Sequence record: PP358550
Strand: one strand, 5' to 3'
From: Escherichia phage FL04
DNA length: 64,000 nt
Each line of letters starts with the position of its first letter. Positions within the stretch are counted from its first letter, which is position 1. The position numbers and the translations under genes are program-made. This document shows positions 1 to 64,000 of this stretch, one piece after another. Under the pieces are notes generated by a model. It saw only the letters and a program-made list of their open reading frames with translations. It ran no database searches and was not told where the DNA came from.

Positions 1-2
1 CT

Positions 3-629
3 AATGCTTTACCGCCAAAATGGATCGTAAGTCGCTTTTATACTCTCAAGGAAGGTAACGCACCTGATGGTCGTCCGATCCGAGATCTGTTTCTGGAGAT
101 GACTACAGCCGAAGCACAGTTTTATAATGATCTGACAGACGATAAGCCATTTCTCGTAAATTCGGTGGACCTTGATGGCAATGTCACATCAATCATCACA
201 CATGGTGGGGGAGTGAAAAATATTACTTCTCTGCGTGATCACGGTTGGGAAATTGCTTGTGTATTTCCTGCGGATGTACGCGGATTCTTTGATGAGGTAT
301 CTGATATTAAAGTAAATGCACTGGAACCATATGACGAGATCCCACCACTGAAAGAAGAAAAAGAGTTGACACCAGAAGATGTAGATAGTACACTACACCC
401 AGACCTATTTAAGAAGATTAGCGGTTTATGGACTGTTACCCTGTATCCAACCGCATTAGGTCTAGAATTGGGTATGCCAACTTATTCTGATATTGATAAC
501 TGGAATAAGAGCATTGATAAAGAGGTTACAAGAGAGCGAAATAATGCTAAAATGCAACTTAAAGAGAAACGCAAAAATCTTGAACGACAACTGAAAGAAA
601 CAAAACATTTGCTTTCTACATTCGATTGA
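3..629 (+). CDS. hypothetical protein, 5-prime partial (reading frame open to window start)
   Basis: No stop codon in this frame between position 3 and 629; internal Met at 99; same orientation as downstream primase gene. Identity not recognised. Confidence 0.5.
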   Translation, partial: NALPPKWIVSRFYTLKEGNAPDGRPIRDLFLEMTTAEAQFYNDLTDDKPFLVNSVDLDGNVTSIITHGGGVKNITSLRDHGWEIACVFPADVRGFFDEVSDIKVNALEPYDEIPPLKEEKELTPEDVDSTLHPDLFKKISGLWTVTLYPTALGLELGMPTYSDIDNWNKSIDKEVTRERNNAKMQLKEKRKNLERQLKETKHLLSTFD

Positions 630-659
630 TCTATAATGAAACTCTAAGGAGACTATATT

Positions 660-1037
660 ATGAAAAATATGATTACGCCGGAAGATGTAGCATTCAAAAC
701 CGCATTCAACGGAGATATTCTTATTTTTATCGACGGTAAACACGCCGGAATGATTGAACCGGAAGGTCGCTGGGGTGTTGCTGAACTATATAACGTGGCG
801 GGTGTAGAAGGTCATAAAACAGCACTTGTTTTCTTGTCAGATAAAGATCAAATGCGTCGAAAAATTGCTGCGCTCTATAATGAAGCAGTATATTTCTACG
901 AACCGTTTCATCGTATTAAAACGATCTCCCGCGTGACTCGAAAAGATGTTAATGCTTGTGTTATCAAGATTGTAGAGAATCAGGATAAACTGACGAAAGA
1001 CCAGATTGTTGACTTACTGAAAGAGATTATTCTATGA
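660..1037 (+). CDS. hypothetical protein (125 aa)
   Basis: ATG preceded by AGGAGA; stop overlaps next start (ATGA). Confidence 0.65.
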   Translation: MKNMITPEDVAFKTAFNGDILIFIDGKHAGMIEPEGRWGVAELYNVAGVEGHKTALVFLSDKDQMRRKIAALYNEAVYFYEPFHRIKTISRVTRKDVNACVIKIVENQDKLTKDQIVDLLKEIIL

Positions 1038-1210
1038 TTGGATTTAAACAGTTTGTTGAAGAAAATAAACTCAAAGAAGATATGACCGCTGGCGATGCTG
1101 GCGGCAATCCTGAGAAGATCGCAGCAGGGGAAACGAGCGGATCTATTACCAATCGTGGACCTAGTGTAGCGGGTAAAGAAAAACGCAAAAAGGAGAAAGA
1201 CGGTGCTTAG
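1034..1210 (+). CDS. hypothetical small protein (58 aa, Lys-rich C-terminus)
   Basis: ATG overlapping upstream stop (ATGA); not in the ORF track (under 60 aa); part of a chain of translationally coupled small ORFs. Confidence 0.4.
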   Translation: MIGFKQFVEENKLKEDMTAGDAGGNPEKIAAGETSGSITNRGPSVAGKEKRKKEKDGA

Positions 1211-1361
1211 TATCATCATGTTTATCGTTGGCTTGCTGTCCGCTATTGTCGGTGTTGTTGTTTTCGGATTATCTGGACACAAAACAAAAACAGAAAAGTT
1301 ATCCGAGATCACAATGTATGTTGGTGTAGTTCTCATTCTGTTGTCGGTGGCGCTTAAATGA
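1203..1361 (+). CDS. hypothetical small membrane protein (about 52 aa, GTG start; alternative ATG at 1218)
   Basis: AAGGAG 7 nt upstream of GTG 1203; hydrophobic segments; stop overlaps ATG of next ORF. Confidence 0.35.
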   Translation: MLSIIMFIVGLLSAIVGVVVFGLSGHKTKTEKLSEITMYVGVVLILLSVALK

Positions 1362-1561
1362 TTACGATGAAATGTCTTAAAAGCACATATGCACTTTTTG
1401 AAGCCGGAAAAGAATATGAATTTACAGAACTTGATTCGGTAGGCCGTTTTCGTGTATTCTCTTACACATCGCCAGATGGTAGTGTCTACAAATTTGGCTT
1501 AGATGAGAACGGAGAGAATGAAAATGAAAGTGTGGGAACTTTCATGAAATTTGAGCTATAA
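1358..1561 (+). CDS. hypothetical protein (67 aa)
   Basis: ATG overlapping upstream stop; ends 10 nt before primase start. Confidence 0.55.
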   Translation: MITMKCLKSTYALFEAGKEYEFTELDSVGRFRVFSYTSPDGSVYKFGLDENGENENESVGTFMKFEL

Positions 1562-1570
1562 GAGGTTAAT

Positions 1571-2599
1571 ATGATTTACTACGCAGATTATGAAATAGCG
1601 GAAAAAGCCATATACGGCGAACGAAATTTTAAACGGTTGCATACTAGCTCATTTACGCTGGTCTGTAGTTGTCCGATCTGCGGTGACTCAAAGAAAAATC
1701 ATACTCAAGCGCGATTCCGTATCTATACCTATAAGGATAGTTTGCGTTGCGGCTGTTTCAACTGTAACTACAATCAGCCGTTAGGTGAATTTCTCAAACA
1801 GTATAAGCCGGACCTATTCAGGGAATGGCTTATGGAACGACGGAAGGAACAAGGCGACCACAAGAACACCACGTTCAAGCCACTGAAAAAGGTAGAAAAG
1901 CCGGAGATTAAGAAAGTGCAAACATTGCCTTTCTGCGAGAGATTAGATACTCTTCCGGCTAATCATCCTATAATAAAGTATGTCAGTGATCGCTGTATTC
2001 CTCACGATAAATGGGATCTTCTGTATTTCACTAGAGAATGGCAAAAGGTAGCAAATCACATTAAGGCTGATACTTTCAAGAATCCACAACCTGAACCGCG
2101 TTTAGTGATTCCTATCTTTAACCGCGAGAACAAGATAGAATCCATTCAGGGGCGAGCATTGAGAAAGGATTACGGAAAGACCAAATATATGACGATTAAA
2201 ACTCATGAGTTAGCGAGTAAGGTCTATGGTCTTGAACGCGCCGATCCGAGTAAACCAGTGTATTTCTTAGAAGGTCCGATCGATTCATTGTTTATTGATA
2301 ACGGGTGTGCAATTACTGGCGGTACTTTGGGATTAGATGAAATCCCTTTCCCAGACCAGCGAGTGTTTGTACTTGATGCGGAACCACGGTCTGCCGATAC
2401 AATGCACCGACTGGAAAAGTTTATCAATGCAGGTGAAAAGATTGTATTGTGGGACCGTTGCCCGTGGCATTCTAAAGACGTTAACGCCATGATTCAGGAC
2501 GAGGGCGCTACACGCGACCAGATCATGGAATATATCAAAGAGAACACCGTACAAGGTCTGATGGCTAAAATGCGGTTTATGAAATATTGTAAATTTTAA
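1571..2599 (+). CDS. 61: DNA primase gp61
   Basis: 342 aa; N-terminal Zn-ribbon CPICGDSKK...CFNCNY, conserved PIIKYV, LEGPIDSLFI, KDVNAMI..GAT motifs matching T4 gp61 along its length. Confidence 0.93.
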   Translation: MIYYADYEIAEKAIYGERNFKRLHTSSFTLVCSCPICGDSKKNHTQARFRIYTYKDSLRCGCFNCNYNQPLGEFLKQYKPDLFREWLMERRKEQGDHKNTTFKPLKKVEKPEIKKVQTLPFCERLDTLPANHPIIKYVSDRCIPHDKWDLLYFTREWQKVANHIKADTFKNPQPEPRLVIPIFNRENKIESIQGRALRKDYGKTKYMTIKTHELASKVYGLERADPSKPVYFLEGPIDSLFIDNGCAITGGTLGLDEIPFPDQRVFVLDAEPRSADTMHRLEKFINAGEKIVLWDRCPWHSKDVNAMIQDEGATRDQIMEYIKENTVQGLMAKMRFMKYCKF

Positions 2600-2607
2600 T
2601 TAATGAG

Positions 2608-3132
2608 GTGAATATGTCAGAATTTAATTCTTGTGCTGGTCTGGTTAACGAAAAAGATATTAACGCGGCTATCGCCGCATATCATCACGCTATTGCAGAA
2701 GGTAAAGATCCGTTTCAGGTGATGCTAGAAATGCAAACTGGTTTGCAGGTTGCATTATCAGAAAAATTTGATTGGGTCCCAAATCCAACTAAGCTAGAGA
2801 CTTGCGGTGAAATGCTGGATTGGATGCAGCGGATGGATGACGCTATCGCAGACGAAACACGAGAGCTTTACACATCGCTGGGTGGAATGTCCAATGGTAA
2901 AGATGCAAGTGCAATCTGGAAAATGTGGAAAAAGAACCACGGGGAAGCGCGAGCGCGTAAATTCTCTGAACTGTCACCGGAAGATCAGCTTGAAGTGAAA
3001 TTTGAATTTGTGGATGCGATCCACTTCATTCTGTCAAAGATGATCCCGCTGGGTATTGACGCTCAAGAACTCTTTATTCTGTACTATCTGAAAAATGCTG
3101 AAAACTTCGCCCGTCAAGAACGCGGCTACTAA
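2608..3132 (+). CDS. hypothetical protein, possibly all-alpha NTP-pyrophosphatase-like (candidate dCTPase gp56 analogue)
   Basis: 174 aa; acidic ExxxE / ExxD patterns (ETCGEMLDWMQRMDDAIADETRE, EDQLEVKFEFVD); T4 gp56 is recalled as a similar length, but that match is from memory and unverified. Confidence 0.35.
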   Translation: MNMSEFNSCAGLVNEKDINAAIAAYHHAIAEGKDPFQVMLEMQTGLQVALSEKFDWVPNPTKLETCGEMLDWMQRMDDAIADETRELYTSLGGMSNGKDASAIWKMWKKNHGEARARKFSELSPEDQLEVKFEFVDAIHFILSKMIPLGIDAQELFILYYLKNAENFARQERGY

Positions 3133-3139
3133 AAATTAG

Positions 3140-3168
3140 TTGACACTACTCTATAATGGTTTTATTAT
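3140..3168 (+). promoter_or_regulatory. sigma70-type early promoter (TTGACA-17-TATTAT)
   Basis: -35 TTGACA 3140-3145, -10 TATTAT 3163-3168; immediately followed by hairpin plus T-run. Confidence 0.5.
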
Positions 3169-3198
3169 GCCTCCCGTCGAAAGATTGGAGGCTTTTTT
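3169..3198 (+). terminator. hairpin plus T-run (terminator/attenuator) whose 3-prime arm contains the GGAGG Shine-Dalgarno of the next gene
   Basis: GCCTCC...GGAGGC stem followed by TTTTTTATT, 4 nt before ATG 3202. Confidence 0.55.
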
Positions 3199-3201
3199 AT
3201 T

Positions 3202-3705
3202 ATGCAATTTACACCAGAAGAACTTAACATCATTGATGAATTGATGAACTCTAAAGAAAATATCGATATGTCGATCCTTAATGGATTGATCGAAAAGACT
3301 GAACGGTTAGTGCATCATGAAGCCTTGTATCGCGGTGTGAGCAAAAGAGAAGGCCGTAAGCTGGATACCTTAATTGTAGGTGATTCTTTCGTTGTAGATC
3401 GTCCTATGAGCTTTACGCCACTGCAATCAACAGCAGAGGACTTTGCAACCGATGTTTATGCAACAGGAAAGATTATTGCAATAAAACCTACCAAGCCTTG
3501 CATGAATTATTACGAACATGCTATTGACCGAGTGGTGTCTAAAGAGTATGACAATCCGACTACTCGACTGTCTTTGTATGCTATGTTGGCAGATGAGCGC
3601 GAGTGCATATACAAGACAGGGACGACCATGATCCTTGATGAGATCGAGGAAGTTTACGCGTGTAATGGCGATCTGATAGAGATTTACAAATTTTCTTTAA
3701 TTTAA
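3202..3705 (+). CDS. putative ADP-ribosyltransferase (ModA/ModB-like)
   Basis: 167 aa; R (LYRGVS), S-x-T (MSFTPLQST) and E-x-E (ADERECI) motifs in the order expected for R-S-E type ARTs. Confidence 0.4.
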   Translation: MQFTPEELNIIDELMNSKENIDMSILNGLIEKTERLVHHEALYRGVSKREGRKLDTLIVGDSFVVDRPMSFTPLQSTAEDFATDVYATGKIIAIKPTKPCMNYYEHAIDRVVSKEYDNPTTRLSLYAMLADERECIYKTGTTMILDEIEEVYACNGDLIEIYKFSLI

Positions 3706-3708
3706 GTG

Positions 3709-3738
3709 TTGACAGCACAAACCAGATAGACAATAATA
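3709..3738 (+). promoter_or_regulatory. sigma70-type early promoter
   Basis: TTGACA 3709-3714, 17-nt spacer, AATAAT-like -10 at 3732-3738. Confidence 0.55.
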
Positions 3739-3766
3739 CACACATACCAACTAAGGAGAATCAATT

Positions 3767-4522
3767 ATGAAACTGTTTGCTTTTAAATCTAACGAAGAAT
3801 TGGCGCTGGTTGTTTTCCGGCTGAACTCTATCATGGCTGGCGCTTCACGTCGCAACAAAGACTTCTCTATGAGCTTAGTCACTGTTCGTAACATTTACCG
3901 TCAGACTCATTGTGTCTATTCAGGTGAGGCTTTCGGTGAAGGTGATGACGGACTCTCCTTAGAGCGCATTGATTGCAATCTGGGATATGTTGATGGCAAT
4001 GTAATTCCGGTTAAACTGAAATACAATTCTTTCCGTGGCAATCACACTATCGAATCTCTTAAAGAGATCCAAGAACTAGGAACTAACGGTAAACTTTCTG
4101 ATGATGAAATTGCCCTACGTGCGAAGTACATCGAGTGGATCGAACTTAACGAGAATCGCATCAAAAATCAGGAAATGGCAATCGAAGAAAAGAAATTAGC
4201 AATCGAGCGCCACAAAAAGCACAACGAACCGGAGAAAGCAGAGGCAGCCGAGCGAGCGATTAAAAATACTCTCTTCCGTATGGAAGAACGTTATCAGAAA
4301 ATTGCAGATCTCAAGCAAGCCCTTAGCGAAATCAACAAGAAAGAAGAAAAACTTAAGGCTATTGCAAACAATACCGAAATCGTGCTAAAATATACCAGCG
4401 TTTTGATTGAATCTCTTTCTAAGTATGAGAACTTAACGCCAGCACAAAAAGAACGCGTGAAATACGGGCTTCCGATTGATGCGTCGTGGATTGAATTGAT
4501 GAAAGCGAAGGTAGGTTTATAA
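3767..4522 (+). CDS. hypothetical protein with C-terminal coiled coil
   Basis: 251 aa; RBS AAGGAGA; N-terminal region has a degenerate HNH-like stretch (SLERIDCNLGYVDGNV) without His; C-terminal half is K/E-rich. Confidence 0.6.
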   Translation: MKLFAFKSNEELALVVFRLNSIMAGASRRNKDFSMSLVTVRNIYRQTHCVYSGEAFGEGDDGLSLERIDCNLGYVDGNVIPVKLKYNSFRGNHTIESLKEIQELGTNGKLSDDEIALRAKYIEWIELNENRIKNQEMAIEEKKLAIERHKKHNEPEKAEAAERAIKNTLFRMEERYQKIADLKQALSEINKKEEKLKAIANNTEIVLKYTSVLIESLSKYENLTPAQKERVKYGLPIDASWIELMKAKVGL

Positions 4523-4836
4523 TGCATGTATTTGCTGTATGTTATCGTGATAAAGACGGATTCTTTCAATACTCAGTGGACGCGAAAGGTCGCGTCCTAA
4601 CTTGCGAAACACATGATGCTGCGTTAGCGTCAATGTGTGATCAGATAGATTATTGTGAGAGTCTATTGGCGGGTGAACCGAAATACAAGGTTGTACCTAA
4701 ACGAAAATTTGGCATAATCCGGTCTTCTGAAATTGTTCGGGATGGTATAGAATATAAAATTCCTGAATATGAAAAAGAACGGGTACGGCGAGAACTCAAT
4801 ACTATCTGTGTTCGCAAGGTGAGGATTTTAGGATAA
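4522..4836 (+). CDS. hypothetical protein (104 aa)
   Basis: Start overlaps upstream stop (TAATG); stop overlaps dda start. Confidence 0.55.
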   Translation: MHVFAVCYRDKDGFFQYSVDAKGRVLTCETHDAALASMCDQIDYCESLLAGEPKYKVVPKRKFGIIRSSEIVRDGIEYKIPEYEKERVRRELNTICVRKVRILG

Positions 4837-6227
4837 TGAGCAGAGTATTAACTTTCGATATGTTAACAGACGGGCAAAAACATGCTTTTGATGTTCTAAT
4901 GAAACGCATTGAACAAAAGAAGCATACAACTGTCCGGGGTGCGGCGGGTACTGGTAAAACCGCAATGATGAAATTCATTGTTCAGGAAATGGTCCGCCGT
5001 GGTGTAACTGGTGTGGTTTTGGCAACGCCTACCCACCAGGCTAAAAAAGTTTTGAGTAAAGCGGTAGGTCGTCAAGCATTTACTTTACATGCACTACTGC
5101 GACTAAACCCGACCAACTATGAAGATACTCAAGTATTTGAGCAAAAAGATACTCCTAAGCTAGATGATGTTCAGATCATCATTGTTGATGAAGCGAGTAT
5201 GGTCGATAAGAAACTATTTGATATTCTCATGAAGAGTATCAACGGTCGAATTGTTATTATTGCCGTGGGTGATCTGTACCAGTTACGACCAGTTGATCCG
5301 AGCGGTGCAACGTCGATCTCTCCTTTCTTCACCGATGAAAGGTTTCAGAATGTAGAACTTACAGAGATTAAACGATCTAATGCGCCAATAATTGATGTGG
5401 CGACCGCTGTCCGTAATGGTAAATGGGTATTCGAAAAGCAGTGCGGTAACGAGGGTGTATTCCATAGCTCAACTCTGCCGGAGTTTATGAAGCATTATTT
5501 CGAAACCGTTAAAACGCCGGAAGACCTTCTAGAAAACCGTATTCTGGCCTACACTAACAAGAGCGTCGAAAAACTCAATGAAATTGTGCGTAAGCGCGTT
5601 TATAACACCGATGAACCAGTGATTGTAGATGAAATTCTGGTTACTCAGGAACCATTGATCGAATATCTGCGAGATGAACGCGGGAAGAAGATTCCCAATG
5701 TTATTTTTAACAATGGTGAGATGATCCGAGTTAAAGAGGTCATCCCGCGTGAATTTACATTACGTTGCACGGGTGTAGATCCGCAACCAGTTTTAGGATA
5801 TACTCTGAAAGTGGAAAGCGTCGATGATGACGAAGACAAAGAAATCCTAAATCAGAAAGTCGGTTTAGATGCAGTCGGAATAACTACAGATAAACCAGAT
5901 TTAGTAGAAATCAACATTCTGACAGAACAACGTCAGAAGAACATTTTCTCTATCTATCTGAATACGGTCGCCGGACAATATCGCGAAATGAAGAAAGAGA
6001 ATCCGAATTTTAAACCGGATTGGGATTCTTTCTGGACGATGAAGCGTATGTTCTTGAATGTAAAAGCATTACCAGCTTGCACTATTCATAAGTCACAAGG
6101 AATCAGCGTAGACCGCGTGTTCCTGTATACCCCTTGCATGTGTACAGATAATGTTGACTTTGAATTGGCAATGCAGTTATTATATGTGGGTGTTACCCGT
6201 GCACGGTATCGTGTAGACTATATTTGA
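4836..6227 (+). CDS. dda: DNA helicase Dda (SF1B)
   Basis: 463 aa; Walker A GAAGTGKT, IIVDEASMVD, VGDLYQLRPV, RSNAPIIDVAT, LYVGVTRARY; collinear with T4 Dda. Confidence 0.93.
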   Translation: MSRVLTFDMLTDGQKHAFDVLMKRIEQKKHTTVRGAAGTGKTAMMKFIVQEMVRRGVTGVVLATPTHQAKKVLSKAVGRQAFTLHALLRLNPTNYEDTQVFEQKDTPKLDDVQIIIVDEASMVDKKLFDILMKSINGRIVIIAVGDLYQLRPVDPSGATSISPFFTDERFQNVELTEIKRSNAPIIDVATAVRNGKWVFEKQCGNEGVFHSSTLPEFMKHYFETVKTPEDLLENRILAYTNKSVEKLNEIVRKRVYNTDEPVIVDEILVTQEPLIEYLRDERGKKIPNVIFNNGEMIRVKEVIPREFTLRCTGVDPQPVLGYTLKVESVDDDEDKEILNQKVGLDAVGITTDKPDLVEINILTEQRQKNIFSIYLNTVAGQYREMKKENPNFKPDWDSFWTMKRMFLNVKALPACTIHKSQGISVDRVFLYTPCMCTDNVDFELAMQLLYVGVTRARYRVDYI

Positions 6228-6238
6228 GGAATATTATT

Positions 6239-6406
6239 ATGATTATGCGAAGTATCCCAGAATTTGACGAAGTGAAAGTATCGTATCATGGCGAATGTGT
6301 ATACATGCATTTCAGGTGGGGTAACTACGGATGGGGTATATCTGGAATCAGCGAGGCCGATTGTATTAATTCCATGATAGATCACTTCACTAAGCGGGGT
6401 TACTGA
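6239..6406 (+). CDS. hypothetical small protein (55 aa)
   Basis: ATG 6239 with GAGGA 8 nt upstream; track ORF begins at an upstream TTG. Confidence 0.45.
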   Translation: MIMRSIPEFDEVKVSYHGECVYMHFRWGNYGWGISGISEADCINSMIDHFTKRGY

Positions 6407-6407
6407 T

Positions 6408-6647
6408 ATGATGATTATTGATGAACTTGATAAACTGTTATGTTTAGATGCCATCGTAACATTCCATCGTGATAAAATTCACGCTGATTATGCACAACAT
6501 GTAATGTCTTTTCGACATAAAGTACAGTCGGTACAGGCGATGGAAAGTTTACTGATTAATGTTTGCAATTATCGGTCAACCAAATGCAATCTAGTGTTAG
6601 ATAAAAACGATCTGGAGTTATTCCGGCACATCGCGGAGGATATTTAA
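6408..6647 (+). CDS. hypothetical protein (79 aa)
   Basis: Tightly packed between upstream ORF and dexA. Confidence 0.5.
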   Translation: MMIIDELDKLLCLDAIVTFHRDKIHADYAQHVMSFRHKVQSVQAMESLLINVCNYRSTKCNLVLDKNDLELFRHIAEDI

Positions 6648-6648
6648 A

Positions 6649-7317
6649 ATGCTTCCAGTGGATTTAATGATTGACTTTGAAAGTTTAGGTTATCCGCCTG
6701 ATGGGGCGGTTATCAATATGGCGGCAATCGGATTTAAAGAAGATCCGCACAATCCACCTACATTTAAAGAACTGGTCGACAATTCCTTTCTGGTAAAATT
6801 TGATATTCCTTCCCAGAAAGGTGTAAGGGTGTTTGATCATGGTGTGGTTGAATGGTGGAAGAATACCGCCTCAGAAGGCATGAGAAAGCAATTAATCACA
6901 AATGGTACGGAAGTATCAACTAAAGAAGGTTTAGCGCGTTTTAACGCATTCTGTGAAGCCGTAGGAGTAGATCCGGTTAAATCCGTAATGTGGTCACGCG
7001 GTAATGCGTTTGATATTCCGTTACTAGTTGATATGATCCGCCGTGCACACAATACACGAGAGACGTTCAGCCTTGAACCTGTGCGATTCTGGAATATCCG
7101 AGATGTTCGCACCGCCATTGAGCGTACATTGATGCATCGCGGGATGTGTGAGTGTCCGTTACCAATGGGTACGCTAGATGGTTTTATCGCACATGATGCA
7201 ATTCATGATTGCGCTCGCGATATTCTTATGCTAATCTATGCACAACGTTATGCTATGGGTCTGGAAGACCTACCAGAAAATCCAGATCCAAATTCAGTTA
7301 AGAAACAAAGGGGATAA
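6649..7317 (+). CDS. dexA: exonuclease A (DexA, DnaQ-like 3-prime to 5-prime exonuclease)
   Basis: 222 aa; N-terminal DFESLG exonuclease motif, later HDAIHDC; T4 synteny (dda-dexA). Confidence 0.8.
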   Translation: MLPVDLMIDFESLGYPPDGAVINMAAIGFKEDPHNPPTFKELVDNSFLVKFDIPSQKGVRVFDHGVVEWWKNTASEGMRKQLITNGTEVSTKEGLARFNAFCEAVGVDPVKSVMWSRGNAFDIPLLVDMIRRAHNTRETFSLEPVRFWNIRDVRTAIERTLMHRGMCECPLPMGTLDGFIAHDAIHDCARDILMLIYAQRYAMGLEDLPENPDPNSVKKQRG

Positions 7318-7318
7318 T

Positions 7319-7492
7319 ATGCCATTATACGATTATTCTTGTGAAGAACACGGTCAATTTCAGAAAATCCGCAAAATTTCCGAACGTGAAAAGGCAGAAT
7401 GCCCTGAATGTGGTAAAGAATGCAAACAGGGATTAACTGCCCCGCGCGGTATTAATGGCGGGTACTATGATAAAAATGTGCGCGTGTCATGA
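7319..7492 (+). CDS. FmdB-like zinc-ribbon protein (57 aa)
   Basis: MPLYDYSCEEHGQF...CPECG pattern typical of FmdB-family Zn-ribbons; not in track at this start (track ORF starts further upstream). Confidence 0.5.
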   Translation: MPLYDYSCEEHGQFQKIRKISEREKAECPECGKECKQGLTAPRGINGGYYDKNVRVS

Positions 7493-7595
7493 GTCATATA
7501 CTTGACAATCACTCAATTTTTAATATGATTGTTGCAGCCGTCTTTGTGGCGGTTGCAGTAAGTTATGGTTATGTTATGTATTGGAGAGAGAAAAA

Positions 7596-8324
7596 GTGAA
7601 CATCAAAAAGTTTATTGTTGATGTTCTGGAGGCGAAAAGCGGAAATAGACTAAACTCAAATCTTTTTAAAGAAAATAAAATTCCAGAAATGGAAAAATTG
7701 TATCCTGCGGAATTTCAGATTATAAGGAATGAGTTTAAGTTCTGTAATGGAGGTCTCAGAAATCAACAACCATATAACGAGGCTGTTTATAGATTGCGCC
7801 ACGGAATAACAGGAAGAGTTAAATGTGCAAGATGCCCAAATCCTGTAAATTATCATACATACTCTAGAGGCTATCATAAATTTTGCTGTTCTCGTTGCGC
7901 ATCGTTGGACCAGGCACAAAACATAAAGATTGAACGAGAATGCGCTAAATGTGGTAAACCATTTGTTGCAATAAACGTATCTCAAAAGTATTGTTCTGAT
8001 GAGTGTCGATTGTTCGAGAAGCGAGAGCGAGAACTAGATAGGCCATATCATCATGCCGAAAATGGTATAAAAATATCAAAAAGAGAAGCGTTAGAAATTT
8101 TAGGCAGAGTTGACAATTGCGAGATATGCGGTGTAAAATTCATAAATGAACGATGCGGCGTGAGAAAACGCCAAAAGTGGAAACATCTTGACCATAATCA
8201 TAAGACTGGTAAGATAAGAGGTGTTCTTTGTGGAAAATGTAATGCCGGATTAGGGATGTTCAAAGACGATCCTCAAAGATTATATGCGGCATTGGAATAC
8301 CTGAAACGAACTGACGGAGAATGA
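7596..8324 (+). CDS. Endonuclease VII-domain (HNH-like) nuclease with N-terminal Cys-rich zinc-ribbon repeats; putative homing endonuclease
   Basis: C-terminal HLDHNHKTGKIRGVLCGKCNAGLG matches Endo VII catalytic motif; several CxxC pairs upstream; probable GTG start at 7596 after GGAGAGAG (track starts at TTG 7581). Confidence 0.7.
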   Translation: MNIKKFIVDVLEAKSGNRLNSNLFKENKIPEMEKLYPAEFQIIRNEFKFCNGGLRNQQPYNEAVYRLRHGITGRVKCARCPNPVNYHTYSRGYHKFCCSRCASLDQAQNIKIERECAKCGKPFVAINVSQKYCSDECRLFEKRERELDRPYHHAENGIKISKREALEILGRVDNCEICGVKFINERCGVRKRQKWKHLDHNHKTGKIRGVLCGKCNAGLGMFKDDPQRLYAALEYLKRTDGE

Positions 8325-8330
8325 TATAAT

Positions 8331-10154
8331 ATGTCTGAATTTTTGCTGTTAGATGATCGCGCTCACTGTCTTAAGAGACCTTCAATGTACATCGGGTCAA
8401 CGACTTATGAATCACACAATCGTTTCCTATTTGGAAAATGGACCAAAGTTTCATACGTTCCTGGTCTAGTTAAAATTATTGATGAAATTATCGACAATTC
8501 TGTAGACGAGGCGATCCGCACTAATTTTGAGTACGCTAATGTTATTAGTGTGGATATAAAAGATAACATTGTGTCAGTAACAGATAATGGTCGCGGTATT
8601 CCGCAACATATTGTTACGACGCCAGAAGGGAAACAGATTCCACAACCAGTTGCTGCATGGACACGAGCTAAAGCAGGGTCTAACTTTGATGATACAAATC
8701 GTGTTACTATGGGTATGAATGGGATCGGAAGCGCGCTCACATCATTTTTCTCGTCCTGGTTTACTGGTGTGACGTGTGACGGAGAGAATGAACTGACCGT
8801 TCAATGTACCAATGGTGCAGAAAATATTAGCTGGTCATCTAAGCCGTCAAAACTGAAAGGAACTAAGGTTACGTTCTGCCCCGATTTCGATCATTTTGAA
8901 GGTATGATCATGTCACAAGAAATTTCAGATGTAATTTGTGACCGTATGTATTCCTTAAGTGTAATCTTTCCTAAGATCACGTTTAAGTTTAATGGCAAAA
9001 AGATAACCAGCAAATTCAAGGATTATGCTAAACTATACAATGATGATCCGTTTGTCATTGAAGATAAAAACTTTTCACTTGCCCTAGTTCCTGCGGTTGA
9101 AGGTGAAGGTTTTAAATCAGTATCATTTGCTAATGGTCTGTTTACCAAAAACGGGGGAACACACGTTGATTATGTGACAGATGATCTTTGTGAAGAGATT
9201 GTAAAACGAATCAAGAAAGAATATAAGGTTGATGTTACTAAAGCTGCGGTTAAGTCTGGATTGACCTGTATTCTTATTGTTCGTGAATTGCCAAACCTCC
9301 GTTTTGATTCACAGACAAAAGAACGATTGACTAATCCAACTGGTGATATCAAGCGTCATATTGATCTTGATTTTAAAAAACTGGCTAAAGTCATTGCGAA
9401 GAAAGAAAACATTATCATGCCTATTATTGCTGTAGTCCTGGCACGCAAAGAGGCAGCAGATAAAGCGGCAGCGACTAAGGCAGCAAAGGCAGCGAAACGG
9501 GCTAAGGTGGCAAAACACGTTAAAGCTAACCTTATTGGAACTGACGCAGAAACTACCCTGTTTTTGACGGAAGGTGATTCCGCGATCAACTATCTGATCT
9601 CTGTACGTGATCAAGATTTACATGGCGGTTTCCCGTTGCGAGGCAAAACTCTTACAACGTGGGAACAACCGGAGGCAAAGATCGTTAAGAACGCCGAAAT
9701 TTTTAACATCATGGCGATCACTGGCTTGCAATTTGGTGTTGATGCATTGGAAGTTATGCAATACAAAAATATTGCGATTATGACAGACGCTGATACTGAC
9801 GGGATTGGGTCTATTAAGCCTAGTCTGATCTCTTTCTTTGCACGTTGGCCTGAATTGTTCGAAGATGGACGAATCCGGTTTATCAAAACACCTATTATCA
9901 TTGCGGAACCAAAGAAAGGTGATGATGTTCGATGGTATTATGACCTAGAAGATTTTGAGAACGACCGAGATAATATCAAAGGTTATAGCATTCGATATAT
10001 CAAAGGGTTAGCATCGCTTACAGAATCAGATTATCATCGCGTGATCAACGATCCTGTAATGGAAATCATCACGTTACCGGAAAACTATAAAGAGCTATTC
10101 GATTTGCTCTATAGTGAAGATGCAGATCAGCGCAAAATTTGGATGCAATCATAA
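8331..10154 (+). CDS. 39: DNA topoisomerase II large subunit gp39 (unsplit, GyrB-like ATPase)
   Basis: 607 aa; Bergerat ATPase motifs (IDEIIDNSVDEAIR, DNGRGIP), Toprim region (LTEGDSA, MTDADTDG); length matches a fused gp39+gp60 as in T2-type phages. Confidence 0.93.
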   Translation: MSEFLLLDDRAHCLKRPSMYIGSTTYESHNRFLFGKWTKVSYVPGLVKIIDEIIDNSVDEAIRTNFEYANVISVDIKDNIVSVTDNGRGIPQHIVTTPEGKQIPQPVAAWTRAKAGSNFDDTNRVTMGMNGIGSALTSFFSSWFTGVTCDGENELTVQCTNGAENISWSSKPSKLKGTKVTFCPDFDHFEGMIMSQEISDVICDRMYSLSVIFPKITFKFNGKKITSKFKDYAKLYNDDPFVIEDKNFSLALVPAVEGEGFKSVSFANGLFTKNGGTHVDYVTDDLCEEIVKRIKKEYKVDVTKAAVKSGLTCILIVRELPNLRFDSQTKERLTNPTGDIKRHIDLDFKKLAKVIAKKENIIMPIIAVVLARKEAADKAAATKAAKAAKRAKVAKHVKANLIGTDAETTLFLTEGDSAINYLISVRDQDLHGGFPLRGKTLTTWEQPEAKIVKNAEIFNIMAITGLQFGVDALEVMQYKNIAIMTDADTDGIGSIKPSLISFFARWPELFEDGRIRFIKTPIIIAEPKKGDDVRWYYDLEDFENDRDNIKGYSIRYIKGLASLTESDYHRVINDPVMEIITLPENYKELFDLLYSEDADQRKIWMQS

Positions 10155-10157
10155 CAC

Positions 10158-10185
10158 TTGACATACAAGGGAGATTCTCTATAAT
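10158..10185 (+). promoter_or_regulatory. early promoter cassette with hairpin (PeSL-like)
   Basis: TTGACA 10158-10163, TATAAT 10180-10185; inverted repeat AGGGAGA/TCTCCCT brackets the -10. Confidence 0.6.
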
Positions 10186-10219
10186 GGGAGTCTCCCTTTT
10201 CTTTTATGAGGATTTAATA

Positions 10220-10519
10220 ATGAGCAAAAAGAATAACATGATGATGAGTATGGCAAAGTTCATGGAAGCAGACCTGATCAAAAATACAGTACAGCATGAA
10301 CGCCAGAGAGAAGCCGCAGTGATTGCAGAACAAGGTTTTCAGGTTATCCACAATCCACCTAAAGACACGGTTAAATCGAAATACAGAGACGATCTGAAAG
10401 ACCATGAAGTACGGGAACTGGTTAATGATCTGCGTGACATTGCCATCAAATATCATGGTTATCAGTGCTTACGAGAACTGATCGCAGAGCGAGTAATGGA
10501 TGCATTGAAAAAAGATTAA
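10220..10519 (+). CDS. hypothetical protein (99 aa)
   Basis: ATG 10220 with GAGGA upstream, downstream of promoter cassette. Confidence 0.55.
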   Translation: MSKKNNMMMSMAKFMEADLIKNTVQHERQREAAVIAEQGFQVIHNPPKDTVKSKYRDDLKDHEVRELVNDLRDIAIKYHGYQCLRELIAERVMDALKKD

Positions 10520-10526
10520 AAATCTG

Positions 10527-10555
10527 TTGACACTGGATCGGGGATATATCATAAT
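10527..10555 (+). promoter_or_regulatory. early promoter cassette with hairpin (PeSL-like)
   Basis: TTGACA-17-CATAAT; GGGGA/TCCCC inverted repeat spanning the -10. Confidence 0.6.
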
Positions 10556-10585
10556 GTCCCCATCGAAAACAAAAGGTTGACTTAT

Positions 10586-10780
10586 ATGAAACCGTTTAAG
10601 AATGAAGAAACTCAAAAATTTTGTGAAAAAATTGCAGAAATCTACTTGACAGGGAATAAGGAAAAAGCTAATATTATGTTCAAAGAGTCGGTTTCCATGA
10701 TGAAAGTAGCACGCTGGGAACTGATCGCAATGCAAGACCAAATTCGTTATCTAGTAACAAAGGAGAATCAAAATGCGTAA
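10586..10780 (+). CDS. hypothetical protein (64 aa)
   Basis: ATG 10586 downstream of promoter cassette. Confidence 0.5.
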   Translation: MKPFKNEETQKFCEKIAEIYLTGNKEKANIMFKESVSMMKVARWELIAMQDQIRYLVTKENQNA

Positions 10781-10967
10781 CCATTACATCGAACTGGCAA
10801 GCCGTAAAGTTTCAGACCTGAAAGGCGTAATTGCTTACTATGAAGAAGTCCTGAAAAACAAAATTGCTGATTGGGAACGTAAAGAATACAGCAAGTGCTT
10901 AGAGAAAAGCCGCGCTGAACTGGTTGACGCAGAAGCCCATCTGCAATGGGTAATTGAAAATGTATAA
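10773..10967 (+). CDS. hypothetical protein (64 aa)
   Basis: AAGGAGAATCAAAATG initiation region. Confidence 0.55.
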   Translation: MRNHYIELASRKVSDLKGVIAYYEEVLKNKIADWERKEYSKCLEKSRAELVDAEAHLQWVIENV

Positions 10968-10978
10968 GGAGTAGAAAA

Positions 10979-11236
10979 ATGAGTCGAAGTTTTGATTTTA
11001 TGATCGCCAAGTGTCATCGAGAAAAGAAATCGATGGACCTGTTTATGAAATGTCTGAGGTATGAATATGCACACCTTCGTAAACACAAAATTGATCCGCA
11101 AGTTTCCTACGAAAACATCAAGAAATATGCGAAAGAAGTGATTGACAACGATTGCACCGTGACATATAATGCGTTTATTGATTTATGGGCGTGGGATGTA
11201 ATCTACGCAGAGATGGACAAAGAAGATTTTAATTAA
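10979..11236 (+). CDS. hypothetical protein (85 aa)
   Basis: RBS GGAG upstream; precedes rIIA. Confidence 0.55.
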   Translation: MSRSFDFMIAKCHREKKSMDLFMKCLRYEYAHLRKHKIDPQVSYENIKKYAKEVIDNDCTVTYNAFIDLWAWDVIYAEMDKEDFN

Positions 11237-11250
11237 GTGAGGATTATATT

Positions 11251-13359
11251 ATGAAAATGCATATTGATAATGAAGAAGTATTTGGCAGTGACTTGAGCGG
11301 TGCGGTTGATTTTTCTCTGAAAGCAAGTAGCAAGGCTTTTATGGTGCTTTCTAAAAACACTTATCAATATTGTGAACGTGCTTGTGTCCGTGAGTATTCA
11401 TGTAATGCCACCGACACCCACAAAGAAGCCGGAACCTTAGATCGTCCGTTTGACATTCATTTACCGACTGCAATCGAACCGTATTTTTCTGTGCGCGATT
11501 ATGGTACTGGTATTCCGTCTAAGAAAGAATTAGAACAACTGTTTACGGTTTACTTTGAATCAACAAAAGACCAGACTAATGATTATATCGGATCTTTTGG
11601 TTTAGGTGCGAAGTCTGCTTATAGCTATACCGACACCTTTACAATCGTAAACTATTACAATGGTCGCGCTTATGGCTTTACGGCATTTGTGCAAAACTCT
11701 ATGCCGAAAATGGTGCAGATTTTCGACGAACCGACCTGTGAAGACAATGGTCTGAAAATCACTATTCCGGTGAAAGAAAAAGACATTCAGACATGGCATC
11801 GAGAAGCGCAATTTGTACTGCGTCATTTTGGGGAACACAAACCGAATATCAATGCAATCGAAATTAATTATTTCCCTAGCTTTGATAATTATTATGTTTG
11901 TAATGGGCGTGATAACGATTCCTATGTAGTATATGCAATCATGGGTAAGATCCAGTATCCGATCCCGTATGAATATGTTCGCGGAACATGGTTAGAAGCT
12001 GTAAACCGCCAGCACCAGACCATTTACATTAATTTTGAGTTGGGTGATCTAGACCTTATGCCATCGCGTGAAGAAGTTCACTTGTCAATTGAGACTAAAG
12101 CGAACATCGAAAAACGCATTGCAGAAATCAATGAAATGATGTTGGAAAAGGTTAAAGAAAAGATCGCCAACATTAAAACAGAGCGTAAACTTGCGCAATT
12201 TATGAGCGAGTATTCATCGACTCAACGCAATATTATTAGCAAGATGGGTAAGATCGGACAATGGGATGATCCGGTAGCAATCTATAATAAGTTTGTGAAT
12301 GCGGGTAAAGATTCGCCTAATGACGTAGAAGGTCAGGTGTATACTCTGTATCGTACTCGTCACACAATCAGTAAATTGCGCCCTGCTTTCGTTAGCAGTC
12401 AATACAACATTACGCATTTTGTATGGATGCATAAAGAAGATATTCTGTGTGTAATTGATGATACCGATAAACCGAAACTGCGTGCACTGACTCTTAACGG
12501 CATGGTCCAGGAATACGGAATCAATAAAAAGGTACTGGTGTTCCGTCAGCGCAACGAAAAACATATGGAGACTTTCGAGTACATCAAACAGTATTATGAT
12601 GATTCTGAAATGACCGTGATTAAGGTATCAGAGGCCGATGATCTGCGTGCTAAAGCAGTTAAACCGGAGAAGACCGAGCGTACACAACGTGAAGCTACTC
12701 CCAAGCTGCCTAACGTGTATATTATGGAAAAGATTGGTGACAGTTGGCATAAAACCAGCCATCACATGAAAGCGGCAGAGATTCGCGAGTTATCAGGCTT
12801 GCACATGTTCCGCGTAGGTGATGCATTCGAAAGCCGTAGTCGTAAATCGATCTATAGTGAAAATACATTACATACGGCGCTTGACTACTTCGGGGTAACA
12901 AAGTATATTATTACTCGAAACGAGACACAAAAATATCTCGTTGACGAACAATTGGAATGTGCGCTAGAATTTGTTCGCGGTAAGCTGGCTGGTCTGGCTA
13001 AGAAGGTTAAGACCAATCATCTGGGGTATGGCGAATATCTGGGTGTGATCACTATGTTGTTTCATGACGATGAACTAGAACGCTGTGTTCCAGAATTTAT
13101 TGACAGACTGTACGGTCGTCATTATAATAAAGAGGTTTCCAAGTTACTCCTTCGTACTCGTTGGATTATGGACGAAGAAACTAAAAAGATCTGTGATGAA
13201 AAATTCACGGCAGCAAACGAACGAATTAAAGCAGTTTGTGCGAAGTTTAAAGAGAATAGCCCGTTACTGTATGATATTGTAGATAACTGGTATCGTATTC
13301 TGCACAACGACAAACGCGCACAAGACTTTATGAAACTGGTTAAGAATGTTAAATTTTAA
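11251..13359 (+). CDS. rIIA: rIIA protein (lysis inhibition / membrane integrity protector)
   Basis: 702 aa; N-terminal region and overall length similar to T4 rIIA; adjacent to rIIB in conserved order. Confidence 0.8.
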   Translation: MKMHIDNEEVFGSDLSGAVDFSLKASSKAFMVLSKNTYQYCERACVREYSCNATDTHKEAGTLDRPFDIHLPTAIEPYFSVRDYGTGIPSKKELEQLFTVYFESTKDQTNDYIGSFGLGAKSAYSYTDTFTIVNYYNGRAYGFTAFVQNSMPKMVQIFDEPTCEDNGLKITIPVKEKDIQTWHREAQFVLRHFGEHKPNINAIEINYFPSFDNYYVCNGRDNDSYVVYAIMGKIQYPIPYEYVRGTWLEAVNRQHQTIYINFELGDLDLMPSREEVHLSIETKANIEKRIAEINEMMLEKVKEKIANIKTERKLAQFMSEYSSTQRNIISKMGKIGQWDDPVAIYNKFVNAGKDSPNDVEGQVYTLYRTRHTISKLRPAFVSSQYNITHFVWMHKEDILCVIDDTDKPKLRALTLNGMVQEYGINKKVLVFRQRNEKHMETFEYIKQYYDDSEMTVIKVSEADDLRAKAVKPEKTERTQREATPKLPNVYIMEKIGDSWHKTSHHMKAAEIRELSGLHMFRVGDAFESRSRKSIYSENTLHTALDYFGVTKYIITRNETQKYLVDEQLECALEFVRGKLAGLAKKVKTNHLGYGEYLGVITMLFHDDELERCVPEFIDRLYGRHYNKEVSKLLLRTRWIMDEETKKICDEKFTAANERIKAVCAKFKENSPLLYDIVDNWYRILHNDKRAQDFMKLVKNVKF
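13100..13128 (+). promoter_or_regulatory. internal sigma70-type promoter near the 3-prime end of rIIA
   Basis: TTGACA 13100-13105, 17-nt spacer, TATAAT 13123-13128. Confidence 0.45.
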
Positions 13360-13370
13360 GAGGTGATATT

Positions 13371-13502
13371 ATGACTAAACTGACCGCTATCCAGAAAGAA
13401 ACCATCCGTAAACAATACGCTCGCGGCTTGACTAAAGGCGAACTGGCACGAATCTATAATGTATCAGACCGCACAATCCGCAAGGTTGTAGAAGCAAAAT
13501 AA
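13371..13502 (+). CDS. small helix-turn-helix protein (43 aa)
   Basis: ATG after GAGGTGA; HTH-like GLTKGELARIYNVSDRTIRKV; not in track (under 60 aa). Confidence 0.45.
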   Translation: MTKLTAIQKETIRKQYARGLTKGELARIYNVSDRTIRKVVEAK

Positions 13503-13514
13503 TTCTGGTATAAT
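13486..13514 (+). promoter_or_regulatory. promoter with extended -10 (TTGTAG-17-TGgTATAAT) followed by leader hairpin
   Basis: TGGTATAAT at 13506-13514; hairpin GGGCG...CGCCC at 13525-13542 in the rIIB leader. Confidence 0.5.
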
Positions 13515-13564
13515 GATGTGAATCGGGCGGCGATAGTCGCCCAACTAATAGAGGAATGAATACT

Positions 13565-14557
13565 ATGACTAAAGCAAAAATCACCGTCTCTGACCGTAAC
13601 GTTCAATGCCTGGATTCTGCGAAACAAATCAAACTGGCTAAACAGTGGGGCGAAGGTAAGTTTACTACCCGCGAAGCACTTGCGGCAGCATTTGGTGTAT
13701 CTCGTCGCACTGCCTCCCGTGTATTACTGATTCAGAAAGACGCAGTAGCGGAAGGTCGCCAGGCACTAGAAAAACGTAAAGCACGCCGTAAAACCAGTAA
13801 AGGAAAAGGCGGTGAACGCGCAAAAAAGCCCGTGACTACTTCCTCAAAAATCGTAGCAATAGCCTCAACTAAGTTTATTACTATTACATGCGGTGACATT
13901 GTTTATACTGCTGATCCGTCGCATGTTAACTTTAATGAAGCACTGGAAGCGATTAAACATAATGATTTCATCAAAGCTATTACGCTGATTGACATTAAGA
14001 AAGCGGTTGAAGTATATTATCACGGCGCTTTCCGTATCGAAAATGGTATTGTGTATTATCATAATATTGTTCTTGATAATAATCTGACTCGTCGAGTTGT
14101 GGAGTCGATTAAAGAGAATAAGCCATATACGCACTATCTGAACTTCTTTGAGAAGTGCAAGAAAAACCCTAGCCGTAAGGCCGTAGATCGTCTATTTGAC
14201 TTCTTAGAGCACAACGACATTGAGATCGTGGAAGATGGTTGTTTCTATGCATGGAAACGTGTTGATGTTGATTATAAAGATTTCTTTACGCATACGTTTG
14301 ATAATAGCCCAGGTCGCACGGTTAAAATGAAGCGTAAAGACGTGGACCCAGATGATGATCGCACTTGCTCTAATGGACTCCACGTTGCAGCGAAACACTA
14401 TATTCCGCACTATGGCGGTGGACGAGGCCGAATCATTAAATGTAAAGTTGATCCGCGTCACGTTGTAAGTATCCCGAAAGATTATGCGAATGCCAAAATG
14501 CGCTGTCATCGTTACTATGTGGTTGAAGATGTGACCGAAGGGTTTAGCCATTACTAA
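13565..14557 (+). CDS. rIIB: rIIB protein
   Basis: Conserved blocks SRLFDFLEHNDIEI, FYAWKRVD, FDNSPG, SNGLHV, PRHVVSIP, AKMRC..Y.VVEDVTE matching T4 rIIB; start 13565 preferred over 13556 (RBS spacing). Confidence 0.88.
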   Translation: MTKAKITVSDRNVQCLDSAKQIKLAKQWGEGKFTTREALAAAFGVSRRTASRVLLIQKDAVAEGRQALEKRKARRKTSKGKGGERAKKPVTTSSKIVAIASTKFITITCGDIVYTADPSHVNFNEALEAIKHNDFIKAITLIDIKKAVEVYYHGAFRIENGIVYYHNIVLDNNLTRRVVESIKENKPYTHYLNFFEKCKKNPSRKAVDRLFDFLEHNDIEIVEDGCFYAWKRVDVDYKDFFTHTFDNSPGRTVKMKRKDVDPDDDRTCSNGLHVAAKHYIPHYGGGRGRIIKCKVDPRHVVSIPKDYANAKMRCHRYYVVEDVTEGFSHY

Positions 14558-14571
14558 CAGAGGAATTAATT

Positions 14572-14898
14572 ATGATTGATATGAAAGTTACTTGCGAAAG
14601 TGCACATGTTGAAGTTGAAAGTAGCCAATATTCATTGCGTCCGTCCGGTCGCGTTACTGTGACTATGGATGATGTTGATTTGGTTAATAATGTTAGTGTT
14701 GAAGATATCGTTAATGAGTATGATCATAGCGAACTGCTAGACGCAATTCCTGAACATGTTGTGATCCAGCACGTAGTAAGCAATAATGATCCATCGACTT
14801 TCATTAAAGAATATGGCGCTGATGAAATGCTCGATGAAATTGGTGAAAAGATTGTTATTGCATGGCTTGAAAACAACGGTTATACTGTAGAACAATAA
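14572..14898 (+). CDS. hypothetical highly acidic protein (108 aa)
   Basis: About 20 percent Asp+Glu, few basic residues; followed by terminator. Confidence 0.6.
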   Translation: MIDMKVTCESAHVEVESSQYSLRPSGRVTVTMDDVDLVNNVSVEDIVNEYDHSELLDAIPEHVVIQHVVSNNDPSTFIKEYGADEMLDEIGEKIVIAWLENNGYTVEQ

Positions 14899-14906
14899 TC
14901 AACATA

Positions 14907-14930
14907 GGCCGCTTTGCGCGGCCTTTCTTA
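14907..14930 (+). terminator. rho-independent terminator
   Basis: GGCCGC-TTTGC-GCGGCC hairpin followed by TTTCTTA. Confidence 0.6.
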
Positions 14931-14943
14931 GAGGGAATACATT

Positions 14944-15237
14944 ATGACGGTCACGGTTATTACCAAATACGACGACGAAAATGTGATTTACGGTGATGTG
15001 GTTGTTGTTCACGGTCGTAGCATGAAAGTTACTGGTAATTGTAAAGATGGTGCTATTATTTGCGGTGAATTGGTGAGAACAGTCAATCCTATCACCGACG
15101 AACAAAAGCGAGTCATTATCAGAAAACTTAAAGACAGTGGATATTGTAACGTCGTGGTGATTCAAGAAAAAATTGAAGTAGGCCAGTTATACACAAATCA
15201 GAAAACAATTCCAGTATCAATGATGAAAGGCGGTTAA
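14944..15237 (+). CDS. hypothetical protein (97 aa)
   Basis: RBS GAGGGA upstream of ATG. Confidence 0.55.
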   Translation: MTVTVITKYDDENVIYGDVVVVHGRSMKVTGNCKDGAIICGELVRTVNPITDEQKRVIIRKLKDSGYCNVVVIQEKIEVGQLYTNQKTIPVSMMKGG

Positions 15238-15239
15238 TA

Positions 15240-15602
15240 ATGCTAGGTCATTCTAAAATAGAAGATTGCTCATTCAGAGCAATGAAAGATGATTTTTCGG
15301 TCCTGTACGCGTCTATCCGAGAGTTGTTTGTAGATTTTAAGCAATTCAGGGAATACAAAGGCGTTAAGATGCGGGAGTGGGTATTCTGGCCTTTCTATAT
15401 CATTACTCTGTTTTCTATGGTATTTTGTTTTGTCGGGATCACTATCGCTAGTTTTGTCACTTGCGTTTTCCTGATTATCAGGTGTATCATGTTTGCTTTG
15501 ATTGCTGCCCCGTTTATTGTGTCAATCCTTCCGTTAAAATGGCTATTGGATTGGGCTGATAAATCTGATAAAGTAAAGAATGTGATTTGTAAGCGTGTAT
15601 GA
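15240..15602 (+). CDS. hypothetical membrane protein (120 aa)
   Basis: Two long hydrophobic segments (WVFWPFYIITLFSMVFCFVGITIASFV, MFALIAAPFIVSILPL). Confidence 0.55.
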   Translation: MLGHSKIEDCSFRAMKDDFSVLYASIRELFVDFKQFREYKGVKMREWVFWPFYIITLFSMVFCFVGITIASFVTCVFLIIRCIMFALIAAPFIVSILPLKWLLDWADKSDKVKNVICKRV

Positions 15603-15609
15603 GGTGAAG

Positions 15610-16956
15610 ATGAATAAATCAGTTACTTACCGCAGCCTTGAAAGCATTGTACATAATGAAGCTAAGGAATATGCGATCTATTCTGCCGAGGAACGCGGGA
15701 TTCCTCAATTAGTAGATGGGCTTAAACCAGTGCAACGCTTTGTTATGGAATGTGCTTTGCAAAAGAGTAAAGGCGACCGTAAGAAATTCCGTAAGATGGC
15801 AGATATTGGATCTGGTGTTGCTGAATTGGGGTATCACCACGGCGAAACTAATGCCGTAGAAGCCGGATCACTCATGGCGAATACATGGAGCAATAATACT
15901 CCACTGCTTGACGGTCAAGGTAACTTCGGATCTCGTTTAGTCCAGAAAGCAGGTGCAGCACGTTATATCTTTGCTCGTGTGCATGAAAACTTCTTTAAAA
16001 TCTATAAAGATATGAATTGCGCACCTAAGCACGAAGATCTGGAACACATCCCGCCAGCGTTCTACTTGCCAGTTGTGCCAATGGTATTGGCTAATGGTAT
16101 TAGTGGTATTGCTACAGGGTATAAAACTGACATTTTACCGCATTCACTGGAAAGCCTCATTGAATGCACAGAGCTAGCACTTGCCGGAAAACTGGATAAA
16201 GAACCTAGTGTTCAATTCCCGAAATTCACGGGTAAAGTTATCCCGCGAGATGATCGCGATGGTGTGATTCTTGAGGGTACATATGAACTAAACGGAAAGA
16301 CTAAGCTGACAATATCAGAAGTTCCTTATAAGTTCGACCGTGAGGAATATGTAGCGGTACTGGATGCACTGGAAGAAAAAGATCTGATTGTCTCATATAA
16401 TGACCGTTGCTCTAAGGACGGATTCAGATTTGAAGTAACACTGAAACGCGATTATTTCAAAAGCGAAGATGAATCCGCTCGACATGAGCAAATCATGAAG
16501 GATTTTAAACTAACGCAGTTAGTAGCCCAGAATATCGTAGTGGTTAATGAACGTGGTTTAGTAGAAGTATTCGAGAAAGCGAGCGATCTGATCCGTCGAT
16601 TCGTCGAAATCCGATTAGGGTATGTCGATAAACGCATTGAATTGATGCAAGCGGAAACGCTGGAAGCATACAATTATGCAATGGCTAAAGCCGAATTTAT
16701 CGATCGCGTAATTAAGGGCGAAATCGAGCTACAGGGCAAGAAAAAGGCCGAGGTAATGCAATCCATCAATGGACATGAAAAACTGCGTCCATACGCCGAT
16801 AAGCTAGTTTCTATGCCATTGTATAGCGTTACTCAAGAAGAGTATGATCGACTGGTCAAAGATGCCGATAAACATCATAGTGAATATGAGTATTGGACAA
16901 AGACGACCGCAATGAAGGAATATAAGAAAGATCTTAAAGAACTTAAGAAGGGTTGA
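15610..16956 (+). CDS. 52: DNA topoisomerase II medium subunit gp52 (GyrA-like)
   Basis: N-terminal AIYSAEERGIPQLVDGLKPVQRFV matches gp52/GyrA N-terminus; ATG 15610 after GAGGTGAAG. Confidence 0.9.
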   Translation: MNKSVTYRSLESIVHNEAKEYAIYSAEERGIPQLVDGLKPVQRFVMECALQKSKGDRKKFRKMADIGSGVAELGYHHGETNAVEAGSLMANTWSNNTPLLDGQGNFGSRLVQKAGAARYIFARVHENFFKIYKDMNCAPKHEDLEHIPPAFYLPVVPMVLANGISGIATGYKTDILPHSLESLIECTELALAGKLDKEPSVQFPKFTGKVIPRDDRDGVILEGTYELNGKTKLTISEVPYKFDREEYVAVLDALEEKDLIVSYNDRCSKDGFRFEVTLKRDYFKSEDESARHEQIMKDFKLTQLVAQNIVVVNERGLVEVFEKASDLIRRFVEIRLGYVDKRIELMQAETLEAYNYAMAKAEFIDRVIKGEIELQGKKKAEVMQSINGHEKLRPYADKLVSMPLYSVTQEEYDRLVKDADKHHSEYEYWTKTTAMKEYKKDLKELKKG

Positions 16957-17156
16957 TTATGAAAGAATATCCAGAAGGCGGTTATATTGCATTTCTGTAC
17001 AACAATAAAAAGATTGTGCCAATTGTCGTTGAAACACTGGAAGAATCCAACCGGATCACCAGTGAATCTCTGAGCAAATTAGCAGAAATGACAAACACGC
17101 CAGAACACAGAGCAAAGATCGACAGCTTGATGAAAGAATTATCAGAGAGGAAATAA
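16953..17156 (+). CDS. hypothetical protein (67 aa)
   Basis: Start overlaps gp52 stop (ATGA). Confidence 0.5.
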   Translation: MIMKEYPEGGYIAFLYNNKKIVPIVVETLEESNRITSESLSKLAEMTNTPEHRAKIDSLMKELSERK

Positions 17157-17159
17157 ATT

Positions 17160-17555
17160 ATGACTGAACGACGCATCACTTCAAATGGTTTGGGTACTCA
17201 TCATGCATGGATGGTTGACCCAGACAAAAATCCTTATAAACTTTACGATACAACAATTAAACCGTGGAATAATGGTGTGTGGAAAACACCACCCACAACA
17301 GCACCTATTATGACTGATCCGAAACCGATTAGCCCGATGGCGGAACCAGTACAGATCAAGCCGTTACCTTACCAGATAACGACGAATAGCATCACCAACA
17401 AACAAGAAAATGATATTGATATGATCTACGAGATGATTAAACTTTGGCGTGATGTTTATCTGGGTGTTCTATGCAACACAGATAAAAGTGCACATGCGGC
17501 AGCGGTGCTGGCATCTCATGCAGTAGACGAAGCCAAAAAGAAATTTAGTAAGTAA
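17160..17555 (+). CDS. hypothetical protein (131 aa)
   Basis: Followed by strong terminator. Confidence 0.55.
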   Translation: MTERRITSNGLGTHHAWMVDPDKNPYKLYDTTIKPWNNGVWKTPPTTAPIMTDPKPISPMAEPVQIKPLPYQITTNSITNKQENDIDMIYEMIKLWRDVYLGVLCNTDKSAHAAAVLASHAVDEAKKKFSK

Positions 17556-17565
17556 CTGACTATTA

Positions 17566-17592
17566 AGCCGATCCTTGTGGTCGGCTTTTTTA
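17566..17592 (+). terminator. rho-independent terminator
   Basis: AGCCGATC-CTTGT-GGTCGGCT hairpin plus TTTTTT; near-identical hairpin in opposite orientation at 28821-28853. Confidence 0.75.
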
Positions 17593-17605
17593 TTTGAAAA
17601 GTTGT

Positions 17606-17634
17606 TTGACTTCCATAATCCAGCATTGCATAAT
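17606..17634 (+). promoter_or_regulatory. sigma70-type early promoter
   Basis: TTGACT-17-CATAAT. Confidence 0.55.
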
Positions 17635-17665
17635 ACACACAGTGAAACAAAAAGGAGATTCAAAA

Positions 17666-17872
17666 ATGAAAGTACGTTGCATTGAAACCGATCACATCAA
17701 TTATAGCTTTGGTGTCGGGTGTGATTATGATGTTGATGTATTCACGGACAATAGCGGAAACACATTTGATGTAGTTCATGGTGACTATATTTGGTTTTAC
17801 TTTGACAAACAACAACTTACTGCAACCAAACGAAACGGTGATCCGGTAGCAAAATTTGAAATAATCGAATAA
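17666..17872 (+). CDS. hypothetical small protein (68 aa); paralog family with 47020 and frameshifted 44474
   Basis: AAGGAGA-N7-ATG; MKVRC...FGVG..YD... KFEIIE pattern shared with 47020..47238. Confidence 0.6.
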   Translation: MKVRCIETDHINYSFGVGCDYDVDVFTDNSGNTFDVVHGDYIWFYFDKQQLTATKRNGDPVAKFEIIE

Positions 17873-17878
17873 AATCTA

Positions 17879-17913
17879 TTGACACTGAATAATGGGAGTA
17901 GTAATATACTCCC
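17879..17913 (+). promoter_or_regulatory. PeSL-type early promoter (hairpin GGGAGTA-N6-TACTCCC overlapping -10)
   Basis: TTGACA 17879-17884, 17-nt spacer, TAATAT 17902-17907 inside hairpin. Confidence 0.65.
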
Positions 17914-17938
17914 ATTCCAAACAAAAGGAGAATCAAAG

Positions 17939-18211
17939 ATGAGCAACGAAAACAGCAAAGTGTTAGCAATTGCAAATAAAGTAGGTTACTGGAAATGCTG
18001 GGATGATATGGAGAAATTAGGCGGTCGCTATCTCGATAACTTAGAGTTGCATTATTGCCAAGCGCGTAATGCAGAAGTTGCTGGAGTAGCAATTGAAGAT
18101 ATCCCGTCTAAGGTCTTCGGATTCTCTAAAGATGATACTCTAGAATATGTTTTCAAGGCTGTTATGGATCAAGCATGGGAAGACGCAGAGACACGCGCTC
18201 TTGATTGGTGA
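17939..18211 (+). CDS. hypothetical protein (90 aa)
   Basis: AAGGAGAATCAAAGATG initiation region. Confidence 0.6.
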   Translation: MSNENSKVLAIANKVGYWKCWDDMEKLGGRYLDNLELHYCQARNAEVAGVAIEDIPSKVFGFSKDDTLEYVFKAVMDQAWEDAETRALDW

Positions 18212-18215
18212 TAAT

Positions 18216-18386
18216 ATGAACTGGTATAAAATTTGGAAAAATCAGGTGGAGGCTTATCTAGGGTATAAGCCCACCGACAAAGAATTACTTGATGCAATGT
18301 ATGAAGACGGACTAAATCCGAAAGTAGCCGCGCAAGAATACGCGGAATGGGTGAAGGTCGAAGATAACCTAAAGAGGAAACTATGA
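18216..18386 (+). CDS. hypothetical small protein (56 aa)
   Basis: ATG 18216 just after upstream stop. Confidence 0.45.
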   Translation: MNWYKIWKNQVEAYLGYKPTDKELLDAMYEDGLNPKVAAQEYAEWVKVEDNLKRKL

Positions 18387-18607
18387 AGAAAATGATTGCG
18401 ATTGCTTTGTTGGCGAGCGCATGTACTGTAAATGCTAACACCGCAGCGATGGTCGCGGCTGTAACTGCCGCAAATGCTTCCGTTATGGCATCGCAAGAGG
18501 CAGCACGCCAGCAAGCACAACAAGAAGCCAAGCGAAAAGCACATGAGGCGACGAAAAATTTTCACGAAAATAACAAAAAACTAGTTGACGCCAAAGGTCA
18601 TCGGTAG
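18383..18607 (+). CDS. hypothetical secreted protein (74 aa)
   Basis: Signal-peptide-like N-terminus MKKMIAIALLASACTVNA; Ala/Gln-rich mature part. Confidence 0.55.
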   Translation: MKKMIAIALLASACTVNANTAAMVAAVTAANASVMASQEAARQQAQQEAKRKAHEATKNFHENNKKLVDAKGHR

Positions 18608-18613
18608 TATTAT
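18585..18613 (+). promoter_or_regulatory. PeSL-type early promoter (degenerate hairpin)
   Basis: TTGACG-17-TATTAT; imperfect GGTAGTA/TACTCCC repeat. Confidence 0.55.
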
Positions 18614-18647
18614 ACTCCCATACCGAAACGAACTGGAGGAAATAAAA

Positions 18648-18890
18648 ATGGTTAAAGTGAATGTTATCGAAGTTGCACTGTACGACGCTGGGATCTTCCT
18701 GAATGAAAAAGAAGCTGCCGTGCTCGATGAACTGAAAACTGTTTTTGTTCCTGTAGTCGAAGACGATGAAGCAATCAAAATCGCTTCTCGTAAACTGTCC
18801 CGCGAAGCATTCGACATGATTGATCCGGTTTTCAAAGTTATGCACGAATGCGCGGTTATGATGACCGAAGAAGAAGCGAAAAATTTCTAA
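18648..18890 (+). CDS. hypothetical protein (80 aa)
   Basis: GGAGGAAATAAAAATG initiation region. Confidence 0.6.
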   Translation: MVKVNVIEVALYDAGIFLNEKEAAVLDELKTVFVPVVEDDEAIKIASRKLSREAFDMIDPVFKVMHECAVMMTEEEAKNF

Positions 18891-18897
18891 AAACTAG

Positions 18898-18932
18898 TTG
18901 ACGTAAAGATAAGGGAGTAGTAATATACTCCC
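18898..18932 (+). promoter_or_regulatory. PeSL-type early promoter
   Basis: TTGACG-17-TAATAT with GGGAGTA/TACTCCC hairpin. Confidence 0.65.
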
Positions 18933-18955
18933 ATACCAAACGAAAGGAGAATCAC

Positions 18956-19168
18956 ATGAAATCTATTGAGCAAGTAGTGACTGAATTTATGAGCTACGAA
19001 GGAAACCGCATCTTTGGACGTTCTCAAGTTCGCGAGATCGTAGAAGAAGTTGCGGGAGAGTTTGCGGAATCTGGTCACGTTATCACGCAAGAACGTAAAG
19101 AAGAAGCAGTAAGCCAGATCATGGCTATGCAGAAAATGCGTATTAATGCACGAGCGGGTAAAAATTAA
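18956..19168 (+). CDS. hypothetical protein (70 aa)
   Basis: AAGGAGAATCACATG initiation region. Confidence 0.6.
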   Translation: MKSIEQVVTEFMSYEGNRIFGRSQVREIVEEVAGEFAESGHVITQERKEEAVSQIMAMQKMRINARAGKN

Positions 19169-19178
19169 AAAATAGTTG

Positions 19179-19207
19179 TTGACAGGGGATCGCCGATCCC
19201 CTATAAT
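19179..19207 (+). promoter_or_regulatory. PeSL-type early promoter with palindromic 17-nt spacer
   Basis: TTGACA-GGGGATCGCCGATCCCC-TATAAT. Confidence 0.7.
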
Positions 19208-19238
19208 GAACTCATCAAGACAACGAAGGAGAATCAAA

Positions 19239-19394
19239 ATGAAACATACTCACAAATTAATGGTTAAATTTGAAGGCGCTAAGGGATATGAACGTTACGG
19301 TGTATTCTTCTCTGAGGATGATGCATGGGATGCTGGTTTGGCGACGTTCGCCGAGCACAACAACATTGAAGACTTTACTGTAGAAGAAATTTAA
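19239..19394 (+). CDS. hypothetical small protein (51 aa)
   Basis: AAGGAGAATCAAAATG initiation region. Confidence 0.5.
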   Translation: MKHTHKLMVKFEGAKGYERYGVFFSEDDAWDAGLATFAEHNNIEDFTVEEI

Positions 19395-19401
19395 AAAGTA
19401 T

Positions 19402-19436
19402 TTGACATCGGATTAAGGGAGTAGTAAGATACTCCC
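19402..19436 (+). promoter_or_regulatory. PeSL-type early promoter
   Basis: TTGACA-17-TAAGAT with GGGAGTA/TACTCCC hairpin. Confidence 0.65.
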
Positions 19437-19464
19437 ATCAAGACAAAACACTGAGGAATATATT

Positions 19465-20211
19465 ATGAAAAACATTATCGCTGCTATCGTTCTTTCTGCT
19501 ACTGCTTTCGGTGCTAACGCTGCGTCCTTTGATTGCGCTAAAGCTACTACCAAATCAGAGAAGTTTATTTGTGCTAATGAGTCTATCTCCGCACTGGACT
19601 CTAAACTTCATGAGGTGTATGTTAAGGCTGTTAAGATTGATCCGTCTCTGAAACAAGAGCAACGAAACTGGAATAAAACTGTTCGTGATACAATGATCAA
19701 TATCGGGCAGATTCAGCCACTGGAGGCTGTATATAACGCTCAAATCCAAAACTTGATGAATGTATTACCTAAAGAAGAAAGCGATTCAGAGACTTCTGCG
19801 AAGGTTGAAGAAGAACAACCGAAACAGGAAGCAAAAGTGGTAGAAGAACCGAAGGTCGAAACTTTTACCTATCAATGCACCGTTCGTTATGAGTGGAGTA
19901 TGAAAGATGGAATTTCCACAAAAATTAAAGAGGCTCCACTGTATGCAAAATATGGAAACCAGCCAGGGGATCTTAAAGTAACCATTAAAAATGGGAAGAT
20001 GGTTGATTTTGTATACATTGATGAATACAACGTACACAAAGCAAACGTACAAGAAACCGTTATGACTAAAGGCGGGTTTTATAAGAATGTTGGCAAGAAA
20101 GATCTATATGAATACTCCGTTTTCGAACCAAACGACGGAACTATTCGATTTGAAAAACGTCATCCTACATTCGGTGGCGCAATTGATGTAGATCAATACG
20201 TTTGCAAGTAA
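19465..20211 (+). CDS. secreted DUF1311/LprI-like domain protein
   Basis: 248 aa; signal peptide MKNIIAAIVLSATAFGANA; FDCAKATTKSEKFICANESISALDSKLHEVY...QRNWNK pattern typical of DUF1311 (LprI-like); acidic linker; C-terminal Cys-containing domain. Confidence 0.6.
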   Translation: MKNIIAAIVLSATAFGANAASFDCAKATTKSEKFICANESISALDSKLHEVYVKAVKIDPSLKQEQRNWNKTVRDTMINIGQIQPLEAVYNAQIQNLMNVLPKEESDSETSAKVEEEQPKQEAKVVEEPKVETFTYQCTVRYEWSMKDGISTKIKEAPLYAKYGNQPGDLKVTIKNGKMVDFVYIDEYNVHKANVQETVMTKGGFYKNVGKKDLYEYSVFEPNDGTIRFEKRHPTFGGAIDVDQYVCK

Positions 20212-20222
20212 GAGGTTAAATT

Positions 20223-20495
20223 ATGCAATTCAATAACATGAAGATTACAAAAGATTGGTGGAAGGCGATGCAAGATACTCCAGAAACCAAATTAAGCGAG
20301 ACAACAACCACAATACAAGTTGATTACGAAGATCCGAAAGACATATACAGAGAGCTTATAAAAGCTGGAAACTATCAAACACCAGATGGCCTTATTGACA
20401 TGATGGTTAAAGGTCTGTATAGTGGTAAAAATCCAGATATTTTACCGTGGTACGAGGGATATTTTAAAACATATCGTGACCACAACCGAAAATAA
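20223..20495 (+). CDS. hypothetical protein (90 aa)
   Basis: GAGG RBS. Confidence 0.55.
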   Translation: MQFNNMKITKDWWKAMQDTPETKLSETTTTIQVDYEDPKDIYRELIKAGNYQTPDGLIDMMVKGLYSGKNPDILPWYEGYFKTYRDHNRK

Positions 20496-20518
20496 TTTGT
20501 TGACGTGAGGATTATATT

Positions 20519-20710
20519 ATGGTAATTTTTAATCGTGATGGTATTATAGTTCGACAGCATCCATTCCTTGAATACTATCAGGTTGAACAATGGGGATATG
20601 GAGATTGCAACCGCTCATACGGTCAAAGCTGGGGATACCGTACAGTTTTTGAATCAACTAATATTGACAAAGTACGACAGAAAGTTTTAGAACTTCTTAA
20701 CGATAAGTGA
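20519..20710 (+). CDS. hypothetical protein (63 aa)
   Basis: GTGAGGATTATATTATG initiation motif. Confidence 0.55.
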   Translation: MVIFNRDGIIVRQHPFLEYYQVEQWGYGDCNRSYGQSWGYRTVFESTNIDKVRQKVLELLNDK

Positions 20711-20720
20711 GGATTACATC

Positions 20721-21089
20721 ATGGAAATTCAAAACAATTACGAAAAATGTGTTATTATCAATGATCTGCAACGTCAATTGCATCATTACGAAACCGATTA
20801 TAAAACAGCAACCAAAACCGGAAAGCTGAAAGTGTGGGAAGTCTGGTATAACCGGAACTATCTGGGAAGCATCCACAAACTTGATCGCAGTGATGTTTAT
20901 ACAATGCATGTGGGCGCGTGTGGCGAATCGGATGTAGCATCTAATTTCATGGAAGCACTTGCATTCTATGTAGAATATCTGGTAGACTATATCGAGTTGG
21001 AAGAGGAAGTGGTAGAATTGCTTCCTCCACCGGAAGAAGCGCCGGAAGCAACGATCCTGAAAGCATTAAAGAAAATCTTTGTTAAGTGA
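20721..21089 (+). CDS. hypothetical protein (122 aa)
   Basis: GTGAGGATTACATCATG initiation motif. Confidence 0.55.
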   Translation: MEIQNNYEKCVIINDLQRQLHHYETDYKTATKTGKLKVWEVWYNRNYLGSIHKLDRSDVYTMHVGACGESDVASNFMEALAFYVEYLVDYIELEEEVVELLPPPEEAPEATILKALKKIFVK

Positions 21090-21097
21090 GGTGAACT

Positions 21098-21430
21098 ATG
21101 AAAAATGTACTGATTGTGTGGGAACTGATTCCAGAAACTACTGAATTATATATGGTACAGGTTGATAATAAAGAATTTGAAATTCTGAAACGCGTCAACT
21201 GCAAATATATTAACATTGATGACATGACCCCAGAAATGGACTATGTAAACTATGCTCTCATGCAGCCTAGTTGGATTATGGATGAAACCAAAGCAGACGC
21301 CGAATCGCTGGGTGTGCCGGAAGAAGTATTAGCGAAATGGCATCAATTCAAAGTTGAAATAAAAGAGGGTGAACCGTTTATTCCTAGCGGTATGATCGAT
21401 GCGGTGATTGTAACAGGTTTTCATCTGTAA
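21098..21430 (+). CDS. hypothetical protein (110 aa)
   Basis: GTGAGGTGAACTATG initiation motif. Confidence 0.55.
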   Translation: MKNVLIVWELIPETTELYMVQVDNKEFEILKRVNCKYINIDDMTPEMDYVNYALMQPSWIMDETKADAESLGVPEEVLAKWHQFKVEIKEGEPFIPSGMIDAVIVTGFHL

Positions 21431-21442
21431 GGACATTATACA

Positions 21443-21775
21443 ATGTTTAACTATGACAAATATGAATCATGGAAAGCGACCGAATTGAAAGAGGCAGCGC
21501 GGTTAATCACACCGCGTCTTTATCCGGTGTTGTTTAGCGCCGATAAAGTAACAAGGGAAGTAAACGAGGCTCTATCGGTTTTAGGCTATCTGATCGATAA
21601 AGTAGAGAAAACATCGGTATTCACAAATAGTGTAGAATATACCCGGTATCGAGTGTTTTTAGATTCCTTGCTCGTTGTCATTAAGGCACTAAATGATCAT
21701 AACTACACCATGAACATGACGAAAATAATCGACGAAGCAAGAATTATGACAGAGAATATTTTCGGTAAATTTTGA
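21443..21775 (+). CDS. hypothetical protein (110 aa), tandem paralog of 21890..22213
   Basis: C-terminal ...DEARIMTENIFGKF versus paralog ...NDARKLAENVYGKF. Confidence 0.55.
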   Translation: MFNYDKYESWKATELKEAARLITPRLYPVLFSADKVTREVNEALSVLGYLIDKVEKTSVFTNSVEYTRYRVFLDSLLVVIKALNDHNYTMNMTKIIDEARIMTENIFGKF

Positions 21776-21889
21776 TTATGAAAGATGATGAATCATTGAA
21801 AATTGCACTGGTTATGCTATTACAAGGTATAGAATTAGCAAACCACGAAAAAATGTTGACACAACAGCGTGAAATTATGAGAGGTGATT

Positions 21890-22213
21890 ATGATCGAGTT
21901 TGAAATTGACAACTTTCACGAAAAAGCAGAAGACCTAACCAAAATTTTGATTAGTCGAGGTGCATATAATACGAAAGATATTATAAAAGAAGTTAATGTA
22001 GCGATGGACGCGATCCGAAAGGAATTTAAACATATTTCAGCGATTGGAGAAAATGGTCATCTTGAAGATGTTGAGCTGGTAGCACTGCGACGCTATTACT
22101 TCTTTGTTGATTGCATCATTGATCTAGCTAAAAATTATAGTCATTACATGAAAGATATTGTAAACGATGCACGTAAGTTGGCAGAGAATGTTTACGGGAA
22201 GTTTCCAGAATGA
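21890..22213 (+). CDS. hypothetical protein (107 aa), tandem paralog of 21443..21775
   Basis: ATG 21890 after GAGGTGA; shared C-terminal motif. Confidence 0.55.
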   Translation: MIEFEIDNFHEKAEDLTKILISRGAYNTKDIIKEVNVAMDAIRKEFKHISAIGENGHLEDVELVALRRYYFFVDCIIDLAKNYSHYMKDIVNDARKLAENVYGKFPE

Positions 22214-22458
22214 AATTAGAACAAGCGATTGTATACTTTGAGATGGGCTATGATATTGCTCGTGTAGAGTGGGAAGATGGTGATTTTGTCCGATTGATTG
22301 ATCTTCCAGAAACAGCTATTGCACTGGTCAAAGTAGAAAACGGCATACAACGAAATTACGCGTTTTCTGACGAAGACAAACAAGCCGATGACTGGTACGC
22401 TACCTGTTTTCATCATACAGCGTCAAAATGTGATTCAGGGGCTTCTATGCGCCAATAA
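22210..22458 (+). CDS. hypothetical protein (82 aa)
   Basis: Start overlaps upstream stop; last + strand gene before convergent terminator. Confidence 0.5.
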   Translation: MKLEQAIVYFEMGYDIARVEWEDGDFVRLIDLPETAIALVKVENGIQRNYAFSDEDKQADDWYATCFHHTASKCDSGASMRQ

Positions 22459-22490
22459 AAAGAAGGGGAGGCCGAAAGGCTTCCCCTTTA
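22455..22490. terminator. bidirectional terminator between convergent early (+) and late (-) units
   Basis: GGGGAGGCC-GAAA-GGCTTCCCC hairpin; T-run on - strand side (TTCTTTTTAT), short T-run on + side. Confidence 0.65.
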
Positions 22491-22492
22491 AG

Positions 22493-23149
22493 TTATCTAA
22501 TCCTTCCGAGGATTCTGGCAGATTGATTGCAAAGAGTATCTAAATTCTCAATGTCAATATCCGGTTTATTCTTCCATGAAATGGCGATACTACCAGAATA
22601 GACATTATCGAGATTGAATATAGGACAAGAATACATGAAACCTATATCGATATTCTCTAATTTCTTTTCTCTTGATGGAATATACTGGAAATCTTTATCG
22701 GTAAAATAGGATTTACCTAAAAGATGCCTACGATATTCTTCACTCGTTTTATTGATAGGGAATCCGCCTAAATTTTTTTCATCGATTGTATGCGGTAGCT
22801 TTCCTTCATATGCCACCAAATCAACAAAATAGTTTAGGTTTTTCGGACGAAAACTAAAAACAGCAGAAAAATCGGCATCAGCCGACACATGAACTATCTG
22901 TAACTGCTCCTGTGCTGCATTATCAAAATTGCGGTCTTTCTCTACCTGGAGAACGTGAGCATAAGTCTCATAACGAGTCTCTTTATACAAGGCAAATAAC
23001 TCGTTTTTACTATAGACGACAAATGCTAATATGGACAACACGACGGCAGCAAAAACACGAAGTACGAGCAACTCCGTGCTTTTAGTTGTGAAAATAGCGC
23101 GCAGGACATTTGAGATAGCAAAGTCTTTCCCTTTTTCAGAAACTTGCAT
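22493..23149 (-). CDS. t: holin T
   Basis: 218 aa, same length as T4 holin; conserved blocks EQLQIVH.S..ADFSAV.SFRPKNLNYFVD..AYEGKLP, MYSCP.FNLDN.Y.G, ARILGR; single N-terminal TM. Confidence 0.9.
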   Translation of the reverse strand: MQVSEKGKDFAISNVLRAIFTTKSTELLVLRVFAAVVLSILAFVVYSKNELFALYKETRYETYAHVLQVEKDRNFDNAAQEQLQIVHVSADADFSAVFSFRPKNLNYFVDLVAYEGKLPHTIDEKNLGGFPINKTSEEYRRHLLGKSYFTDKDFQYIPSREKKLENIDIGFMYSCPIFNLDNVYSGSIAISWKNKPDIDIENLDTLCNQSARILGRIR

Positions 23150-23182
23150 ATAATGCCCTAAGATAACTATGACAGTGTACTC

Positions 23183-23422
23183 TTATTTAGGTACTTGACT
23201 ATCACTATTTTTATTTTGCTCGTTGCTATCTTCTGACTGATCTTTATTAAACTCCTTATAAAGTTCTTCCACAAAACGATCATCAATTGGCGTATTGGTA
23301 TAAGCCGCAAGACGACGAGCGCAATAGAAGAAAATTTTAGTGAGCATCTTTTCACTAATTAACTTTGACAATAATTTCATTCCGAAATTAGACAAAGCAC
23401 CAATGACGATATTATAGACCAT
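23183..23422 (-). CDS. hypothetical small protein (79 aa) between adhesin and holin genes
   Basis: AAGGAG 7 nt upstream of ATG on - strand; hydrophobic N-terminus, acidic C-terminus. Confidence 0.5.
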   Translation of the reverse strand: MVYNIVIGALSNFGMKLLSKLISEKMLTKIFFYCARRLAAYTNTPIDDRFVEELYKEFNKDQSEDSNEQNKNSDSQVPK

Positions 23423-23487
23423 AGCCGTTTCTCCTTAGTAGTTTCCCCTTCCGTGGGAGTTTTCCTTAATTCTTTTTATAATTGCGT

Positions 23488-24270
23488 CTAAACAGCCGGT
23501 CCGTAAATAGCTCCGCGATTTTGCCACGTTGGAGAAGACCCTATAACAGCATATCCAGAATCGCCGCCATTATATTCAGATCCTTGACCACGAATATTAC
23601 ATCTACCTCCTGCGGCGCCTACCTCACCACCGCTTCCACCATTATAGATACCGTTCACGGACCCCGAACCGGGCGCATAAAGAGTACCAGCAGTTGCGCC
23701 TGATTGCATATCAATAGATCCGCCCGGCGCACCAAACGGACGCCCACCGCCACCGCCAAAGGTTAATCTCATTTGTGAAAAAGGAGAATAATACCCACCA
23801 CCGCCACCGCCACCGCCACCTGCAATAGCTCCACCATTATTAATTCTTAGTCTCCCACCAATATCATTTTGAATACAATGCCCACCGGCTGATCCAGGAC
23901 CATTGCTACCGCCATTCCCGCCACGACCATACATCGTTACGCCATGTATATTCAACTGAACATATTCATTCGGTGTATCTCCGTACATAAAGAATAAAGG
24001 AACATCTTTAGAATATGATACTAAATCTCCAGTGATATTAAACACTATAGGTGTACTACCTGCTTCAAAGCATCTATCACGGAACCACTGACCGTTGAAG
24101 TTATGGTCTGCACCAAGTGTATGAATAATTTCTCGCGAGCGACCTGCAAATTGACTCATCCAGCAAGGAACACCCAATCTTAATTGACCAGCCGCTTGAC
24201 TCATCCATCTTTGTCCTGTTTCATTTGCGGCTGAACTTCCAATCCAACCAGGAACACCAACTACTGCCAT
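23488..24270 (-). CDS. 38: receptor-recognising tail fibre adhesin gp38 (T2-type, glycine-rich motifs)
   Basis: 260 aa; N-terminus [48 protein letters not shown] matches T2-type gp38 attachment domain; poly-Gly motifs ([11 protein letters not shown]). Confidence 0.88.
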
Positions 24271-24285
24271 AATTTATACTCCAAA

Positions 24286-24300
24286 GGGGGCGTTGCCCCC
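24286..24300 (-). other. GC hairpin (GGGGGC-N3-GCCCCC) in the 37-38 intercistronic region, no U-tract
   Basis: Perfect 6-bp G/C stem; member of a recurring hairpin family (also 30017, 42099, 54848). Confidence 0.5.
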
Positions 24301-24306
24301 TTGTTG

Positions 24307-27105
24307 TTAGAATTTAAAATATTTACTAATTTTGCGAGCAATTTTAGTAAAGAGAGGCGTTTTCAATTCTTTAATTTCTTCACTCATTTCCTGAATAGCC
24401 TTAATTAAAAGAGCATTCACAGCGGAGTTAGAAATTGTCAGAACATCAGATCCATCAACTTCAACTTTAGACACAGCTTCCGGTAATTCTTTTTCAAGAT
24501 CCTGAGCAATAATACCAACTTCGCGTTTAATCACGCTACGATCTTTAATAGACTTAACTTTATCGTAAGTATAAACTTTCAGTCGGCAAACTTTTTCGAC
24601 CGCTCCATATTCTAATTCTTCTTTATTAATCTTGAGACGGGAGTCAGAACGAATATACACATCGCTAAAGCTACCATTTCCTGGTGTATAAAAGAATCCA
24701 TCATGATGGAATTCAAATATAGCTTGTGGGTGTCCAGCATCAGGAGAAGCCTCCGTGGATCCGACGCGAATGATTGCTTGCCCCCACTGTGATGGAATAC
24801 GACGCATACCAAAGTCAACAGCGGTGCTATATCCTTGATTGGTTATAACGCTTCTTGCTTTAAGAATAGGATAATAACTATCTTGACCAACATAACCATG
24901 ATCAACGAATAATGGAGCTTCTACTCGCCATTGGTTGCCCCAATCACCCGGTTGTCTAGCAATCCATCCAGAACCGTTAATGTGTACACGGTCGCGGTTA
25001 ACGTTAACCATTAAGGTATTTTGCGGGTTTAACGCAATCTCACCATTGTTTGTTATATGTACTGCCGCCTGAGTAGCATAGCTATAAAATGCTAGCGAAT
25101 TATCAGCACCACCTTTACCAATATACCAGTTACCATTCCCGTCTACGTCACCGCGAATATGCAAAGCGTTGCTGGCTGTAGTCGATAATACAATAGCATC
25201 ACCCGGACGTTTAATAGTCAATCGACCAGTTGATTCAACTTCACCAAAGAATTTAGTTTTAATTGCACCAGTCGCTAAAGTACGTTCAGTGGAAAAATGA
25301 GCGCCTTTACTATCTTCTAACTGAATAATGTTATCACGAGCGTTATTGCTATCACCCCAATGATTAAACCGGAAATAATCGCGTGATTGCTTACCACCCG
25401 CTTCAAACGTCAGCGTACCTTTACTTAAATTAACATCACCGCTAAAGGTAGCAGCAAGAGAACCGCCTTTTAATACTAAAGCGTTAGCACCGCTAGTGCC
25501 ACCCAAAGTAACATCGCCAGTTTTTAATTGATAGCGGAAAGGTCTATTTGTATTAAAGTTTCCATCTTGATCATTTTCGTCGGTGGAAAGAATATAAAGA
25601 CTTTCACCATCATTACGGAAAATTGTGCCAAATTTACCGCCATACATACGGAATGCATTAGATGAGCGGAATTTAACTTCTGTTTTAAATGTGGTAGTGT
25701 TATTAAGGTTAACAGTAGAGTTAAAATTGGTAGGAGCACCGAAGTTAACAGCACCATTAAAATCTTGTTGAGCTGTCCATGTGTGGCGACCATCTTCAAG
25801 AACAACACGGCGGACTGTGTAAGTTCTATTTCCAGAATTACCGAACACACGAACGACAAAATAACGGTAGTTTGTCTGGGATACAGTACCGCGCCAAACC
25901 TGAACAGTACGCCCTGTGCTAGTGTGTTCACTAGGACCAACGGAAAACATAACCAGGTTTCCGTCAATCGTCCCCCAATCCATATTTGCTGGCATGTTCT
26001 TTATTTTGTTCAAAGGAACGCTAAACATACTACCAGGAACAAAATCAAAGGTTTGCCAATCTAACTCCGCTAATTGAGCTTTAATACCACCCATACCCAA
26101 AGTAATTGGAAGAGAATAAGATGTATATACTTCGTTCCATACACCCCACGCACCACCAGTATATGCACGCTCAAAAATACGATCGCGAGTAGTTGCACCC
26201 GTTCCGGCAGTAGTAAATTTTTGGAAAATAGCACCACCAGAAGCACGCTGTTTAACTTCCAGCAAACCAACAATAACGGCTGGTAAACCTTCACCAGTAG
26301 GACAGTTAATAACGGCATCAGTGCCTAAAATGTTATATAACCCAGGAGTTTTAAAATCATTCAGATCTCCATCATAGAAAGTCGCTGGTGTGCCATGACC
26401 AACCTGCTTCCATTCCTCCCACTTAGGTGCACTAGCATCCCATGCAGCAGCGAGACAACGAGTATAAACCATACCCATGCGGGTAGTATAACGCTGCGTT
26501 CTTGTGTAGAAACCACCTTCAAATATTTCTAAAAATCCTTGTGCGGCTGATCCTTCTTCTGGATAATGGCGATCAAATGATGCGATTGCGCTTGAACTGT
26601 TTCTCCATAAGCCACAATGTTCTAATTCTCCCAAGCTATCAAGGTCAATCGTTTGTGAAAGTGGACGAGTTGACGCTTGAACATTACGCCACACACCCCA
26701 TGGACCATCTACACCATTCCATTTCGCAGACAAAGAACGGATATAAACGTTACCAGACCGAACAGTATAACGCTGAGTGCCAGCAAATTGACCAGCCACA
26801 AATACTTCTAATACACCTACAGCATTCTCTTCTGGGAATTTATTTGCTGGCTGCGCATTTGTTGAAGTTGATTTAGACCAAACGCCAGTAAATTTACCAG
26901 TAGGTCCATAATTATCTAAATTTGCATCAGATGGCAACTCACCGCGAAAGTGTCCCAAAGTAATTACATTATTGCTGTCATCTTTTGTATATAGTTCTCG
27001 ATCCGCTAGGTTAATAGCAAGTTCACCCGGAGTTAGAATATTCGCATCCGGCTTGCGACCTGCCGTACTTGTTCTTTTAAATTGGATTCTCTGTAAATCT
27101 GCCAT
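24307..27105 (-). CDS. 37: long tail fibre distal subunit gp37 with C-terminal intramolecular chaperone (S74-like) domain
   Basis: 932 aa; N-terminus MADLQRIQFKRTSTAGRKPDANILTPGELAINLADRELYTKDD matches gp37; C-terminal SDVYIRS/DSRLKINKEE...AVNALLIKAIQEM resembles autoproteolytic chaperone domain. Confidence 0.88.
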   Translation of the reverse strand: MADLQRIQFKRTSTAGRKPDANILTPGELAINLADRELYTKDDSNNVITLGHFRGELPSDANLDNYGPTGKFTGVWSKSTSTNAQPANKFPEENAVGVLEVFVAGQFAGTQRYTVRSGNVYIRSLSAKWNGVDGPWGVWRNVQASTRPLSQTIDLDSLGELEHCGLWRNSSSAIASFDRHYPEEGSAAQGFLEIFEGGFYTRTQRYTTRMGMVYTRCLAAAWDASAPKWEEWKQVGHGTPATFYDGDLNDFKTPGLYNILGTDAVINCPTGEGLPAVIVGLLEVKQRASGGAIFQKFTTAGTGATTRDRIFERAYTGGAWGVWNEVYTSYSLPITLGMGGIKAQLAELDWQTFDFVPGSMFSVPLNKIKNMPANMDWGTIDGNLVMFSVGPSEHTSTGRTVQVWRGTVSQTNYRYFVVRVFGNSGNRTYTVRRVVLEDGRHTWTAQQDFNGAVNFGAPTNFNSTVNLNNTTTFKTEVKFRSSNAFRMYGGKFGTIFRNDGESLYILSTDENDQDGNFNTNRPFRYQLKTGDVTLGGTSGANALVLKGGSLAATFSGDVNLSKGTLTFEAGGKQSRDYFRFNHWGDSNNARDNIIQLEDSKGAHFSTERTLATGAIKTKFFGEVESTGRLTIKRPGDAIVLSTTASNALHIRGDVDGNGNWYIGKGGADNSLAFYSYATQAAVHITNNGEIALNPQNTLMVNVNRDRVHINGSGWIARQPGDWGNQWRVEAPLFVDHGYVGQDSYYPILKARSVITNQGYSTAVDFGMRRIPSQWGQAIIRVGSTEASPDAGHPQAIFEFHHDGFFYTPGNGSFSDVYIRSDSRLKINKEELEYGAVEKVCRLKVYTYDKVKSIKDRSVIKREVGIIAQDLEKELPEAVSKVEVDGSDVLTISNSAVNALLIKAIQEMSEEIKELKTPLFTKIARKISKYFKF

Positions 27106-27140
27106 TTTATAAAATCCTTAACGGTTGTTAGAATAATATT

Positions 27141-27167
27141 ATTTAGAAAAGCGGGGATAATCCCCGC
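27141..27167 (-). terminator. rho-independent terminator after gp36 (- strand)
   Basis: GCGGGGA-TTA-TCCCCGC hairpin followed on - strand by TTTTCTAAAT. Confidence 0.6.
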
Positions 27168-27172
27168 TAGAA

Positions 27173-28663
27173 TTAGAAAGTACCAAAATCAATTACCGCA
27201 TTAAGCGGAACAGCGCCAACATCATCAGGAGTTGGTTTGTGTCCTTCGTGGTATAATTCAAATGTATCGGTGTCCTGAGTATTGTTGCGTGATTTAACGA
27301 AAATAATTTTAGAATCATGTGTGATGCCTAGTTTCTCGTGCGCTTTAATATCACTAACACGATGAATCATTGCTGTGCCATCTAAGCTATTAAGTCCAGC
27401 GTAGCAATTATCACCATTATAGTTAGCTTTTGCGGTACGAACGCCGTTTGCCGCCGGAACAGTTAACGGTCCTGTCATGGTATCGCCAGTTACGTTAACA
27501 TAGCGAATATCAGCCAATTTACGGTGATCTACATAGTTCCATGCAGTCCATGATTCATTAGAACACGAACGCCAGCACATCGGATGGTCAATAGATTCAG
27601 GATAATACACCTGAACAATTCGACGAGTACCGACCGCATCTTCTGGGCGATATACCATCAAAACGCCGTTATAATAGCTATCAGACGGTTTATTAGTACC
27701 TGATCCAGCATTTTCCACACGATAGATACCGCGATTAATAAGAGTGTTCCAATCAACGTTTCCAATGATTGTTGGATTTGCTACCATTGATTTTTTCTCA
27801 AAGTAGCTCAAACGAACCAATTCATTCGGACCAGCAGGATCGTTTGTCGCCAACATTCTAGGCGCTTGCAAGTTACCTTCCATAATATCACCAGCACGTT
27901 TAACCTGTGCATCATTGGTGACATTACCTAGTCCAACATCGGCTTTAGTTGGTTTATTGTTGGTGTGATAAAAACGACCTTCTTTGCCATTAACAAAAAT
28001 GGTAGGCTCATCTTTGCTACGGAATACCAACGTATCAAGAACGTTACCATAATAGATCTTAGTCGCATCAAAATTAATTAAATCACGTTCCCTTGCAATT
28101 AATTTCGAATCAACCGATAGTTTAACAGTGACAGTGTTTAAATTATATGTTCCTGTGAGAGTATCACCGCGACGAGACACCAAATCTAAATCATTATTCG
28201 TTGGTTTATTAACAGGGCTATAGACGCGTTGACCTGTGTCTTTAATGGTTGTCCCTTCGATAGTCCCTTTAGACTTAAATTCGCCCGTTGTGGTGTCAAT
28301 ATACGCCATAATAACGCCATCACGGGCATTAACAAAGCCTATTGACTTCCATGAATGCAAACCCCAGCTTACGCCGTCAAAATTAGCAGCGTCGCTCTGA
28401 CCTTTAAAGATACCATTCTTTTTGGTTTCCCCAGCCGATGCGCTACCTACGCTTAAACCTTCCTCGAAATGAACTTGCTTTTGAAATGTGCCACCTTCGG
28501 ATGCACTAACAGCATCAAAATCGGTAGCCGAAGGTCTATCAAAAGCGGTATAGATTTTATGACCTTTGTAGAAAAGCTGATCCCCCGCTGGCTGGATCGT
28601 CAAGTTTCCTTGCGTCCAAATGGGAGATCCACCTACAGTAGATCCATATTTCAAATCTGCCAT
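27173..28663 (-). CDS. 36: long tail fibre hinge/distal connector gp36 (enlarged, 496 aa)
   Basis: N-terminus MADLKYGSTVGGSPIWTQGN...PAGD matches T4 gp36 N-terminus; C-terminal extension relative to T4 (221 aa). Confidence 0.8.
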   Translation of the reverse strand: MADLKYGSTVGGSPIWTQGNLTIQPAGDQLFYKGHKIYTAFDRPSATDFDAVSASEGGTFQKQVHFEEGLSVGSASAGETKKNGIFKGQSDAANFDGVSWGLHSWKSIGFVNARDGVIMAYIDTTTGEFKSKGTIEGTTIKDTGQRVYSPVNKPTNNDLDLVSRRGDTLTGTYNLNTVTVKLSVDSKLIARERDLINFDATKIYYGNVLDTLVFRSKDEPTIFVNGKEGRFYHTNNKPTKADVGLGNVTNDAQVKRAGDIMEGNLQAPRMLATNDPAGPNELVRLSYFEKKSMVANPTIIGNVDWNTLINRGIYRVENAGSGTNKPSDSYYNGVLMVYRPEDAVGTRRIVQVYYPESIDHPMCWRSCSNESWTAWNYVDHRKLADIRYVNVTGDTMTGPLTVPAANGVRTAKANYNGDNCYAGLNSLDGTAMIHRVSDIKAHEKLGITHDSKIIFVKSRNNTQDTDTFELYHEGHKPTPDDVGAVPLNAVIDFGTF

Positions 28664-28696
28664 AAAGTAACCTCAAAAATTAGTTATAGTTCCGAG

Positions 28697-28704
28697 TATT
28701 TATA
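28697..28704 (-). promoter_or_regulatory. T4-type late promoter TATAAATA (for gp36)
   Basis: Exact TATAAATA on - strand about 35 nt upstream of gp36 ATG. Confidence 0.6.
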
Positions 28705-28820
28705 GAATGTTAACAAAATATCGCTTCGCGACGTGCCGTAGGCACTGACTAATTTTTAACCGAAACAAATTTCTATTATTCTAAAGATCTTTCTTCGTTT
28801 TGGTTACATTTTAACCAACT

Positions 28821-28853
28821 GTATAAAAATAAAGCCGACCACATGGATCGGCT
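28821..28853 (-). terminator. rho-independent terminator after gp35 (- strand)
   Basis: Hairpin AGCCGACC-ACATG-GATCGGCT (reverse complement of the 17566 terminator) followed on - strand by TTATTTTTAT. Confidence 0.7.
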
Positions 28854-28864
28854 TGTTAAAAATG

Positions 28865-30004
28865 TTAATCAACATCGAACTCTTTAAAGTTGTTGGATGT
28901 GATGTGTTTATTATCTCTAGGCAGTTTAAGAAGACTCATTACAGGGTTAGTAAAATCACCGTTATCCTGAATATGAGTTGTTCTAACACCATTAACACCA
29001 AATGAAGTAGGACCAGTAGTTTTGACGACTCCACTGATCGGCGTTATTAGTATGTTTCTAATTTTAACAATACCTTCATTGGAGTTGGTTGGATATCTGA
29101 TACAACCAGTTACTACACTATCAACTCCTTCCGGTACGGTATAGACGGCTTCAAACTTTTCCCATTGGTCTTTTTTGCTGGCATTGTATCGAACACCAGT
29201 TTGATATTGTCCATCGGTGAAGTAGTTGTGATAGAAACGCGCTGTTACGTTGGCTGCGGCTGCGGCACTATCACGGAACAATTCAAAGGATATTGATAGT
29301 TTGTCACCTGCCTTTATGTTAAAATCCTCAAGTGGGGCGCTGGTCTCATCATGAGGCCATTGTATTAGCTCGAAATGTTCGGCATCTTCGCTAACATACT
29401 CAACCGGATAATCTAAAAATCGTTGTGGTGTTCCTGTTATAGCAAGATCATCTATAGTATCATAGACTTTCTCAATTTGTATAGATGAATCTTGTCCTTC
29501 CCCGTTGGTCGCTTGCATCCCTTCACACACAATTTTACCCATTTTAGTAGAATAAATTGCTGCATAGGATACACGAGGCATTTGCTGTAGCAAAATGTGA
29601 TTCGGGAATGATACAGATCCCATCTTAGAAAATACAACATCACTTATCGGATCTGCAAACAATTCTCCATGCGTTGCCATCGCAATGATATAGTCACCTT
29701 TCAGCAAAGAAAGATAATCACGCATTGCCAAAACAGCACCGCGACCATAGAATACCTTTTCTTCGTGTAGTTGTCCAGTTGGAGTAAGAACTTTAAAATT
29801 TAGGCCATTTTCATAGCCAGTGCCAACGATCTCCACTCCATTAAATCTAATCCTTGCTGGTTTGGTAGAATCCGCATTAGATCCGCGTACTTCCAGCTTA
29901 TACATCACAGAGTTATTTTCTGAAATGCTGGTAAATGTCGCAGAGTCTTCGTCGAAATGCGCAAACCTAATTCCAGTGTTGCGTAATTCTATATCTTGTG
30001 TCAT
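28865..30004 (-). CDS. 35: long tail fibre hinge protein gp35
   Basis: 379 aa (T4 gp35 372 aa); position between gp34 and gp36. Confidence 0.7.
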   Translation of the reverse strand: MTQDIELRNTGIRFAHFDEDSATFTSISENNSVMYKLEVRGSNADSTKPARIRFNGVEIVGTGYENGLNFKVLTPTGQLHEEKVFYGRGAVLAMRDYLSLLKGDYIIAMATHGELFADPISDVVFSKMGSVSFPNHILLQQMPRVSYAAIYSTKMGKIVCEGMQATNGEGQDSSIQIEKVYDTIDDLAITGTPQRFLDYPVEYVSEDAEHFELIQWPHDETSAPLEDFNIKAGDKLSISFELFRDSAAAAANVTARFYHNYFTDGQYQTGVRYNASKKDQWEKFEAVYTVPEGVDSVVTGCIRYPTNSNEGIVKIRNILITPISGVVKTTGPTSFGVNGVRTTHIQDNGDFTNPVMSLLKLPRDNKHITSNNFKEFDVD

Positions 30005-30016
30005 AATAACCCCATA

Positions 30017-30032
30017 GGGGGCTTTCGCCCCC
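30017..30032 (-). other. GC hairpin GGGGGC-GAAA-GCCCCC (GNRA loop on - strand) between gp34 and gp35, no U-tract
   Basis: Perfect stem; 12 nt upstream of gp35 ATG. Confidence 0.5.
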
Positions 30033-30038
30033 CTTTAA

Positions 30039-33000
30039 TTAGTCTTCCCAGATAAAGTCTACGGTACGAGTCAGATTATTGGCGATGATTTTAACATTAC
30101 CAACTTTGATCCAATCACGAACCGTCATAGAGTTCATTAAACCACCTTCTGCAACTACTGCCCCGATTTCCTGAGCGGTAGGCTTATTCTGTTTGGTGTA
30201 AATTTCACCCCATGCGGTCCATTGACCACCAGTACCGGAACGGATATAATGTTTATGAGTACCATCAGGGGACCAAAGCTGGGTAAGCCCGTCCTCGTCA
30301 GTACCCCATTGCATCAGAGTACCGTTTTTCTTCTCTGGATAAGTTTCTTTGATGTTCTGGGTAGTAACTCGCATATTCCAGAAACCGATGTTACCGATTG
30401 CCGGAGCGGTTGCCGCGCTAGCTTCATGCTTAACAGAAACAATAGGCGCATTATCCATAGTCAGCTTACCGACCATTGTATCGCCAGCATTCTTAACAAA
30501 CTGACGGTTAAGAACTTCGTCAGCGTTTCCTGCGTGTACGATCTGATATTTCTGTCCGGAGATCTCTGTAGTTAACGTTTGAGAACCTGCCTTGATGTTA
30601 ACACTTCCACCGTGACCGATATTCAGCATACCATCTGGGGAACGAGTCATTGCCGGATTAGACTGGTCAACAATGTATAAACCGCCTTGTTTCGCATACA
30701 GGTTACGACCTGCAATAAAGTCTCTATATGCTGTCGCGTCGCCATTGTGTTCCATAGCAAAGGCGTAATGCTCGACGACTCCACCATCATTGATTTTACC
30801 GAAAGCAATAGCATCACTATCAACAACTTGCGCTGTTCCAGTACCACCAACGATAATAGACCAAGAGTTTTTCATGCCTTCCGATGCGGTTGTGCCATGC
30901 AGAGTAATTCCGGTGTGACCGTCAACTCCACGCTCCCCCAACACCAGATGACCATTACTCGGAACATCGGTCGAGTTCTTAGTCACAGACAGAGTTTCAA
31001 AGGAACCTGATTTTAAGCACTCTAAATCGCCCTTCACGTTAACGTTTTTATTAAACGTGTAATTGCTCTCTATGATCTGGTCAATGTCTCTACGCGCCCA
31101 TTTAGCGGCCTCTACGTTACCCAATTTCAAACTATTCTGAGCGGTTGCCATCTTAGGTAAGAAATTAGCAAGTGCGTAGTTTAATCCTTTCGGAGTTACC
31201 GCAATCCCGTCATGCTGGTAGTTTCCTAGCTCTTGAGTAGAACCTTGCAGATTATCACCAACAAAACAGTTTTCCTGAGTAGCAACTTTCAAGAAACCAC
31301 GACGCGCTTCGGTTGCTTTCCATGTATCCTCTGTCTGAACAACATATTTGAAGTTCTTCGGAGAAATTGCTACATTAGCCAGTGCACCAGCCACGGTTTC
31401 GGCTTGAGTACCAACTCGGATAATACCTTCTTTACCTTCGGTGGCCTTTTTGCCTTGCAGCTTTTTAGGAGTGATGATTGTAGTATCATCTTGACCAGCA
31501 TCCGTAAGCTGAGTAGTAGCAACTTTAGCGACACCTTTTGTGTCTTCGGTTGCATCCAGACCGCTGATCATGATACCTTGCCACAAATCACCAGTAAGGT
31601 TAAGCCCCTGAGTCGGATCTACTTTCAAACGCTGTGCATTCTCAAAGAAGGTTTTAATCTTCAATGGGGTAGAAATGCGAGCATCGTCACGACCTGCGTC
31701 AAATTCCGACTGAGTTGCAATTTCTGCTAAACCGTGTAAAGTTTCCGTAGCACGGCGAGTATGCAGTTTTTTAGGTGTGATAATATGGTTATCACTTTGG
31801 CCTAAGTTAGTTTCTTCCTGCGTAGCAATTTCAGCGATACCAGTACGGGATTCGGTAGCAGTACGCTTGGTTAACGTGCGAGTAGTGATCAGCAATGCAT
31901 CTTGCGGGGTTGATTCAGTAGCCCCTTGCACTTCCGCGTCAGTTGCCAGATACCCAACACCACGAGAAGTTTCAGTAGCTTTAACTTCGTTGATGTTTTG
32001 CGGAGTAACGATTTTAGCGTGGTCGTCGATGTTATAGATCCCTGTACCAGCTTCACCCCTTCGAGCGGCAGCATTACCGCCTACCTGAACAATTTCAGCG
32101 ATACCAGCAAGATCCTCGGACGCGCGACGTTCTTCTAACTTCTTAGGAGTGATTGCGCGGGTATCGTCTAAACCTTCGTTTGTTTCATGTTGAGTTGCAA
32201 TTTCCATCACACCACGACGGTCTTCGGTAGCAACACAGTCATTTAACTTTTTAGGTGTAACGATAACATCATCCAGGAAGCTGGAACCAGTATCTTGATG
32301 CGTTTCCGCTTGAGTTGCAATGCGAGCAATACCGCGTCGAGTTTCGTTGGCTGTTTTATTAGCCAGAACCTTTGGGGTCACCGCAACTTCGTCGCTAGGA
32401 TTATCTTCATGGTTTTTGTTTGTTTCATCCTGGGTAGCCAGTGCAATTACACCAACACGATCTTTACGAGTCGGATCTACTCGTTCTACAATCGGGTGAG
32501 CATGTGCCACCAACCAGTATTTCTTACCATCATCACCTTCTGAATAAGAGAACTCCAGATAAGGTACATAATCATTTGCAGCGTTGAAAGACAATTCAGA
32601 CACTCCAGTCCATGTATCGGTCCCATTGAATGGGTACTCGCTACGCTTAGGAAACTGAACCATGTTTTTCTGCATAAGGATTTTTGTATCCTCTTCTGAG
32701 GTAATGATTCGGCAAGTCTGGTTTCCGTGCATATACTGCATAGAAACTTGGATACGATCACCCGGCTCGACATTGGTCGGTAAAGTCAAGGTAACATCAC
32801 GATCACCAAATACTGCAACATAGCTATTAGGGGATAAGCGAGTATCACTAATGATAGGATTCAAGCGAACAGACTGATCGCCATCCCACAAACGCCATAA
32901 GTTTTCCGGTTTGTCAAAGATGAATACACCATGACCGCTACGCTTACCAACAATTTCTTTTACCCCGAAAGTACCGATCGATTGTTCTTGCGCACCTTCA

Positions 33001-33779
33001 TGTACTTTTACTGTAACATGGTTGGTTGCAGTCAATCCGTCAAGATCGGTAGTCTGGATCATATCACCGTTATTAGCAAACTTAGGAAGCATCAAAACAA
33101 TGTTACCTAAAGAACTACGACGGAATACCTGATCACCGTTTTGCATCTGAATCGGATCAATAGATGGCTGTGCATATACCCCGCGCGGCTCCGTTCCCGT
33201 CTGGTAAACGTGCCAGCGATTGCGAACAAAAATGAAGTAGTTCATTGCATAAGGGGTAGTACAATACCATTTGCGGTTGTTTACCACACCGTTATGATAG
33301 AACTCATGACCAGCCGCAAGGAACGATAACTCATTAACACCGCACTTGCCACCGATATCTTTTACTGTTATAGTGTCGCCCTCTGCCGGATTAGTAGGCA
33401 TTGAGAATGTCAAGTTTGCAAACTGACAGTCCGCTGCGATATAATCACCGGACTTTAAAGGAGTATCGCCGGAAGTTGCTGCAACATAATCCCAACGTGG
33501 GTCCGTGCGCAGTGCTTGCCATTTAGTCGGGTCAAAGTCACCTGCTGGTTTTGCGATATCTTCTTTTGCATAATACGGACGGTTTTGATAGATTGTAGTT
33601 CCGTATTGATCATAACCGCGAGTTGTGTCATACTGAGTAATACCATTATGGTAATTGAAAAATTCAACGTTGACCGCATCCGTTGATGTGTTTTTATCTG
33701 CGTATGCTACATTGACGACCTTTTCATTACCAGCGTCAAAGCCAAATGTGGCCTTGAAATGTTGAGAAAAATCTGCCAT
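30039..33779 (-). CDS. 34: long tail fibre proximal subunit gp34
   Basis: 1246 aa; N-terminus MADFSQHFKATFGFDAGNEKVVNVAYADKNTSTDAVNVEF resembles T4 gp34; internal repeats of type G(I/V)AxIATQxET. Confidence 0.88.
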   Translation of the reverse strand: MADFSQHFKATFGFDAGNEKVVNVAYADKNTSTDAVNVEFFNYHNGITQYDTTRGYDQYGTTIYQNRPYYAKEDIAKPAGDFDPTKWQALRTDPRWDYVAATSGDTPLKSGDYIAADCQFANLTFSMPTNPAEGDTITVKDIGGKCGVNELSFLAAGHEFYHNGVVNNRKWYCTTPYAMNYFIFVRNRWHVYQTGTEPRGVYAQPSIDPIQMQNGDQVFRRSSLGNIVLMLPKFANNGDMIQTTDLDGLTATNHVTVKVHEGAQEQSIGTFGVKEIVGKRSGHGVFIFDKPENLWRLWDGDQSVRLNPIISDTRLSPNSYVAVFGDRDVTLTLPTNVEPGDRIQVSMQYMHGNQTCRIITSEEDTKILMQKNMVQFPKRSEYPFNGTDTWTGVSELSFNAANDYVPYLEFSYSEGDDGKKYWLVAHAHPIVERVDPTRKDRVGVIALATQDETNKNHEDNPSDEVAVTPKVLANKTANETRRGIARIATQAETHQDTGSSFLDDVIVTPKKLNDCVATEDRRGVMEIATQHETNEGLDDTRAITPKKLEERRASEDLAGIAEIVQVGGNAAARRGEAGTGIYNIDDHAKIVTPQNINEVKATETSRGVGYLATDAEVQGATESTPQDALLITTRTLTKRTATESRTGIAEIATQEETNLGQSDNHIITPKKLHTRRATETLHGLAEIATQSEFDAGRDDARISTPLKIKTFFENAQRLKVDPTQGLNLTGDLWQGIMISGLDATEDTKGVAKVATTQLTDAGQDDTTIITPKKLQGKKATEGKEGIIRVGTQAETVAGALANVAISPKNFKYVVQTEDTWKATEARRGFLKVATQENCFVGDNLQGSTQELGNYQHDGIAVTPKGLNYALANFLPKMATAQNSLKLGNVEAAKWARRDIDQIIESNYTFNKNVNVKGDLECLKSGSFETLSVTKNSTDVPSNGHLVLGERGVDGHTGITLHGTTASEGMKNSWSIIVGGTGTAQVVDSDAIAFGKINDGGVVEHYAFAMEHNGDATAYRDFIAGRNLYAKQGGLYIVDQSNPAMTRSPDGMLNIGHGGSVNIKAGSQTLTTEISGQKYQIVHAGNADEVLNRQFVKNAGDTMVGKLTMDNAPIVSVKHEASAATAPAIGNIGFWNMRVTTQNIKETYPEKKNGTLMQWGTDEDGLTQLWSPDGTHKHYIRSGTGGQWTAWGEIYTKQNKPTAQEIGAVVAEGGLMNSMTVRDWIKVGNVKIIANNLTRTVDFIWED

Positions 33780-33807
33780 TATTGGGTCTCCTTTTATAGT
33801 ATGTTCA

Positions 33808-33815
33808 TATTTATA
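33808..33815 (-). promoter_or_regulatory. T4-type late promoter TATAAATA (for gp34)
   Basis: Exact TATAAATA on - strand about 30 nt upstream of gp34 ATG. Confidence 0.6.
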
Positions 33816-33853
33816 AAATAAGGCTTGATAGAAACAAAAGAGGATGATATATT

Positions 33854-34039
33854 ATGGTTAAAGTTGATTTGTCAGACGGTGCAAAATGGGTAGTTGACCG
33901 AATCCCTGATAAGGATTACAATTATTTTCGCGCAGAACTAAACAATGCAATTCTGCGAGTTATGGAGAAATACGGGTATGATCGTGAAGTATCTAGCTCG
34001 TTTGATGAGTCTGTTGTTGTGAGAGTGGAGAGAACTTAA
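33854..34039 (+). CDS. hypothetical protein (61 aa)
   Basis: Immediately upstream of rnh, same strand. Confidence 0.45.
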   Translation: MVKVDLSDGAKWVVDRIPDKDYNYFRAELNNAILRVMEKYGYDREVSSSFDESVVVRVERT

Positions 34040-34041
34040 TT

Positions 34042-34989
34042 ATGACGTATAACCCGTTTACAAAAACTACCGCTACACTTAATGATTTCTTTGATGATCC
34101 AGAAGATAAACTGCCGGAAGGTGTGCATTTGATTGATATGTCGCAGCTTATGATTGCTACTATCTCGCATACCTTTAAACCGGAAGATCCTATTAATGAA
34201 GGCATGATCCGTCATCTTATTCTTGACACCATGCGTTATAATATGACAAAATTCAAAGATCAATACCCAATCACGGTACTTGCTTTTGATTCAAGCAAAG
34301 GTTACTGGCGACGTGATATCGCACCTTACTATAAACGCAACCGTAAGGAAAAACGAGACGCAGATCCTCGTGATTGGGAGATGATCTTTGCTGCGATCAA
34401 TAAGATCACCGAAGAGTTTAAAGAGAACATGCCTTATCACGTTATTAAGGTTGACAAAGTTGAAGCAGATGATATAATCGCTGTGTTAACTAAAAAGTTT
34501 TCTGTAGAAGGTCGTCAGGTGCTAATCAACTCCGGCGATGGTGACTACACACAGTTGCACAAATACAAAAATGTGAAACAGTGGGCGCCAGTACAGAAAG
34601 CATGGAAGAAATGCAAATATGGTAGCCCTTACAAAGACCTTATGGTAAAATGTGTTAAGGGTGACGCAAAAGACGGTGTGGCTTCTGTCAAGTGTCGTAG
34701 TGATTTCATTATCTCTCGACTGGAAGGGGAACGAGCTAAACCAGTTCCAACCAAATGGTTGGAGCAAATTTTCGATGCCGAAGATCCAAAGTCTTTGATG
34801 ACAGAGGAAGAAGCACGACGATTTGACGAAAACCGCGAACTTATTGATTTCGATTACATCCCAGATGATATTCAGAATCAGATTCTGGAGTCATGGGAAA
34901 AATCTAAACCAGCACCACGCGGTAAAATTTATAACTATTTTGTAACAAATGCGTTAGTTAAAATGTTGCAGAAAATTGGTGAGTTCTAA
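34042..34989 (+). CDS. rnh: RNase H (5-prime to 3-prime exonuclease, FEN family)
   Basis: 315 aa; GYWRRD, MPY.V.K.DK.EADD.IAVL.KKFS.EG, DGD.TQLHKY.NVKQW, KDNVASVK.RSDF, LIDFDYIPD, PRGKIY.YFV matching T4 RNase H. Confidence 0.93.
   Translation: MTYNPFTKTTATLNDFFDDPEDKLPEGVHLIDMSQLMIATISHTFKPEDPINEGMIRHLILDTMRYNMTKFKDQYPITVLAFDSSKGYWRRDIAPYYKRNRKEKRDADPRDWEMIFAAINKITEEFKENMPYHVIKVDKVEADDIIAVLTKKFSVEGRQVLINSGDGDYTQLHKYKNVKQWAPVQKAWKKCKYGSPYKDLMVKCVKGDAKDGVASVKCRSDFIISRLEGERAKPVPTKWLEQIFDAEDPKSLMTEEEARRFDENRELIDFDYIPDDIQNQILESWEKSKPAPRGKIYNYFVTNALVKMLQKIGEF
34451..34478 (+). promoter_or_regulatory. internal sigma70-type promoter within rnh
   Basis: TTGACA 34451-34456, 16-nt spacer, TATAAT 34473-34478. 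Confidence 0.4.
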
Positions 34990-34999
34990 GGGTTGACAT

Positions 35000-35599
35000 A
35001 TGAAAGAACTTGAATTAAAATGCTATGCACACTCACAAATTGGCGTCGAAACCATCTGTGATTTGTGGGTGGCAATGTATGACGGATACAATCTCTTAGA
35101 CCGAGATAACATTCTAAAACACGAATTTTATTATGATACCGAAGATCATGCGCTACGTCAAAAAGGAATTTATGCACGACTTGACTGTCGAAAATCAGAG
35201 ATCATGGTCAAAATGGGTGATAATGAATCTGGACTATTCAACCGCGAGGAAATTACATTTTCAAATTGGGATGAGTTTGTCCATTTTATTGATAGTATAG
35301 GGGTAAACTCAGACTATATCACTACAACAATGCAAGTAATGACATATCGCAAGTCATTGACTATAGATATGGGTTGTGGTATAGTGGAAATGTGCAAAGA
35401 CACTTTCTATTATGGCAAAGTAGGCGAAGGATTGGGCGACACTGCTCATTATGAACTTGAGTTCGAGTTAAAATCAGGTGATGAAAAAGCACTTGACATT
35501 ATCCGAGAAATGATGCTAGAATATGTGGGTGACGATTTACGTCCTAGCGAAATCTCAAAAGCTGAACGTGGTTTTCAATTAATGACGAAAGAGGGTTAA
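35000..35599 (+). CDS. CYTH-like domain protein (triphosphate tunnel metalloenzyme family)
   Basis: 199 aa; N-terminal ExExK (KELELK), HEFYYDTEDHALRQKGIYARLD, REEITF, C-terminal HYELEFELK acidic strand motifs in the order typical of CYTH domains. Confidence 0.65.
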   Translation: MKELELKCYAHSQIGVETICDLWVAMYDGYNLLDRDNILKHEFYYDTEDHALRQKGIYARLDCRKSEIMVKMGDNESGLFNREEITFSNWDEFVHFIDSIGVNSDYITTTMQVMTYRKSLTIDMGCGIVEMCKDTFYYGKVGEGLGDTAHYELEFELKSGDEKALDIIREMMLEYVGDDLRPSEISKAERGFQLMTKEG

Positions 35600-35603
35600 T
35601 ATT

Positions 35604-36128
35604 ATGACTGAACAGAAAAAAGAAAAAGTAGTATTTGACGAAAATGTACACGGAAATACCCTGGCACAACTGATTAAAGAAGCCAGCGATCAGAAAACCA
35701 TTCAAGAAGCATACGGCGATAAGATCAAAGAGATCAAACAGCGTGCTAAAGAAGAATTAGGCGTAGACGGTAAAATGTGGGGCATTCTGTTTAAACTGTG
35801 TATCACCAGCAACAGCGCGAAACCTTCGAAGCAGAACGCGATGAAGCGGCAGAACTCTATGATCGGGTGTTCAATGCTTAATGAACATGCGGTAAAAGCC
35901 GCGAATAAAACAGCAAACGGTCTTGCAATCGAAAAACTGGTTGTTGAAGAGGGATTGACTTATCTTGAAGCGACCACTCAGTTTGTAGAGGAAAACTCTA
36001 TCGAATATGGTCACTATCAGAAATATATTCCGGTGTCCATTATTGACAAGATCACACAAGAATGTATAGTAAATAGAACGCTCAGGAAGGGAGTGATCGA
36101 CGAACCGACCAACACTCTCGATATTTAA
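35604..36128 (+). CDS. hypothetical protein (174 aa); positional equivalent of T4 gene 33
   Basis: Located between rnh-proximal gene and gp59; C-terminus ...TNTLDI; function not verifiable from sequence. Confidence 0.5.
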   Translation: MTEQKKEKVVFDENVHGNTLAQLIKEASDQKTIQEAYGDKIKEIKQRAKEELGVDGKMWGILFKLCITSNSAKPSKQNAMKRQNSMIGCSMLNEHAVKAANKTANGLAIEKLVVEEGLTYLEATTQFVEENSIEYGHYQKYIPVSIIDKITQECIVNRTLRKGVIDEPTNTLDI

Positions 36129-36137
36129 GGGGTATGT

Positions 36138-36818
36138 ATGATCAGAAACCGTCTTCCTCCAGATCCAGATATGCGAATTAATGCTAAATCTGTGTATATG
36201 TTATATTGCATGATGAAAGCTCACATGAACGGGCGTTATGATTGCGTAAAATATAATTGGAGGATGCGGTTGTCTGATGCCGCATTCAATAAACGCAGAG
36301 ATAAGTATTATTTCGCAAAATTAGCGGAAAAGTACAATCTAAGAGAATTATACTTCCTATTCCTAAGCAATCTGGTAGCTAATACCGATGCATGGGTAGG
36401 TGAAATCACCGATGTTGACGCATACGGGTTTTACATGGAGTACATCGGTAAAATCACTGATGCGGCAACACGATTTGACGATGACATTAAAAGTCTTGTA
36501 TACTTCTCAGAGAAACGCGGGGTTACTCTTAAAGAGCTAATTACATATAATCCCGCAACCGAAACTAGCGGTATCTTTAAACTACTGCAAAATCGGATTA
36601 TATCGTTTGAGTCGTTTATGTTGTTAGATAGCTTTCTAAATATAATCGACGAACACGACAAGGTAGCCAAAGACTTGATTTGGCAAACTTATAGTGTTAA
36701 AATGAAGGCGTACAAGAAACTACTTGTTATTGACGTCGCAAAAGCAAGAGCATTATTTGTTAAAGTAGTTAAAGAGTGTAAAGAAATATCTCAATTAAAA
36801 GCCGAAACAAATAGTTGA
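36138..36818 (+). CDS. 59: helicase loader gp59
   Basis: 226 aa; KSVYMLYCMMKAHMNGRYD.VKYNW.MR.SDAA..KRRDKY.F.KL.EKY.L.EL, LSNLVAN.DAW.G.I.D.DA matching T4 gp59. Confidence 0.92.
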   Translation: MIRNRLPPDPDMRINAKSVYMLYCMMKAHMNGRYDCVKYNWRMRLSDAAFNKRRDKYYFAKLAEKYNLRELYFLFLSNLVANTDAWVGEITDVDAYGFYMEYIGKITDAATRFDDDIKSLVYFSEKRGVTLKELITYNPATETSGIFKLLQNRIISFESFMLLDSFLNIIDEHDKVAKDLIWQTYSVKMKAYKKLLVIDVAKARALFVKVVKECKEISQLKAETNS

Positions 36819-36842
36819 CAAGTAAATTTAAATCTGTATAAT
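36815..36842 (+). promoter_or_regulatory. sigma70-type promoter upstream of gene 32
   Basis: TTGACA 36815-36820, 16-nt spacer, TATAAT 36837-36842. Confidence 0.55.
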
Positions 36843-36872
36843 AGTCTAGTAAATTAATCAAAAGAAGGAATA

Positions 36873-37847
36873 GTGAATATGTTTAAACGCCAAGATTCTT
36901 CCAAACTGCAAGCTCAACTGGCCGCACTGAAAGGTGGCAACGGTTTCTCCAAAGAAGATCCGAAAGAGTGGAAGATTAAGACTGATGCAGCAGGTAACGG
37001 TGAAGCCCTGATTCGCTTCCTGCCGTCTAAGACAGAAGACGGTCTGCCGATTGTGAAACTGGTAAACCATTCCTTCAAAGTTAATGGCAAATGGTATTGG
37101 GAAAACTGCTCCAGCACCCACGGTGATTTTGATTCTTGCCCTGTGTGCAAATATATTAACGAAAAAGACTTGTACAATACCGATAAAACCGAATGGCAAC
37201 TGATTAAGCGTAAAGCGTCTTACTACGCAAACATTCTGGTACTGAAAGATCCTCAAGCACCAGAAAATGAAGGTAAGGTATTCAAATTCCGCTTCGGTCA
37301 GAAAATTTATGATAAGATCGTTGCAATGGTGAACGTGAATACCGATATGGGCGAAGTTCCGGTAGATGTAACTTGTGTGTTCTCTGGTGCTAACTTCCTC
37401 CTGAAAGCTAAGAAGGTTGATAAACACCAGAACTATGATGATTCTCGTTTCATGCAGCAATCACAGCTTCCGAAAATTGAAGACGAAGCATATCAGAAAT
37501 ATCTGATGGAAAACATGGTTGATCTGAGTGAGATTGTAGCGCCTAGCCAGTTTAAACCGTTCGATGAACTGGAAACCAAATTTAAGAAAACTATGGGCGT
37601 TTCTATGGTAGCTGGTGCTGCGGCTTCCAGTGCTGCGGCAGCGATTAACAGCCAGCTTGACGATTTTGACGCACAGATGAATGCATTCGATTCTGGTATG
37701 ACCGCAGCTAGCACTGTAGTTGGTATTAACGCAGCTAGCACGGCGTTAGATTCTTCCGCTGATGACCTGATGGCATCTCTGGACCTGGGTGGCGGTACTT
37801 CCTCCGCTTCTGATCTGGATGATCTTGACGCTCTGTTAGGGATGTAA
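36873..37847 (+). CDS. 32: single-stranded DNA-binding protein gp32
   Basis: 324 aa; MFKR...EWK.K.D.AGNG.A.IRFLPSK, NHSFK.NGKWY.E.CSSTHGD.DSCPVC.YI...[19 protein letters not shown], acidic C-terminus (DLDDLDALL). Confidence 0.95.
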
Positions 37848-37858
37848 TGAATTTTACA

Positions 37859-37882
37859 GCCTCCCTCCGGGGAGGCTTTTTT
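37859..37882 (+). terminator. rho-independent terminator after gene 32
   Basis: GCCTCCC-TCCG-GGGAGGC hairpin plus TTTTTT. Confidence 0.75.
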
Positions 37883-37908
37883 ATTGCCTAAAATTTTATG
37901 AAAAGGTG

Positions 37909-37936
37909 TTGACATGCTTATGTGGTAATGTATAAT
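37909..37936 (+). promoter_or_regulatory. early promoter cassette (TTGACA-16-TATAAT, type TGTATAATGCACA)
   Basis: Followed by conserved CATCGAAACAA-GGAGGA initiation region; same cassette repeated at 39170 and 39553. Confidence 0.6.
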
Positions 37937-37966
37937 GCACACATCGAAACAATGGAGGATAAAAAT

Positions 37967-39181
37967 ATGTTAGTACGTCAAGCGCATGAAATTGAATGGA
38001 CTAAGGAGAAACATAATTGTAGAGCGAAAAGCCCAACAGATTTTTATGGTAAAATTTTAGAAATATGTAAAACAGAAAATTTAGTTTTTGTCGGCTTTGT
38101 TGGGGAATGGGAAGGAAACAAAACAAAAATAAAACTTATCTGCGAACATGGTCATGAATGGATATGTTCGATAGATAAATTTGTAAGTAAAGGAACAAGA
38201 TGTTCTCATAAACAATGTAAAGGTAAACGAATATCTAAAAAATTGTCTATATCCGAAACGGAATACAAAACGAGAATTTTAGAAATATGTGAAACTGAAA
38301 ATCTAATTTTCTTAGGTTTTGTTGGTGAATGGAAAGGGTGTGATACTAAAATTCGCATAAAATGCAAATACGGTCATGAATGGGATGTATCTATATATAG
38401 CTTCACAAAAATGAATACCAGATGCCCTACATGCGCAGGAAAGAACAAGACAAAAGACGAATACAAAACGAGAATTTTAGAAATATGTGAAACTGAAAAT
38501 CTAATTTTCTTAGGTTTTGTTGGTGAATGGAAAGGATGCCGCACAAAAATAAAACTTAGCTGCAAACACGGTCATGAATGGATATCTTCCATATTACATT
38601 TTGTGTATCAAAATACTCGCTGTCCTGTATGTGTTGGTAGATTGTCTATCGACGATAGAATGATACAGATTAATCAAGTTTGCAATTCTTTAGGTTATGT
38701 AATAATTAAGATCCACGAAGAATGGAAAAACACAGAAACTAAAATTGATGTTAAATGTTTATGTGATTATATATGGACAACAACAATACATAGAGTCATA
38801 CATGGGACTACAGGTTGCAGAAAGTGTGCTACATATGGATACAATACAAAAAAATCGGGGACTCTTTATATACAGAAATTAACCAACGATGATTCCTTTG
38901 TTGGTGTGAAATTTGGAATAACAAACAGAGACACGAATGAACGAATGAAAAACCAATCATCAAAGTCTAAATTCGACCATGAGATCTTTTATGAATTGAC
39001 TTTACAAGACGGTCAAAAGATCTTAGAATTAGAGAACAAGATCAAGGAAGCGATGAAAGGTAAAACTTCCTATATCTCAAAAGAAGATATGCCGGATGGC
39101 TGGACCGAAACAGTAGCGCCGTCTGAATTGAGCACTATCATGTATATCGTAAAAACTTTTGAAAAAGAGTTGACAGCGTAA
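37967..39181 (+). CDS. T5orf172 (GIY-YIG-like) domain protein with four N-terminal zinc-ribbon repeats; putative nuclease/homing endonuclease-like
   Basis: 404 aa; four ~70-aa repeats each with C..HGHEW ... RC..C; C-terminal GTLYIQKL...VGVKFGITNRDTNERMK pattern. Confidence 0.65.
   Translation: MLVRQAHEIEWTKEKHNCRAKSPTDFYGKILEICKTENLVFVGFVGEWEGNKTKIKLICEHGHEWICSIDKFVSKGTRCSHKQCKGKRISKKLSISETEYKTRILEICETENLIFLGFVGEWKGCDTKIRIKCKYGHEWDVSIYSFTKMNTRCPTCAGKNKTKDEYKTRILEICETENLIFLGFVGEWKGCRTKIKLSCKHGHEWISSILHFVYQNTRCPVCVGRLSIDDRMIQINQVCNSLGYVIIKIHEEWKNTETKIDVKCLCDYIWTTTIHRVIHGTTGCRKCATYGYNTKKSGTLYIQKLTNDDSFVGVKFGITNRDTNERMKNQSSKSKFDHEIFYELTLQDGQKILELENKIKEAMKGKTSYISKEDMPDGWTETVAPSELSTIMYIVKTFEKELTA
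38261..38547 (+). repeat. intragenic tandem direct repeat (two near-identical ~78-bp copies 210 bp apart, 38261-38337 and 38471-38547)
   Basis: GAATACAAAACGAGAATTTTAGAAATATGTGAAACTGAAAATCTAATTTTCTTAGGTTTTGTTGGTGAATGGAAAGG present twice; more diverged copy upstream. Confidence 0.8.
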
Positions 39182-39197
39182 CGCAATAGTGTATAAT
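39170..39197 (+). promoter_or_regulatory. early promoter cassette (TTGACA-16-TATAAT)
   Basis: Overlaps 3-prime end of upstream CDS; followed by CATATCGAAACAACGGAGGA. Confidence 0.6.
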
Positions 39198-39226
39198 GCA
39201 CATATCGAAACAACGGAGGATTAACA

Positions 39227-39556
39227 ATGTTTTTGAATGCCACCCTTTCCCAGAAAAGTGATAAAATCGAACTTCTGTATGTCATTGCTGATGTGGACGT
39301 ACAACGAAGAAATATAGATTTAAAAATTCACAAATATTATACTATGAGCGAATATCATGAAATAGAGATCCCACATAGTGTGTATCCTGCATTATTGTTA
39401 GGAAAAGGAAATCTAAGTGAATATTCTTTGAAAGTCATCAAAGATTCTAAATCAATGCTTGCTCATATGGAAAAAGATTTTCTTGATGAAGTTTCCGCGC
39501 TAGTTATTAAACTGAAAGAAGAAACAGCACCGCTTTTCATGGAACAAAAAGGTTGA
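39227..39556 (+). CDS. hypothetical protein (109 aa)
   Basis: GGAGGA RBS. Confidence 0.55.
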   Translation: MFLNATLSQKSDKIELLYVIADVDVQRRNIDLKIHKYYTMSEYHEIEIPHSVYPALLLGKGNLSEYSLKVIKDSKSMLAHMEKDFLDEVSALVIKLKEETAPLFMEQKG

Positions 39557-39580
39557 CGCCGAACACAGATGATGTATAAT
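39553..39580 (+). promoter_or_regulatory. early promoter cassette (TTGACG-16-TATAAT)
   Basis: Followed by ACATCGAAACAAAGAGAGGA initiation region. Confidence 0.6.
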
Positions 39581-39611
39581 ACAAACATCGAAACAAAGAG
39601 AGGACTATATT

Positions 39612-39941
39612 ATGTGGACAGTAGAAAAAATCGTTGACGAATCAACCGAAATTGTCTCGTGTGGCACTATTGAAGAATGTCTTAAAGCCGCTAACCGTGA
39701 ATGTATTACGGTTTATGAATCCCGTCGCGGTGATGGTAGCTTGATTCAAAGTGATTATCGTTACACCGCACATAAAATTGTATTCCGTTTCTGGGAAAAC
39801 GGTGTCAATGTCGGTGTCAGCTTACTGAAAATGTGGCGTGATTATTCCGAACGCTACTATGTTTCTCCTGATGATGGTAATGAATTTAAGACAGCAATCA
39901 CAGAAGAAAATGTAAACGAAAACTATTTCAAACTGATTTGA
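39612..39941 (+). CDS. hypothetical protein (109 aa)
   Basis: AGAGAGGA RBS. Confidence 0.55.
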   Translation: MWTVEKIVDESTEIVSCGTIEECLKAANRECITVYESRRGDGSLIQSDYRYTAHKIVFRFWENGVNVGVSLLKMWRDYSERYYVSPDDGNEFKTAITEENVNENYFKLI

Positions 39942-39956
39942 TGGGAGATTTATATT

Positions 39957-40526
39957 ATGATTCAATGTGTATTTGCTATTGGTGACACTAAAATGTCAGA
40001 TGAAAATTGGGCTTTTGGTTTTAAAGGCGGTTTACCGTGGGGGCGTCCAATTAAAAAGGACATGGAAAACTTTAAAATGCGCACTATGGGAGATGTTGAT
40101 CTTGCGGCGGTTGTAATGGGACGTAATACCTTTGAAAGTCTGCCTAAAGCACTGGAAGGTCGTCTTAATGTGGTTATTAGTACCGATGCCAGCAAGCCGA
40201 CACCGAAAGCCAAAAACGGCGACCAGCCTAATGTGTATACTGGAATTGAATTAAAGGATCTGTTAAAAGTCCTGGAGAAAACGCAAGGTTTGGTAAGTGT
40301 TATCGGTGGACCTTCCCTGATTGAAAAAGCGGTTGACTTTGCGGATCGTATTGTGTTAACATATGTTCAACGAGCAGGAATTAATGATCCGTTCGAATAT
40401 GATGTTGGTATCTCTAAGGAAATGATTCAGGAATTATATTTTGACTTTGCAACAAAAGAAGAACATAATTACTTCCTTGATGATTACCTGATCAGCGAAC
40501 AAATTTTAGAACGTAAGAAGGCGTAA
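39957..40526 (+). CDS. frd: dihydrofolate reductase
   Basis: 189 aa; FGFKGGLPWGRPIKKDMENFK, VVMGRNTFESLP, VIGGPSLIEKA matching DHFR motifs; T4 synteny (frd-td). Confidence 0.88.
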   Translation: MIQCVFAIGDTKMSDENWAFGFKGGLPWGRPIKKDMENFKMRTMGDVDLAAVVMGRNTFESLPKALEGRLNVVISTDASKPTPKAKNGDQPNVYTGIELKDLLKVLEKTQGLVSVIGGPSLIEKAVDFADRIVLTYVQRAGINDPFEYDVGISKEMIQELYFDFATKEEHNYFLDDYLISEQILERKKA

Positions 40527-40527
40527 C

Positions 40528-40620
40528 ATGAAAATTCTGACAGATTATGAGTGCAAACATTGTGGTGAATCTTTGATGTTTGCTGGTAGTCGGTGCTTAC
40601 ATTGCGGACGGGAACAATAA
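40528..40620 (+). CDS. small zinc-ribbon protein (30 aa)
   Basis: MKILTDYECKHCGESLMFAGSRCLHCGREQ; start overlaps frd stop; not in track. Confidence 0.35.
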   Translation: MKILTDYECKHCGESLMFAGSRCLHCGREQ

Positions 40621-40889
40621 TGAAAGTCGGTATTATTCAATTATGGACGGCTACCAGTGAAAACTACGCAGTAGCCGTAGATTATTACGGTTTACAATAT
40701 CTCTATGATGAAGCGAGCGCATCATGGCTTCCTGTGCAAGAAAATAGCGATATCTCAAGACCTGCTACTATATTCGACCGTGGCGTTGTCTTTATCGATA
40801 TTGACGAGACAGTAGCAAAACTGCGTAAGAAAGCAATCAATAAGAAAAAGGTGATGTGGGATGAAAGAATATTTGAAACTATTGCGTGA
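40620..40889 (+). CDS. hypothetical protein (89 aa)
   Basis: ATG 40620 overlapping upstream stop; 3-prime end overlaps td start by 29 nt. Confidence 0.45.
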   Translation: MKVGIIQLWTATSENYAVAVDYYGLQYLYDEASASWLPVQENSDISRPATIFDRGVVFIDIDETVAKLRKKAINKKKVMWDERIFETIA

Positions 40890-42093
40890 TGTTCTTGATA
40901 ATGGATGGCCTCGTGAAGACCGAACTGGGGTAGGTACGCTATCTAAATTCGGCGCAGAGATGCGAATTGATTTAAGCAAGGGTTTCCCATTACTGACCAC
41001 TAAAAAGATGGCTACAGCCTCTGTAATTGGCGAATTGCTATGGTTTATGGAGGGATCACTTGACCGCCGTCGCTTACAGGAAATTACACGCGGTAAGTTT
41101 GACGAAGAAGCCTTCGACATTTGGCGCGGCAACTGTCTTGATATGAAAGAAAAGAATCCTTTGCGATTCAATGGTTATAATGTCGGCAATATGTATGGTA
41201 TGGCATGGCGACGCAAACCGATTCATCCACACGGTGAAATCAAAATTAAGCGCGTTAAGAGCAAATATGCACATACATTTAAGCACCCGTGGGTAGAAGA
41301 CTTTACGCCAACCAATGAAACAGAAGACCGTTTATGTGCTATCTGGCGTGGTATGCGTTATGAAGAGTTTGATTCTGAATATAATCAATTCTTAGTAGCA
41401 GACCACTGGAAGACTCAATCTAATTTTGTTAATGATGCATATTGCTTGTGGGGATTCCAGGAATGGGTAGATGATGGTTATTTCGGTTATCTGCTTGATA
41501 GTGATTATCTGGGCGGGGATATTTTAGCGCCAGATACCACGATCTTTGCTAGTATGGACGTAGACACATCGAGCACTAAAGACGATGAAGAATATGTCTA
41601 TCGACCGAAGATTTGGGAAGACCAGTTACAAAACGTGATTGAACAAATTAAAAACAATCCAACGGATCGACGTATCATCATTGACTCATGGAACGTACAA
41701 GGAACACATAATGCTGTATTAGGTGTATGTCATCCTTTCGTGCAATTCTACGTCAATGAAGGTAAACTGTCTTGTATGTGGTTTCAGCGAAGCGTAGACA
41801 GCTTTTTAGGCTTGCCCTTTAACGTCGCCAGCTATGCGCTGTTAACTCACATCATAGCGAAAATGTGTGATCTTGAGGTAGGAGAACTGATTTTCTCTGG
41901 TGGAGATACTCACATTTACAAAAACCATTTTGATCAAGTTATGGAACAGTTAAGCCGTGTTCCGTTTGATAAACCAACGATTGAGTTGCCGGAATTTGAA
42001 TCTTTAGATGAGGTATTGACAAAGACTCCGAAAGACTTTAAAATTCACAACTATCAAAGCCATCCAGCAATCACCGCTCAAATGGCAGTATAA
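40861..42093 (+). CDS. td: thymidylate synthase with large internal in-frame insertion
   Basis: 410 aa; TS motifs DRTG.GT, LLWF, YG.AWR, DRRIII.SWN, active-site CHPFVQFYV, RSVDSFLGLPFN.ASYALLTHIIA, GGDTHIY; residues about 119-254 have no counterpart in canonical TS. Confidence 0.88.
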   Translation: MKEYLKLLRDVLDNGWPREDRTGVGTLSKFGAEMRIDLSKGFPLLTTKKMATASVIGELLWFMEGSLDRRRLQEITRGKFDEEAFDIWRGNCLDMKEKNPLRFNGYNVGNMYGMAWRRKPIHPHGEIKIKRVKSKYAHTFKHPWVEDFTPTNETEDRLCAIWRGMRYEEFDSEYNQFLVADHWKTQSNFVNDAYCLWGFQEWVDDGYFGYLLDSDYLGGDILAPDTTIFASMDVDTSSTKDDEEYVYRPKIWEDQLQNVIEQIKNNPTDRRIIIDSWNVQGTHNAVLGVCHPFVQFYVNEGKLSCMWFQRSVDSFLGLPFNVASYALLTHIIAKMCDLEVGELIFSGGDTHIYKNHFDQVMEQLSRVPFDKPTIELPEFESLDEVLTKTPKDFKIHNYQSHPAITAQMAV

Positions 42094-42098
42094 ACAAA

Positions 42099-42114
42099 GG
42101 GGGCGAAAGCCCCC
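42099..42114 (+). other. GC hairpin GGGGGC-GAAA-GCCCCC between td and nrdA, no U-tract
   Basis: Perfect 6-bp stem with GNRA tetraloop 6 nt after td stop. Confidence 0.5.
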
Positions 42115-42161
42115 AATATGGAGGATAAACTTGTTCCTGCTAAAATATGAAGTGAGGTAAT

Positions 42162-44405
42162 ATGATTAAAAATGTTGTTAAGTCTTCCGGTCTGACTGTT
42201 CCGTTTGAAAAAGAAAAAGTAATGAAAATTCTGGAAGCGGCAGCCGAAGGTCATAACGTTGATCCATATGAATTGTTTGATATGGTTGAACCACTTCTGA
42301 CAGAAGGTATGTCTACCAATGATATCCAGAAAGTATTGATTAAGGTCGCAGCAGATAACATTACTGTCGAAACACCCGATTATCAATATGTAGCAAGTAA
42401 CCTTGCAATGTTCGCGCTTCGCAAATCAGTATACGGTCAATTCCAACCTATTGATTTTTATAGCCATATTGAGCGTAATATTGCAACCGGAAAATATGAT
42501 CGCGAAATTCTGCAAAAGTATTCCCGTGAAGAAGTGGAATATCTGGAGAAATTCATCGACCATAAACTTGATTTTAAAATGACCTATGCTGGTGCGATGC
42601 AGTTAAAAGAGAAATATCTTGTTCAGGATCGCAGCACTAAGAAAATCATCGAAACACCGCAATTTGCGTATATGCTGATCGGTATGTGCTTGCATCAAGA
42701 AGAGACCGAAAATCGACTTGAACATGTGATTGATTTTTATAATGCGGTTGCGAATAAGCAAATCTCTCTGCCTACTCCGATTATGGCAGGTGTGCGTACC
42801 CCAACACGCCAATTTAGTTCGTGTGTGGTGATCGAAAGTGATGACTCATTGCAGGGTATTAATGAAACCGCAAATGCAATCATTAAGTATATTAGCAAGC
42901 GTGCTGGTATCGGTATCAACGCTGGCATGATTCGCGCGGAAGGATCTAAGATCGGGCATGGTGAAGTTCGTCATACTGGCGTTATCCCATTCTGGAAACA
43001 TTTTCAGACTGCCGTTAAGTCATGCTCACAAGGCGGTATTCGTGGCGGGGCAGCGACACTCTATTACCCAATGTGGCATTTAGAGTTTGAAAGTCTGATT
43101 GTGTTAAAGAACAATAAGGGCGTGGAAGATAACCGCATTCGCCATCTTGACTACGGCGTACAGATTAATAACCTGATGGTAGAGCGATTCCTTAAACGGG
43201 ATTACATTACTCTGTTTAGTCCAGATGTTGCGGGTGGCTTGTTGTGGGATCTATACTTCCGAGATGAGGAAGGTTTCCGCCAACTTTACGAAAAACTGGA
43301 AAAAGATCCGAGTGTTCGTAAAACTCGTGTTAAAGCCGAAGACCTGTTTTTAGCGGTGGCAATTGAACGTTTTAACACTGGTCGAATCTACCCAACGTTC
43401 ACAGACAACATGAACAATCACGGGGCGTTTATTCGTAATGTAGCACCGATTAAACAATCTAACCTGTGTTGTGAAATTGCACTGCCTACTAAACCGATGG
43501 GTCGTGATGATTCAGAAATTAGCCTATGTACTTTGGCAGCATATGTTTTAGGTAATTTCGATATCGAAAATATGGAAGAAGTAGAACGCATTGCTATGGT
43601 TATGGTGCGTGCACTTGACAACCTGTTAGATTATCAGGATTATCCTGTAGAACAAGCTCTGACAGCCAAAAAACGTCGCTCTCTGGGTGTTGGTGTTACT
43701 AACTTTGCATCATATCTAGCAGATAATTTCTTCACATATGAAGACGCTAACGAGTTTACGCATAAAACGTTTGAACGCTTGCAATATGCTCTGATTAAGG
43801 CTAGTGTGCGACTGGCTAAAGAGAAGGGTGCTTGCGAACTGATGCACGAAACACGCTATGGTCGCGGTGAACTGCCTATCGACTGGTACAAAAAGACAGT
43901 AGATGAACTGGTTGATCCGGTGTATGAGATGGATTGGGAAGAACTGCGCGAAGACCTGAAAAAATATGGCATTCGTAACAGTACACTGTCGGCGCTGATG
44001 CCTTGTGAGTCGTCTTCTCAGGTATCTAACAGCACAAACGGTATTGAACCGCCTCGCGGGATTGTATCGGTTAAAGGATCGAAAGAAGGACAATTTAATC
44101 AGGTTATTCCGAACGTAGAGAATAATGCTGATGTTATTGACCTGCTTTGGACACTGATCAAGAAAGGTAACAAGCCTTATCTGACACTGGCAGCAATCAT
44201 GCAGAAGTTTGTGGATCAGGCGATTAGTTCCAATACATCCTATGATCCAAGCACTTATAAGACTGGTAAAGTCGATATTGCTGATGTATTAGATGATATG
44301 TTGTTTGCTCAATATTACGGTCTGAAAACCCTGTATTATGCGAACGTTCGCGACGGTGCAGATGGTACGGAAGACGCTAGCGAGTGCTCATCTTGCAAGC
44401 TGTAA
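42162..44405 (+). CDS. nrdA: ribonucleotide reductase large subunit (class Ia)
   Basis: 747 aa; N-terminal ATP-cone region, catalytic region with SNLCCEI, C-terminal CSSCKL redox pair. Confidence 0.92.
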   Translation: MIKNVVKSSGLTVPFEKEKVMKILEAAAEGHNVDPYELFDMVEPLLTEGMSTNDIQKVLIKVAADNITVETPDYQYVASNLAMFALRKSVYGQFQPIDFYSHIERNIATGKYDREILQKYSREEVEYLEKFIDHKLDFKMTYAGAMQLKEKYLVQDRSTKKIIETPQFAYMLIGMCLHQEETENRLEHVIDFYNAVANKQISLPTPIMAGVRTPTRQFSSCVVIESDDSLQGINETANAIIKYISKRAGIGINAGMIRAEGSKIGHGEVRHTGVIPFWKHFQTAVKSCSQGGIRGGAATLYYPMWHLEFESLIVLKNNKGVEDNRIRHLDYGVQINNLMVERFLKRDYITLFSPDVAGGLLWDLYFRDEEGFRQLYEKLEKDPSVRKTRVKAEDLFLAVAIERFNTGRIYPTFTDNMNNHGAFIRNVAPIKQSNLCCEIALPTKPMGRDDSEISLCTLAAYVLGNFDIENMEEVERIAMVMVRALDNLLDYQDYPVEQALTAKKRRSLGVGVTNFASYLADNFFTYEDANEFTHKTFERLQYALIKASVRLAKEKGACELMHETRYGRGELPIDWYKKTVDELVDPVYEMDWEELREDLKKYGIRNSTLSALMPCESSSQVSNSTNGIEPPRGIVSVKGSKEGQFNQVIPNVENNADVIDLLWTLIKKGNKPYLTLAAIMQKFVDQAISSNTSYDPSTYKTGKVDIADVLDDMLFAQYYGLKTLYYANVRDGADGTEDASECSSCKL

Positions 44406-44413
44406 AATAAGTG

Positions 44414-44442
44414 TTGACGCGGGGAGAAATCCCCGCTATAAT
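44414..44442 (+). promoter_or_regulatory. PeSL-type early promoter with hairpin spacer
   Basis: TTGACG-GCGGGGA-GAAA-TCCCCGC-TATAAT. Confidence 0.65.
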
Positions 44443-44473
44443 ACAACCATCAAAAACAAGTGAGGATTTTATT

Positions 44474-44642
44474 ATGACCAAATTAAAATGTGTTGCTGTA
44501 GATTTTTGAACTAGCTGATAGCTTTGTTGTTGGTGATGAATATGATGCTCGACATGATGGGACTTGCTACTACGTCGAGGATGAATATGGTGTAGAATGG
44601 GCGATTCTTCCTGATGATAAATGTTTTGAGGTTGTCGGATAA
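44474..44642 (+). pseudogene. small ORF disrupted by +1 frameshift at a T5 run (or programmed frameshift / sequence error)
   Basis: MTKLKCVAVDF-stop at 44507; continuing in +1 frame from 44508 gives ELADSFVVGDEYDARHDGTCYYVEDEYGVEWAILPDDKCFEVVG; joined product resembles paralogs at 17666 and 47020. Confidence 0.45.
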
Positions 44643-44815
44643 TGGCTACTGTATGGTTATTGATTGCAATCAGCAATTCAATGTATAATTACGGAAATAT
44701 GTCAAGCATTGAATTTGCAACAAAGCAGGATTGCGTTAAAGCTCGCGAGATTATCCGCGAAGACAATAAACGATTTATGAATCTATATTGCGTTGAAAAA
44801 CAAAAGGTGAACTAA
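44642..44815 (+). CDS. hypothetical small protein (57 aa), tandem paralog A
   Basis: MATVWLLIAISNS... ; ATG overlaps upstream stop; not in track. Confidence 0.45.
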   Translation: MATVWLLIAISNSMYNYGNMSSIEFATKQDCVKAREIIREDNKRFMNLYCVEKQKVN

Positions 44816-44982
44816 TGGCTACATTATGGTTATTGCTTTCCGTTAGCGTAGGAGTATATAATAAAGGAACTGTTACCAGCGTAGAGTTTTCATCATATCA
44901 AAATTGTTTTGAAGCTGTGCAGGAATTGCAGCAGGATAGCGAAATAAACAGAAATACTAAGTTCTTTTGTGTTAAAAAGTGA
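44815..44982 (+). CDS. hypothetical small protein (55 aa), tandem paralog B
   Basis: MATLWLLLSVSVG... similar to preceding ORF throughout; not in track. Confidence 0.45.
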   Translation: MATLWLLLSVSVGVYNKGTVTSVEFSSYQNCFEAVQELQQDSEINRNTKFFCVKK

Positions 44983-44997
44983 TAGTGAGGTGAATTA

Positions 44998-46158
44998 ATG
45001 AGCGTATTTAACCGCGAACATGTTGATATTATGAACGAACCGATGTTTCTGGGTAGTGGGTTGGGTATCGCTCGCTATGATATTCAGCGTCATCAAGTAT
45101 TTGAAGAACTGATCGAAAAGCAATTGTCATTTTTCTGGCGTCCAGAAGAAATTTCACTTGCAACCGACCGCATTCAATATCTTAATATGGGTGACGTTGA
45201 AAAGCGTTTCTTTACTGAAAACTTGAAGTATCAGACATTACTTGATTCTATTCAAGGTCGCGCACCGTCCGCAGCATTTGGTCCAATTGTATCTGATCCA
45301 ACTCTCGATACATGGTTGCAAACATGGACATTCAGCGAAACGATTCATAGCCGAAGCTATACACACATTATGCGTAACTGTTTCATTGATCCGGCTAGTG
45401 AGTTCGACCAGATCATCGATAACCCTGCTATCATGAAGCGAGCGGAATCTATCGGGAAATATTATGATGATGTTCTTTATTGGATTCGTAAGTATGAGAA
45501 TGCAAAAGAAGATCTCCGCTATTGGGAAGAACGAGACGACCAGACAGCATTAGATGATGCAAGAAGATTTTTTGAAGATACAAAACGAGATCTGATGGCT
45601 TCGATTTATCTGTGTGCACACTGCGTAAATGCACTGGAAGCAATCCGTTTTTATGTGTCCTTTGCATGTACTTTCAGCTTTGCCGAACGTGGTTTACTGG
45701 AAGGTAACGCGAAGATCATGAAATTTATTGCGCGTGATGAACAACTTCACTTAAAAGGAACACAATACATTATTCGTCAATGGCAAACGGGGGTTGATGG
45801 TGATGAGTGGAAACAGATTGCGGAAGAACTTGAAGGCGAAGCAACGAAAATCTTTCTGGATGTTGTCGAGCAAGAAAAAGAATGGGTAGACCACCTATTC
45901 GCAATGGGGGCAATTCCTAACCTGTCACCGGAAATTCTGAAAACCTATGTAGAATACCTGGCAGATTCCCGTATGCGTGCTGCCGGACTGAAAAGCCCGT
46001 TTAGTGTTCGTCGTCATCCGTTACCGTGGATGCGTAAATGGTTGAACTCTGACGAAGTACAGAATGCAGCGCAGGAAGTAGAGATTATGTATCTGGTATC
46101 TCAGGTTAATACCGATTTAACAGATGACGACTACAACCGATTCGGGAAATATCTATGA
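44998..46158 (+). CDS. nrdB: ribonucleotide reductase small subunit (class Ia), uninterrupted
   Basis: 386 aa; di-iron ligand region (SETIHSRSYTHI, EAIRFYVSFA, LHLKGTQYI); no intron-like interruption. Confidence 0.92.
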   Translation: MSVFNREHVDIMNEPMFLGSGLGIARYDIQRHQVFEELIEKQLSFFWRPEEISLATDRIQYLNMGDVEKRFFTENLKYQTLLDSIQGRAPSAAFGPIVSDPTLDTWLQTWTFSETIHSRSYTHIMRNCFIDPASEFDQIIDNPAIMKRAESIGKYYDDVLYWIRKYENAKEDLRYWEERDDQTALDDARRFFEDTKRDLMASIYLCAHCVNALEAIRFYVSFACTFSFAERGLLEGNAKIMKFIARDEQLHLKGTQYIIRQWQTGVDGDEWKQIAEELEGEATKIFLDVVEQEKEWVDHLFAMGAIPNLSPEILKTYVEYLADSRMRAAGLKSPFSVRRHPLPWMRKWLNSDEVQNAAQEVEIMYLVSQVNTDLTDDDYNRFGKYL

Positions 46159-46631
46159 TATATTTTGTCGATTTAGATTTTACGATCACAGATCCAACAC
46201 ATCGACTAGCAAAGATGCCAACCGAAAATCTTGATAAAGTCGAGTCATGGATCGAATATAACAAAGCATGTGGGGGAGATTCCCCCATTTACGATGTAAT
46301 TCGTGTTATTAATGCTCTTTCCGACAACGGGCATTTGATTTACATCCTCACCGGACGAAGTTCACATGCTTACATGGAAACAATTGATTGGTTAATTTCT
46401 AACGGGGTGTGTTTTGATAAAATCTTTATGAGAGGCCGTACCGATTCCCGTAAAGATTATCACATCAAATTAGAGGTAATTAAATCCTTTGATAAAGATG
46501 AAGTTGTCGGAGTCTTTGAGGATAACCCAGAAGTGATTAAAGTTTTGCGTGAAAATGGTTATCGTGTCTTTGACGTAGGAAATCACAAAGATAAGACGCG
46601 AGCGGATATTGCAAATCACGGTCATGATTAA
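46155..46631 (+). CDS. HAD-superfamily phosphatase-like protein
   Basis: 158 aa; N-terminal DLDFT (DxDxT-like motif I), later ILTGRS, GVFEDNP; start overlaps nrdB stop. Confidence 0.5.
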   Translation: MIYFVDLDFTITDPTHRLAKMPTENLDKVESWIEYNKACGGDSPIYDVIRVINALSDNGHLIYILTGRSSHAYMETIDWLISNGVCFDKIFMRGRTDSRKDYHIKLEVIKSFDKDEVVGVFEDNPEVIKVLRENGYRVFDVGNHKDKTRADIANHGHD

Positions 46632-46643
46632 TGTTTGTTCAAA

Positions 46644-46667
46644 GTCGCCCATAGTGGCGACTTTTTT
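46644..46667 (+). terminator. rho-independent terminator
   Basis: GTCGCC-CATAGT-GGCGAC hairpin plus TTTTTT. Confidence 0.7.
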
Positions 46668-46678
46668 GTTATTGGGTG

Positions 46679-46707
46679 TTGACAATCTGATCTTGCCATA
46701 GCATAAT
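46679..46707 (+). promoter_or_regulatory. sigma70-type early promoter
   Basis: TTGACA-17-CATAAT followed by ACGCACATCGAAACGGAGGA. Confidence 0.6.
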
Positions 46708-46731
46708 ACGCACATCGAAACGGAGGAACAT

Positions 46732-46950
46732 ATGGAAACAGAAGAACAAGTCATTGCACATTTTCATCGTAAAAAGATGAAACTTAGAATTGAAAAGCAG
46801 TACATCAATCACTACATTGACCGAGTTCACTTAACAAGTACACCTTACCTATTCCGGTTGATAAACCCTAGAAAACGGTGGGAGAAGTTGGATAGAAACA
46901 CAAAAATAATTGATAAGCTCACCCAGTGGTGGAATGAATACAACAAGTAA
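46732..46950 (+). CDS. hypothetical protein (72 aa)
   Basis: GGAGGA RBS. Confidence 0.55.
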   Translation: METEEQVIAHFHRKKMKLRIEKQYINHYIDRVHLTSTPYLFRLINPRKRWEKLDRNTKIIDKLTQWWNEYNK

Positions 46951-46957
46951 AAAGTAG

Positions 46958-46992
46958 TTGACACTGAATAACGGGGGTAGTAAGATACTCCC
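46958..46992 (+). promoter_or_regulatory. PeSL-type early promoter
   Basis: TTGACA-17-TAAGAT with GGGGGTA/TACTCCC hairpin. Confidence 0.65.
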
Positions 46993-47019
46993 ATCGAAAC
47001 GAAACAAAGGAGAATCAAA

Positions 47020-47238
47020 ATGAAATTTACTTGCACCGACTCTATCAGCAAACACTTTGTAGTAGGCGAAGTATACGAATCTACTACCATTCGCCAGCGT
47101 GACCTGATGGGTCGCCTTTACAATCAGCCAGTATTCATTATTGGCGAAGAATTGTTCTACATTGAAAACCGTCCGTGGGTTGCTTTCAATAAACGAGGAC
47201 GCAAGGTAGCAAAATTCGAACTTGTCATTAAAAAGTAG
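47020..47238 (+). CDS. hypothetical small protein (72 aa), paralog of 17666..17872
   Basis: MKFTC...FVVGEVYE...VAKFELVIKK. Confidence 0.6.
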   Translation: MKFTCTDSISKHFVVGEVYESTTIRQRDLMGRLYNQPVFIIGEELFYIENRPWVAFNKRGRKVAKFELVIKK

Positions 47239-47273
47239 TTGACAGCATGAAACGGGGGTAGTAATATACCCCC
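47239..47273 (+). promoter_or_regulatory. PeSL-type early promoter
   Basis: TTGACA-17-TAATAT with GGGGGTA/TACCCCC hairpin. Confidence 0.65.
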
Positions 47274-47296
47274 ATCGAAACGAAATACACTTTAAG

Positions 47297-47455
47297 GAGA
47301 ATCAAATGAACAACTTTGACGCGGTACTGAAAATGGCAATCGAAACTTACGCGGAGATCTCCGGCGAGAAAGTAGAGGACATTATCAAAGAATGTCAGAA
47401 CTTTGAAAGCCAGACAGCCAAGAATGTTCAAATGTTGATGTTTGCGGTTGCATAA
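47297..47455 (+). CDS. hypothetical small protein (52 aa)
   Basis: AAGGAGAATCAAATG; not in track. Confidence 0.45.
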   Translation, partial: ENQMNNFDAVLKMAIETYAEISGEKVEDIIKECQNFESQTAKNVQMLMFAVA

Positions 47456-47464
47456 AAAAAGCAG

Positions 47465-47499
47465 TTGACAGCATATCACGGGAGTAGTAAGATACTCCC
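47465..47499 (+). promoter_or_regulatory. PeSL-type early promoter
   Basis: TTGACA-17-TAAGAT with GGGAGTA/TACTCCC hairpin. Confidence 0.65.
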
Positions 47500-47526
47500 A
47501 TACCAAAACAACTAAGGAGTATCAAG

Positions 47527-47925
47527 ATGATTAAATTTCAAACTCGCAAAGACGTTCTGGACTTCGTTAAAGTTTTCGGTTACGCTGCATTGCAACATGC
47601 AATGGACAAAATGACCATCTCCCCAGATCAGACTATGCTGATCCGTATGGTTAAAGCAACCGCCTACAAAAACGACATTACCCTCTCAGAAATCAACGAC
47701 GGTAATACTGTTCGCGAGGTAATTGTTTCTTTCGAATCACCGAAAATTGGCGGTTTTCATACCACGATGTTAGGTGAAATCACTGTCACTGTATACGGGC
47801 AAGGTGGCGGAGTGTTTACCGTCAAAGAAGCAATGGAAAATGGAACGCTGAACAAAGAAAAACTGGAATTTGTCCTGAAAATCATCAAGGAGCGTAACGA
47901 AGCTCGCGATATTCTGGAAAGTTAA
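47527..47925 (+). CDS. hypothetical protein (132 aa)
   Basis: AAGGAGTATCAAGATG. Confidence 0.6.
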   Translation: MIKFQTRKDVLDFVKVFGYAALQHAMDKMTISPDQTMLIRMVKATAYKNDITLSEINDGNTVREVIVSFESPKIGGFHTTMLGEITVTVYGQGGGVFTVKEAMENGTLNKEKLEFVLKIIKERNEARDILES

Positions 47926-47932
47926 TAAGGTG

Positions 47933-47957
47933 GGCGGGAGAAATCCCGCCTTTGTTG
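47933..47957 (+). terminator. rho-independent terminator
   Basis: GGCGGGA-GAAA-TCCCGCC hairpin plus TTTGTTG. Confidence 0.6.
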
Positions 47958-47975
47958 TGACGTGAGGAAAGGATA

Positions 47976-48437
47976 ATGATTAATGAGCTAATAGAAAACT
48001 ATGGATTCGTTAAATATTCATGTTTAGAGTGTAAAGATGGTGATGTGATTCTGCCGCCTCAGAAGAACCGTTTAAATGTTCTTTACGCTATTGTTGTTGA
48101 TGATGAACTGGTATACATTGGTCAGACTGTCAATCTCAGAAAGCGGATCAATTATTACCGGACTAGCATTAACAGACAAACACCAACAGCGGATACTCGC
48201 AAGAGTAAGAATATTCATAAGGCGCTAGAGGAAGGTAAGACAGTAACATTCTATTACCGACAGTGCTTTGAGTTGTACATCGAGAATCCAACGGGTAAGG
48301 ATATTATAAGCACTGCCGATATCGAAGAACCTGTTTTGATCACCAAATTTAAACCAGAATGGAACACAAATTATGTCAACAAAAGAAAACAACAAAAAAG
48401 TTTTAGCATTGTTCAAAAATCTGATGACACTATGTGA
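47976..48437 (+). CDS. GIY-YIG-like endonuclease domain protein
   Basis: 153 aa; NVLYAIVVDDELVYIGQTVNLRKRINYY resembles GIY-(N10)-YIG...R motif; 3-prime end overlaps rnlA. Confidence 0.55.
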   Translation: MINELIENYGFVKYSCLECKDGDVILPPQKNRLNVLYAIVVDDELVYIGQTVNLRKRINYYRTSINRQTPTADTRKSKNIHKALEEGKTVTFYYRQCFELYIENPTGKDIISTADIEEPVLITKFKPEWNTNYVNKRKQQKSFSIVQKSDDTM

Positions 48438-49542
48438 CGGATCTGATACGTTCTATTACAAAGATGAAATTACGGCGATGCAAACCCGTATGCGCATTTT
48501 TAGTTATCTGTACTTGAGCAAACCGGAAATGTGGAATAAACCAGATGCGTTAGAGTGTCGCGGGATCATGTTTGAAATTGACGATAAAGGTCGTCCGGTC
48601 CGCATCGCATCTCGTCCTATGGAGAAGTTTTTTAATTTGGGTGAGAATGATCGCGCTCGCTTTAAGCCGGAAGATGTGGAAATGGTCATGGACAAAATGG
48701 ACGGTAGTCTAGTAAGCACATACATTGATAACGGCTATGTTCAGTTGAAGTCTAAAGCGGCCTTGTACTCAAGCCAGGCAGAGAGAGCAAACGGTCTTCT
48801 GTATTCAGAGAAGTATGCGGATCTACGCGCTAAGATTGCTGATATTGGGTCTGATTATACTTTCAACTTTGAATATACAGCGCCCAGCAACCGAATTGTT
48901 GTAGAATATTCTGAACCGTCGCTAACACTTCTGAATGTACGCCATAACGTCACAGGAGAGTACGTACCGCATCAAATGCTATTTTCTGACGCAATCCTAC
49001 GTCCTCATCTGGTAAATGCGTTACAGGTTGATTCAGCGCGTTTTAGCAATATTCTTGATGAAGTTCGGACCGCAGAAGGTATCGAAGGAATTGTTGCACG
49101 CACTAAAGACGGTCAAATGTTCAAAGTGAAGAGTGAATGGTATATTGGTGTGCATAACATTAAAAACACATCGATGTTTCCTAATAACCTGATCTACTAT
49201 GTCGTAGAAAGCGAAACCGATGATTTGCGTGCTGCATATGAAGGCGAACCGGAAGCACTGGAACGAATCGAGCTATTCGAGGAAGCATTCAGGTCTATTC
49301 TTCGCAATGCCTTCACGACAGCAACAGAATTTTATAACGCACACGCGGGAGAAGACAGAAAGACATATGCATCAAATGCGACTATCGAATCACGTAAACA
49401 TGGTGATGCACAAGCATATATTTTCATGTGTCTGATGATTGCATTTGATGGTCTTGATTATGACCGTATTCTGGATTCAATGAAAACTTACTATCTACGG
49501 AATTATAAGAAACTTATTCCGGCTGATAAGATTGATTGGTAA
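48373..49542 (+). CDS. rnlA: RNA ligase 1
   Basis: 389 aa; conserved blocks ALECRGIMFE, PVRIASRPMEKFFNL, active-site DKMDGSLVSTY, NFE.TAP.NRIV, LLNVR.N.TGEY, KDRKTYA, FLKNYKKFIP-like C-terminus, matching T4 Rnl1. Confidence 0.92.
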   Translation: MSTKENNKKVLALFKNLMTLCDGSDTFYYKDEITAMQTRMRIFSYLYLSKPEMWNKPDALECRGIMFEIDDKGRPVRIASRPMEKFFNLGENDRARFKPEDVEMVMDKMDGSLVSTYIDNGYVQLKSKAALYSSQAERANGLLYSEKYADLRAKIADIGSDYTFNFEYTAPSNRIVVEYSEPSLTLLNVRHNVTGEYVPHQMLFSDAILRPHLVNALQVDSARFSNILDEVRTAEGIEGIVARTKDGQMFKVKSEWYIGVHNIKNTSMFPNNLIYYVVESETDDLRAAYEGEPEALERIELFEEAFRSILRNAFTTATEFYNAHAGEDRKTYASNATIESRKHGDAQAYIFMCLMIAFDGLDYDRILDSMKTYYLRNYKKLIPADKIDW

Positions 49543-49548
49543 TAATAA

Positions 49549-49572
49549 GCGGGGCTAGTTCCCCGCCTTTTG
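49549..49572 (+). terminator. rho-independent terminator
   Basis: GCGGGG-CTAGTT-CCCCGC hairpin plus CTTTTGT. Confidence 0.6.
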
Positions 49573-49586
49573 TCGTTGGGGGTAAT

Positions 49587-49910
49587 ATGTCAAAGCTGAT
49601 ATACATTGTTATCATCTCTGTGTTGCTAGGGGTAGGTGGTAATATGTGGTGGGAAAATAAAAAGGAGGTAGATCGACTGAATCAGGAATTTACAGAGTAT
49701 AAGAAAAAGACAGATGAAAAGATGAAGGTCGTAGACTCACTACAAAAGGAGATGTACGGAATAAGAACTAAGTTTGCAGAAGAACAAAACAAAGCAATGA
49801 AAGACGCTACACGAGGCTATGTAGTAGCACAAAAACCAAAGTTGGTAGAGAAACAGCTTAATGATTCATTTAAGGAGTTTACCGAAGAATTAAAGGAGGC
49901 TACTAAATGA
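49587..49910 (+). CDS. putative i-spanin (membrane-anchored coiled-coil protein)
   Basis: 107 aa; N-terminal TM (LIYIVIISVLLGVGG), charged helical remainder; position upstream of pseT as for T4 spanins. Confidence 0.5.
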   Translation: MSKLIYIVIISVLLGVGGNMWWENKKEVDRLNQEFTEYKKKTDEKMKVVDSLQKEMYGIRTKFAEEQNKAMKDATRGYVVAQKPKLVEKQLNDSFKEFTEELKEATK

Positions 49911-50026
49911 GCATAGAAATATTGCCTACACAAGAGCAGATAAGCAATTTTAATCTGGTTGATTATCTGTGGATAGGTGCAAGCATTATTATCCTGATGG
50001 TGTTTTCAATTTTCGTGATACACTGG

Positions 50027-50359
50027 ATGTTTAAGAAAGCACATAAGAATTTTCAGACCTCCATAATCCATGTCTTCGCTTTGCCTATTGTATTTGCGCT
50101 TTCTTCGTGTACAATGGACCATTATTCACAGGAACCGAAATTACATCCTCCACTACCAGCACCAATAGAAAAAGTTGACATTGACCTGAAAGTGGATACA
50201 ATAGACGGTAAACCTAGAGTTTCTATGTCGTGGGAGGACTCCCAAAAATTCAGAGTCTGGCTTGCGGATATTAAGAGATATACACTTGAAAGTAAGTTGA
50301 TCATGTGTTATTATCGAAAAGAACTTAATGAGGAACGGTGCAAACCGAAGGAGAAATAA
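50027..50359 (+). CDS. putative o-spanin (lipoprotein); alternative upstream start at 49907
   Basis: Signal peptide with lipobox ALSSC, Pro-rich mature region (PKLHPPLPAPIEK); start overlaps i-spanin frame. Confidence 0.45.
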   Translation: MFKKAHKNFQTSIIHVFALPIVFALSSCTMDHYSQEPKLHPPLPAPIEKVDIDLKVDTIDGKPRVSMSWEDSQKFRVWLADIKRYTLESKLIMCYYRKELNEERCKPKEK

Positions 50360-51237
50360 TGCCGAAATGTGAAGTGATTTTAACCGTTGGTTGTTCTGGG
50401 TCCGGTAAAACTACATGGGCGATGGAAACATGTAAACGGTTTAGTAATTATCGTAATGTGAATCGTGATGATCTTCGTCTTATGTTGTTTGGTGTTGACT
50501 CACATTTGAAATACAAGTATACTAAGGAAAAAGAAAAGCTGGTAGAGTCTATTCAGAGAATGATTGCTCGTGAGACTCTATCACGCGGATTGAGTATCAT
50601 TATCTCCGATACCAACCTGAAAGAAAAACATCGTGTATTCTACAAAGAACTTGCAAAAGAATTTAACGCGGTGTATACTGAACAAGTGTTCAATGAATCA
50701 TTTGAGACACTAAAGAAACGTAATTTATATCGCGGTGAGAAAGCAATTCCACTTTCTCATTTGCGCAACCAATTTTATCTGATGCAGGAATATATGGGTC
50801 AAGAAGTATACAAACCGAATACCATGCTGCCAAAGGCAGTGATCTTTGATATTGATGGGACATTAGCGGATAAGGGCGGTCGTCATCCGTTTGACTGGAC
50901 AAAGGTCAAAGAAGATAAACCTCGTCCGCAAGTGGTCGAAATGCTTAAACTGTATCGTGATAATGGTTATCGTATCATTACATGCTCAGGGCGTGAGGAT
51001 GTTTGCGAAGAAGATACTCTGCAATGGTTGCGTGAACAGGGTATTGAACCGAGTGATCACTTTCAACGTGAAACTAATGATCGTCGTCCTGATCATGAAG
51101 TGAAGAAAGAGATCTTCTTCTCTGAAATTGCACCGCGTTATCATGTTGTTTTGGCGGTAGATGACCGTGATCAAGTGGTTGACATGTACCGCTCAATTGG
51201 TGTAGAATGTTTTCAGGTTAACTACGGAGAATTTTAA
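50359..51237 (+). CDS. pseT: polynucleotide 5-prime kinase / 3-prime phosphatase
   Basis: Walker A GCSGSGKTTWA, NRDD.R, IISDTNL, phosphatase DIDGTLA, SGRE, KEEIF, AVDDRDQVVDMYRSIGVEC.QV matching T4 Pnk. Confidence 0.92.
   Translation: MPKCEVILTVGCSGSGKTTWAMETCKRFSNYRNVNRDDLRLMLFGVDSHLKYKYTKEKEKLVESIQRMIARETLSRGLSIIISDTNLKEKHRVFYKELAKEFNAVYTEQVFNESFETLKKRNLYRGEKAIPLSHLRNQFYLMQEYMGQEVYKPNTMLPKAVIFDIDGTLADKGGRHPFDWTKVKEDKPRPQVVEMLKLYRDNGYRIITCSGREDVCEEDTLQWLREQGIEPSDHFQRETNDRRPDHEVKKEIFFSEIAPRYHVVLAVDDRDQVVDMYRSIGVECFQVNYGEF
51179..51208 (+). promoter_or_regulatory. internal promoter-like element at the 3-prime end of pseT
   Basis: TTGACA-18-TAGAAT. Confidence 0.3.
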
Positions 51238-51440
51238 TGTTTACCGATAAACTCAAGCAATTAGGCGAAGCACTTGCTAAACGTGGTTTTAGTGTTGATA
51301 TTGAACCAGCGCCAGTTATGCCGTTTAGCGATGAACGTCGCAGTGTATATGTCATCATGAGAAATAATCATGGTGTGAATACATTCAATGTAAAACAGTA
51401 TAGCGACGGATCAGTAGAATACTTTCGCGTATACGGTTAA
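51237..51440 (+). CDS. hypothetical protein (67 aa)
   Basis: Start overlaps pseT stop (TAATG). Confidence 0.5.
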   Translation: MFTDKLKQLGEALAKRGFSVDIEPAPVMPFSDERRSVYVIMRNNHGVNTFNVKQYSDGSVEYFRVYG

Positions 51441-51461
51441 TTACTATGTGAGGATTATATT

Positions 51462-51968
51462 ATGTTGTCACAAACTTACATGCAGATCGCCTATCTAATC
51501 GCAAAGAACTCTAAATGCGTTTCGTGGAAGGTAGGCGCACTGATCGAAAAAGACGGGCGAATCATTTCTACTGGATTTAACGGAACTCCAGCAGGGCAAG
51601 TAAATTGTAGCTGTCATGCACATAAAAACGGTTGGCTGGATGATGACGGCAAAATGATCCCAGAAAAACGACCAGAGCATAGTGCATGGTCACAGAAAAA
51701 CGAGATCCATGCTGAATTAAATGCTATTTTGTTTGCTGCCCGTAGCGGTGTATCGATTGAAGGCGCTAGTATGTGGTGTACTGCTTCACCGTGTCCAGAT
51801 TGCGCTAAAGCAATTGCAAACAGTGGTATTAAACATCTATACTATTGCGACACATATGATCGAAATGGTGGGCGTGATTGGGCTGATATTCTGAATAATG
51901 CAGATATTACAATCACGCGTATTCCAAAAGCATTATTGACTGATTTGAAGGGTATTGATAATGACTGA
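51462..51968 (+). CDS. cd: deoxycytidylate (dCMP) deaminase
   Basis: 168 aa; zinc-binding HAELNAI and SPCPDCAK motifs. Confidence 0.88.
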   Translation: MLSQTYMQIAYLIAKNSKCVSWKVGALIEKDGRIISTGFNGTPAGQVNCSCHAHKNGWLDDDGKMIPEKRPEHSAWSQKNEIHAELNAILFAARSGVSIEGASMWCTASPCPDCAKAIANSGIKHLYYCDTYDRNGGRDWADILNNADITITRIPKALLTDLKGIDND

Positions 51969-52275
51969 ACAAGTTGATAATATCGCACTTCGTGAAGCAC
52001 TAAAGAAAATGTTTTCGGTCGGTACTCACTCTTTGCAGTTTACTAAGAAAGATGGTACTGTCCGTGAGATGATCGCCACGCGAGATCCGGCACTGATGCC
52101 GTTTGAAACATACGAAAAGTGGTTAGTTCCGAATGTTGAAAAACCGCGTAAAGAATCAGAAACATCTTTGCCAGTATATGAAATTGCAGTTGAAGGTTTC
52201 CGTAGTTTTGGGCTTGATAGTCTGATTAATGTAGACGGGCTGACTCCAGCGCAGATCGTCGAAATTTATAAATAA
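51961..52275 (+). CDS. hypothetical protein (104 aa)
   Basis: ATG 51961 overlapping cd stop. Confidence 0.5.
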   Translation: MTEQVDNIALREALKKMFSVGTHSLQFTKKDGTVREMIATRDPALMPFETYEKWLVPNVEKPRKESETSLPVYEIAVEGFRSFGLDSLINVDGLTPAQIVEIYK

Positions 52276-52316
52276 TTCATCATTAAACTGTATTGATTTG
52301 AAGAGGTAATAAAATT

Positions 52317-52640
52317 ATGACCGTTAAAACTCCTAAAGCACTTGGTGACTATGTGATCATTGAAGCTAAAGCAGAAAGCGCAGGGACAGAAGTAAAAAGC
52401 TCTATGGGGATCATTATTGAGCAAAAGCGCACTATGGGCGAGATTCCGCTGGTAGGTAAGATTATTGATATCGGTGAAACGGTAGATAAAGAATTGCTGG
52501 GTAAAACTGTTTTACTGCCACATGGCAAGATGAATAAAGTTCCTCATCCAGACGTTATTAACGGCGTTAAGAAGGAAGAAGAGATCGACCTGAAATGGAC
52601 TGTAACACACAAACAGAATATTGTGGTAGTTTACGGTTAA
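52317..52640 (+). CDS. 31: co-chaperonin gp31 (GroES-like)
   Basis: 107 aa; GroES-like pattern (GDYVIIEAKAES..., IIDIGETVDKELLGKTVLLP, NKVPHPDVINGV); T4 synteny (cd-31). Confidence 0.75.
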   Translation: MTVKTPKALGDYVIIEAKAESAGTEVKSSMGIIIEQKRTMGEIPLVGKIIDIGETVDKELLGKTVLLPHGKMNKVPHPDVINGVKKEEEIDLKWTVTHKQNIVVVYG

Positions 52641-52651
52641 TGATTTTAAAC

Positions 52652-52678
52652 GGCGGGAAATAATCCCGCCTATATTTT
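52652..52678 (+). terminator. rho-independent terminator
   Basis: GGCGGGA-AATAA-TCCCGCC hairpin followed by TATATTTTGG. Confidence 0.55.
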
Positions 52679-52723
52679 GGCTATATGATTTTGTAAGTTA
52701 TTGATTATTAAGGAAATTTTATT

Positions 52724-52888
52724 ATGAAAACTATGAATGTAAACATCCACGAAATCCATACCGAAGTATTCACCGAAGAAGACCAGTTTGGTGTATGGGT
52801 AAATCCTCATTCGATTACTATCGATATTCCTAATGACGATTATGATCCGTTCTCTCTGATTAGCGAGATTAGTTTCAATGACTTCTGA
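52724..52888 (+). CDS. hypothetical small acidic protein (54 aa)
   Basis: AAGGAAATTTTATTATG; not in track. Confidence 0.4.
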   Translation: MKTMNVNIHEIHTEVFTEEDQFGVWVNPHSITIDIPNDDYDPFSLISEISFNDF

Positions 52889-53357
52889 AATTGATATCTA
52901 TGCGGGTGGACCTTATCCATCGGGTGAATTGAGTAATTTCAATAAAAGACCATTCCGTTTATTTGGCTGCGATATTAACAGCACAGAAGGATTTTTACAG
53001 GGGCTAAGATTTAAGAACCCTCAGAGACAAAGAGAAATCTTTTTGATGCACGGTGGCAAAGCAAAAAGAACCGGAAGAACTGAAAAGATTGAGAATCACA
53101 TGTTATATTTTCAGGGTCGCCCGATTCATCGAATGAGTGAGCATTATTACAGACTGGTACATCTGGCATTTGTTACGATGGCACGGAATAACCCAGAATT
53201 TTGTAAAGCATTACTTGCTACCGGAAATAAGAAATTACGTCATAGCATAGGTGGAACTGATCCGTTAAAGACTATATTGACTGAATCGGAATTTTGTAGT
53301 ATCCTCAATGATATTCGTGAACGTTTAACAAAACGAGGTGAAAATGTCAATTCTTAA
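52878..53357 (+). CDS. NADAR-family (YbiA/DUF1768-like) protein
   Basis: 159 aa; GELSNFNKRPFRLFGCDINSTEGFLQGLRF and CKALLATGNKKLRHSIGGTDPL align with NADAR signature blocks. Confidence 0.65.
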   Translation: MTSEIDIYAGGPYPSGELSNFNKRPFRLFGCDINSTEGFLQGLRFKNPQRQREIFLMHGGKAKRTGRTEKIENHMLYFQGRPIHRMSEHYYRLVHLAFVTMARNNPEFCKALLATGNKKLRHSIGGTDPLKTILTESEFCSILNDIRERLTKRGENVNS

Positions 53358-54840
53358 TATCATTAATCAGCTTGCAGCAACAGACAAAACATCGCTGAAA
53401 GAAAAGATTCTGAAAGAATCCGCGAGCAATGAAACGCTGAAAGAATGCTTTTATCTGGCATATTGCAAACAGGTTACGTTTGGCGTAAAGAAATACGATA
53501 AACCGTCTCGCTATTCGTCTGTATTGTCTTTATCCGGTGCATTACAGGTCTTTAAAAATAAACTTGCCACGCGTCAAGTAACTGGTAATGCAGCATTACA
53601 GCTAGTTACCGATACTCTGACTTGCTTGTCAGAGGATGATGCTAAAGTTGCAATGATGGTCCTGAATCGTGATCTGGAATGCGGCTGTTCCGCTACCACT
53701 GCAAACAAGGTATGGAAGAAACTGATCCCCCAGCAACCGTGCCACCTTGCATCGTCATGTTCTGATAAGACTATTGCTAATATCAAGTATCCGGCGTATG
53801 CACAACTTAAAAGCGATGGCGCTCGTGGTATGGCTGATATTGACGGGGAAACATTAGCAATCTATACCCGCTCAGGTAATACCTATCAAGGGCTTGATGA
53901 TTTGTTTGCGGTTTTAGAGCGTCTACGAGGCCGTGGAATTGTTCTAGATGGCGAATTGGTATATATGCCTACCCTTTCGCAAACACCAGCGCAGAACTTC
54001 GTTGAAAGCGTTTATGATGGTACTCTGTCATGGATATTTGAAGAAGAGGAAATGCCATTAACGCCAGTAGCGGAAGCAGTGAAAGAATCCGTTGTTGCAG
54101 ATCGTCAGACCGGAAATGGTATCCTCAACAAATCACTTAAAGGAACTATTCCAAAAGAAGAAGCCCAATGTATTGTTTACACTGTCTGGGATGTTATCGA
54201 CCGTGATGTGTATTACGGAAACGAGAAAGCAACGAAGAAATATAAAGATCGATTCGAAGAACTAAAACAGATTGTTGAAGAACTTAACGATCCTCGTGTT
54301 CAGATCATAGAAAACACTGTAGTTAACAATATCGATGAAGCTCGCGAAGTATATCATCGTTATGTCAACATGGGCTTAGAAGGTATTATCCTTAAAAATT
54401 TACATGGTGTATTTGAAGATCGCCGTAGTAAAGATCAGGTTAAATTTAAAGAAGTGATTGACTTCGACGCGGAAATTGTTGATGTATATCCGCATAGTAA
54501 AGACCCCAATAAGGTAGGCGGTTTTACTGTCCGTAGTGCGTGCGGACGAATGATGACTAACACCGGATCGGGATTAACCGACACTACAACCGAAAAAGGT
54601 GATGATGGTACTGAACGTGTAATTCCGTTCGATCGTCGAAATGAACTCGACCGAGAAATGTTATGGGCTGACCGTCATAACCTGATTGGAAAAGTCATTG
54701 AGATGACATGCAACGGGTACATTCGCAGCAAATCACGTAAAGAAGATGAACCGGAGTTCTCTTTATTTCTCCCAATCATCAAACGTATTCGCTACGACAA
54801 GACCACTGCAAATACAGTAAAAGAGGTATTCGATGTGTGA
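53338..54840 (+). CDS. 30: ATP-dependent DNA ligase gp30
   Basis: 500 aa; adenylation motif I lysine in AQLKSDGARG, downstream nucleotidyltransferase motifs; N-terminus similar to T4 ligase. Confidence 0.92.
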   Translation: MKMSILNIINQLAATDKTSLKEKILKESASNETLKECFYLAYCKQVTFGVKKYDKPSRYSSVLSLSGALQVFKNKLATRQVTGNAALQLVTDTLTCLSEDDAKVAMMVLNRDLECGCSATTANKVWKKLIPQQPCHLASSCSDKTIANIKYPAYAQLKSDGARGMADIDGETLAIYTRSGNTYQGLDDLFAVLERLRGRGIVLDGELVYMPTLSQTPAQNFVESVYDGTLSWIFEEEEMPLTPVAEAVKESVVADRQTGNGILNKSLKGTIPKEEAQCIVYTVWDVIDRDVYYGNEKATKKYKDRFEELKQIVEELNDPRVQIIENTVVNNIDEAREVYHRYVNMGLEGIILKNLHGVFEDRRSKDQVKFKEVIDFDAEIVDVYPHSKDPNKVGGFTVRSACGRMMTNTGSGLTDTTTEKGDDGTERVIPFDRRNELDREMLWADRHNLIGKVIEMTCNGYIRSKSRKEDEPEFSLFLPIIKRIRYDKTTANTVKEVFDV

Positions 54841-55309
54841 TAATGAAGGGGCGAAAGCCCCTAAACCTAAAAAATTGTCAAAGAAAGAGCAACGCCAGAT
54901 CCTGAAAATGAAATATGGTGGACGTTGTGCCTATTGTGGTGAGGAATTAGGGGATCGCTGGCACGCAGACCACATCAAACCAGTATTGCGACGCTCAAAG
55001 GTAGTCTATGATGAAAATGGACGAATTGTCCGTAATGATGATGGATCGTGGAAGTATAAGGTTGTAGGAATGCATAAACCGGAGCATGATATACTTGATA
55101 ACATGAATCCGGCATGTGTGCAATGCAATCTTTATAAAAGCTGCATGGGCTTAGAATCCTGGCGTAAGTGTATACGCGAGAACTTCCAGAAGTACATTCA
55201 GCGCAATATGGGATTGCGAGCGGCTAAACGCTTTGGCTTGCTGTCAATCCACGACCAGCCAGTAGAATTTTATTTCGAAAAGTACGATCGCGAGCATCAA
55301 GAAAAATAA
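54833..55309 (+). CDS. HNH endonuclease
   Basis: 158 aa; CAYCGEEL...WHADHIKP...NMNPACVQCN HNH motif; start overlaps ligase stop. Confidence 0.7.
   Translation: MCDNEGAKAPKPKKLSKKEQRQILKMKYGGRCAYCGEELGDRWHADHIKPVLRRSKVVYDENGRIVRNDDGSWKYKVVGMHKPEHDILDNMNPACVQCNLYKSCMGLESWRKCIRENFQKYIQRNMGLRAAKRFGLLSIHDQPVEFYFEKYDREHQEK
54848..54861 (+). other. GC hairpin GGGGC-GAAA-GCCCC within the first codons of the HNH gene
   Basis: Same core as hairpins at 30017 and 42099. Confidence 0.45.
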
Positions 55310-55321
55310 TTCAAAAAGTTG

Positions 55322-55350
55322 TTGACAGGGGATCACGTATCCCCTATACT
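55322..55350 (+). promoter_or_regulatory. PeSL-type early promoter with palindromic spacer
   Basis: TTGACA-GGGGATCACGTATCCCC-TATACT. Confidence 0.65.
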
Positions 55351-55395
55351 ACACACATCAAAACGAAACACACTTTCTTAAACGGAGAATCAAAA

Positions 55396-55707
55396 ATGAA
55401 ATACATCGTAACGCTGCCAATGATTGACTTCGACGGAACCATGAACACTCAGAAGACCATGAGCGCGGAGAACCAACTGAAAAACGCTATCCTGATTCGT
55501 GAAGTTCGCAAGGCACTGGCAAAAGAATTTAACACCAAAATTCATTCTGTAACTGGCGAACGTTTCGCGGATCATCTTGATATCAATATCAAACCAGTGC
55601 GCAACGGTGTTATCTCTGTAACAACCAACCGCCCACATGCTGACGCTGATAATCTGACCGCTCGCGCAGAAGATGTAATTATGACCGTTATCATGGAAAA
55701 ACTTTAA
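55396..55707 (+). CDS. hypothetical protein (103 aa)
   Basis: ACGGAGAATCAAAAATG. Confidence 0.6.
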   Translation: MKYIVTLPMIDFDGTMNTQKTMSAENQLKNAILIREVRKALAKEFNTKIHSVTGERFADHLDINIKPVRNGVISVTTNRPHADADNLTARAEDVIMTVIMEKL

Positions 55708-55715
55708 AAAAGTTG

Positions 55716-55745
55716 TTGACAGGGGAGGTTAAACTCCCCTATAAT
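55716..55745 (+). promoter_or_regulatory. PeSL-type early promoter with palindromic spacer
   Basis: TTGACA-GGGGAGGTTAAACTCCCC-TATAAT. Confidence 0.65.
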
Positions 55746-55779
55746 ACACACATACCGAAACGAACTAGGAGAATCAATT

Positions 55780-55959
55780 ATGAACTTCAACGAAATCATC
55801 GCTAAAATCCGCTACAACGAAGAAACCATTGAACTGATGCAAAACAATATCACCAATGGCTATATGATTGCAGCGTCACAAGAAATCATTGATTTGACAG
55901 TAGCAGAAAATGCTCAGTTGAAACATCAACTTTCAACGGCTGGCGTAATTGTTATGTAA
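55780..55959 (+). CDS. hypothetical small protein (59 aa)
   Basis: AGGAGAATCAATTATG; not in track. Confidence 0.45.
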   Translation: MNFNEIIAKIRYNEETIELMQNNITNGYMIAASQEIIDLTVAENAQLKHQLSTAGVIVM

Positions 55960-55976
55960 TAAAGAGAGGTGACTAA

Positions 55977-56297
55977 ATGGCAAAAGTTCAGGTAGGCGAG
56001 GTCTTCAAAATGGAAGACCACACCGTGGAAGATATGAAAGGCGCAGTATTGAAAGTAATTAATTCAATGTGGCGTAGTGTGCTTTACATCAACTTTATCG
56101 ACGGTGATGTGTGGTGGGCTAGCGATAGCGTTAAATGGGATGAGGAAGGTAGTCTGATTATCAAGTTCTACAAAGGTCATACTCACTGGTTAGGATCAGA
56201 GGATGTTGTAGAAGTTCTGGCGGTTGATGTTATGCCAGGAGAGATAGAGAATCTTAGCGGAACAGCAAAAGAAGCATTGACACGCCATTTTGCGTAA
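55977..56297 (+). CDS. hypothetical protein (106 aa)
   Basis: AGAGAGGTGACTAAATG. Confidence 0.55.
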   Translation: MAKVQVGEVFKMEDHTVEDMKGAVLKVINSMWRSVLYINFIDGDVWWASDSVKWDEEGSLIIKFYKGHTHWLGSEDVVEVLAVDVMPGEIENLSGTAKEALTRHFA

Positions 56298-56353
56298 TGT
56301 AGTATAACAATAATCGGGAGGGTAATACTCTCCCACAAATTGAGGATAATATT

Positions 56354-56872
56354 ATGTGTGGTCTTAAAATGGTTGCTGAATACAAGCGGTCTGGTAATGT
56401 TATGATGTATCGACGCAATACCAACGAAGACTGGAAACCTTCCAAACGAATTAAATCCATCCAGACGTTTATGAATAACATAAAAGAAAACCTTTTCGTT
56501 AAGCGTGCTCTGGTGTTGGACATTGGGAAGTTTACGAAGCTGTATAATTTTGAGGAAAATACTATGGAACATACTAATTTGTTTGTAGCCGAACCTTTCG
56601 TTGAAGGCAATAAAAATCTTGCTAAAACAATCATTTTGTATTCGGATTGGATCTTTTATATCGATGGGAATTTAGACGTATATTGTCGCACAACTCCAAA
56701 TGATTCGTTTTATATCGAAGAAAACGACACTCATAATCATTGGTATGATGGAAACGACAAAACAGAACTAGCTGTTGTCCTAGCGTCAGACGTAGAACCT
56801 GAAAACGCGGACAAAGTAGCAGACAAATTTATGACGTACGCATATCAAGATAAAGATGAAGATGAAGAATAA
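56354..56872 (+). CDS. hypothetical protein (172 aa)
   Basis: TGAGGATAATATTATG. Confidence 0.55.
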   Translation: MCGLKMVAEYKRSGNVMMYRRNTNEDWKPSKRIKSIQTFMNNIKENLFVKRALVLDIGKFTKLYNFEENTMEHTNLFVAEPFVEGNKNLAKTIILYSDWIFYIDGNLDVYCRTTPNDSFYIEENDTHNHWYDGNDKTELAVVLASDVEPENADKVADKFMTYAYQDKDEDEE

Positions 56873-56879
56873 AAAGTTG

Positions 56880-56909
56880 TTGACAGGGGATCGGGAGATC
56901 CCCTATAAT
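56880..56909 (+). promoter_or_regulatory. PeSL-type early promoter with palindromic spacer
   Basis: TTGACA-GGGGATCGGGAGATCCCC-TATAAT. Confidence 0.65.
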
Positions 56910-56942
56910 ACACACATACCGAAACGAAATAGGAGAATCAAA

Positions 56943-57110
56943 ATGTTCGAGACTAAAGCAGCATGTGAAGCATATATCATTGAAACCCACGGCGAAGATT
57001 ATCTGAAATTTGACATTGTAGTAGCACAGAAGATTGTAGGGATGGTTGCGAAATACCTCGGAGTTAAAGAAGGTTACTATCCTAGCAACGCACCAGAAAT
57101 TAACAAATAA
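56943..57110 (+). CDS. hypothetical small protein (55 aa)
   Basis: AGGAGAATCAAAATG. Confidence 0.5.
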   Translation: MFETKAACEAYIIETHGEDYLKFDIVVAQKIVGMVAKYLGVKEGYYPSNAPEINK

Positions 57111-57124
57111 TTTTATAAAAAGTG

Positions 57125-57153
57125 TTGACAGGGGAGGATAACTCCCCTACAAT
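57125..57153 (+). promoter_or_regulatory. PeSL-type early promoter with palindromic spacer
   Basis: TTGACA-GGGGAGGATAACTCCCC-TACAAT; heads a six-gene operon. Confidence 0.65.
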
Positions 57154-57193
57154 ACAACCATCAAGACTAGATACCACTTAGGAGAATCAAACA

Positions 57194-57445
57194 ATGGCTA
57201 ACATCGAAACCGCAAAGAAAATCGCTAAAGACCTGAACGTTAAAGGCTTCCGTAAACTGAAATTACAGCGTGTACGCTACACCATCGGCAAACAGTGCTC
57301 TTTCATGAGCGAAGAAGTTGCTAACAGCCTCATTGATAACCTGATTGCGGCTGGCTGGGAAGTTGCGGATCTGAAAACTTGCCGCGAACTGGCTAACAAA
57401 GGTCTTTTAGATTCTGTTACTATCAAACCAATGGGGGCAGCGTGA
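57194..57445 (+). CDS. hypothetical protein (83 aa)
   Basis: First 16 nt of the ORF (ATGGCTAACATCGAAA) identical to ORF at 59748. Confidence 0.6.
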   Translation: MANIETAKKIAKDLNVKGFRKLKLQRVRYTIGKQCSFMSEEVANSLIDNLIAAGWEVADLKTCRELANKGLLDSVTIKPMGAA

Positions 57446-57687
57446 AAAGAAAATTAATTAAACGCAATAAGGAATTTCTTAATAACTGCATTAAGGCCGC
57501 TAATGGTTGGCCTTTGTGCCTCTTCCTTTATGATTGGTATTCTAAACAATCGGCTGAGGAAGCACGACACTATAAGAAGATCAGAAAAGAATCATATACA
57601 AAACAAGGCCGCATTAATGGACTTTACTTAATGTGGCACGGCAAAGAACCTTCTAAAATCTGTGTTGGATTAAAGGGGCGTATATGA
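57442..57687 (+). CDS. hypothetical protein (81 aa, GTG start)
   Basis: GTG overlapping upstream stop; stop overlaps next ATG. Confidence 0.5.
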   Translation: MKRKLIKRNKEFLNNCIKAANGWPLCLFLYDWYSKQSAEEARHYKKIRKESYTKQGRINGLYLMWHGKEPSKICVGLKGRI

Positions 57688-58400
57688 AACAAAAATTAAT
57701 ATTCTGTAACTTTGACGGATCGGGGATAATGGGGCTAGAATGGGCTAAAGCAGGTCATAAGGTAGTCTGCTTTAATGCGGATGACGCCGACCACGGTACA
57801 TACAAAAAGTATAATACCAGATTTGAACACCCAAACATTACCTATGTAAACACATGGATTGATTTGAACTGGCTAGAAAGAGCAATGGACCTTGAATGGG
57901 GGAAACCGGATATTATCTTTGCATTCCCACCGTGCACCAATTTAGCTGTTAGTGGCGCTGCACACTTTGAACGAAAGAAACGAGAACAAGGACCATTGAT
58001 TCAAGTTCATGATGTAAGGGCAGCTAAAATAACCGCTTATTTGGGTGAATGGCTAGGAGTTCCCTACATGATAGAGAATCCTGTAAGCGTTATCTCTAGC
58101 ATGTGGCGTAAGCCTGATTACATGTTCCACCCGTGGGAATATGGCGGTTATTTGCCGGAAGATGATAAACATCCTACTTTTCCTGAGTATATCGCCGCCC
58201 GTGATATGTACCCGAAAAAGACTTGCTTATGGACCGGACAAGGCTTTATAATGCCAGAAAAGAAACCGTTGCAGATTAATAAAGGGTACAGTAAACAGCA
58301 TTCTAAGCTAGGCGGGAAAGGAACGAAAACAAAGACTATCAGGTCACTTACCCCGCGAGGATTCGCAAAGGCAGTATTTGAAGCAAATAAGGATCTATGA
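57684..58400 (+). CDS. C5-cytosine methyltransferase-like protein (minimal catalytic core, no obvious target-recognition domain)
   Basis: 238 aa; motif I-like FCNFDGSGIMGLEWAKAGHKVVCFNADD, motif IV-like IIFAFPPCTNLAVSGAA (Pro-Cys), motif VI-like YMIENPVS; no recognisable motif VIII/TRD. Confidence 0.6.
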   Translation: MKQKLIFCNFDGSGIMGLEWAKAGHKVVCFNADDADHGTYKKYNTRFEHPNITYVNTWIDLNWLERAMDLEWGKPDIIFAFPPCTNLAVSGAAHFERKKREQGPLIQVHDVRAAKITAYLGEWLGVPYMIENPVSVISSMWRKPDYMFHPWEYGGYLPEDDKHPTFPEYIAARDMYPKKTCLWTGQGFIMPEKKPLQINKGYSKQHSKLGGKGTKTKTIRSLTPRGFAKAVFEANKDL

Positions 58401-58735
58401 TGAGATTGTTTAAGTATTCGCTAACGTCAAATTACGATAAACAAGGTCATTGCATCCGTTGCCCTGATTGTCATAGCCATAACATCGAAAGCAAGATCAC
58501 CGATCATATTGATGGACTTTGGTCGCCAGCAAGTGAAATAGAATACTATTGCGCTGATTGTGGAATTGTAGTAGCATATTGGGCATACGGATCATATGAT
58601 CCATACTTCCAGATGGGAGAACGTTCAATCCCTGCGCTTATCTGGAGAATTAAGAACAATATCCGCTATTCATGGGATGAGTTCTTAAAAGATATTGATT
58701 TACGTGATGATCCATTCAGGAGAACTATATTATGA
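58397..58735 (+). CDS. zinc-ribbon protein (112 aa)
   Basis: CIRCPDCHSH ... CADCG; start overlaps upstream stop (ATGA). Confidence 0.55.
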   Translation: MMRLFKYSLTSNYDKQGHCIRCPDCHSHNIESKITDHIDGLWSPASEIEYYCADCGIVVAYWAYGSYDPYFQMGERSIPALIWRIKNNIRYSWDEFLKDIDLRDDPFRRTIL

Positions 58736-58910
58736 TAACACCACAACTACACGGTAAAGAGATTTGCGATCTTACTTGGGAAGAGTTGGTCATGTATCGC
58801 GACACCTACAAATGGTTTGAATCCATGAAAGAATTTGTAGCAGCAGTACGAGAAGAAATGAGCATTCGCCAGTATGCGGACGCATATATTGAAAAGGTAA
58901 GCACACTATG
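58731..58910 (+). CDS. hypothetical small protein (59 aa)
   Basis: Overlapping start/stop with neighbours; not in track. Confidence 0.4.
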
Positions 58911-59426
58911 AACCGTTTAACGCCTAAACGCCGTTACTATACCAATACTAAAAACTTTGTCATCTCTGTTTATGAGGCGTGGTTAGAAGATGGCTTTATC
59001 AACATGAACCCAGATTATCAGCGTCCTTTGGTATGGGACACCGAAAACAAACGTATGTTTATCGAAAACCTGATTAATGATTTTCCGGTTGGTGCTATCG
59101 CAATGGCTAAGATTGATGATGGCTCTCGCTATGAGATCGAAATCGTGGACGGTAAACAGCGTTTAAACGCAATATTCTCCTTCATGAAGGATGAGTTTAG
59201 CATTGCTGGTAATGATGATTCTATGTTGTATTACAGTGATTTTACGCCAGCAGAAAAGCGACGTTTCCGAAATCTCGGACTACCCGCGATCATGATGGAA
59301 GAGAGCACACGAGAAGACCGATTAGAGTATTTCTACAAAACAAACTTTTTCGGTGTGCCTCAATCGGAAGAACATCGCCAGCATGTGATTGCCCTATTGC
59401 AAGATGAGCAATTAAAAAATAACTAA
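58908..59426 (+). CDS. stand-alone DUF262 / ParB-like (GmrS N-terminal type) domain protein
   Basis: 172 aa; DYQRPLVW and VDGKQRLNAIF (DGQQR-like) motifs; start overlaps upstream stop. Confidence 0.6.
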   Translation: MNRLTPKRRYYTNTKNFVISVYEAWLEDGFINMNPDYQRPLVWDTENKRMFIENLINDFPVGAIAMAKIDDGSRYEIEIVDGKQRLNAIFSFMKDEFSIAGNDDSMLYYSDFTPAEKRRFRNLGLPAIMMEESTREDRLEYFYKTNFFGVPQSEEHRQHVIALLQDEQLKNN

Positions 59427-59433
59427 AAAGTTG

Positions 59434-59462
59434 TTGACAGGGGATCATCGATCCCCTATAAT
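59434..59462 (+). promoter_or_regulatory. PeSL-type early promoter with palindromic spacer
   Basis: TTGACA-GGGGATCATCGATCCCC-TATAAT. Confidence 0.65.
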
Positions 59463-59496
59463 ACACACATACCGAAACGAACTAGGAGAATCAAAC

Positions 59497-59676
59497 ATGA
59501 AACACTTAACCATCGAATCGGCAATCATCGCAATCGCTAAAGTTCAAGCGGCTTATAATTGCACTGACATTGAAGCCATTTCAAAAATGCAAGCAGAAGC
59601 AGCAAAAGCGGGTGACGAGAAATCTTTAGATGTTCTCTGCGAAATCAAAGCAGAATTGATTTCAAAAATGTTCTAA
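59497..59676 (+). CDS. hypothetical small protein (59 aa)
   Basis: AGGAGAATCAAACATG. Confidence 0.5.
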   Translation: MKHLTIESAIIAIAKVQAAYNCTDIEAISKMQAEAAKAGDEKSLDVLCEIKAELISKMF

Positions 59677-59682
59677 AAGTTG

Positions 59683-59717
59683 TTGACATAACAGAGGGTG
59701 TATATCATAATACACCC
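59683..59717 (+). promoter_or_regulatory. PeSL-type early promoter (hairpin GGGTGTA/TACACCC around -10)
   Basis: TTGACA-17-CATAAT. Confidence 0.65.
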
Positions 59718-59747
59718 ATACCGAAACGAACTACTAAGGAGTATCAA

Positions 59748-59960
59748 ATGGCTAACATCGAAATCATCATTACCGACGTAACTTATGACCGCATTAACGA
59801 AATCGGTACTGCATTACTGGAAGATGGAACAACTCGTACCATCAACTACGCAGAATACGTTGAAATGCGCGGTTGTATTAAACGAGTAGGAAAATATATC
59901 CTGATTGAAAAAGACTATTCAGGATACACCTTAGAGCAATTGCTCGATGGTGCATTATAA
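59748..59960 (+). CDS. hypothetical protein (70 aa)
   Basis: Starts MANIE like ORF 57194; followed by terminator. Confidence 0.6.
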   Translation: MANIEIIITDVTYDRINEIGTALLEDGTTRTINYAEYVEMRGCIKRVGKYILIEKDYSGYTLEQLLDGAL

Positions 59961-59965
59961 TAAAT

Positions 59966-59987
59966 GGGGGCGTTAAGCCCCTTTTTC
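59966..59987 (+). terminator. rho-independent terminator
   Basis: GGGGC-GTTAA-GCCCC hairpin plus TTTTT. Confidence 0.7.
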
Positions 59988-60027
59988 ATAAATATAGGTT
60001 TATAGGTTATCAACTAGAGGATATAAA

Positions 60028-62079
60028 ATGTTTAACTTAGAAATCGACGATCTAATGATTGAATCTTTCGAGAAATGGCTGTTGACGGAAGAGGAAGAAA
60101 ACTTTGGCAGTATTGCTCCGGTACAGTGCTTAAAGCCTAAGCAGAATCCTAAACAGCTTTTTGCAGTACAGACACGCGATAAAGATGTGATTGTCCGTCT
60201 TTGTAACTTCACCAACAAAACACCTAAAATCATTCGTATGGGTGACAAGACCGCACATGTTGTACTGTGCGAAATGAACAAAAGCGGTCGTATTGTACAG
60301 CTTAAAAATGGTCTAGGCGATAACCCGATTGCAGTTATGTCAAGTGCTTTTGATGTGGTTATGGAAACAGCCCGTAAAGCGCAATTAGACGCTGTTATGT
60401 TCCGTTTTAACGTATCCCGCATGAAAGGTAAGACCGAACTGGTTAAGCGCGTTATAGAGCGTTTGGTGCGTCGTACACCGAAGTTTGAAGTATTCCAGCA
60501 GGAAGTAATGACCAGCAAAAAGATCGCTTTAGTTGTTGTCAAGCGTCGCGGGATGGCGATTGATAAGATTAAAGGGATTAAACTTGATGAATCCTTGTTC
60601 ACTAAAGTAGAAAGTGATTTAGGTGATCGCTGGGTATCTAAGGCTACTGGTGAATCTCTGACTAAAGATGAGGCATATGCGGCTAGTCTTGTGTCAGAAG
60701 AAGAACGAAACGCGGAAGCAGAACAACGAGTAGCGGCTAAATCTCGTTTGACTAAAGAAGAAATGCTGAAAACTCAAGCGACCTATAACAGCGACTATGT
60801 GAATCATCCAGAAAAAATTAATCTTAAACCGGAAGAAGATATCACCGAAGCAGAACCTAAGAAACAGTTTAATACTCTGATTGACCGTCAAGCCTTAGAA
60901 CGTTCAACCGCTCGTTCTCTGAATGACTGGACAAGTGATATTATCACTCGCTATGGTTTCATGCGTACTATTTTTGAAAGCGAAGCCGATGCAAAATACG
61001 CAGTAAGCGAACTGGTAAAAGTTCAGGATCAATATGATCCATTGTCTGCGGAAGTTATCGCAGCATCAATCAAACGCTTAAAAGAAATCATGAGCGAGGA
61101 AGTATTCGAAAACAAGATCACCGCCCTGGCAATGGATCGAGTAGACCAGTCTATGCCAGCAGATGTAAAAGCTGAAATGCTGCGTAGTCACATCACCCAG
61201 ATTAAAACCGATGCCCTACGTAATGTTGCTTCCGGTATGTTTGAAGCAATTGCTAGCAACATGGGTGAAATGATGGCAGATATTGATCTTGATCTGCCGG
61301 GCGCGGAAGGTTTTGTGTTGAGCGAATATGCCGATGCAGCATACATCAATATGAACAACTTCCTAACCGACCGTAAGCTGGAAGAGTTTGAAGGCATCGC
61401 AGATCCAGAAGAATTGGTCAAGATGTGCGATGCATTGGATAATGCCTTCTCCAACTATGGCGTTAAACTTGATCCGGGTACTATTCTGTATCGTGGTATG
61501 GACTTCCGGTCGCAAATGTGGGAAACTGCACGTAAGCAAAAAGCGTTTTACTTTAAAAACTATGTGAGCACTTCCCTTGCACCTAACATTTTTGGCGGCT
61601 GGAATGCAAACGTGGCTAGTGCCGTTGCTGGTGTTGATTCTATGGCTGGCTCTCGCGGTGAAGGTGGCGCTAATGTTGCTTTCTCCATTGCTGGCGCGGA
61701 AAACATCCCTGTATTGCCAGTAGGTAACAAAGCATTTGCTTACAAAGAATGCGAGATTTTACTTCCTCGCGGTGTTGTGTTATCCTTTGATACGGTAACT
61801 CGTGCTACGGCATCGACGGATTCACAAGAAACTTATTACATTGAGGCACATATTATGAACAAAAATGAACTGGCAGCATTACAAGAATCTGGCGAGATGA
61901 TCGCGGACGGTGATGCATTCATCCGTGAAGGTGTTATTAAACCTGCTTCTGACCTGTCTTTCTCCAGCTTCATTAGCGAAGCTAAAACCGAACGTAAGAA
62001 AGCAGATAAGGCAACTCTACGTCAGCTTATCGCTGATCTGGTATCTGTAGACGCAATGCCAGATAAATTTAAAATGTAA
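60028..62079 (+). CDS. alt: ADP-ribosyltransferase Alt
   Basis: 683 aa (T4 Alt 682 aa); C-terminal catalytic region with R (LYRGM), STS (YVSTSL) and ExE (KECEILLPRG) motifs. Confidence 0.8.
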   Translation: MFNLEIDDLMIESFEKWLLTEEEENFGSIAPVQCLKPKQNPKQLFAVQTRDKDVIVRLCNFTNKTPKIIRMGDKTAHVVLCEMNKSGRIVQLKNGLGDNPIAVMSSAFDVVMETARKAQLDAVMFRFNVSRMKGKTELVKRVIERLVRRTPKFEVFQQEVMTSKKIALVVVKRRGMAIDKIKGIKLDESLFTKVESDLGDRWVSKATGESLTKDEAYAASLVSEEERNAEAEQRVAAKSRLTKEEMLKTQATYNSDYVNHPEKINLKPEEDITEAEPKKQFNTLIDRQALERSTARSLNDWTSDIITRYGFMRTIFESEADAKYAVSELVKVQDQYDPLSAEVIAASIKRLKEIMSEEVFENKITALAMDRVDQSMPADVKAEMLRSHITQIKTDALRNVASGMFEAIASNMGEMMADIDLDLPGAEGFVLSEYADAAYINMNNFLTDRKLEEFEGIADPEELVKMCDALDNAFSNYGVKLDPGTILYRGMDFRSQMWETARKQKAFYFKNYVSTSLAPNIFGGWNANVASAVAGVDSMAGSRGEGGANVAFSIAGAENIPVLPVGNKAFAYKECEILLPRGVVLSFDTVTRATASTDSQETYYIEAHIMNKNELAALQESGEMIADGDAFIREGVIKPASDLSFSSFISEAKTERKKADKATLRQLIADLVSVDAMPDKFKM

Positions 62080-62096
62080 TTTTTAAGAAATAATGG

Positions 62097-62125
62097 TTGA
62101 CTCAAACGGGGACTAGTTTTATACT
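62097..62125 (+). promoter_or_regulatory. early promoter overlapping a hairpin/terminator after alt
   Basis: TTGACT-17-TATACT; imperfect inverted repeat CGGGGACTAGT/ACTAGCCCCG followed by TTTTCTG. Confidence 0.55.
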
Positions 62126-62157
62126 AGCCCCGTTTTCTGTTATATGGGAGGTTTAAA

Positions 62158-62982
62158 ATGTTCAAGAAATTACAGGATTTTCGTCTTTCAGAAGAATCAC
62201 GCGAATCAATGATGGAACGTATGGATAATTACATCGAAACATATGACATTGAGGGGATTAATGGTTACATGATCACTGAGATGATCAGCGATCAGATTAA
62301 CTTTGATGATTATGTGAAGGTTATCCGCTTCCTTGAGCGCGAGACACAAGATTATGGATTTGTCAAGAAAATCATTAATGTGATGTATGAAGTACACTCC
62401 GAAGACTTTGGAGATAATGTATTCAAACATTACAAACATAACAACATAACCCCAGCAGAATATAATGCAATCTGTGATTATGTGTCTGAACAATACGAAT
62501 GGGTAAATGGTGCTCTCTTAGGGGAAGAAGACATGACCGATGAGATATCAGAGATTGTTGATTTGATGGATTGTGTCATGGATAAAACCGAAAAGTTAAA
62601 CGGTACTCTTTATCGAGGTCAACATCTTGACATTCAGACAATAGAGCGTATCATTGAAGATAAGGAGTTTACCTTTAAAAACTTTGTATCTACCAGCATG
62701 ACACCGATCATCTTTGGAGGATGGCTATCAAACAGCACTAGCCTTTATTGTGAGAATCGATATGAATCAATGACCGGAAAGATGCAACATTCTTGTAATG
62801 TATCATGGGTAATTGACGTAAAAGATCATAAAGGTTTTGTTGTTGGGTCAATTGCATGGAACCCTTGCGAATGTGAAGTAATTTTACCGCGAGGGACTTG
62901 CGTCAAGGTAAACGACGTAGTAGAATCTTTCGGCGATGAGAATCGTAGACAATTTACAATTTTCGGTGAGGTGACTAAATGA
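62158..62982 (+). CDS. Alt-like ADP-ribosyltransferase paralog (274 aa)
   Basis: LYRGQ, FVSTSMTPIIFGGW, CECEVILPRGT mirror the Alt catalytic motifs. Confidence 0.65.
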   Translation: MFKKLQDFRLSEESRESMMERMDNYIETYDIEGINGYMITEMISDQINFDDYVKVIRFLERETQDYGFVKKIINVMYEVHSEDFGDNVFKHYKHNNITPAEYNAICDYVSEQYEWVNGALLGEEDMTDEISEIVDLMDCVMDKTEKLNGTLYRGQHLDIQTIERIIEDKEFTFKNFVSTSMTPIIFGGWLSNSTSLYCENRYESMTGKMQHSCNVSWVIDVKDHKGFVVGSIAWNPCECEVILPRGTCVKVNDVVESFGDENRRQFTIFGEVTK

Positions 62983-63464
62983 AAATGATTAAACTGATTG
63001 GTCTTGCGGCTGCATTCATGCTTACTGGTTGTGCCAACATGGAAGCTATGATGAATGCTAAATCAGATCCGGTTTTCTTGCTTCGTGAATGTAAAGCAGC
63101 ATATGCAAGTGATGATCAGATCGAATCATGCTTTATTTCTAAAATGGAACGTCGAGACGTGGATCGCGTTAAAGTTGGTTTAGCACCACAAACGCAGATG
63201 TTCAAGGATGCAATCAAAGAAGCGCGGGAAGAGAAAGCACAAGAAGAAAAGAAGCGTCAAGAAGAATTGCGCAAGCAGAAAGAAGAGTCTATACAACTTG
63301 AGAAGATGAAAGCGCGGGATCGCTGTATTATCATGTCTGACATGCAGATAGAGCAAGAAGCAAGAAAGGCAGCATTAAACGGTGATTATGACCGTTATGA
63401 AGAACTTAACAGCGCAGAATTTCAAACTAAGGCACTAAAATATTGCAATGATTTAGCAAAATAA
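62979..63464 (+). CDS. putative lipoprotein with coiled-coil region
   Basis: 161 aa; signal peptide with lipobox LTGC; K/E-rich central region. Confidence 0.6.
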   Translation: MKMIKLIGLAAAFMLTGCANMEAMMNAKSDPVFLLRECKAAYASDDQIESCFISKMERRDVDRVKVGLAPQTQMFKDAIKEAREEKAQEEKKRQEELRKQKEESIQLEKMKARDRCIIMSDMQIEQEARKAALNGDYDRYEELNSAEFQTKALKYCNDLAK

Positions 63465-63467
63465 AAA

Positions 63468-63486
63468 GGCGGGGATAATCCCCGCC
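63468..63486. terminator. bidirectional terminator between convergent genes
   Basis: GGCGGGGA-TAA-TCCCCGCC hairpin flanked by AAAAA and TTTCGTTT. Confidence 0.65.
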
Positions 63487-63495
63487 TTTCGTTTA

Positions 63496-64000
63496 TCAGA
63501 ACCAGTTAGTGACAGTATTCACCACACGTCCACCAACGCCATTTAGACGCGATAAAGCATTACCAGCAGCAGATAACCCACTATCAAGTAAATTATTGCC
63601 GAAAGTGTTTGTTATTGCGTTTATTGCCTTATCCTCAATCCATTCTCGCGCGGCTTGCTCTCCTACAGCACCAGTTTGCATAGTCCTATACGCAAAAGTA
63701 ACATCGAATGTTGTAATTTCGTTGTTGTTTTCATAGGTTAATTCCGGTGCACTCACACCAACAGGAACACAACCATTAAACATCATGATCGTGTGAGGAA
63801 CTCCCATTCGGTTATGTAAGTTAACCTGAATATCTGCTTCAACGTCAACAGGAAGCGCACGAAGCCCTGTAACTGGGTCTTCTACTGAGTTAACCCAATC
63901 CTGCATTGCTCTATAGTTTGATGCGCTAGAGTCCATTCTAAAGCTCAATACAAGCGGATCAAAATCACGTCCGGTAATTCGAATGTTTGGCGCATTGTGG
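63496..64000 (-). CDS. late structural protein, 3-prime part only (gene continues past window end); possibly tail-tube/baseplate family gp54 by synteny with alt
   Basis: Frame open on - strand from 64000 down to stop at 63496; convergent with alt operon; identity not verified. Confidence 0.4.
   Translation of the reverse strand, partial: HNAPNIRITGRDFDPLVLSFRMDSSASNYRAMQDWVNSVEDPVTGLRALPVDVEADIQVNLHNRMGVPHTIMMFNGCVPVGVSAPELTYENNNEITTFDVTFAYRTMQTGAVGEQAAREWIEDKAINAITNTFGNNLLDSGLSAAGNALSRLNGVGGRVVNTVTNWF

Follow-up and report, generated by a model that had tools for sequence, protein, structure and literature searches.

Genes 37 and 38 of Escherichia phage FL04, which lie side by side in the 64,000-nucleotide stretch analysed here (the window; record PP358550), appear to encode the distal half of a long tail fibre of the T2/T6 type, that is, a self-cleaving gp37 capped by gp38, a reading to which we give a probability of about 0.9. 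According to this model, gp37 would be synthesised as a precursor of 932 residues whose last 113, an intramolecular chaperone (IMC) of the S74 type, would drive trimerisation and folding of the fibre. Self-excision of the IMC would take place at the Arg819-Ser820 bond, Ser820 acting as the nucleophile and Lys825 as the base, and the DVYIR strands in which the gp37 trimer would then end would form a docking tip. One gp38 monomer would then sit on that tip through its N-terminal, tryptophan-bearing attachment domain (a 3:1 gp37:gp38 assembly, by homology), and the hypervariable loops of the gp38 polyglycine sandwich would bind the host receptor, most probably Tsx. A self-cleaving gp37 with a gp38 adhesin is already published knowledge for T2/T6, S16, fPS-65 and RB49. 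The practical value of the present analysis is predictive: a probable primary receptor and a precise maturation site of gp37, Arg819|Ser820, are both proposed from sequence.

Gene 37 is an ORF of 932 codons on the minus strand (24307..27105) and its product as a whole is recognised by phrog_1699, annotated as "long tail fiber protein distal subunit" (E 6.6e-199). The nearest relative is gp37 of Krischvirus KMB43 (92% amino acid identity), followed by those of fPS-65 (86%) and T6 (84%), and the RB49 protein is 43% identical over residues 481-918. The N-terminal segment of about 54 residues (26944..27105, minus strand), which presumably joins gp36, is of the Krischvirus type by nucleotide and amino acid comparison: it is 100% identical in nucleotides to KMB43 and LF73P4 and 72% identical in amino acids to RB49. 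A Gp34_trimer-like trimerisation domain (PF21446, E 5.4e-12) occupies shaft residues 458-524 (25534..25734, minus strand) and matches the T4 gp34 fragments 5nxf and 4uxe in the PDB (E ~1e-9). Self-BLAST found no significant internal repeats in gp37; three units of about 95 residues at positions 56-340 are a visual impression only.

The extreme C-terminus of this trimerisation domain-bearing protein, its last 113 of 932 residues, corresponds to the IMC (residues 820-932; 24310..24648, minus strand), delimited by a Pfam match and by alignment with gp37 of phage S16. The preliminary description had seen an S74-like chaperone in this region, quoting the segments GSFSDVYIRSDSRLKINKEE and AVNALLIKAIQEM, both of which are present in the gp37 translation, and the profile search bears it out: PF13884 (Peptidase_S74) covers residues 820-878 with 42.1 bits (E 1.1e-10), the curated Pfam cut-off being 22 bits. 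The domain opens with a Ser/Lys pair five residues apart, S820-D-S-R-L-K825, in which Ser820 (24646-24648, minus strand) is the predicted nucleophile and Lys825 (24631-24633, minus strand) the predicted base. The pair is in register with the cleavage site determined experimentally in S16 (DLNVS^SDRRIKK against DVYIR|SDSRLK), described together with its 113-residue IMC in PMC7917993, and the predicted release in FL04 is likewise of a 113-residue piece. By analogy with S16 and fPS-65 (PMC7917993), the DVYIR strand (residues 815-819; 24649..24663, minus strand) is the predicted mature C-terminus and gp38 docking tip. This strand is kept in every homologue spanning it, including those of RB49, FL37, T6, fPS-65 and KMB43; all Krischvirus and Tequatrovirus homologues compared share the junction DVYIR|SDxRLK, and Ser820 and Lys825 are invariant among them. 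The IMC is under strong purifying selection, with dN/dS of 0.04 against T6 and about 0.10 against FL37.

If the S74-like segment were an inactive relic, gp37 would stay at full length and gp38 would be attached elsewhere or be absent from the virion. The AlphaFold2 monomer model of residues 773-932, built on a 20-sequence alignment, leaves room for this reading, as its low confidence (mean pLDDT 41) makes it uninformative about the IMC fold. However, the invariance of Ser820, Lys825 and the DVYIR junction, the low dN/dS, the Pfam score well over the cut-off and the cleavage of the S16 and T2/T6 homologues make a relic highly improbable. Self-cleavage also agrees with the C-terminal processing before gp38 binding that the preliminary description had invoked for T2-type phages. 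According to the literature, gp37 of T2/T6 loses its C-terminal end before gp38 caps it (PMC3157838), and in S16 and RB49 the gp37 chaperone likewise cuts itself off, which uncovers the surface where gp38 docks. By homology with these systems, gp37 is expected to be cleaved and gp38 to be present in FL04 particles.

S16 offers the solved gp37-gp38 structure (PDB 6F45; Dunne et al. 2018, as given in PMC7917993) and shares with FL04 the gene order 37-38, the 113-residue self-cleaving IMC with its S-D-x-R-x-K motif and a gp38 with a three-tryptophan attachment domain, a beta-helix and a polyglycine sandwich. Yet gp37 identity to S16 is low, and the IMC alone aligns with 6f45_A (E 1e-4 to 3e-6). 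RB49, the type Krischvirus, has a homologous IMC with the junction DVYIR|SDARLK and a piece of 109 residues, and a gp38 adhesin cap. In the T6-like phages (T6, AF052605 and NC_054907; KarlGJung, CM8 and fPS-65) the DVYIR|SDSRLK junction and the 113-residue IMC are identical to those of FL04. The IMCs of endosialidases, T5 pb1 and MYRF are also C-terminal Peptidase_S74 domains on trimeric fibres, with the Ser-Lys pair at the start of the domain, but they are only distant sequence relatives, and what they uncover on release is the tip of the fibre itself, with its binding or enzymatic function, instead of a surface on which a separate adhesin docks.

Gene 38 (23488..24270, minus strand) encodes a putative monomeric tail-fibre adhesin of 260 residues. 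Its product matches PF05268 (GP38, E 4.4e-71), PF21721 (Gp38_N, E 6.3e-20) and phrog_2056 (E 6.6e-111). Among experimental structures it matches two of gp38, namely 9v85 at E 7e-77 and 6f45_D at E 3e-47 (residues 5-257 against 5-246). The conserved attachment N-terminus and poly-Gly motifs that had been noted earlier are both present. The attachment domain (residues 1-42; 24145-24270, minus strand; PF21721) contains tryptophans W9, W22 and W37, which line up with those of S16 gp38. The polyglycine/hypervariable receptor-binding region extends over residues ~113-245 (23536-23934, minus strand); residues 110-260 are 34% glycine, with runs such as GGSGG, and glycine-rich motifs at 115-121, 151-159, 172-176 and 211-215 alternate with hypervariable segments. 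A tblastn search (E <= 1) found no second gp38 copy within the window.

The T4-type gp38, an assembly chaperone absent from the virion, was considered for this gene and rejected, as Pfam and PHROGs match adhesin families only, and "T2-type" is the right name for the class, in the sense of an adhesin gp38 as opposed to the T4 chaperone. Several database homologues are still labelled "distal long tail fiber assembly catalyst", which would suit a gp38 that acts solely as a chaperone and leaves receptor binding to the gp37 tip. That T4-style label was inherited with the gene number, though, and such a role is highly improbable given that gp38 hits no families other than those of adhesins, PF05268 and PF21721, together with solved adhesin structures, that porin specificity switches with gp38 swaps in T6-like phages, and that FL15, whose gp38 is 98% identical, depends on Tsx.

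With gp38 as the adhesin, its closest relatives point to a receptor. Amino acid identity is 100% with the deposited Krischvirus LF73P4, 98.1% with FL15 (five residue differences), 95.8% with KarlGJung (eleven differences) and 94.6% with CM8. The comparison with adhesins of known receptor thus places Tsx users, FL15, KarlGJung and CM8, nearest to FL04, and the nearest characterised alleles are, as judged by identity, of the T6/Tsx subtype. Because gp38 is 98% identical to that of FL15, which uses Tsx as established with a deletion mutant (Lutz et al. 2025, PMC12032242), the receptor of FL04 is probably the E. coli nucleoside porin Tsx; Tsx is also the receptor of KarlGJung and, by RB-TnSeq, of CM8. 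The placing of host-range determination in gp38 accords with published gene swaps between T6-like phages, in which gp38 fixes porin specificity. The prediction of Tsx is by similarity, and a single hypervariable-loop substitution can change the receptor, as does Q206L in RB68. S16 gp38 matches over its full length yet has different hypervariable loops and binds OmpC, and RB49 gp38 targets OmpA and O antigens, whereas Tsx is predicted for FL04. Against Tsx speaks fPS-65, whose gp38 is identical to that of KarlGJung but which on Yersinia reportedly depends on the inner-core heptose of LPS; this requirement may instead be a property of the short tail fibre. As far as sequence analysis reaches, the earlier interpretation of the module is supported, and the sequence gives clear boundaries for host-range engineering, in which gp38 or its hypervariable loops would be swapped.

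Beyond the earlier account, FL04 is a Krischvirus genome with a minority gene order and a cross-genus mosaic module. The nucleotide identity of 96-96.5% to FL37 and RB49 over 19.9 kb assigns the backbone to Krischvirus (RB49-like), and the flanking genes are also of the Krischvirus kind, with a gp36 of 496 residues and a 79-residue ORF before the holin. In BLASTn comparisons the RB49 match is 98.4% up to position 23478 and 95.7% from 26978. Between these points lies a cassette common to FL04 and Tequatroviruses (23498..26943; gp38 plus gp37 residues ~55-932), which matches fPS-65 at 93.8% and T6 at 89.8% identity over precisely that span; the Tequatrovirus match ends at 26943. The T6-like Tsx clade as a whole shares the cassette at 89.8-93.8%, with gp38 89-96% identical, but differs in that the flanking genes and backbone of FL04 are Krischvirus and that the N-terminal part of Tequatrovirus gp37 has 117 residues against 54 in FL04 and is unrelated at the DNA level. 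The span 23498-26943 is a cross-genus host-range cassette, with most of the module exchanged with Tequatroviruses, and a clean natural case of one such cassette moving between two genera of Straboviridae. RB49-like phages have unmodified cytosine DNA and Tequatroviruses hydroxymethylcytosine DNA; co-infection is therefore expected to be hostile, and recent, ongoing exchange between the genera would be notable if true.

The cassette is itself a patchwork. In 150-nucleotide bins, positions 26150-26750, within gp37, are 99-100% identical to fPS-65 and KarlGJung and only 68-77% to Krischvirus relatives whose gp38 is identical. Such exchange of the shaft independently of gp38 would be accounted for if host range did not come from gp38 alone, that is, if the gp37 shaft, heavily recombined and bearing knob-like units around residues ~56-340, also bound a surface component or tuned deployment of the fibre; receptor-predictive k-mers have indeed been reported in Gp37 besides Gp38. 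We consider this unlikely, since gp37 differences did not follow receptor use (Salem et al.), neutral recombination between conserved motifs can yield the same patchwork, and a Pfam search detected no binding-domain family in the shaft.

In 14 of 58 Krischvirus records gp38 adjoins gp37, as it does in FL04; in most of the genus it occupies a distant locus, and in RB49 gene 38 lies at 45367-46143 of the record, about 110 kb away, with a product 57% identical to gp38 of FL04. This distant locus is empty in the Krischvirus relatives with gp38 beside gp37; it falls outside the window, so that its emptiness in FL04 is deduced from them. Two alternative places for the adhesin gene exist in Krischvirus, and use of one excludes use of the other. 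The relatives with adjacent gp38 (FL15, KMB43, LF73P4 and MIZ4/5; Lutz et al. 2025, PMC12032242) have the same backbone, the order 36-37-38-ORF79-holin and a gp38 98-100% identical to that of FL04, and differ in that FL04 carries the Tequatrovirus-like allele at 25700-26750. One tentative explanation, to which we give somewhat less than even odds, is that the adjacent 37-38 order is non-ancestral in the FL04 lineage: a T6-type gp37/gp38 cassette would have been re-acquired from Tequatroviruses by an illegitimate crossover within 8 nucleotides of the gp38 stop codon, and the native RB49-type gp38 at its distant, hairpin-flanked locus would have been lost. If so, the 99-100% identical stretches of gp37 would indicate recent, ongoing exchange between both genera.

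A T4-type late promoter box, TATAAATA, was located by exact match upstream of gene 36 (28697..28704, minus strand), 33 nucleotides before the start codon of gp36 (28663), and is the probable start of a 36-37-38 late transcript. This assignment is by position only, because the window shows no enrichment of the motif (3 observed against 5.2 expected); the presence of copies upstream of both gene 36 and gene 34 is suggestive by position alone. Scans of the window for sigma-70 promoters and terminators gave nothing above background except one hairpin on the opposite strand (23443-23459), between gp38 and the 79-residue ORF. GC content peaks at 49% at 23500-23999, probably owing to the glycine-rich part of gp38.

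The distal tail fibre genes lie on the minus strand, where an ORF of 932 amino acids (24307-27105) encodes gp37, the distal long-tail-fibre subunit, and is followed after 36 nt by a 260-amino-acid ORF (23488-24270) for the adhesin gp38. Upstream of gp37 are genes for a gp36-like protein of 496 amino acids (27173-28663, -) and a gp35-like hinge protein of 379 (28865-30004, -); downstream of gp38 come the holin t (22493-23149) and, between the two, a 79-amino-acid ORF of phrog_402 (23183-23422, -). The start of gene 36 is preceded, at 33 nt, by a T4-type late promoter box (TATAAATA), and a second such box lies upstream of gene 34. The first is consistent with a 36-37-38 late transcript, the motif not being enriched and the promoter being assigned by position only.

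The preliminary description had proposed an S74-like intramolecular chaperone at the gp37 C-terminus, and both motifs it quoted were found in the ORF, GSFSDVYIRSDSRLKINKEE from residue 812 and AVNALLIKAIQEM near the C-terminus. gp37 matched the PHROG distal long-tail-fibre subunits (E 6.6e-199) and contains a Gp34_trimer domain (residues 458-524); residues 820-878 match Pfam Peptidase_S74 ('chaperone of endosialidase') at 42.1 bits, the curated cut-off being 22. Its C-terminal stretch aligned with that of S16 gp37 (PDB 6f45_A; E 1e-4 with the single sequence, 3e-6 with a 20-sequence profile), with Ser-Asp-x-Arg-x-Lys in register and also the GxIAQ(D/E)(L/V)-x3-LP motif typical of S74 domains; weaker matches were to another phage tail fibre and to human MYRF, also an S74 protein. 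The last 113 residues of S16 gp37 are the intramolecular chaperone, and autocleavage at DLNVS^SDRRIKK exposes the gp38 docking surface (Salem et al., PMC7917993). In FL04, SDSRLK begins at residue 820, which would give a C-terminal piece of 113 residues, and the putative junction reads DVYIR^SDSRLKI versus the DVYIR^SDGRLKI predicted for fPS phages (Salem et al., PMC7917993); the same prediction has already been published for fPS-65, whose gp37 DNA is about 94% identical to that of the window. RB49 and most T-even-like phages have a self-cleaving chaperone domain on gp37, and a gp38 monomer attaches once it is removed (Golomidova et al.). The junction was kept in every database homologue spanning it and in RB49, FL37, T6, fPS-65 and KMB43, and the low dN/dS of the chaperone domain (0.04 against T6, about 0.10 against FL37) indicates strong purifying selection. 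For residues 773-932, an AlphaFold monomer model reached a pLDDT of 41, too low to confirm the fold.

gp38 matched PF05268 (GP38 adhesin; E 4.4e-71) and PF21721 (Gp38_N; E 6.3e-20), and S16 gp38 (6f45_D; E 3e-47) and the GFP-gp38 fusion 9v85 (E 7e-77) aligned along its full length. Trp 9, 22 and 37 align with tryptophans of the S16 attachment domain, and there are four glycine-rich motifs, glycine making up 34% of the C-terminal 150 residues; the T2-type N-terminal attachment and poly-Gly character claimed earlier are thus borne out. The suggested role of gp38 in host range agrees with published gene swaps, in which porin specificity is set by gp38, specifically by its distal half (2026 preprint). 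The original observation is confirmed and its interpretation supported because of the domain matches, the cleavage-site alignment and the published mechanism. This architecture is established knowledge and a protein identical to gp38 is already deposited, while cleavage, virion composition and receptor use in FL04 are predictions. Our analysis adds a Krischvirus backbone, a canonical gene order that is in the minority, the distant locus being presumably empty, and a fine-scale cross-genus gp37 mosaic, points of modest interest that the literature largely anticipates. The T4 chaperone type of gp38 was also considered; no such family was matched. A local GC peak (23500-23999; 49% versus 36-43% around it, GC skew strongly negative) falls on the minus-strand segment that encodes the glycine-rich part of gp38, and glycine codons rather than foreign origin are its likely cause.

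The gp38 protein is 100% identical to that of LF73P4, 99.6% to those of KMB43 and MIZ4/5, 95.8% to KarlGJung, 94.6% to CM8 and 88.9% to T6. T6 is the classical Tsx phage. Among adhesins of known receptor, the closest to gp38 were those of Tsx users, with FL15 at 98.1% (five substitutions, only I208V in the loop region). FL15 loses plating on tsx deletion (Lutz et al. 2025), Tsx is cited as the KarlGJung receptor (Maffei et al., as cited), and CM8 was assigned Tsx/HepI by RB-TnSeq (2026 preprint). Because gp38 is close to these FL15, KarlGJung, CM8 and T6 alleles, the predicted FL04 receptor is quite probably Tsx; a single loop substitution, Q206L in RB68, can switch receptor (2026 preprint). 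The gp38 of fPS-65 is identical to that of KarlGJung, and for fPS-65 a dependence on LPS inner-core heptose was reported in Yersinia (PMC7917993). The same protein is thus linked to two reported needs, LPS heptose in Yersinia and Tsx in E. coli K-12, and the heptose requirement attributed to gp38 may belong instead to the short tail fibre gp12.

Window positions 27100-47000 are 96-96.5% identical to FL37, RB49 and relatives, which assigns the FL04 backbone to Krischvirus. RB49 matched at 98.4% up to 23478 and at 95.7% from 26978, with only weak patches between, and the Tequatroviruses fPS-65 (93.8%) and T6 (89.8%) each matched over exactly 23498-26943 and almost nowhere else in the window. The boundaries are sharp, the left falling no more than about 8 nt from the stop codon of gp38 and the right at about gp37 codon 55. 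In 150-nt bins, gp38 was 99-100% identical to the Krischviruses KMB43 and LF73P4 and 86-93% to fPS-65 and KarlGJung. Within gp37, 25700-26150 was 99% identical to fPS-65 and 87% to KMB43, and 26150-26750 was 99-100% identical to fPS-65 and KarlGJung and only 68-77% to KMB43, LF73P4 and FL15. This exact gp37 patchwork was not found in any deposited phage, the nearest module overall being that of KMB43 (93.3% DNA identity). The stretch 99-100% identical to Tequatroviruses is also a region (gp37 residues ~56-340; 26086-26940, -) of three ~95-residue units with the loose pattern G.W...LE.F......TQRYT.R.G.VY.R....W....W..W..V; self-BLAST gave no significant internal repeats there, and residues 72-262 match a 'tail collar fiber protein' PHROG (E 1.5e-38). 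The gp36 homologue, at 496 amino acids versus the ~220 cited for T-even gp36 (PMC3157838), is a mosaic in its own right, with identities of 70-83% to RB49 and 93-100% to KMB43 over 27200-27500, and of 97-100% and 76-89%, respectively, over 27950-28550.

In RB49 (AY343333), gp37 is directly followed by the 79-amino-acid ORF with no adjoining gp38. Published work and the RB49 record place its gene 38 at a displaced site some 110 kb off (45367-46143), with a product 57% identical to the window gp38. The distant gene was present in 44 of 58 Krischvirus records; in the remaining 14, including KMB43, LF73P4, FL15, MIZ4/5, kvi, FL20, G2494 and G5211, only the flanks of that locus matched, and KMB43 has 37 bp in place of the 908 bp that hold gene 38 and its flanking hairpins. 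An adjacent gp38 was directly confirmed in at least 10 of these 14. The two positions therefore exclude each other, each genome having a single adhesin gene. Both placements were already reported by Lutz et al. (2025), who put gp38 near the holin in FL04, FL15 and FL20 and away from it in FL37 and FL38. No second gp38 copy was found within the window, the distant locus lying outside it, and by analogy with its nearest relatives FL04 would have a single adhesin. The holin/79-amino-acid ORF region was present in all 58 Krischvirus records, Tequatroviruses having no such ORF at that position; in RB49 this ORF occupies the usual place of gene 38.

At RB49 45290-46197 the displaced gene has GC-rich hairpins on either side (AGGGCTATCC...GGATAGCCC and AGCCCC...GGGGC), and the 37 bp in KMB43 (889-925) hold another, CGGGGA...TCCCCG. 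The arrangement is similar to promoter-stem-loop (PeSL) modules, which have been proposed as mediators of shuffling in RB49/phi1. Residues 66-133 of the gp35-like protein gave a weak Pfam match to the ILEI domain (E 5.9e-4) that, at 20.7 bits, fell short of the cut-off of 27 and probably reflects chance or very remote similarity. Finally, a 248-amino-acid ORF (19465-20211, +), on the strand opposite to the fibre genes and among small early-type ORFs, appears to have a signal peptide (MKNIIAAIVLSATAFGANA) and is rich in Lys and Glu in its middle region.

What the first reader, a model, noticed from the sequence alone, without database searches (positions are those of the whole stretch)
27173..28663. 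Enlarged gp36 (496 aa, more than twice the T4 length)
The N-terminus matches T4 gp36, but the protein carries an extra C-terminal half of about 275 aa, while gp37 is shorter than in T4. Fibre-segment boundaries therefore appear redistributed between gp36 and gp37, which could change fibre length or the hinge.
Basis: partly seen in the sequence, partly recalled or inferred. Interest (0 to 1): 0.35.

Follow-up and report, generated by a model that had tools for sequence, protein, structure and literature searches.

The report
Long gp36 tail-fibre connector, RB49-type
This is the ordinary gp36 tail-fibre protein of RB49-like (Krischvirus) coliphages, which is 496 instead of about 220 residues long because extra shaft segments and one bead-like "knob" domain sit between its two conserved ends. 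It is real, but it has been annotated for years.

Summary
A 496-aa ORF (27173-28663, minus strand) lies between g35 and g37. Residues 1-171 match T4 gp36 residues 1-184 (37% identity, E 1e-29). The window is an RB49/Phi1-like Krischvirus. The same 1491-nt gene is present at full length in 58 phage records and is annotated gp36 in RB49, Phi1 and JSE.

The extra ~275 aa are not a simple C-terminal tail. Both ends are conserved: the knee-side N-module and the C-terminal "...DFGTF" joint. gp37 keeps the T4-type N-terminus (58% identity over 55 aa). The extra material is two internal blocks of beta-rich shaft plus one pyocin-type knob domain (residues ~295-380; TM 0.66-0.67 to R1/R2 pyocin fibres). 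It is under purifying selection (dN/dS 0.05-0.17).

Across T4-like phages, gp36 falls into length classes of ~155, 215-237 (34 of 39 two-piece loci), 496 and 925-982 aa. One-piece gp36-37 fusions also exist, so the position of the joint does vary. In this phage, however, gp37 (932 aa) has an ordinary length, and the extra region has no significant similarity to T4 gp37. "Redistribution" is therefore only partly supported.

Verdict: already known, low interest.

The parts
27173..28663 (-). gene 36: 496-aa gp36, the small distal subunit (distal connector) of the long tail fibre
   Evidence: ORF. Matches phrog_16472 over 1-496 and phrog_1425 'hinge connector ... distal connector'. 94-96% nt identity to gp36 of Phi1, RB49, GEC-3S and others. 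Lies between g35 and g37.
28151..28663 (-). residues 1-171: conserved gp36 N-terminal (knee-side) module
   Evidence: 37% identity to T4 gp36 residues 1-184, E 1e-29. Pfam PF03903 matches residues 57-154 at 21.4 bits, below the 26-bit cut-off. 1440 phage records match the full-length gp36 query, most of them only over these residues 1-171. The first ~50 aa are shared with one-piece distal fibres of the RB43/RB16 type.
27914..28150 (-). residues 172-250: extra beta-rich shaft block, ending in the linker FYHTNNKPTKAD; the first internal insertion relative to T4
   Evidence: No counterpart in T4 gp36. Beta strands in the low-confidence AF2 model. The linker motif at residue 231 recurs at 38, 148 and 471. 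Collinear with the 900-1000-aa gp36 of Serratia phages.
27782..27913 (-). residues 251-294: segment homologous to the C-terminal part of short gp36 proteins (GDxMxGNLxAP ... VRLSY)
   Evidence: Aligns to T4 gp36 residues 172-215, E 8e-6. Aligns to short gp36 proteins P0146 and P0134 at 42-52% identity, E 8e-13 to 8e-15.
27524..27781 (-). residues 295-380: pyocin-type knob domain (a 'bead' on the fibre)
   Evidence: It is the only confident part of the full-length AF2 model (pLDDT 64-85). The separate domain model has pLDDT 78.8 and pTM 0.72. Top Foldseek PDB hits are the R1 and R2 pyocin fibres 6cl5 and 6ct8 (TMq 0.66-0.67, rmsd 2.0-2.4 A, probability 1.00). The sequence profile hits 9m8o Gp18, 6ct8 and 6cl6 at E 0.002-0.011. 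In BFVD the fold occurs in many phage tail fibres.
27212..27523 (-). residues 381-484: second extra shaft block (GDTMTGPLTVP ... YHEGHKPTPDD)
   Evidence: Beta strands in the low-confidence AF2 model. Weak similarity to the C-terminal shaft of gp34: T4 gp34 E 0.02 and Yersinia phage JC221 gp34 at 37% identity over residues 376-487. The window carries a divergent allele of this block (dS 1.0-2.7 against relatives, dN/dS 0.05-0.14).
27176..27211 (-). residues 485-496 (AVPLNAVIDFGTF): conserved C-terminal joint that presumably docks on the gp37 N-terminus
   Evidence: D[FY]G[TYSAE][FY] or a close variant ends nearly every two-piece gp36 from 154 to 982 aa. Residues 458-496 are 46% identical to the C-terminus of a 185-aa gp36.
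28697..28704 (-). TATAAATA late-promoter box, 34 nt upstream of the g36 start
   Evidence: only 3 copies in 64 kb, and two of them lie just upstream of g34 and g36. The function is inferred from the established T4 late-promoter consensus.
27146..27167 (-). GC-rich hairpin (GCGGGGA-TTA-TCCCCGC) plus TTTTC, immediately after the g36 stop codon
   Evidence: Read directly from the sequence. Not listed by the consensus scan. Terminator function is inferred.
26941..27105 (-). gp37 residues 1-55: conserved partner side of the gp36/gp37 joint
   Evidence: 58% identity to T4 gp37 residues 1-55, E 2e-16, and 72% identity to Phi1 gp37 residues 1-50. The same N-terminal motif follows every two-piece gp36.

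Best explanation
This is the normal gene 36 of an RB49-like (Krischvirus) T4-type phage. Its product trimerises and forms the upper part of the distal half-fibre (the "shin"). The conserved N-terminal module (residues 1-171) binds at the gp35/gp34 knee. The conserved C-terminal ...AVIDFGTF end binds the conserved N-terminus of gp37. Between these two fixed ends this lineage carries about 275 extra residues per chain, built from standard tail-fibre modules bounded by short linker motifs (Y..NKPT..D and GDxMxG):
- a beta-rich shaft block (172-250);
- the segment shared with short gp36 proteins (251-294);
- one pyocin-type knob domain (295-380);
- a second shaft block (381-484).

The expected effect is purely architectural. 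The gp36 part of the shin would be about 15 nm longer than in T4 and would carry one more bead, which places the gp36/gp37 joint further from the knee.

Shown here: homology of both ends, synteny, modular composition, the knob fold, purifying selection, and conservation throughout the genus. Inferred: trimeric fibre geometry, the added length, and the docking roles of the two ends (taken from the T4 assembly pathway).
For: - Identity and synteny: the gene order g34-g35-g36-g37-g38-t is shown. The gene is 94-96% nt identical and full-length in 58 records, and is annotated gp36 in Phi1, RB49, JSE and GEC-3S.
- Conserved ends.
- Deeper conservation of the architecture: residues 1-~490 are collinear (E 1e-44 to 1e-63, ~30-33% identity) with the first ~500 aa of the 900-1000-aa gp36 of Serratia phages, including the knob at the same position. 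Homologues of 492-508 aa at 50-65% identity keep the whole architecture.
- Knob fold.
- Linker motifs, with no large internal duplication.
- Purifying selection on every segment (dN/dS 0.05-0.17).
- Assembly order in T4 (gp36 binds the gp37 N-terminus, then gp35 binds gp36): PMC3004832.
- About 0.055 nm per residue from the gp34 crystal structure (residues 744-1289, just over 30 nm): PMC5537660.
- The pyocin knob has been described as a mobile pseudo-domain shared across tail-fibre classes: PMC12143355.
Against: - There is no experimental structure or EM measurement of an RB49-type fibre, and no gp36 entry in the PDB by sequence.
- The monomer AF2 model is unreliable outside the knob (mean pLDDT 40), so the shaft geometry and the ~15 nm estimate are inferences.
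- The Pfam gp36 model scores below its curated cut-off (21.4 against 26 bits).
- A binding role for the knob is not excluded.
Confidence: 0.78

Rival explanations
1. Compensatory redistribution. Fibre material that belongs to gp37 in T4 has moved into gp36, so the overall length of the distal half-fibre is kept while the inter-subunit joint shifts.
For: - The joint position clearly varies across the family, and Serratia phages pair a 925-982-aa gp36 with a 513-563-aa gp37.
- gp36 + gp37 sums are similar: 1421-1476 aa for Krischvirus, 1488-1495 for the Serratia phages, and 1510 for Acinetobacter phage PhT2 (234 + 1276).
- If the roughly 110-aa S74 chaperone domain of gp37 (Pfam match at residues 820-878) is cleaved off, as it is in related fibres, the window's total of about 1316 aa is close to T4's 1247 aa (my arithmetic).
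Against: - The extra region has no significant similarity to T4 or Phi1 gp37.
- The gp37 N-terminus is in the same register as in T4.
- Among phages with a short gp36, gp37 already ranges from 609 to 1508 aa, and Krischvirus gp37 (925-980 aa) lies near the median.
- The Pearson correlation (r = -0.42) rests on two related Serratia loci. The Spearman correlation is +0.16 (p = 0.34).
- The gp36 + gp37 sum ranges from 824 to 1738 aa, so total length is not conserved in general.
Confidence: 0.15
2. The knob domain in the extension is a functional binding site. It could be a docking point for fibritin whiskers during fibre retraction, or an auxiliary contact with host surface polysaccharide. On this reading it is more than a passive bead.
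For: - The same fold occurs in the receptor-binding fibres of R-type pyocins and in many phage receptor-binding proteins.
- The knob is conserved (dN/dS about 0-0.1).
- In T4 the fibritin N-terminus is thought to bind near the gp36/gp37 junction (PMC3004832).
- RB49-like phages use O-antigens as receptors (PMC9569957).
Against: - That paper attributes O-antigen recognition genetically to gp38, and gp36 is not mentioned.
- Knob domains recur as structural beads along fibre shafts far from the tip, for example in gp34 and gp37 of this same phage.
- gp36 is nearly invariant within the genus while host range varies, which is the opposite of what is expected for a receptor-binding part.
Confidence: 0.06
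3. Artefact: the 496-aa ORF is a sequencing or annotation fusion of a short gp36 with a downstream gene.
For: Only the fact that T4 gp36 is 221 aa.
Against: - The identical reading frame is present in 58 independent genomes.
- Every segment is under purifying selection.
- The conserved gp36 C-terminal joint lies at the very end of the ORF.
- The architecture is shared at about 30% identity with Serratia phage proteins.
Confidence: 0.01

Closest known systems
gp36 of RB49, Phi1, JSE and other Krischvirus phages (e.g. ABR24759.1 in EF437941; gene 36 in AY343333)
   Same: Same length (496 aa), same position between g35 and g37, and 96% aa identity to Phi1 gp36. It is the same protein.
   Different: The window's residues 393-496 are a divergent allele (dS 1.0-2.7 against Phi1, compared with 0.05-0.10 for residues 1-392). 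The downstream gp37 tip plus gp38 module is of Tequatrovirus type rather than RB49 type.
T4 gp36 (221 aa; Pfam PF03903 Phage_T4_gp36)
   Same: N-terminal module (37% identity over about 171 aa), the GDxMxGNLxAP segment, the C-terminal DFGxx end, the gene position, a late-promoter box upstream, and a gp37 partner with the same N-terminus.
   Different: About 275 extra residues in two internal blocks, including a knob domain that T4 gp36 lacks. The Pfam score is below the curated threshold.
Long gp36 of Serratia phages Muldoon and PS2 (925 aa) and 92A1, 4S and WSPA (~980-1000 aa)
   Same: Collinear over the first ~500 aa, with the knob at the same position, and the same C-terminal joint.
   Different: These proteins carry roughly 430-490 further residues before the joint and are paired with a short gp37 (513-563 aa). 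Identity to the window protein is only about 30-33%.
Knob domains of R1/R2 pyocin fibres (PDB 6cl5, 6ct8, 6cl6)
   Same: The fold of residues ~295-380 (TM 0.66-0.67, rmsd 2.0-2.4 A, 23-25% identity) and the conserved G.L.V...Q.Y...WR...W..W pattern.
   Different: In pyocins the knobs lie near the receptor-binding foot of a single-protein fibre. Here a single knob lies in the upper shin, far from the tip.
One-piece distal half-fibres of RB43/RB16, Aeromonas and KVP40-type phages
   Same: They begin with the same gp36-type N-terminus (about 50% identity over the first 50 aa).
   Different: They have no gp36/gp37 joint. A single chain of 599-1420 aa runs to the tip, often ending in an S74 chaperone domain.

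Membership tests
T4-type gp36 (small distal long-tail-fibre subunit) | Significant sequence homology to the T4 gp36 N-terminal region | tested here: met
   BLASTP: 37% identity over residues 1-171, E 1e-29. phrog_1425 E 1.4e-54.
T4-type gp36 (small distal long-tail-fibre subunit) | Pfam PF03903 (Phage_T4_gp36) at or above the gathering score | tested here: not met
   21.4 bits against a cut-off of 26, E 2.6e-4, residues 57-154. Close homologues P0003-P0011 do carry a precomputed PF03903 hit. This is a sensitivity limit of the model and does not count as evidence against homology.
T4-type gp36 (small distal long-tail-fibre subunit) | Gene lies between g35 (knee-cap) and g37 (large distal subunit) in the late tail-fibre operon | tested here: met
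   g34 30039-33779, g35 28865-30004, g36 27173-28663, g37 24307-27105, g38 23488-24270, t 22493-23149. TATAAATA lies upstream.
T4-type gp36 (small distal long-tail-fibre subunit) | Conserved C-terminal joint (…D[FY]Gxx*), followed by a gp37 with the MA..L..IxFxR…GEL.INL N-terminus | tested here: met
   The protein ends AVIDFGTF. gp37 residues 1-55 are 58% identical to T4. The pattern holds in nearly all of the 39 complete two-piece loci.
T4-type gp36 (small distal long-tail-fibre subunit) | Homotrimer incorporated in the virion fibre between gp35 and gp37 | not testable with these tools
   This needs virion proteomics or EM. Only a monomer prediction was possible, and it was poor outside the knob.
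Pyocin-knob domain (residues ~295-380 only) | Fold similarity to the knob domains of R-type pyocin fibres | tested here: met
   Foldseek: 6cl5_A and 6ct8 at TMq 0.66-0.67, rmsd 2.0-2.4 A, probability 1.00 (E 2.7e-3) on a model with pLDDT 78.8.
Pyocin-knob domain (residues ~295-380 only) | Sequence-profile match to known knob domains or curated models | tested here: inconclusive
   The profile against PDB gives E 0.002-0.011 to 9m8o Gp18, 6ct8 and 6cl6. NCBIfam gave no hit at E <= 0.1.

The most novel reading that the evidence does not exclude
The knob and shaft insertion is more than filler. By moving the gp36/gp37 joint about 15 nm down the shin and adding a knob there, Krischvirus fibres would dock differently on the whiskers or tail when retracted. 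Alternatively, the knob could make an auxiliary contact with surface polysaccharide, which would contribute to the unusual ability of RB49-like phages to work through O-antigen layers.
Probability: 0.06. Interest if true: 0.5.

Novelty: already known. Interest (0 to 1): 0.12.

Why it matters
It matters little on its own. The gene is the standard, annotated gp36 of a well-sampled phage genus.

The useful by-product is a clear picture of gp36 as a protein with two fixed ends and a modular middle:
- gp36 comes in discrete length classes (~155, ~220, ~496 and ~925-980 aa) and also as one-piece fusions;
- the gp36/gp37 joint motifs are recognisable in all two-piece forms.

This is practical for annotating T4-like tail-fibre loci, where long gp36 forms are often labelled only "tail fiber protein" or "hypothetical". 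It may also help in choosing splice points when engineering chimeric fibres.

Tried and rejected
- Similarity of the extra region to gp37: none that is significant against T4 gp37 (best E 0.24), the window's own gp37 (E 0.79) or Phi1 gp37 (no hit). A literal transfer of gp37 sequence is rejected.
- Large internal duplication within gp36: hhalign of sub-alignments matched only the 14-22-residue linker motifs. Rejected.
- Full-length monomer AF2 model: mean pLDDT 40, usable only for the knob. A Foldseek search with the whole model gave only low-TM hits. I therefore remodelled the knob alone.
- PDB sequence search with the full protein: no gp36 structure found, only a chance hit at E 0.33.
- NCBIfam scan of gp34, gp36 and gp37: no hits.
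- Correlation between gp36 and gp37 lengths across 39 loci: the Pearson value (-0.42) depends on two related Serratia loci, and the Spearman value is not significant. This is not accepted as evidence of compensation.
- Literature: I found no paper that discusses the enlarged RB49-type gp36. Trojet 2011 states gp36 is ~220 aa and shows RB49 only in a figure I could not see. Efimov 2022 does not mention gp36.

Full report
**What is there**

The window carries a complete T4-type long-tail-fibre operon on the minus strand:

| Gene | Coordinates | Length | Notes |
|---|---|---|---|
| g34 | 30039-33779 | 1246 aa | proximal subunit |
| g35 | 28865-30004 | 379 aa | knee-cap |
| flagged ORF (g36) | 27173-28663 | 496 aa | this finding |
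| g37 | 24307-27105 | 932 aa | C-terminal Peptidase_S74 chaperone domain |
| g38 | 23488-24270 | 260 aa | T2-type adhesin |
| t | 22493-23149 | 218 aa | holin |

The flagged ORF has these signals:
- an ATG start with GAGG 7 nt upstream;
- a TATAAATA late-promoter box at 28697-28704, one of only three in the window, another of which lies just upstream of g34;
- a GC-rich hairpin with a T-run directly after its stop codon.

**Identity of the phage and the gene**

A megablast search with the ORF finds 58 phage records. All cover the whole 1491 nt at 85-96% identity. All that I examined are RB49-like Krischvirus phages (RB49, Phi1, JSE, GEC-3S, ECD7 and others). In the annotated records the gene is called "gp36 hinge connector of long tail fiber distal connector".

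Phi1 gp34, gp35 and gp36 are 95%, 99% and 96% identical in protein sequence to those of the window. gp37 matches only in patches. The 496-aa gp36 is therefore the standard, long-deposited form in this genus. A predicted structure of the phage kvi orthologue is already in BFVD.

**Relationship to T4 gp36**

- Residues 1-171 align with T4 gp36 residues 1-184 (37% identity, E 1e-29).
- T4's C-terminal segment (residues 172-215) aligns with residues 251-294 (E 8e-6).
- Both proteins end in DFG[YT][YF].
- Short gp36 proteins from other T4-like phages give the same picture. Their C-terminal halves align to residues 223-286 (E 8e-13 to 8e-15), and the tail of a 185-aa form aligns to residues 458-496 (E 2e-8).

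The extra ~275 residues are therefore two internal blocks between two conserved ends. They are not an appended C-terminal half.

The partner side is conserved too. gp37 residues 1-55 are 58% identical to T4 gp37 residues 1-55.

**What the extra part is made of**

Four Y..[ND][KR]P[TS]..D linkers (at residues 38, 148, 231 and 471) and three GDxMxG motifs (at 166, 258 and 393) divide the chain into modules. Profile-profile self-comparison finds nothing repeated beyond these linkers.

The full-length monomer AF2 model is poor (mean pLDDT 40), as expected for a trimeric fibre. The exception is residues ~293-380. Modelled alone with 14 diverse homologues, this region reaches pLDDT 78.8 and pTM 0.72. 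Evidence on its fold:
- Its best PDB matches are the knob domains of the R1 and R2 pyocin fibres (6cl5, 6ct8; TMq 0.66-0.67, rmsd 2.0-2.4 A).
- The sequence profile gives E 0.002-0.011 to the same proteins.
- The fold is widespread in phage tail fibres.
- It has been described as a mobile pseudo-domain across fibre classes (PMC12143355).
- Weaker matches to the same profile occur in this phage's own gp34 C-terminus and in gp37.

Every segment is under purifying selection (dN/dS 0.05-0.17 against four relatives).

**Family-wide context**

An exhaustive HMMER search with the N-module found it at the N-terminus of proteins of 185 to more than 1400 aa. In 59 IMG/VR loci plus annotated GenBank loci, two architectures appear.

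1. Two-piece distal half-fibres. Nearly every gp36 ends in D[FY]Gxx, and the next gene starts MA..L..IxFxR...GEL.INL. The 39 complete two-piece loci fall into these gp36 length classes:

| gp36 length | Loci | Phages |
|---|---|---|
| 154-155 aa | 2 | |
| 215-237 aa | 34 | most T4-like genera |
| 496 aa | 3 | Krischvirus |
| 925-982 aa | 2 | Serratia phages Muldoon/PS2 and 92A1 |

2. One-piece fibres in RB43/RB16-, Aeromonas- and KVP40-type phages. These start with the gp36-type N-terminus and run to the tip.

The window protein is collinear (E 1e-44 to 1e-63) with the first ~500 residues of the 900-1000-aa forms, with the knob at the same place. Metagenomic homologues of 492-508 aa at 50-65% identity keep the whole architecture.

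**Testing the "redistribution" idea**

The joint position clearly varies across the family. In the Serratia phages a very long gp36 is paired with a short gp37 (925/563 and 982/513 aa). For Krischvirus, however, the case is weak:
- gp37 (925-980 aa; 932 here) lies near the median of the 609-1508 aa range found with short gp36.
- The gp36 + gp37 sum ranges from 824 to 1738 aa overall.
- The negative Pearson correlation depends on the two Serratia loci, and the Spearman correlation is not significant.
- The extra region shows no similarity to T4 or Phi1 gp37.

I therefore read the enlargement as a lineage-specific modular expansion of gp36. I do not read it as a compensated transfer from gp37. 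The conserved N-module gives no hint of an altered hinge.

**Likely mechanism**

By analogy with the T4 assembly pathway, gp36 trimers bind the gp37 N-terminus and gp35 then binds gp36 (PMC3004832). On that basis the protein forms the upper shin. At about 0.055 nm per residue (gp34 residues 744-1289 span about 30 nm; PMC5537660), the insertion should add roughly 15 nm and one bead. It would also move the gp36/gp37 joint, the presumed fibritin N-terminus contact in T4, further from the knee. The length estimate and the docking roles are inferences. No structure of any gp36 is in the PDB by sequence.

**Verdict**

The feature is already known: it has been annotated in RB49-type genomes for years, although its size is not discussed in the papers I could search. 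Interest is low.

Noticed in passing
window 23488-25100 (gp38 plus the C-terminal ~280 aa of gp37): This receptor-binding tip module is about 95% nt identical to many Tequatrovirus (T2-type) phages such as JK23, KarlGJung and fPS-65. It is 96-99% identical to only two Krischvirus-sized records (KMB43, LF73P4). In Phi1 a small ORF follows g37, and in RB49 likewise, with g38 sitting elsewhere in that genome (PMC3157838). This looks like a recent inter-genus swap of the gp37 tip plus gp38 adhesin.
   Followed up: partly
window 27176-27487 (gp36 residues 393-496): This is a mosaic patch inside gp36. It has dS 1.0-2.7 against Phi1, L010 and L011, whereas residues 1-392 have dS 0.03-0.13 against Phi1 and L010; L011 also diverges over residues 1-171 (dS 0.58). 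Phage UPWr_E1 is 99.1% identical in protein sequence over residues 172-496 and so likely shares the window's allele. The patch does not co-vary strictly with the gp37 N-terminus allele.
   Followed up: partly
window 33808-33815 and 28697-28704 (minus strand): Only three TATAAATA boxes occur in 64 kb. Two of them lie 29-34 nt upstream of the g34 and g36 start codons, matching the T4 arrangement of late promoters.
   Followed up: partly
window 28664-28864 (g35-g36 intergenic region, 201 bp): The spacer is unusually long and holds a strong terminator-like hairpin (28832-28854) right after g35 and a second small hairpin (28720-28732), ahead of the late-promoter box. T4 has only about 60 bp here.
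   Followed up: no
window 28865-30004 (gp35): There is a weak Pfam hit to the ILEI (interleukin-like EMT inducer) domain at residues 66-133 (E 6e-4, below the cut-off). This agrees with the ILEI/PANDER-like domain reported for T4 gp35 in bioRxiv 10.64898/2026.03.06.709160.
   Followed up: no
L006 (RB43) 2669-7439; also L046-L048, L053, L063: RB43/RB16-type phages carry two tandem one-piece distal-fibre genes (about 715-760 and 734-822 aa). Both start with the gp36-type N-terminus and both end in an S74 chaperone-like C-terminus. This implies two alternative distal half-fibres and no gp36/gp37 joint.
   Followed up: partly
window 24307-27105 (gp37 residues ~60-330): By eye, the N-terminal third of gp37 contains three tandem knob-like repeats (…W..W..V motifs). 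Only the third (residues 245-327) reaches significance with the gp36 knob profile (iE 9e-4).
   Followed up: partly

What the first reader, a model, noticed from the sequence alone, without database searches (positions are those of the whole stretch)
28821..28853. Same terminator hairpin used in both orientations at two distant loci
The hairpin AGCCGATC-CTTGT-GGTCGGCT plus T-run after ORF 17160 (+ strand, 17566-17592) reappears as its near-exact reverse complement after gp35 on the - strand. Sharing of a 21-nt terminator module between early and late transcription units suggests transfer of regulatory cassettes within the genome.
Basis: seen in the sequence. Interest (0 to 1): 0.4.

Follow-up and report, generated by a model that had tools for sequence, protein, structure and literature searches.

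The report
Twin terminator hairpins in an RB49-like phage
Two almost identical transcription-stop hairpins sit on opposite strands of an RB49-like (Krischvirus) phage genome, one ending an early gene block and one ending the gp34-gp35 tail-fibre unit; they are very probably old copies of one another and belong to a known kind of repeated regulatory element, so the finding is real but fairly ordinary.

Summary
Observation confirmed. AAGCCGATCCTTGTGGTCGGCTTT (17565-17588, +) recurs as AAGCCGATCCATGTGGTCGGCTTT (28854-28831, -): 23/24 identical, the only difference in the loop. The window is a Krischvirus (RB49-like T4 relative). Each hairpin starts 9-10 nt after a co-oriented stop codon (ORF267 homologue; gp35), is followed by a T-run only on its sense strand, and folds at about -12.7 kcal/mol, so both are read as unidirectional intrinsic terminators. 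All 58 Krischvirus records hold both copies. In the 18-19 site 2 and 8 site 1 sequences read, stems are unchanged except one U.G to C.G change. Each site keeps its own loop, so there is no ongoing gene conversion. T2 also has a terminator, then a late promoter, between genes 35 and 36, with an unrelated stem. Site 1 is the stem-loop of a published PeSL early promoter/terminator cassette; site 2 has no promoter part, and its flanks share nothing with site 1. In a complete genome the pair is the joint-tightest of a lineage-specific terminator family (AGCC..TCC-N4-GG..GGCT; 9 of 43 terminators, against 0 of 16 in T2). Verdict: an old copy of a ~24-nt hairpin, not a whole cassette. New member of a known kind; low to moderate interest.

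The parts
17160..17555 (+). ORF267 homologue (131 aa, Krischvirus-specific ORFan). It is the last gene of the conserved early block rIIB...gp52-ORF268-ORF267, and its stop TAA is at 17553-17555.
   Evidence: tblastn hits in only the 58 Krischvirus records.
17565..17587 (+). Site 1 hairpin AAGCCGATC-CTTGT-GGTCGGCTT: a 9-bp stem with one U.G pair and a 5-nt loop, starting 9 nt after the stop codon.
   Evidence: RNA fold -12.7 kcal/mol, z=-3.8. Identical in the 8 site 1 sequences read. Annotated 'terminator' in several GenBank records.
17588..17595 (+). T-tract of site 1 (TTTTATTT). Together with the two stem T's it gives U6AU3. The run length varies among relatives.
17597..17668 (+). PeSL early promoter and leader directly downstream of site 1: -35 TTGACT 17606-17611, -10 CATAAT 17629-17634, SD GGAG 17654-17657, ATG 17666 of the next small gene (17666-17872).
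   Evidence: for the promoter scan. for the PeSL profile hit at 17597-17662 (E=5.4e-7). One search shows that three different genes follow this cassette in different phages.
28865..30004 (-). gp35 (long tail fibre proximal hinge connector, 379 aa). Its stop TAA is at 28867-28865.
28832..28854 (-). Site 2 hairpin AAGCCGATC-CATGT-GGTCGGCTT, starting 10 nt after the gp35 stop.
   Evidence: Fold -12.6 kcal/mol, z=-4.1. ARNOLD-annotated terminator at the orthologous position in MK327935 and MK327932. 23/23 identical in the divergent relative L016, against 113/190 for the rest of the spacer.
28821..28831 (-). T-rich tail of site 2 (TATTTTTATAC). With the two stem T's this gives U3AU5.
28697..28704 (-). 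Late promoter TATAAATA for gp36 (ATG at 28663). It shows that the unit downstream of site 2 has its own promoter.
   Evidence: Conserved in L016. T2 has the same layout.
33808..33815 (-). Late promoter TATAAATA upstream of gp34 (30039-33779), the likely start of the gp34-gp35 transcript that site 2 ends.
37858..37877 (+). A more distant member of the same terminator family inside the window: AGCCTCCC-TCCG-GGGAGGCT plus T5. It follows ORF 36873-37847 and precedes a PeSL promoter (37901-37959).

Best explanation
Both elements are Rho-independent (intrinsic) transcription terminators, each working in one direction only, for the strand on which its upstream gene lies.

Site 1 stops early, sigma-70-driven transcription of the conserved gp52-ORF268-ORF267 block. 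It sits just before the next early promoter and forms the stem-loop part of a PeSL cassette of the subclass 'stem-loop upstream of the -35 box'.

Site 2 stops late transcription of gp34-gp35, which starts at the TATAAATA promoter before gp34. This lets gp36 and the genes after it be expressed from their own late promoter about 130 nt further on.

The two hairpins are identical because they descend from one ancestral hairpin of roughly 24-30 nt that was copied within the genome before the known Krischvirus phages diverged. Since then each copy has been kept by selection for pairing, and only the loop has drifted.

They are the joint-closest pair of a lineage-specific family of terminators with the theme AGCC(G)(A)TCC-tetraloop-GG(G)(T)(C)GGCT plus a T-run.

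Shown here: sequence identity, structure, placement, conservation, family structure, and PeSL membership of site 1. Inferred: actual termination in vivo, the copying event, and its direction.
For: Identity and non-chance.

Terminator anatomy:
- 9-bp stem, 5 G-C pairs, T-run within 0-2 nt, on the sense strand only.
- Fold energies of -12.7 and -12.6 kcal/mol, with 0 of 200 shuffles folding as well.
- The hairpins start 9 and 10 nt after co-oriented stop codons.
- Other annotators' terminator predictions fall at both sites.

Transcription-unit logic: exact late promoters lie only before gp34 and gp36 in this region. T2 has the same order, gene 35 stop - hairpin plus T-run - TATAAATA - gene 36, with an unrelated stem.

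Selection on pairing:
- All 58 Krischvirus records hold both copies.
- In the sequences read, stems are unchanged except kaaroe site 2, where T to C turns U.G into C.G.
- Loops vary: CATGT or CTCGT at site 2, CTTGT at site 1.
- In L016 (gp35 86% identical) the hairpin is 23/23 identical against 113/190 for the rest of the spacer, p=1.6e-5.

PeSL membership of site 1: a profile built from the window's PeSLs hits 17597-17662 at E=5.4e-7. The published subclass definition fits. Homology between phages breaks inside the cassette leader, with three alternative downstream genes.

Descent rather than convergence:
- The exact hairpin occurs as an independent terminator only about three times in 596 Gb of bacterial genomes.
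- It is absent from 5,426 E. coli genomes.
- The family is present in pEJ01 (9/43) and absent in T2 (0/16), which has its own GGGAGCC family.
- Sites 1 and 2 share GG where the same-stem relative at pEJ01 136268 has GGG.
Against: - There is no direct evidence of termination: I found no transcript 3'-end data for any Krischvirus.
- Site 2's U-tract is interrupted (UUUAUUUUU, and UUAAUUUUU in L016), so it may be leaky.
- The family-versus-control statistics are modest (p=0.045 and 0.025, one control genome, 100 kb).
- An AGCC...GGCT stem base is common in enterobacterial terminators generally (my own knowledge, e.g. the trp terminator), so part of the family resemblance may be convergent design.
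- Nothing outside the roughly 24-30 nt is shared, so no trace of the copying mechanism survives and its direction cannot be determined.
Confidence: 0.72

Rival explanations
1. Convergence. The two hairpins arose independently and reached the same sequence because this stem is a preferred solution for terminators in this phage-host system. For example, it might be recognised by a factor, or a U.G pair at a fixed position might make the hairpin strand-specific.
For: The same 23-mer does arise independently as a terminator in Burkholderiales, Bdellovibrionales and Nomurabacteria MAGs, and as a hairpin in a Campylobacter inovirus prophage. About a third of pEJ01 terminators share the AGCC..GGCT base, and many share TCC-N4-GGG with a U.G pair. 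That pattern could reflect a design preference.
Against: The independent occurrences amount to about three terminators in 596 Gb, far too rare to expect two in one 165-kb genome. The identity includes the loop (4 of 5), which is demonstrably free to vary between strains, and the unusual GG/bulge geometry. T2, on the same host, does not use this stem at all. The host genome has no copy.
Confidence: 0.12
2. Active homogenisation. The two copies are kept identical by continuing recombination or gene conversion between them (as PeSLs recombine), or they serve as inverted-repeat 'linkers' for inversion or exchange of the 11-kb segment between them (hyperplastic region, holin, distal tail-fibre genes).
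For: PeSLs in RB49 and phi1 do recombine, and even form mini-circles (PMC2839356). Site 1 is a hotspot of gene replacement. The segment between the copies contains a swapped adhesin module.
Against: Each site has its own diagnostic loop in every genome read: site 1 CTTGT, site 2 CATGT or CTCGT, and never CTTGT at site 2. The kaaroe stem change is confined to site 2. Gene order and orientation between the sites are the same in the six relatives fetched across both sites. The boundaries of the adhesin swap (about 23518 and about 27000) are not at the hairpins. Twenty-four bp is very short for homologous exchange.
Confidence: 0.05
3. Not terminators. The hairpins act mainly at another level, for example as 3' stabilisers or processing sites of mRNA, or as DNA-level structures (protein-binding or cruciform sites containing a GATC Dam site).
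For: Stable 3' hairpins also protect mRNA from exonucleases, by established knowledge. The stem contains GATC and the phage encodes a Dam methylase. The gp35-gp36 spacer holds three further conserved hairpins of unknown role.
Against: The T-run lies on the sense strand only, and the placement right after stop codons and right before promoters is the classic terminator arrangement. T2 has an unrelated but canonical terminator at the same position. The U.G to C.G change preserves RNA pairing. Family members lacking GATC (GCCGTCC, GCCATCC) occupy equivalent positions. RNA stabilisation would be an additional role, not an alternative one.
Confidence: 0.08
4. Chance resemblance of two generic GC-rich terminator stems.
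For: None beyond the fact that terminators share general design.
Against: None of 100 shuffles gave two matches. The pair lies about 6 sd above the mean of all hairpin pairs in the window.
Confidence: 0.01

Closest known systems
PeSL (promoter-early stem-loop) cassettes of RB49/phi1/JSE-type phages (Arbiol et al. 2010, PMC2839356; Comeau et al. 2014, PMC4122927)
   Same: Same phage group. PeSLs are repeated intergenic modules that combine a stem-loop terminator with a sigma-70 early promoter, and they are proposed to move and to mediate gene shuffling. [quoted passage not shown] It matches a PeSL profile, and it marks a point where different phages carry different downstream genes.
   Different: Site 2 has no promoter, lies on the opposite (late) strand inside the conserved tail-fibre block rather than a hyperplastic region, and does not match the PeSL profile. 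The stem (AGCCGATC/GGTCGGCT) is not the Gn-loop-Cn type described as typical for RB49/phi1 PeSLs. The text of the two papers does not mention this hairpin or its twin.
Intrinsic terminator between genes 35 and 36 of T-even phages (read here in T2, LC348380)
   Same: Same position and same order of parts: gene 35 stop, GC-rich hairpin with a wobble pair, T-run, late promoter TATAAATA, gene 36. It supports the functional reading of site 2.
   Different: The stem is unrelated (AGGGAGCC-TTCG-GGTTCCCT) and the spacer is 62 nt instead of 200 nt. T2's hairpin belongs to T2's own GGGAGCC family rather than the AGCC..TCC family.
Recurrent extra-stable tetraloop hairpins, C(UUCG)G and GNRA, in T4 intercistronic regions (Tuerk et al. 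1988; my own knowledge, not checked here)
   Same: These are families of similar stable hairpins reused at many intergenic sites of a T4-type genome. Several members of the Krischvirus family carry C(GAAA)G or C(UUCG)G loops.
   Different: Sites 1 and 2 have a 5-nt loop (or a UUGU/AUGU tetraloop with a bulged U), not a classic UNCG or GNRA loop. The resemblance here lies in the stem as well as the loop.
Bidirectional intrinsic terminators at convergent gene ends
   Same: A nearly palindromic hairpin seen on both strands of one genome.
   Different: Here there are two separate loci, each with a T-run on one side only. Neither lies at the convergence point, which is near 24.3 kb.

Membership tests
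Rho-independent (intrinsic) terminator | GC-rich stem-loop that is markedly more stable than shuffled sequence | tested here: met
   Nine pairs with five G-C. Fold energies -12.7 and -12.6 kcal/mol, z -3.8 and -4.1, with 0 of 200 shuffles as stable.
Rho-independent (intrinsic) terminator | U-rich tract immediately 3' of the stem on the transcribed strand | tested here: met
   Site 1 is GGCTT-TTTTATTT. Site 2 is GGCTT-TATTTTTAT, interrupted by one A. No T-run on the opposite strand at either site.
Rho-independent (intrinsic) terminator | Located just downstream of, and co-oriented with, the end of a transcription unit | tested here: met
   The hairpins start 9 and 10 nt after the stops of ORF267 (+) and gp35 (-). 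Each is followed by a promoter for the next unit.
Rho-independent (intrinsic) terminator | Pairing, rather than sequence, conserved in evolution | tested here: inconclusive
   Stems are unchanged in the genomes read, loops vary, and there is one pair-preserving U.G to C.G change. Within the wider family there is a G-C to A-T double change. Divergence is too low for real covariation statistics.
Rho-independent (intrinsic) terminator | RNA 3' ends form at the U-tract in vivo or in vitro | not testable with these tools
   No transcript-end data for Krischvirus were found in the paper library.
PeSL cassette (Arbiol 2010) | Strong sigma-70-like early promoter (-35/-10) with an AT-rich upstream region | tested here: met
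   This row is for site 1: TTGACT-17-CATAAT at 17606-17634, preceded by TTTTATTTGAAAAG.
PeSL cassette (Arbiol 2010) | Site 2: sigma-70-like early promoter next to the stem-loop | tested here: not met
   The promoter scan lists no site on the - strand between 28830 and 28700. The next promoter is a late TATAAATA.
PeSL cassette (Arbiol 2010) | Stem-loop in one of the five published positions relative to the promoter | tested here: met
   Site 1's stem-loop ends 18 nt upstream of the -35 box, within the AT-rich region, which is a published subclass. The same layout occurs at 37858 and 46641 in the window.
PeSL cassette (Arbiol 2010) | Sequence similarity to other PeSLs of the genome (promoter, leader, Shine-Dalgarno) | tested here: met
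   This row is for site 1. An iterated nhmmer profile from the window's PeSLs hits 17597-17662 at E=5.4e-7, one of 23 hits, all on the + strand. The site 2 region gives no hit even at E<50 with filters off, and its flanks are no more similar than shuffles.
PeSL cassette (Arbiol 2010) | Association with insertion, deletion or replacement of neighbouring ORFans between related phages | tested here: met
   This row is for site 1. Three different genes follow the cassette in different phages, and homology breaks within the leader. At site 2 the flanking genes gp35 and gp36 are the same in all genomes read.
Bidirectional terminator | A-tract upstream and T-tract downstream, so that both strands read hairpin plus U-run | tested here: not met
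   Only AA lies upstream at either site. The scan flags each hairpin on one strand only.
Any Rfam RNA family | Covariance-model match at or near the gathering score | tested here: not met
   No match at gathering threshold in the whole window. Nothing at E<=1 at site 2. Only far sub-threshold hits at site 1, the best 15.6 bits against a gathering score of 49.5.

The most novel reading that the evidence does not exclude
Krischvirus genomes contain a self-propagating family of about 25-nt terminator hairpins (AGCC..TCC-tetraloop-GG..GGCT plus a U-run). The hairpins would be copied on their own, without a promoter or a gene, onto either strand and into both early and late units. Stem-loops from PeSL-type cassettes could then seed regulatory sites inside conserved core-gene blocks such as the tail-fibre operon. 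The site 1 / site 2 twins would be the most recent surviving copy event. That would imply a copy mechanism for very short structured modules, for example template switching at hairpins or short-patch conversion, distinct from the homologous PeSL-PeSL exchange already described.
Probability: 0.2. Interest if true: 0.45.

Novelty: new member of a known kind. Interest (0 to 1): 0.22.

Why it matters
The finding gives a concrete, datable example of a regulatory hairpin being reused between the early and late programmes of a T4-type phage. It extends the PeSL idea of repeated, shuffled promoter/terminator modules in RB49-like phages in two ways: to a promoter-less copy on the opposite strand, and to a position inside a conserved structural operon.

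The practical value is modest. It improves terminator annotation for the genus, and it flags as probably spurious a small ORF annotated across the site 2 hairpin in SSG23 and Delraymugoa. UPWr_E1 carries a different, opposite-strand call at the same place, which I did not assess. It also identifies a lineage-specific terminator family that could be used for phage engineering or for testing how short structured elements spread. It does not change the understanding of termination itself.

Tried and rejected
1. Site 2 as a decayed PeSL. By eye, AGTTGGTTAAA...ACCAAAACGAAGAAAGATC resembles the PeSL consensus. I rejected this because the PeSL profile gives no hit at E<50 with --max, and flank alignments are no better than dinucleotide shuffles (P=0.90 and 0.95).

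2. Host origin of the hairpin. There is no match in 5,426 complete E. coli genomes.

3. Ongoing gene conversion between the two copies. I looked in the one-mismatch class of genomes for a site 2 with site 1's loop (CTTGT). All the mismatches were in the flanks.

4. A third exact copy. Four records showed three BLAST 'places' for the site 2 query. In pEJ01 the third place is a diverged family member at 156450 with site-2-like flanks, not another exact copy.

5. A protein-coding reading. An ATG in the CATGT loop opens a 22-codon ORF that overlaps small CDSs annotated across the hairpin in SSG23 and Delraymugoa (frame not checked). That ATG is absent from the six genomes read that have loop CTCGT, so the ORF is probably spurious.

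6. A bidirectional terminator. There is no T-run on the antisense side.

7. Known RNA families. None match.

8. The hairpins as boundaries of the horizontally acquired adhesin module. The boundaries lie at about 23518 and about 27000, not at the hairpins.

9. Dating the event with outgroups. ORF267 exists only in Krischvirus. gp35 drops from at least 90% to about 30% identity outside the genus. Only the 9-kb metagenomic contig L002/L016 bridges the gap, and it covers site 2 only.

10. Published transcript data for RB49-type phages. None were found.

Full report
WHAT THE WINDOW IS. Megablast of 26000-31000 and of 17000-29500 against the phage collection finds Krischvirus genomes (RB49-like relatives of T4) at 92-97% identity. 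Gene names below follow RB49 (NC_005066).

THE OBSERVATION.
- Site 1 reads AAGCCGATCCTTGTGGTCGGCTTT at 17565-17588 on the + strand.
- Site 2 reads AAGCCGATCCATGTGGTCGGCTTT at 28854-28831 on the - strand.
- They are 23/24 identical, and the one difference is in the loop.
- None of 100 dinucleotide-preserving shuffles of the window contains two matches.
- The repeat finder lists the pair as a 30-nt, 90% inverted repeat.
- In my own census of 48 terminator-like hairpins in the window, this pair is the top of 1,127 pairs: 22/24 in register, against a mean of 6.65 and sd of 2.49.
- The similarity stops at the hairpin and the first T's. Sixty nt downstream and 40 nt upstream align no better than shuffles (P=0.90 and 0.95).

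ANATOMY AND CONTEXT.

Site 1:
- It begins 9 nt after the TAA of ORF 17160-17555. This is the homologue of RB49p267, an ORFan found only in the 58 Krischvirus records.
- That ORF ends the conserved early block rIIB...gp52-ORF268-ORF267.
- The hairpin has 9 pairs including one U.G, and is followed by TTTTATTT.
- Eighteen nt further on comes a sigma-70 promoter, TTGACT-17-CATAAT (17606-17634), then GGAG and the ATG of a 68-codon gene at 17666.

Site 2:
- It begins 10 nt after the TAA of gp35 (28865-30004, - strand; 100% identical to the W115 proximal hinge connector).
- It is followed by TATTTTTAT.
- About 130 nt further on comes the late promoter TATAAATA (28704-28697), then gp36 (ATG at 28663).
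- In this region the only other exact TATAAATA on the - strand is at 33815-33808, just before gp34. Site 2 therefore sits at the 3' end of a gp34-gp35 late unit.

Both sites:
- As RNA they fold at -12.7 and -12.6 kcal/mol, and none of 200 shuffles folds as well.
- Neither has a T-run on the opposite strand, and the scan flags each on one strand only.
- So these are two unidirectional terminators, each in the sense orientation for its own genes. It is not one element working in both orientations.
- Independent annotators marked terminators at both positions in several GenBank records.

COMPARISON WITH T2. In T2, gene 35 is followed by AGGGAGCC-TTCG-GGTTCCCT plus TTTTTCTT, then TATAAATA, then gene 36. 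A terminator followed by a late promoter between genes 35 and 36 is thus an old functional arrangement. What is special in Krischvirus is only that the stem sequence there matches the one after ORF267.

CONSERVATION.
- A 36-nt site 1 query and a 41-nt site 2 query each find all 58 Krischvirus records. Both sites are present in every one.
- I read site 2 in 18 Krischvirus genomes plus one divergent relative, and site 1 in 8 sequences.
- Site 1 is AAGCCGATCCTTGTGGTCGGCTT in every sequence read.
- Site 2 has loop CATGT (12 genomes plus L016) or CTCGT (6 genomes).
- The only stem change is in kaaroe, where T to C converts the U.G pair to C.G, so pairing is kept.
- No genome has site 1's loop at site 2. 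The copies therefore evolve independently and are not being homogenised.
- In the metagenomic contig L002/L016 (gp35 86% identical), the hairpin is 23/23 identical. The rest of the gp35-gp36 spacer is 113/190 identical (Fisher p=1.6e-5).

RELATION TO PeSLs.
- The window is full of the 'promoter-early stem-loop' cassettes described for RB49/phi1 (Arbiol et al. 2010, PMC2839356; Comeau et al. 2014, PMC4122927).
- The repeat finder recovers several PeSL families.
- An iterated nhmmer profile finds 23 cassettes, all on the + strand. One of them is 17597-17662, directly after site 1 (E=5.4e-7).
[quoted passage not shown] Site 1 fits that subclass.
- Homology between phages breaks inside the cassette leader, and three different genes follow it in different phages. 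That is the published signature of PeSL-mediated module exchange.
- Site 2 is different. It has no sigma-70 promoter and no profile hit even at E<50, and it lies on the other strand inside a conserved structural operon.
- The text of the two papers does not mention either junction. The figures and supplements were not available to me.

IS COMMON DESCENT NEEDED?
- A scan of IMG/VR found the exact hairpin, with a free loop base, in seven contigs. Two are Krischvirus site 1, one is L002 site 2, and four are a filamentous-phage-like element. The latter carries Zot, pIV and integrase genes, and its host is Campylobacter.
- A scan of 596 Gb of bacterial genomes gave ten hits. Two were that prophage. 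Five lay inside coding sequence reading K-P-I-L-V-V-G. Three were independent terminators with T-runs, in Burkholderiales, Bdellovibrionales and Nomurabacteria.
- So this hairpin can arise by convergence, but only at about three terminators per 596 Gb. That is far too rare to account for two in one 165-kb genome.
- E. coli itself has no copy.

A WIDER FAMILY.
- The complete genome of pEJ01 (joined) has no third exact copy.
- It does have six further terminators on the theme AGCC(G)(A)TCC-NNNN-GG(G)(T)(C)GGCT plus a T-run, on both strands and in both early and late regions.
- One of these is AGCCGATCC-GAAA-GGGTCGGCT (after nrdD, followed by a PeSL promoter), which has the same stem with one more G.
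- Another is AAGCCAATCC-GAAA-GGGTTGGCT, which has site-2-like flanks and a G-C to A-T double change.
- A third case is the pair AGCCGTCC-TTGT/TTCT-GGGCGGCT, which also lies on opposite strands and ties with the site 1 / site 2 pair for the top similarity score (0.89).
- Of 43 strict terminators in pEJ01, 15 have the AGCC..GGCT base and 9 belong to the family.
- In 100 kb of T2 the figures are 1 and 0 of 16 (p=0.025 and 0.045). T2 has its own small GGGAGCC-loop-GGCTCCC family instead.
- Sites 1 and 2 are the joint-tightest pair in pEJ01, and they share GG where the same-stem relative has GGG.
- Lineage-specific stem families argue for descent with modification rather than a universal optimum. 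The statistics are modest, though, and part of the resemblance (A-tract, GCC clamp, stable tetraloops) is ordinary terminator design.
- A third, more distant family member lies in the window at 37858-37877.

CONCLUSION. Both elements are best read as intrinsic terminators. Site 1 closes an early unit and is part of a PeSL. Site 2 closes the gp34-gp35 late unit. Their near-identity reflects an old copy of a hairpin of roughly 24-30 nt, fixed before the genus radiated and since kept by selection on pairing. This is a new member of a known kind, namely the repeated regulatory stem-loops of RB49-type phages. Termination itself, and the mechanism and direction of copying, remain inferred.

Noticed in passing
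window 30017-30032 (sense on - strand, between gp34 stop 30039 and gp35 ATG 30004) and 42099-42114 (sense on + strand, between ORFs 40861-42093 and 42162-44405): A second hairpin is shared on opposite strands in the same sense orientation: AAAGGGGG(G)C-GAAA-GCCCCC. It has a GNRA-type loop and no T-run after it on the sense strand, so it is probably not a terminator. A related hairpin with a T-run, GGGGGCGTTAAGCCCC+T5, lies at 59966-59982.
   Followed up: partly
window 28818-28800, 28745-28733 and 28732-28720 (all - strand): The 200-nt gp35-gp36 spacer (62 nt in T2) holds three more conserved hairpins. TTGGTTA-N5-TAACCAA keeps its stem while its loop varies between strains, with one G.U substitution in SSG23. 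GTGCC-TAC-GGCAC and TCGC-GAA-GCGA (the GCGAAGC mini-hairpin) plus ATTTTGTT are both conserved even in the divergent L016. Their role is unknown: possibly a second, tandem terminator or an RNA-processing or stability element just upstream of the late promoter.
   Followed up: partly
window about 23518-26930 (C-terminal part of gp37, 24307-27105, and the gene downstream of it): This stretch is about 94% identical to Tequatrovirus phages (Yersinia fPS-65, PYps15T, T4_ev240, RB3 and others). Most Krischvirus genomes match the window only from about 27000 onward. The phage therefore carries a T-even-type distal tail-fibre/adhesin module acquired by recombination.
   Followed up: partly
L003, L004, L006, L007 (IMG/VR) and L020, L028 (Campylobacter MAGs): A filamentous-phage-like integrated element (Zot-like, pIV-like, integrase) carries the same hairpin, AAGCCGATCCGTGTGGTCGGCTT. 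It lies between a 126-aa ORF and a 76-aa coat-like ORF, and no T-run follows it.
   Followed up: partly
L019 1685-1707 (Burkholderiales MAG JAGWTR010000009.1): The exact 23-mer of site 1, loop included (AAGCCGATCCTTGTGGTCGGCTT), follows what looks like the 3' end of a tRNA or tmRNA gene (..GGTTCAAATCC..CCA). Similar hairpins with T-runs occur in Bdellovibrionales and Nomurabacteria MAGs. These look like independent convergent terminators.
   Followed up: no
window 17597-17720 and the orthologous regions of L009-L013 and L018: Three different genes follow the site 1 PeSL in different Krischvirus phages: ATGAAAGTACG.. in the window, pEJ01 and SSG23; ATGAGCAACAA.. in RB49 and Skers; ATGAAATCTAT.. 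in ECD7. Homology breaks inside the PeSL leader after CATAATACAC. The length of the T-run after the hairpin also varies between phages.
   Followed up: yes
window 28842-28774 (- strand), with small CDSs annotated across the hairpin in SSG23, Delraymugoa and UPWr_E1: Some GenBank records annotate a small CDS across the site 2 hairpin. In the window, an ATG in the loop CATGT opens a 22-codon ORF at this place. I did not check that the annotated SSG23 and Delraymugoa CDSs use this frame. That ATG is absent in the six genomes read with loop CTCGT, so the small ORF is probably spurious. The UPWr_E1 call is on the opposite strand and I did not assess it.
   Followed up: yes
window 19185-19201, 55328-55344, 56893-56910, 59440-59456, and sites 1 and 2: GATC (Dam) sites recur inside stem-loop stems: in PeSL stems GGGGATC..GATCCCC and in the AGCCGATCC hairpins. 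The phage encodes a Dam methylase (annotated in pEJ01). I did not test whether methylation matters for these structures.
   Followed up: no
whole window: All 23 PeSL cassettes found by the profile lie on the + strand. Exact TATAAATA occurs only three times in the window, fewer than the 5.2 expected by chance, yet two of the three sit directly upstream of late tail-fibre genes. No tRNA or other Rfam family reaches threshold in the window.
   Followed up: partly
L044/L045 (T2) 83158, 52410 and L039 1672-1691: T2 has its own small family of similar terminators: (A)GGGAGCC-loop-GG(C/T)TCCC(T). It includes the one after gene 35, so reuse of lineage-specific stems is not confined to Krischvirus.
   Followed up: partly
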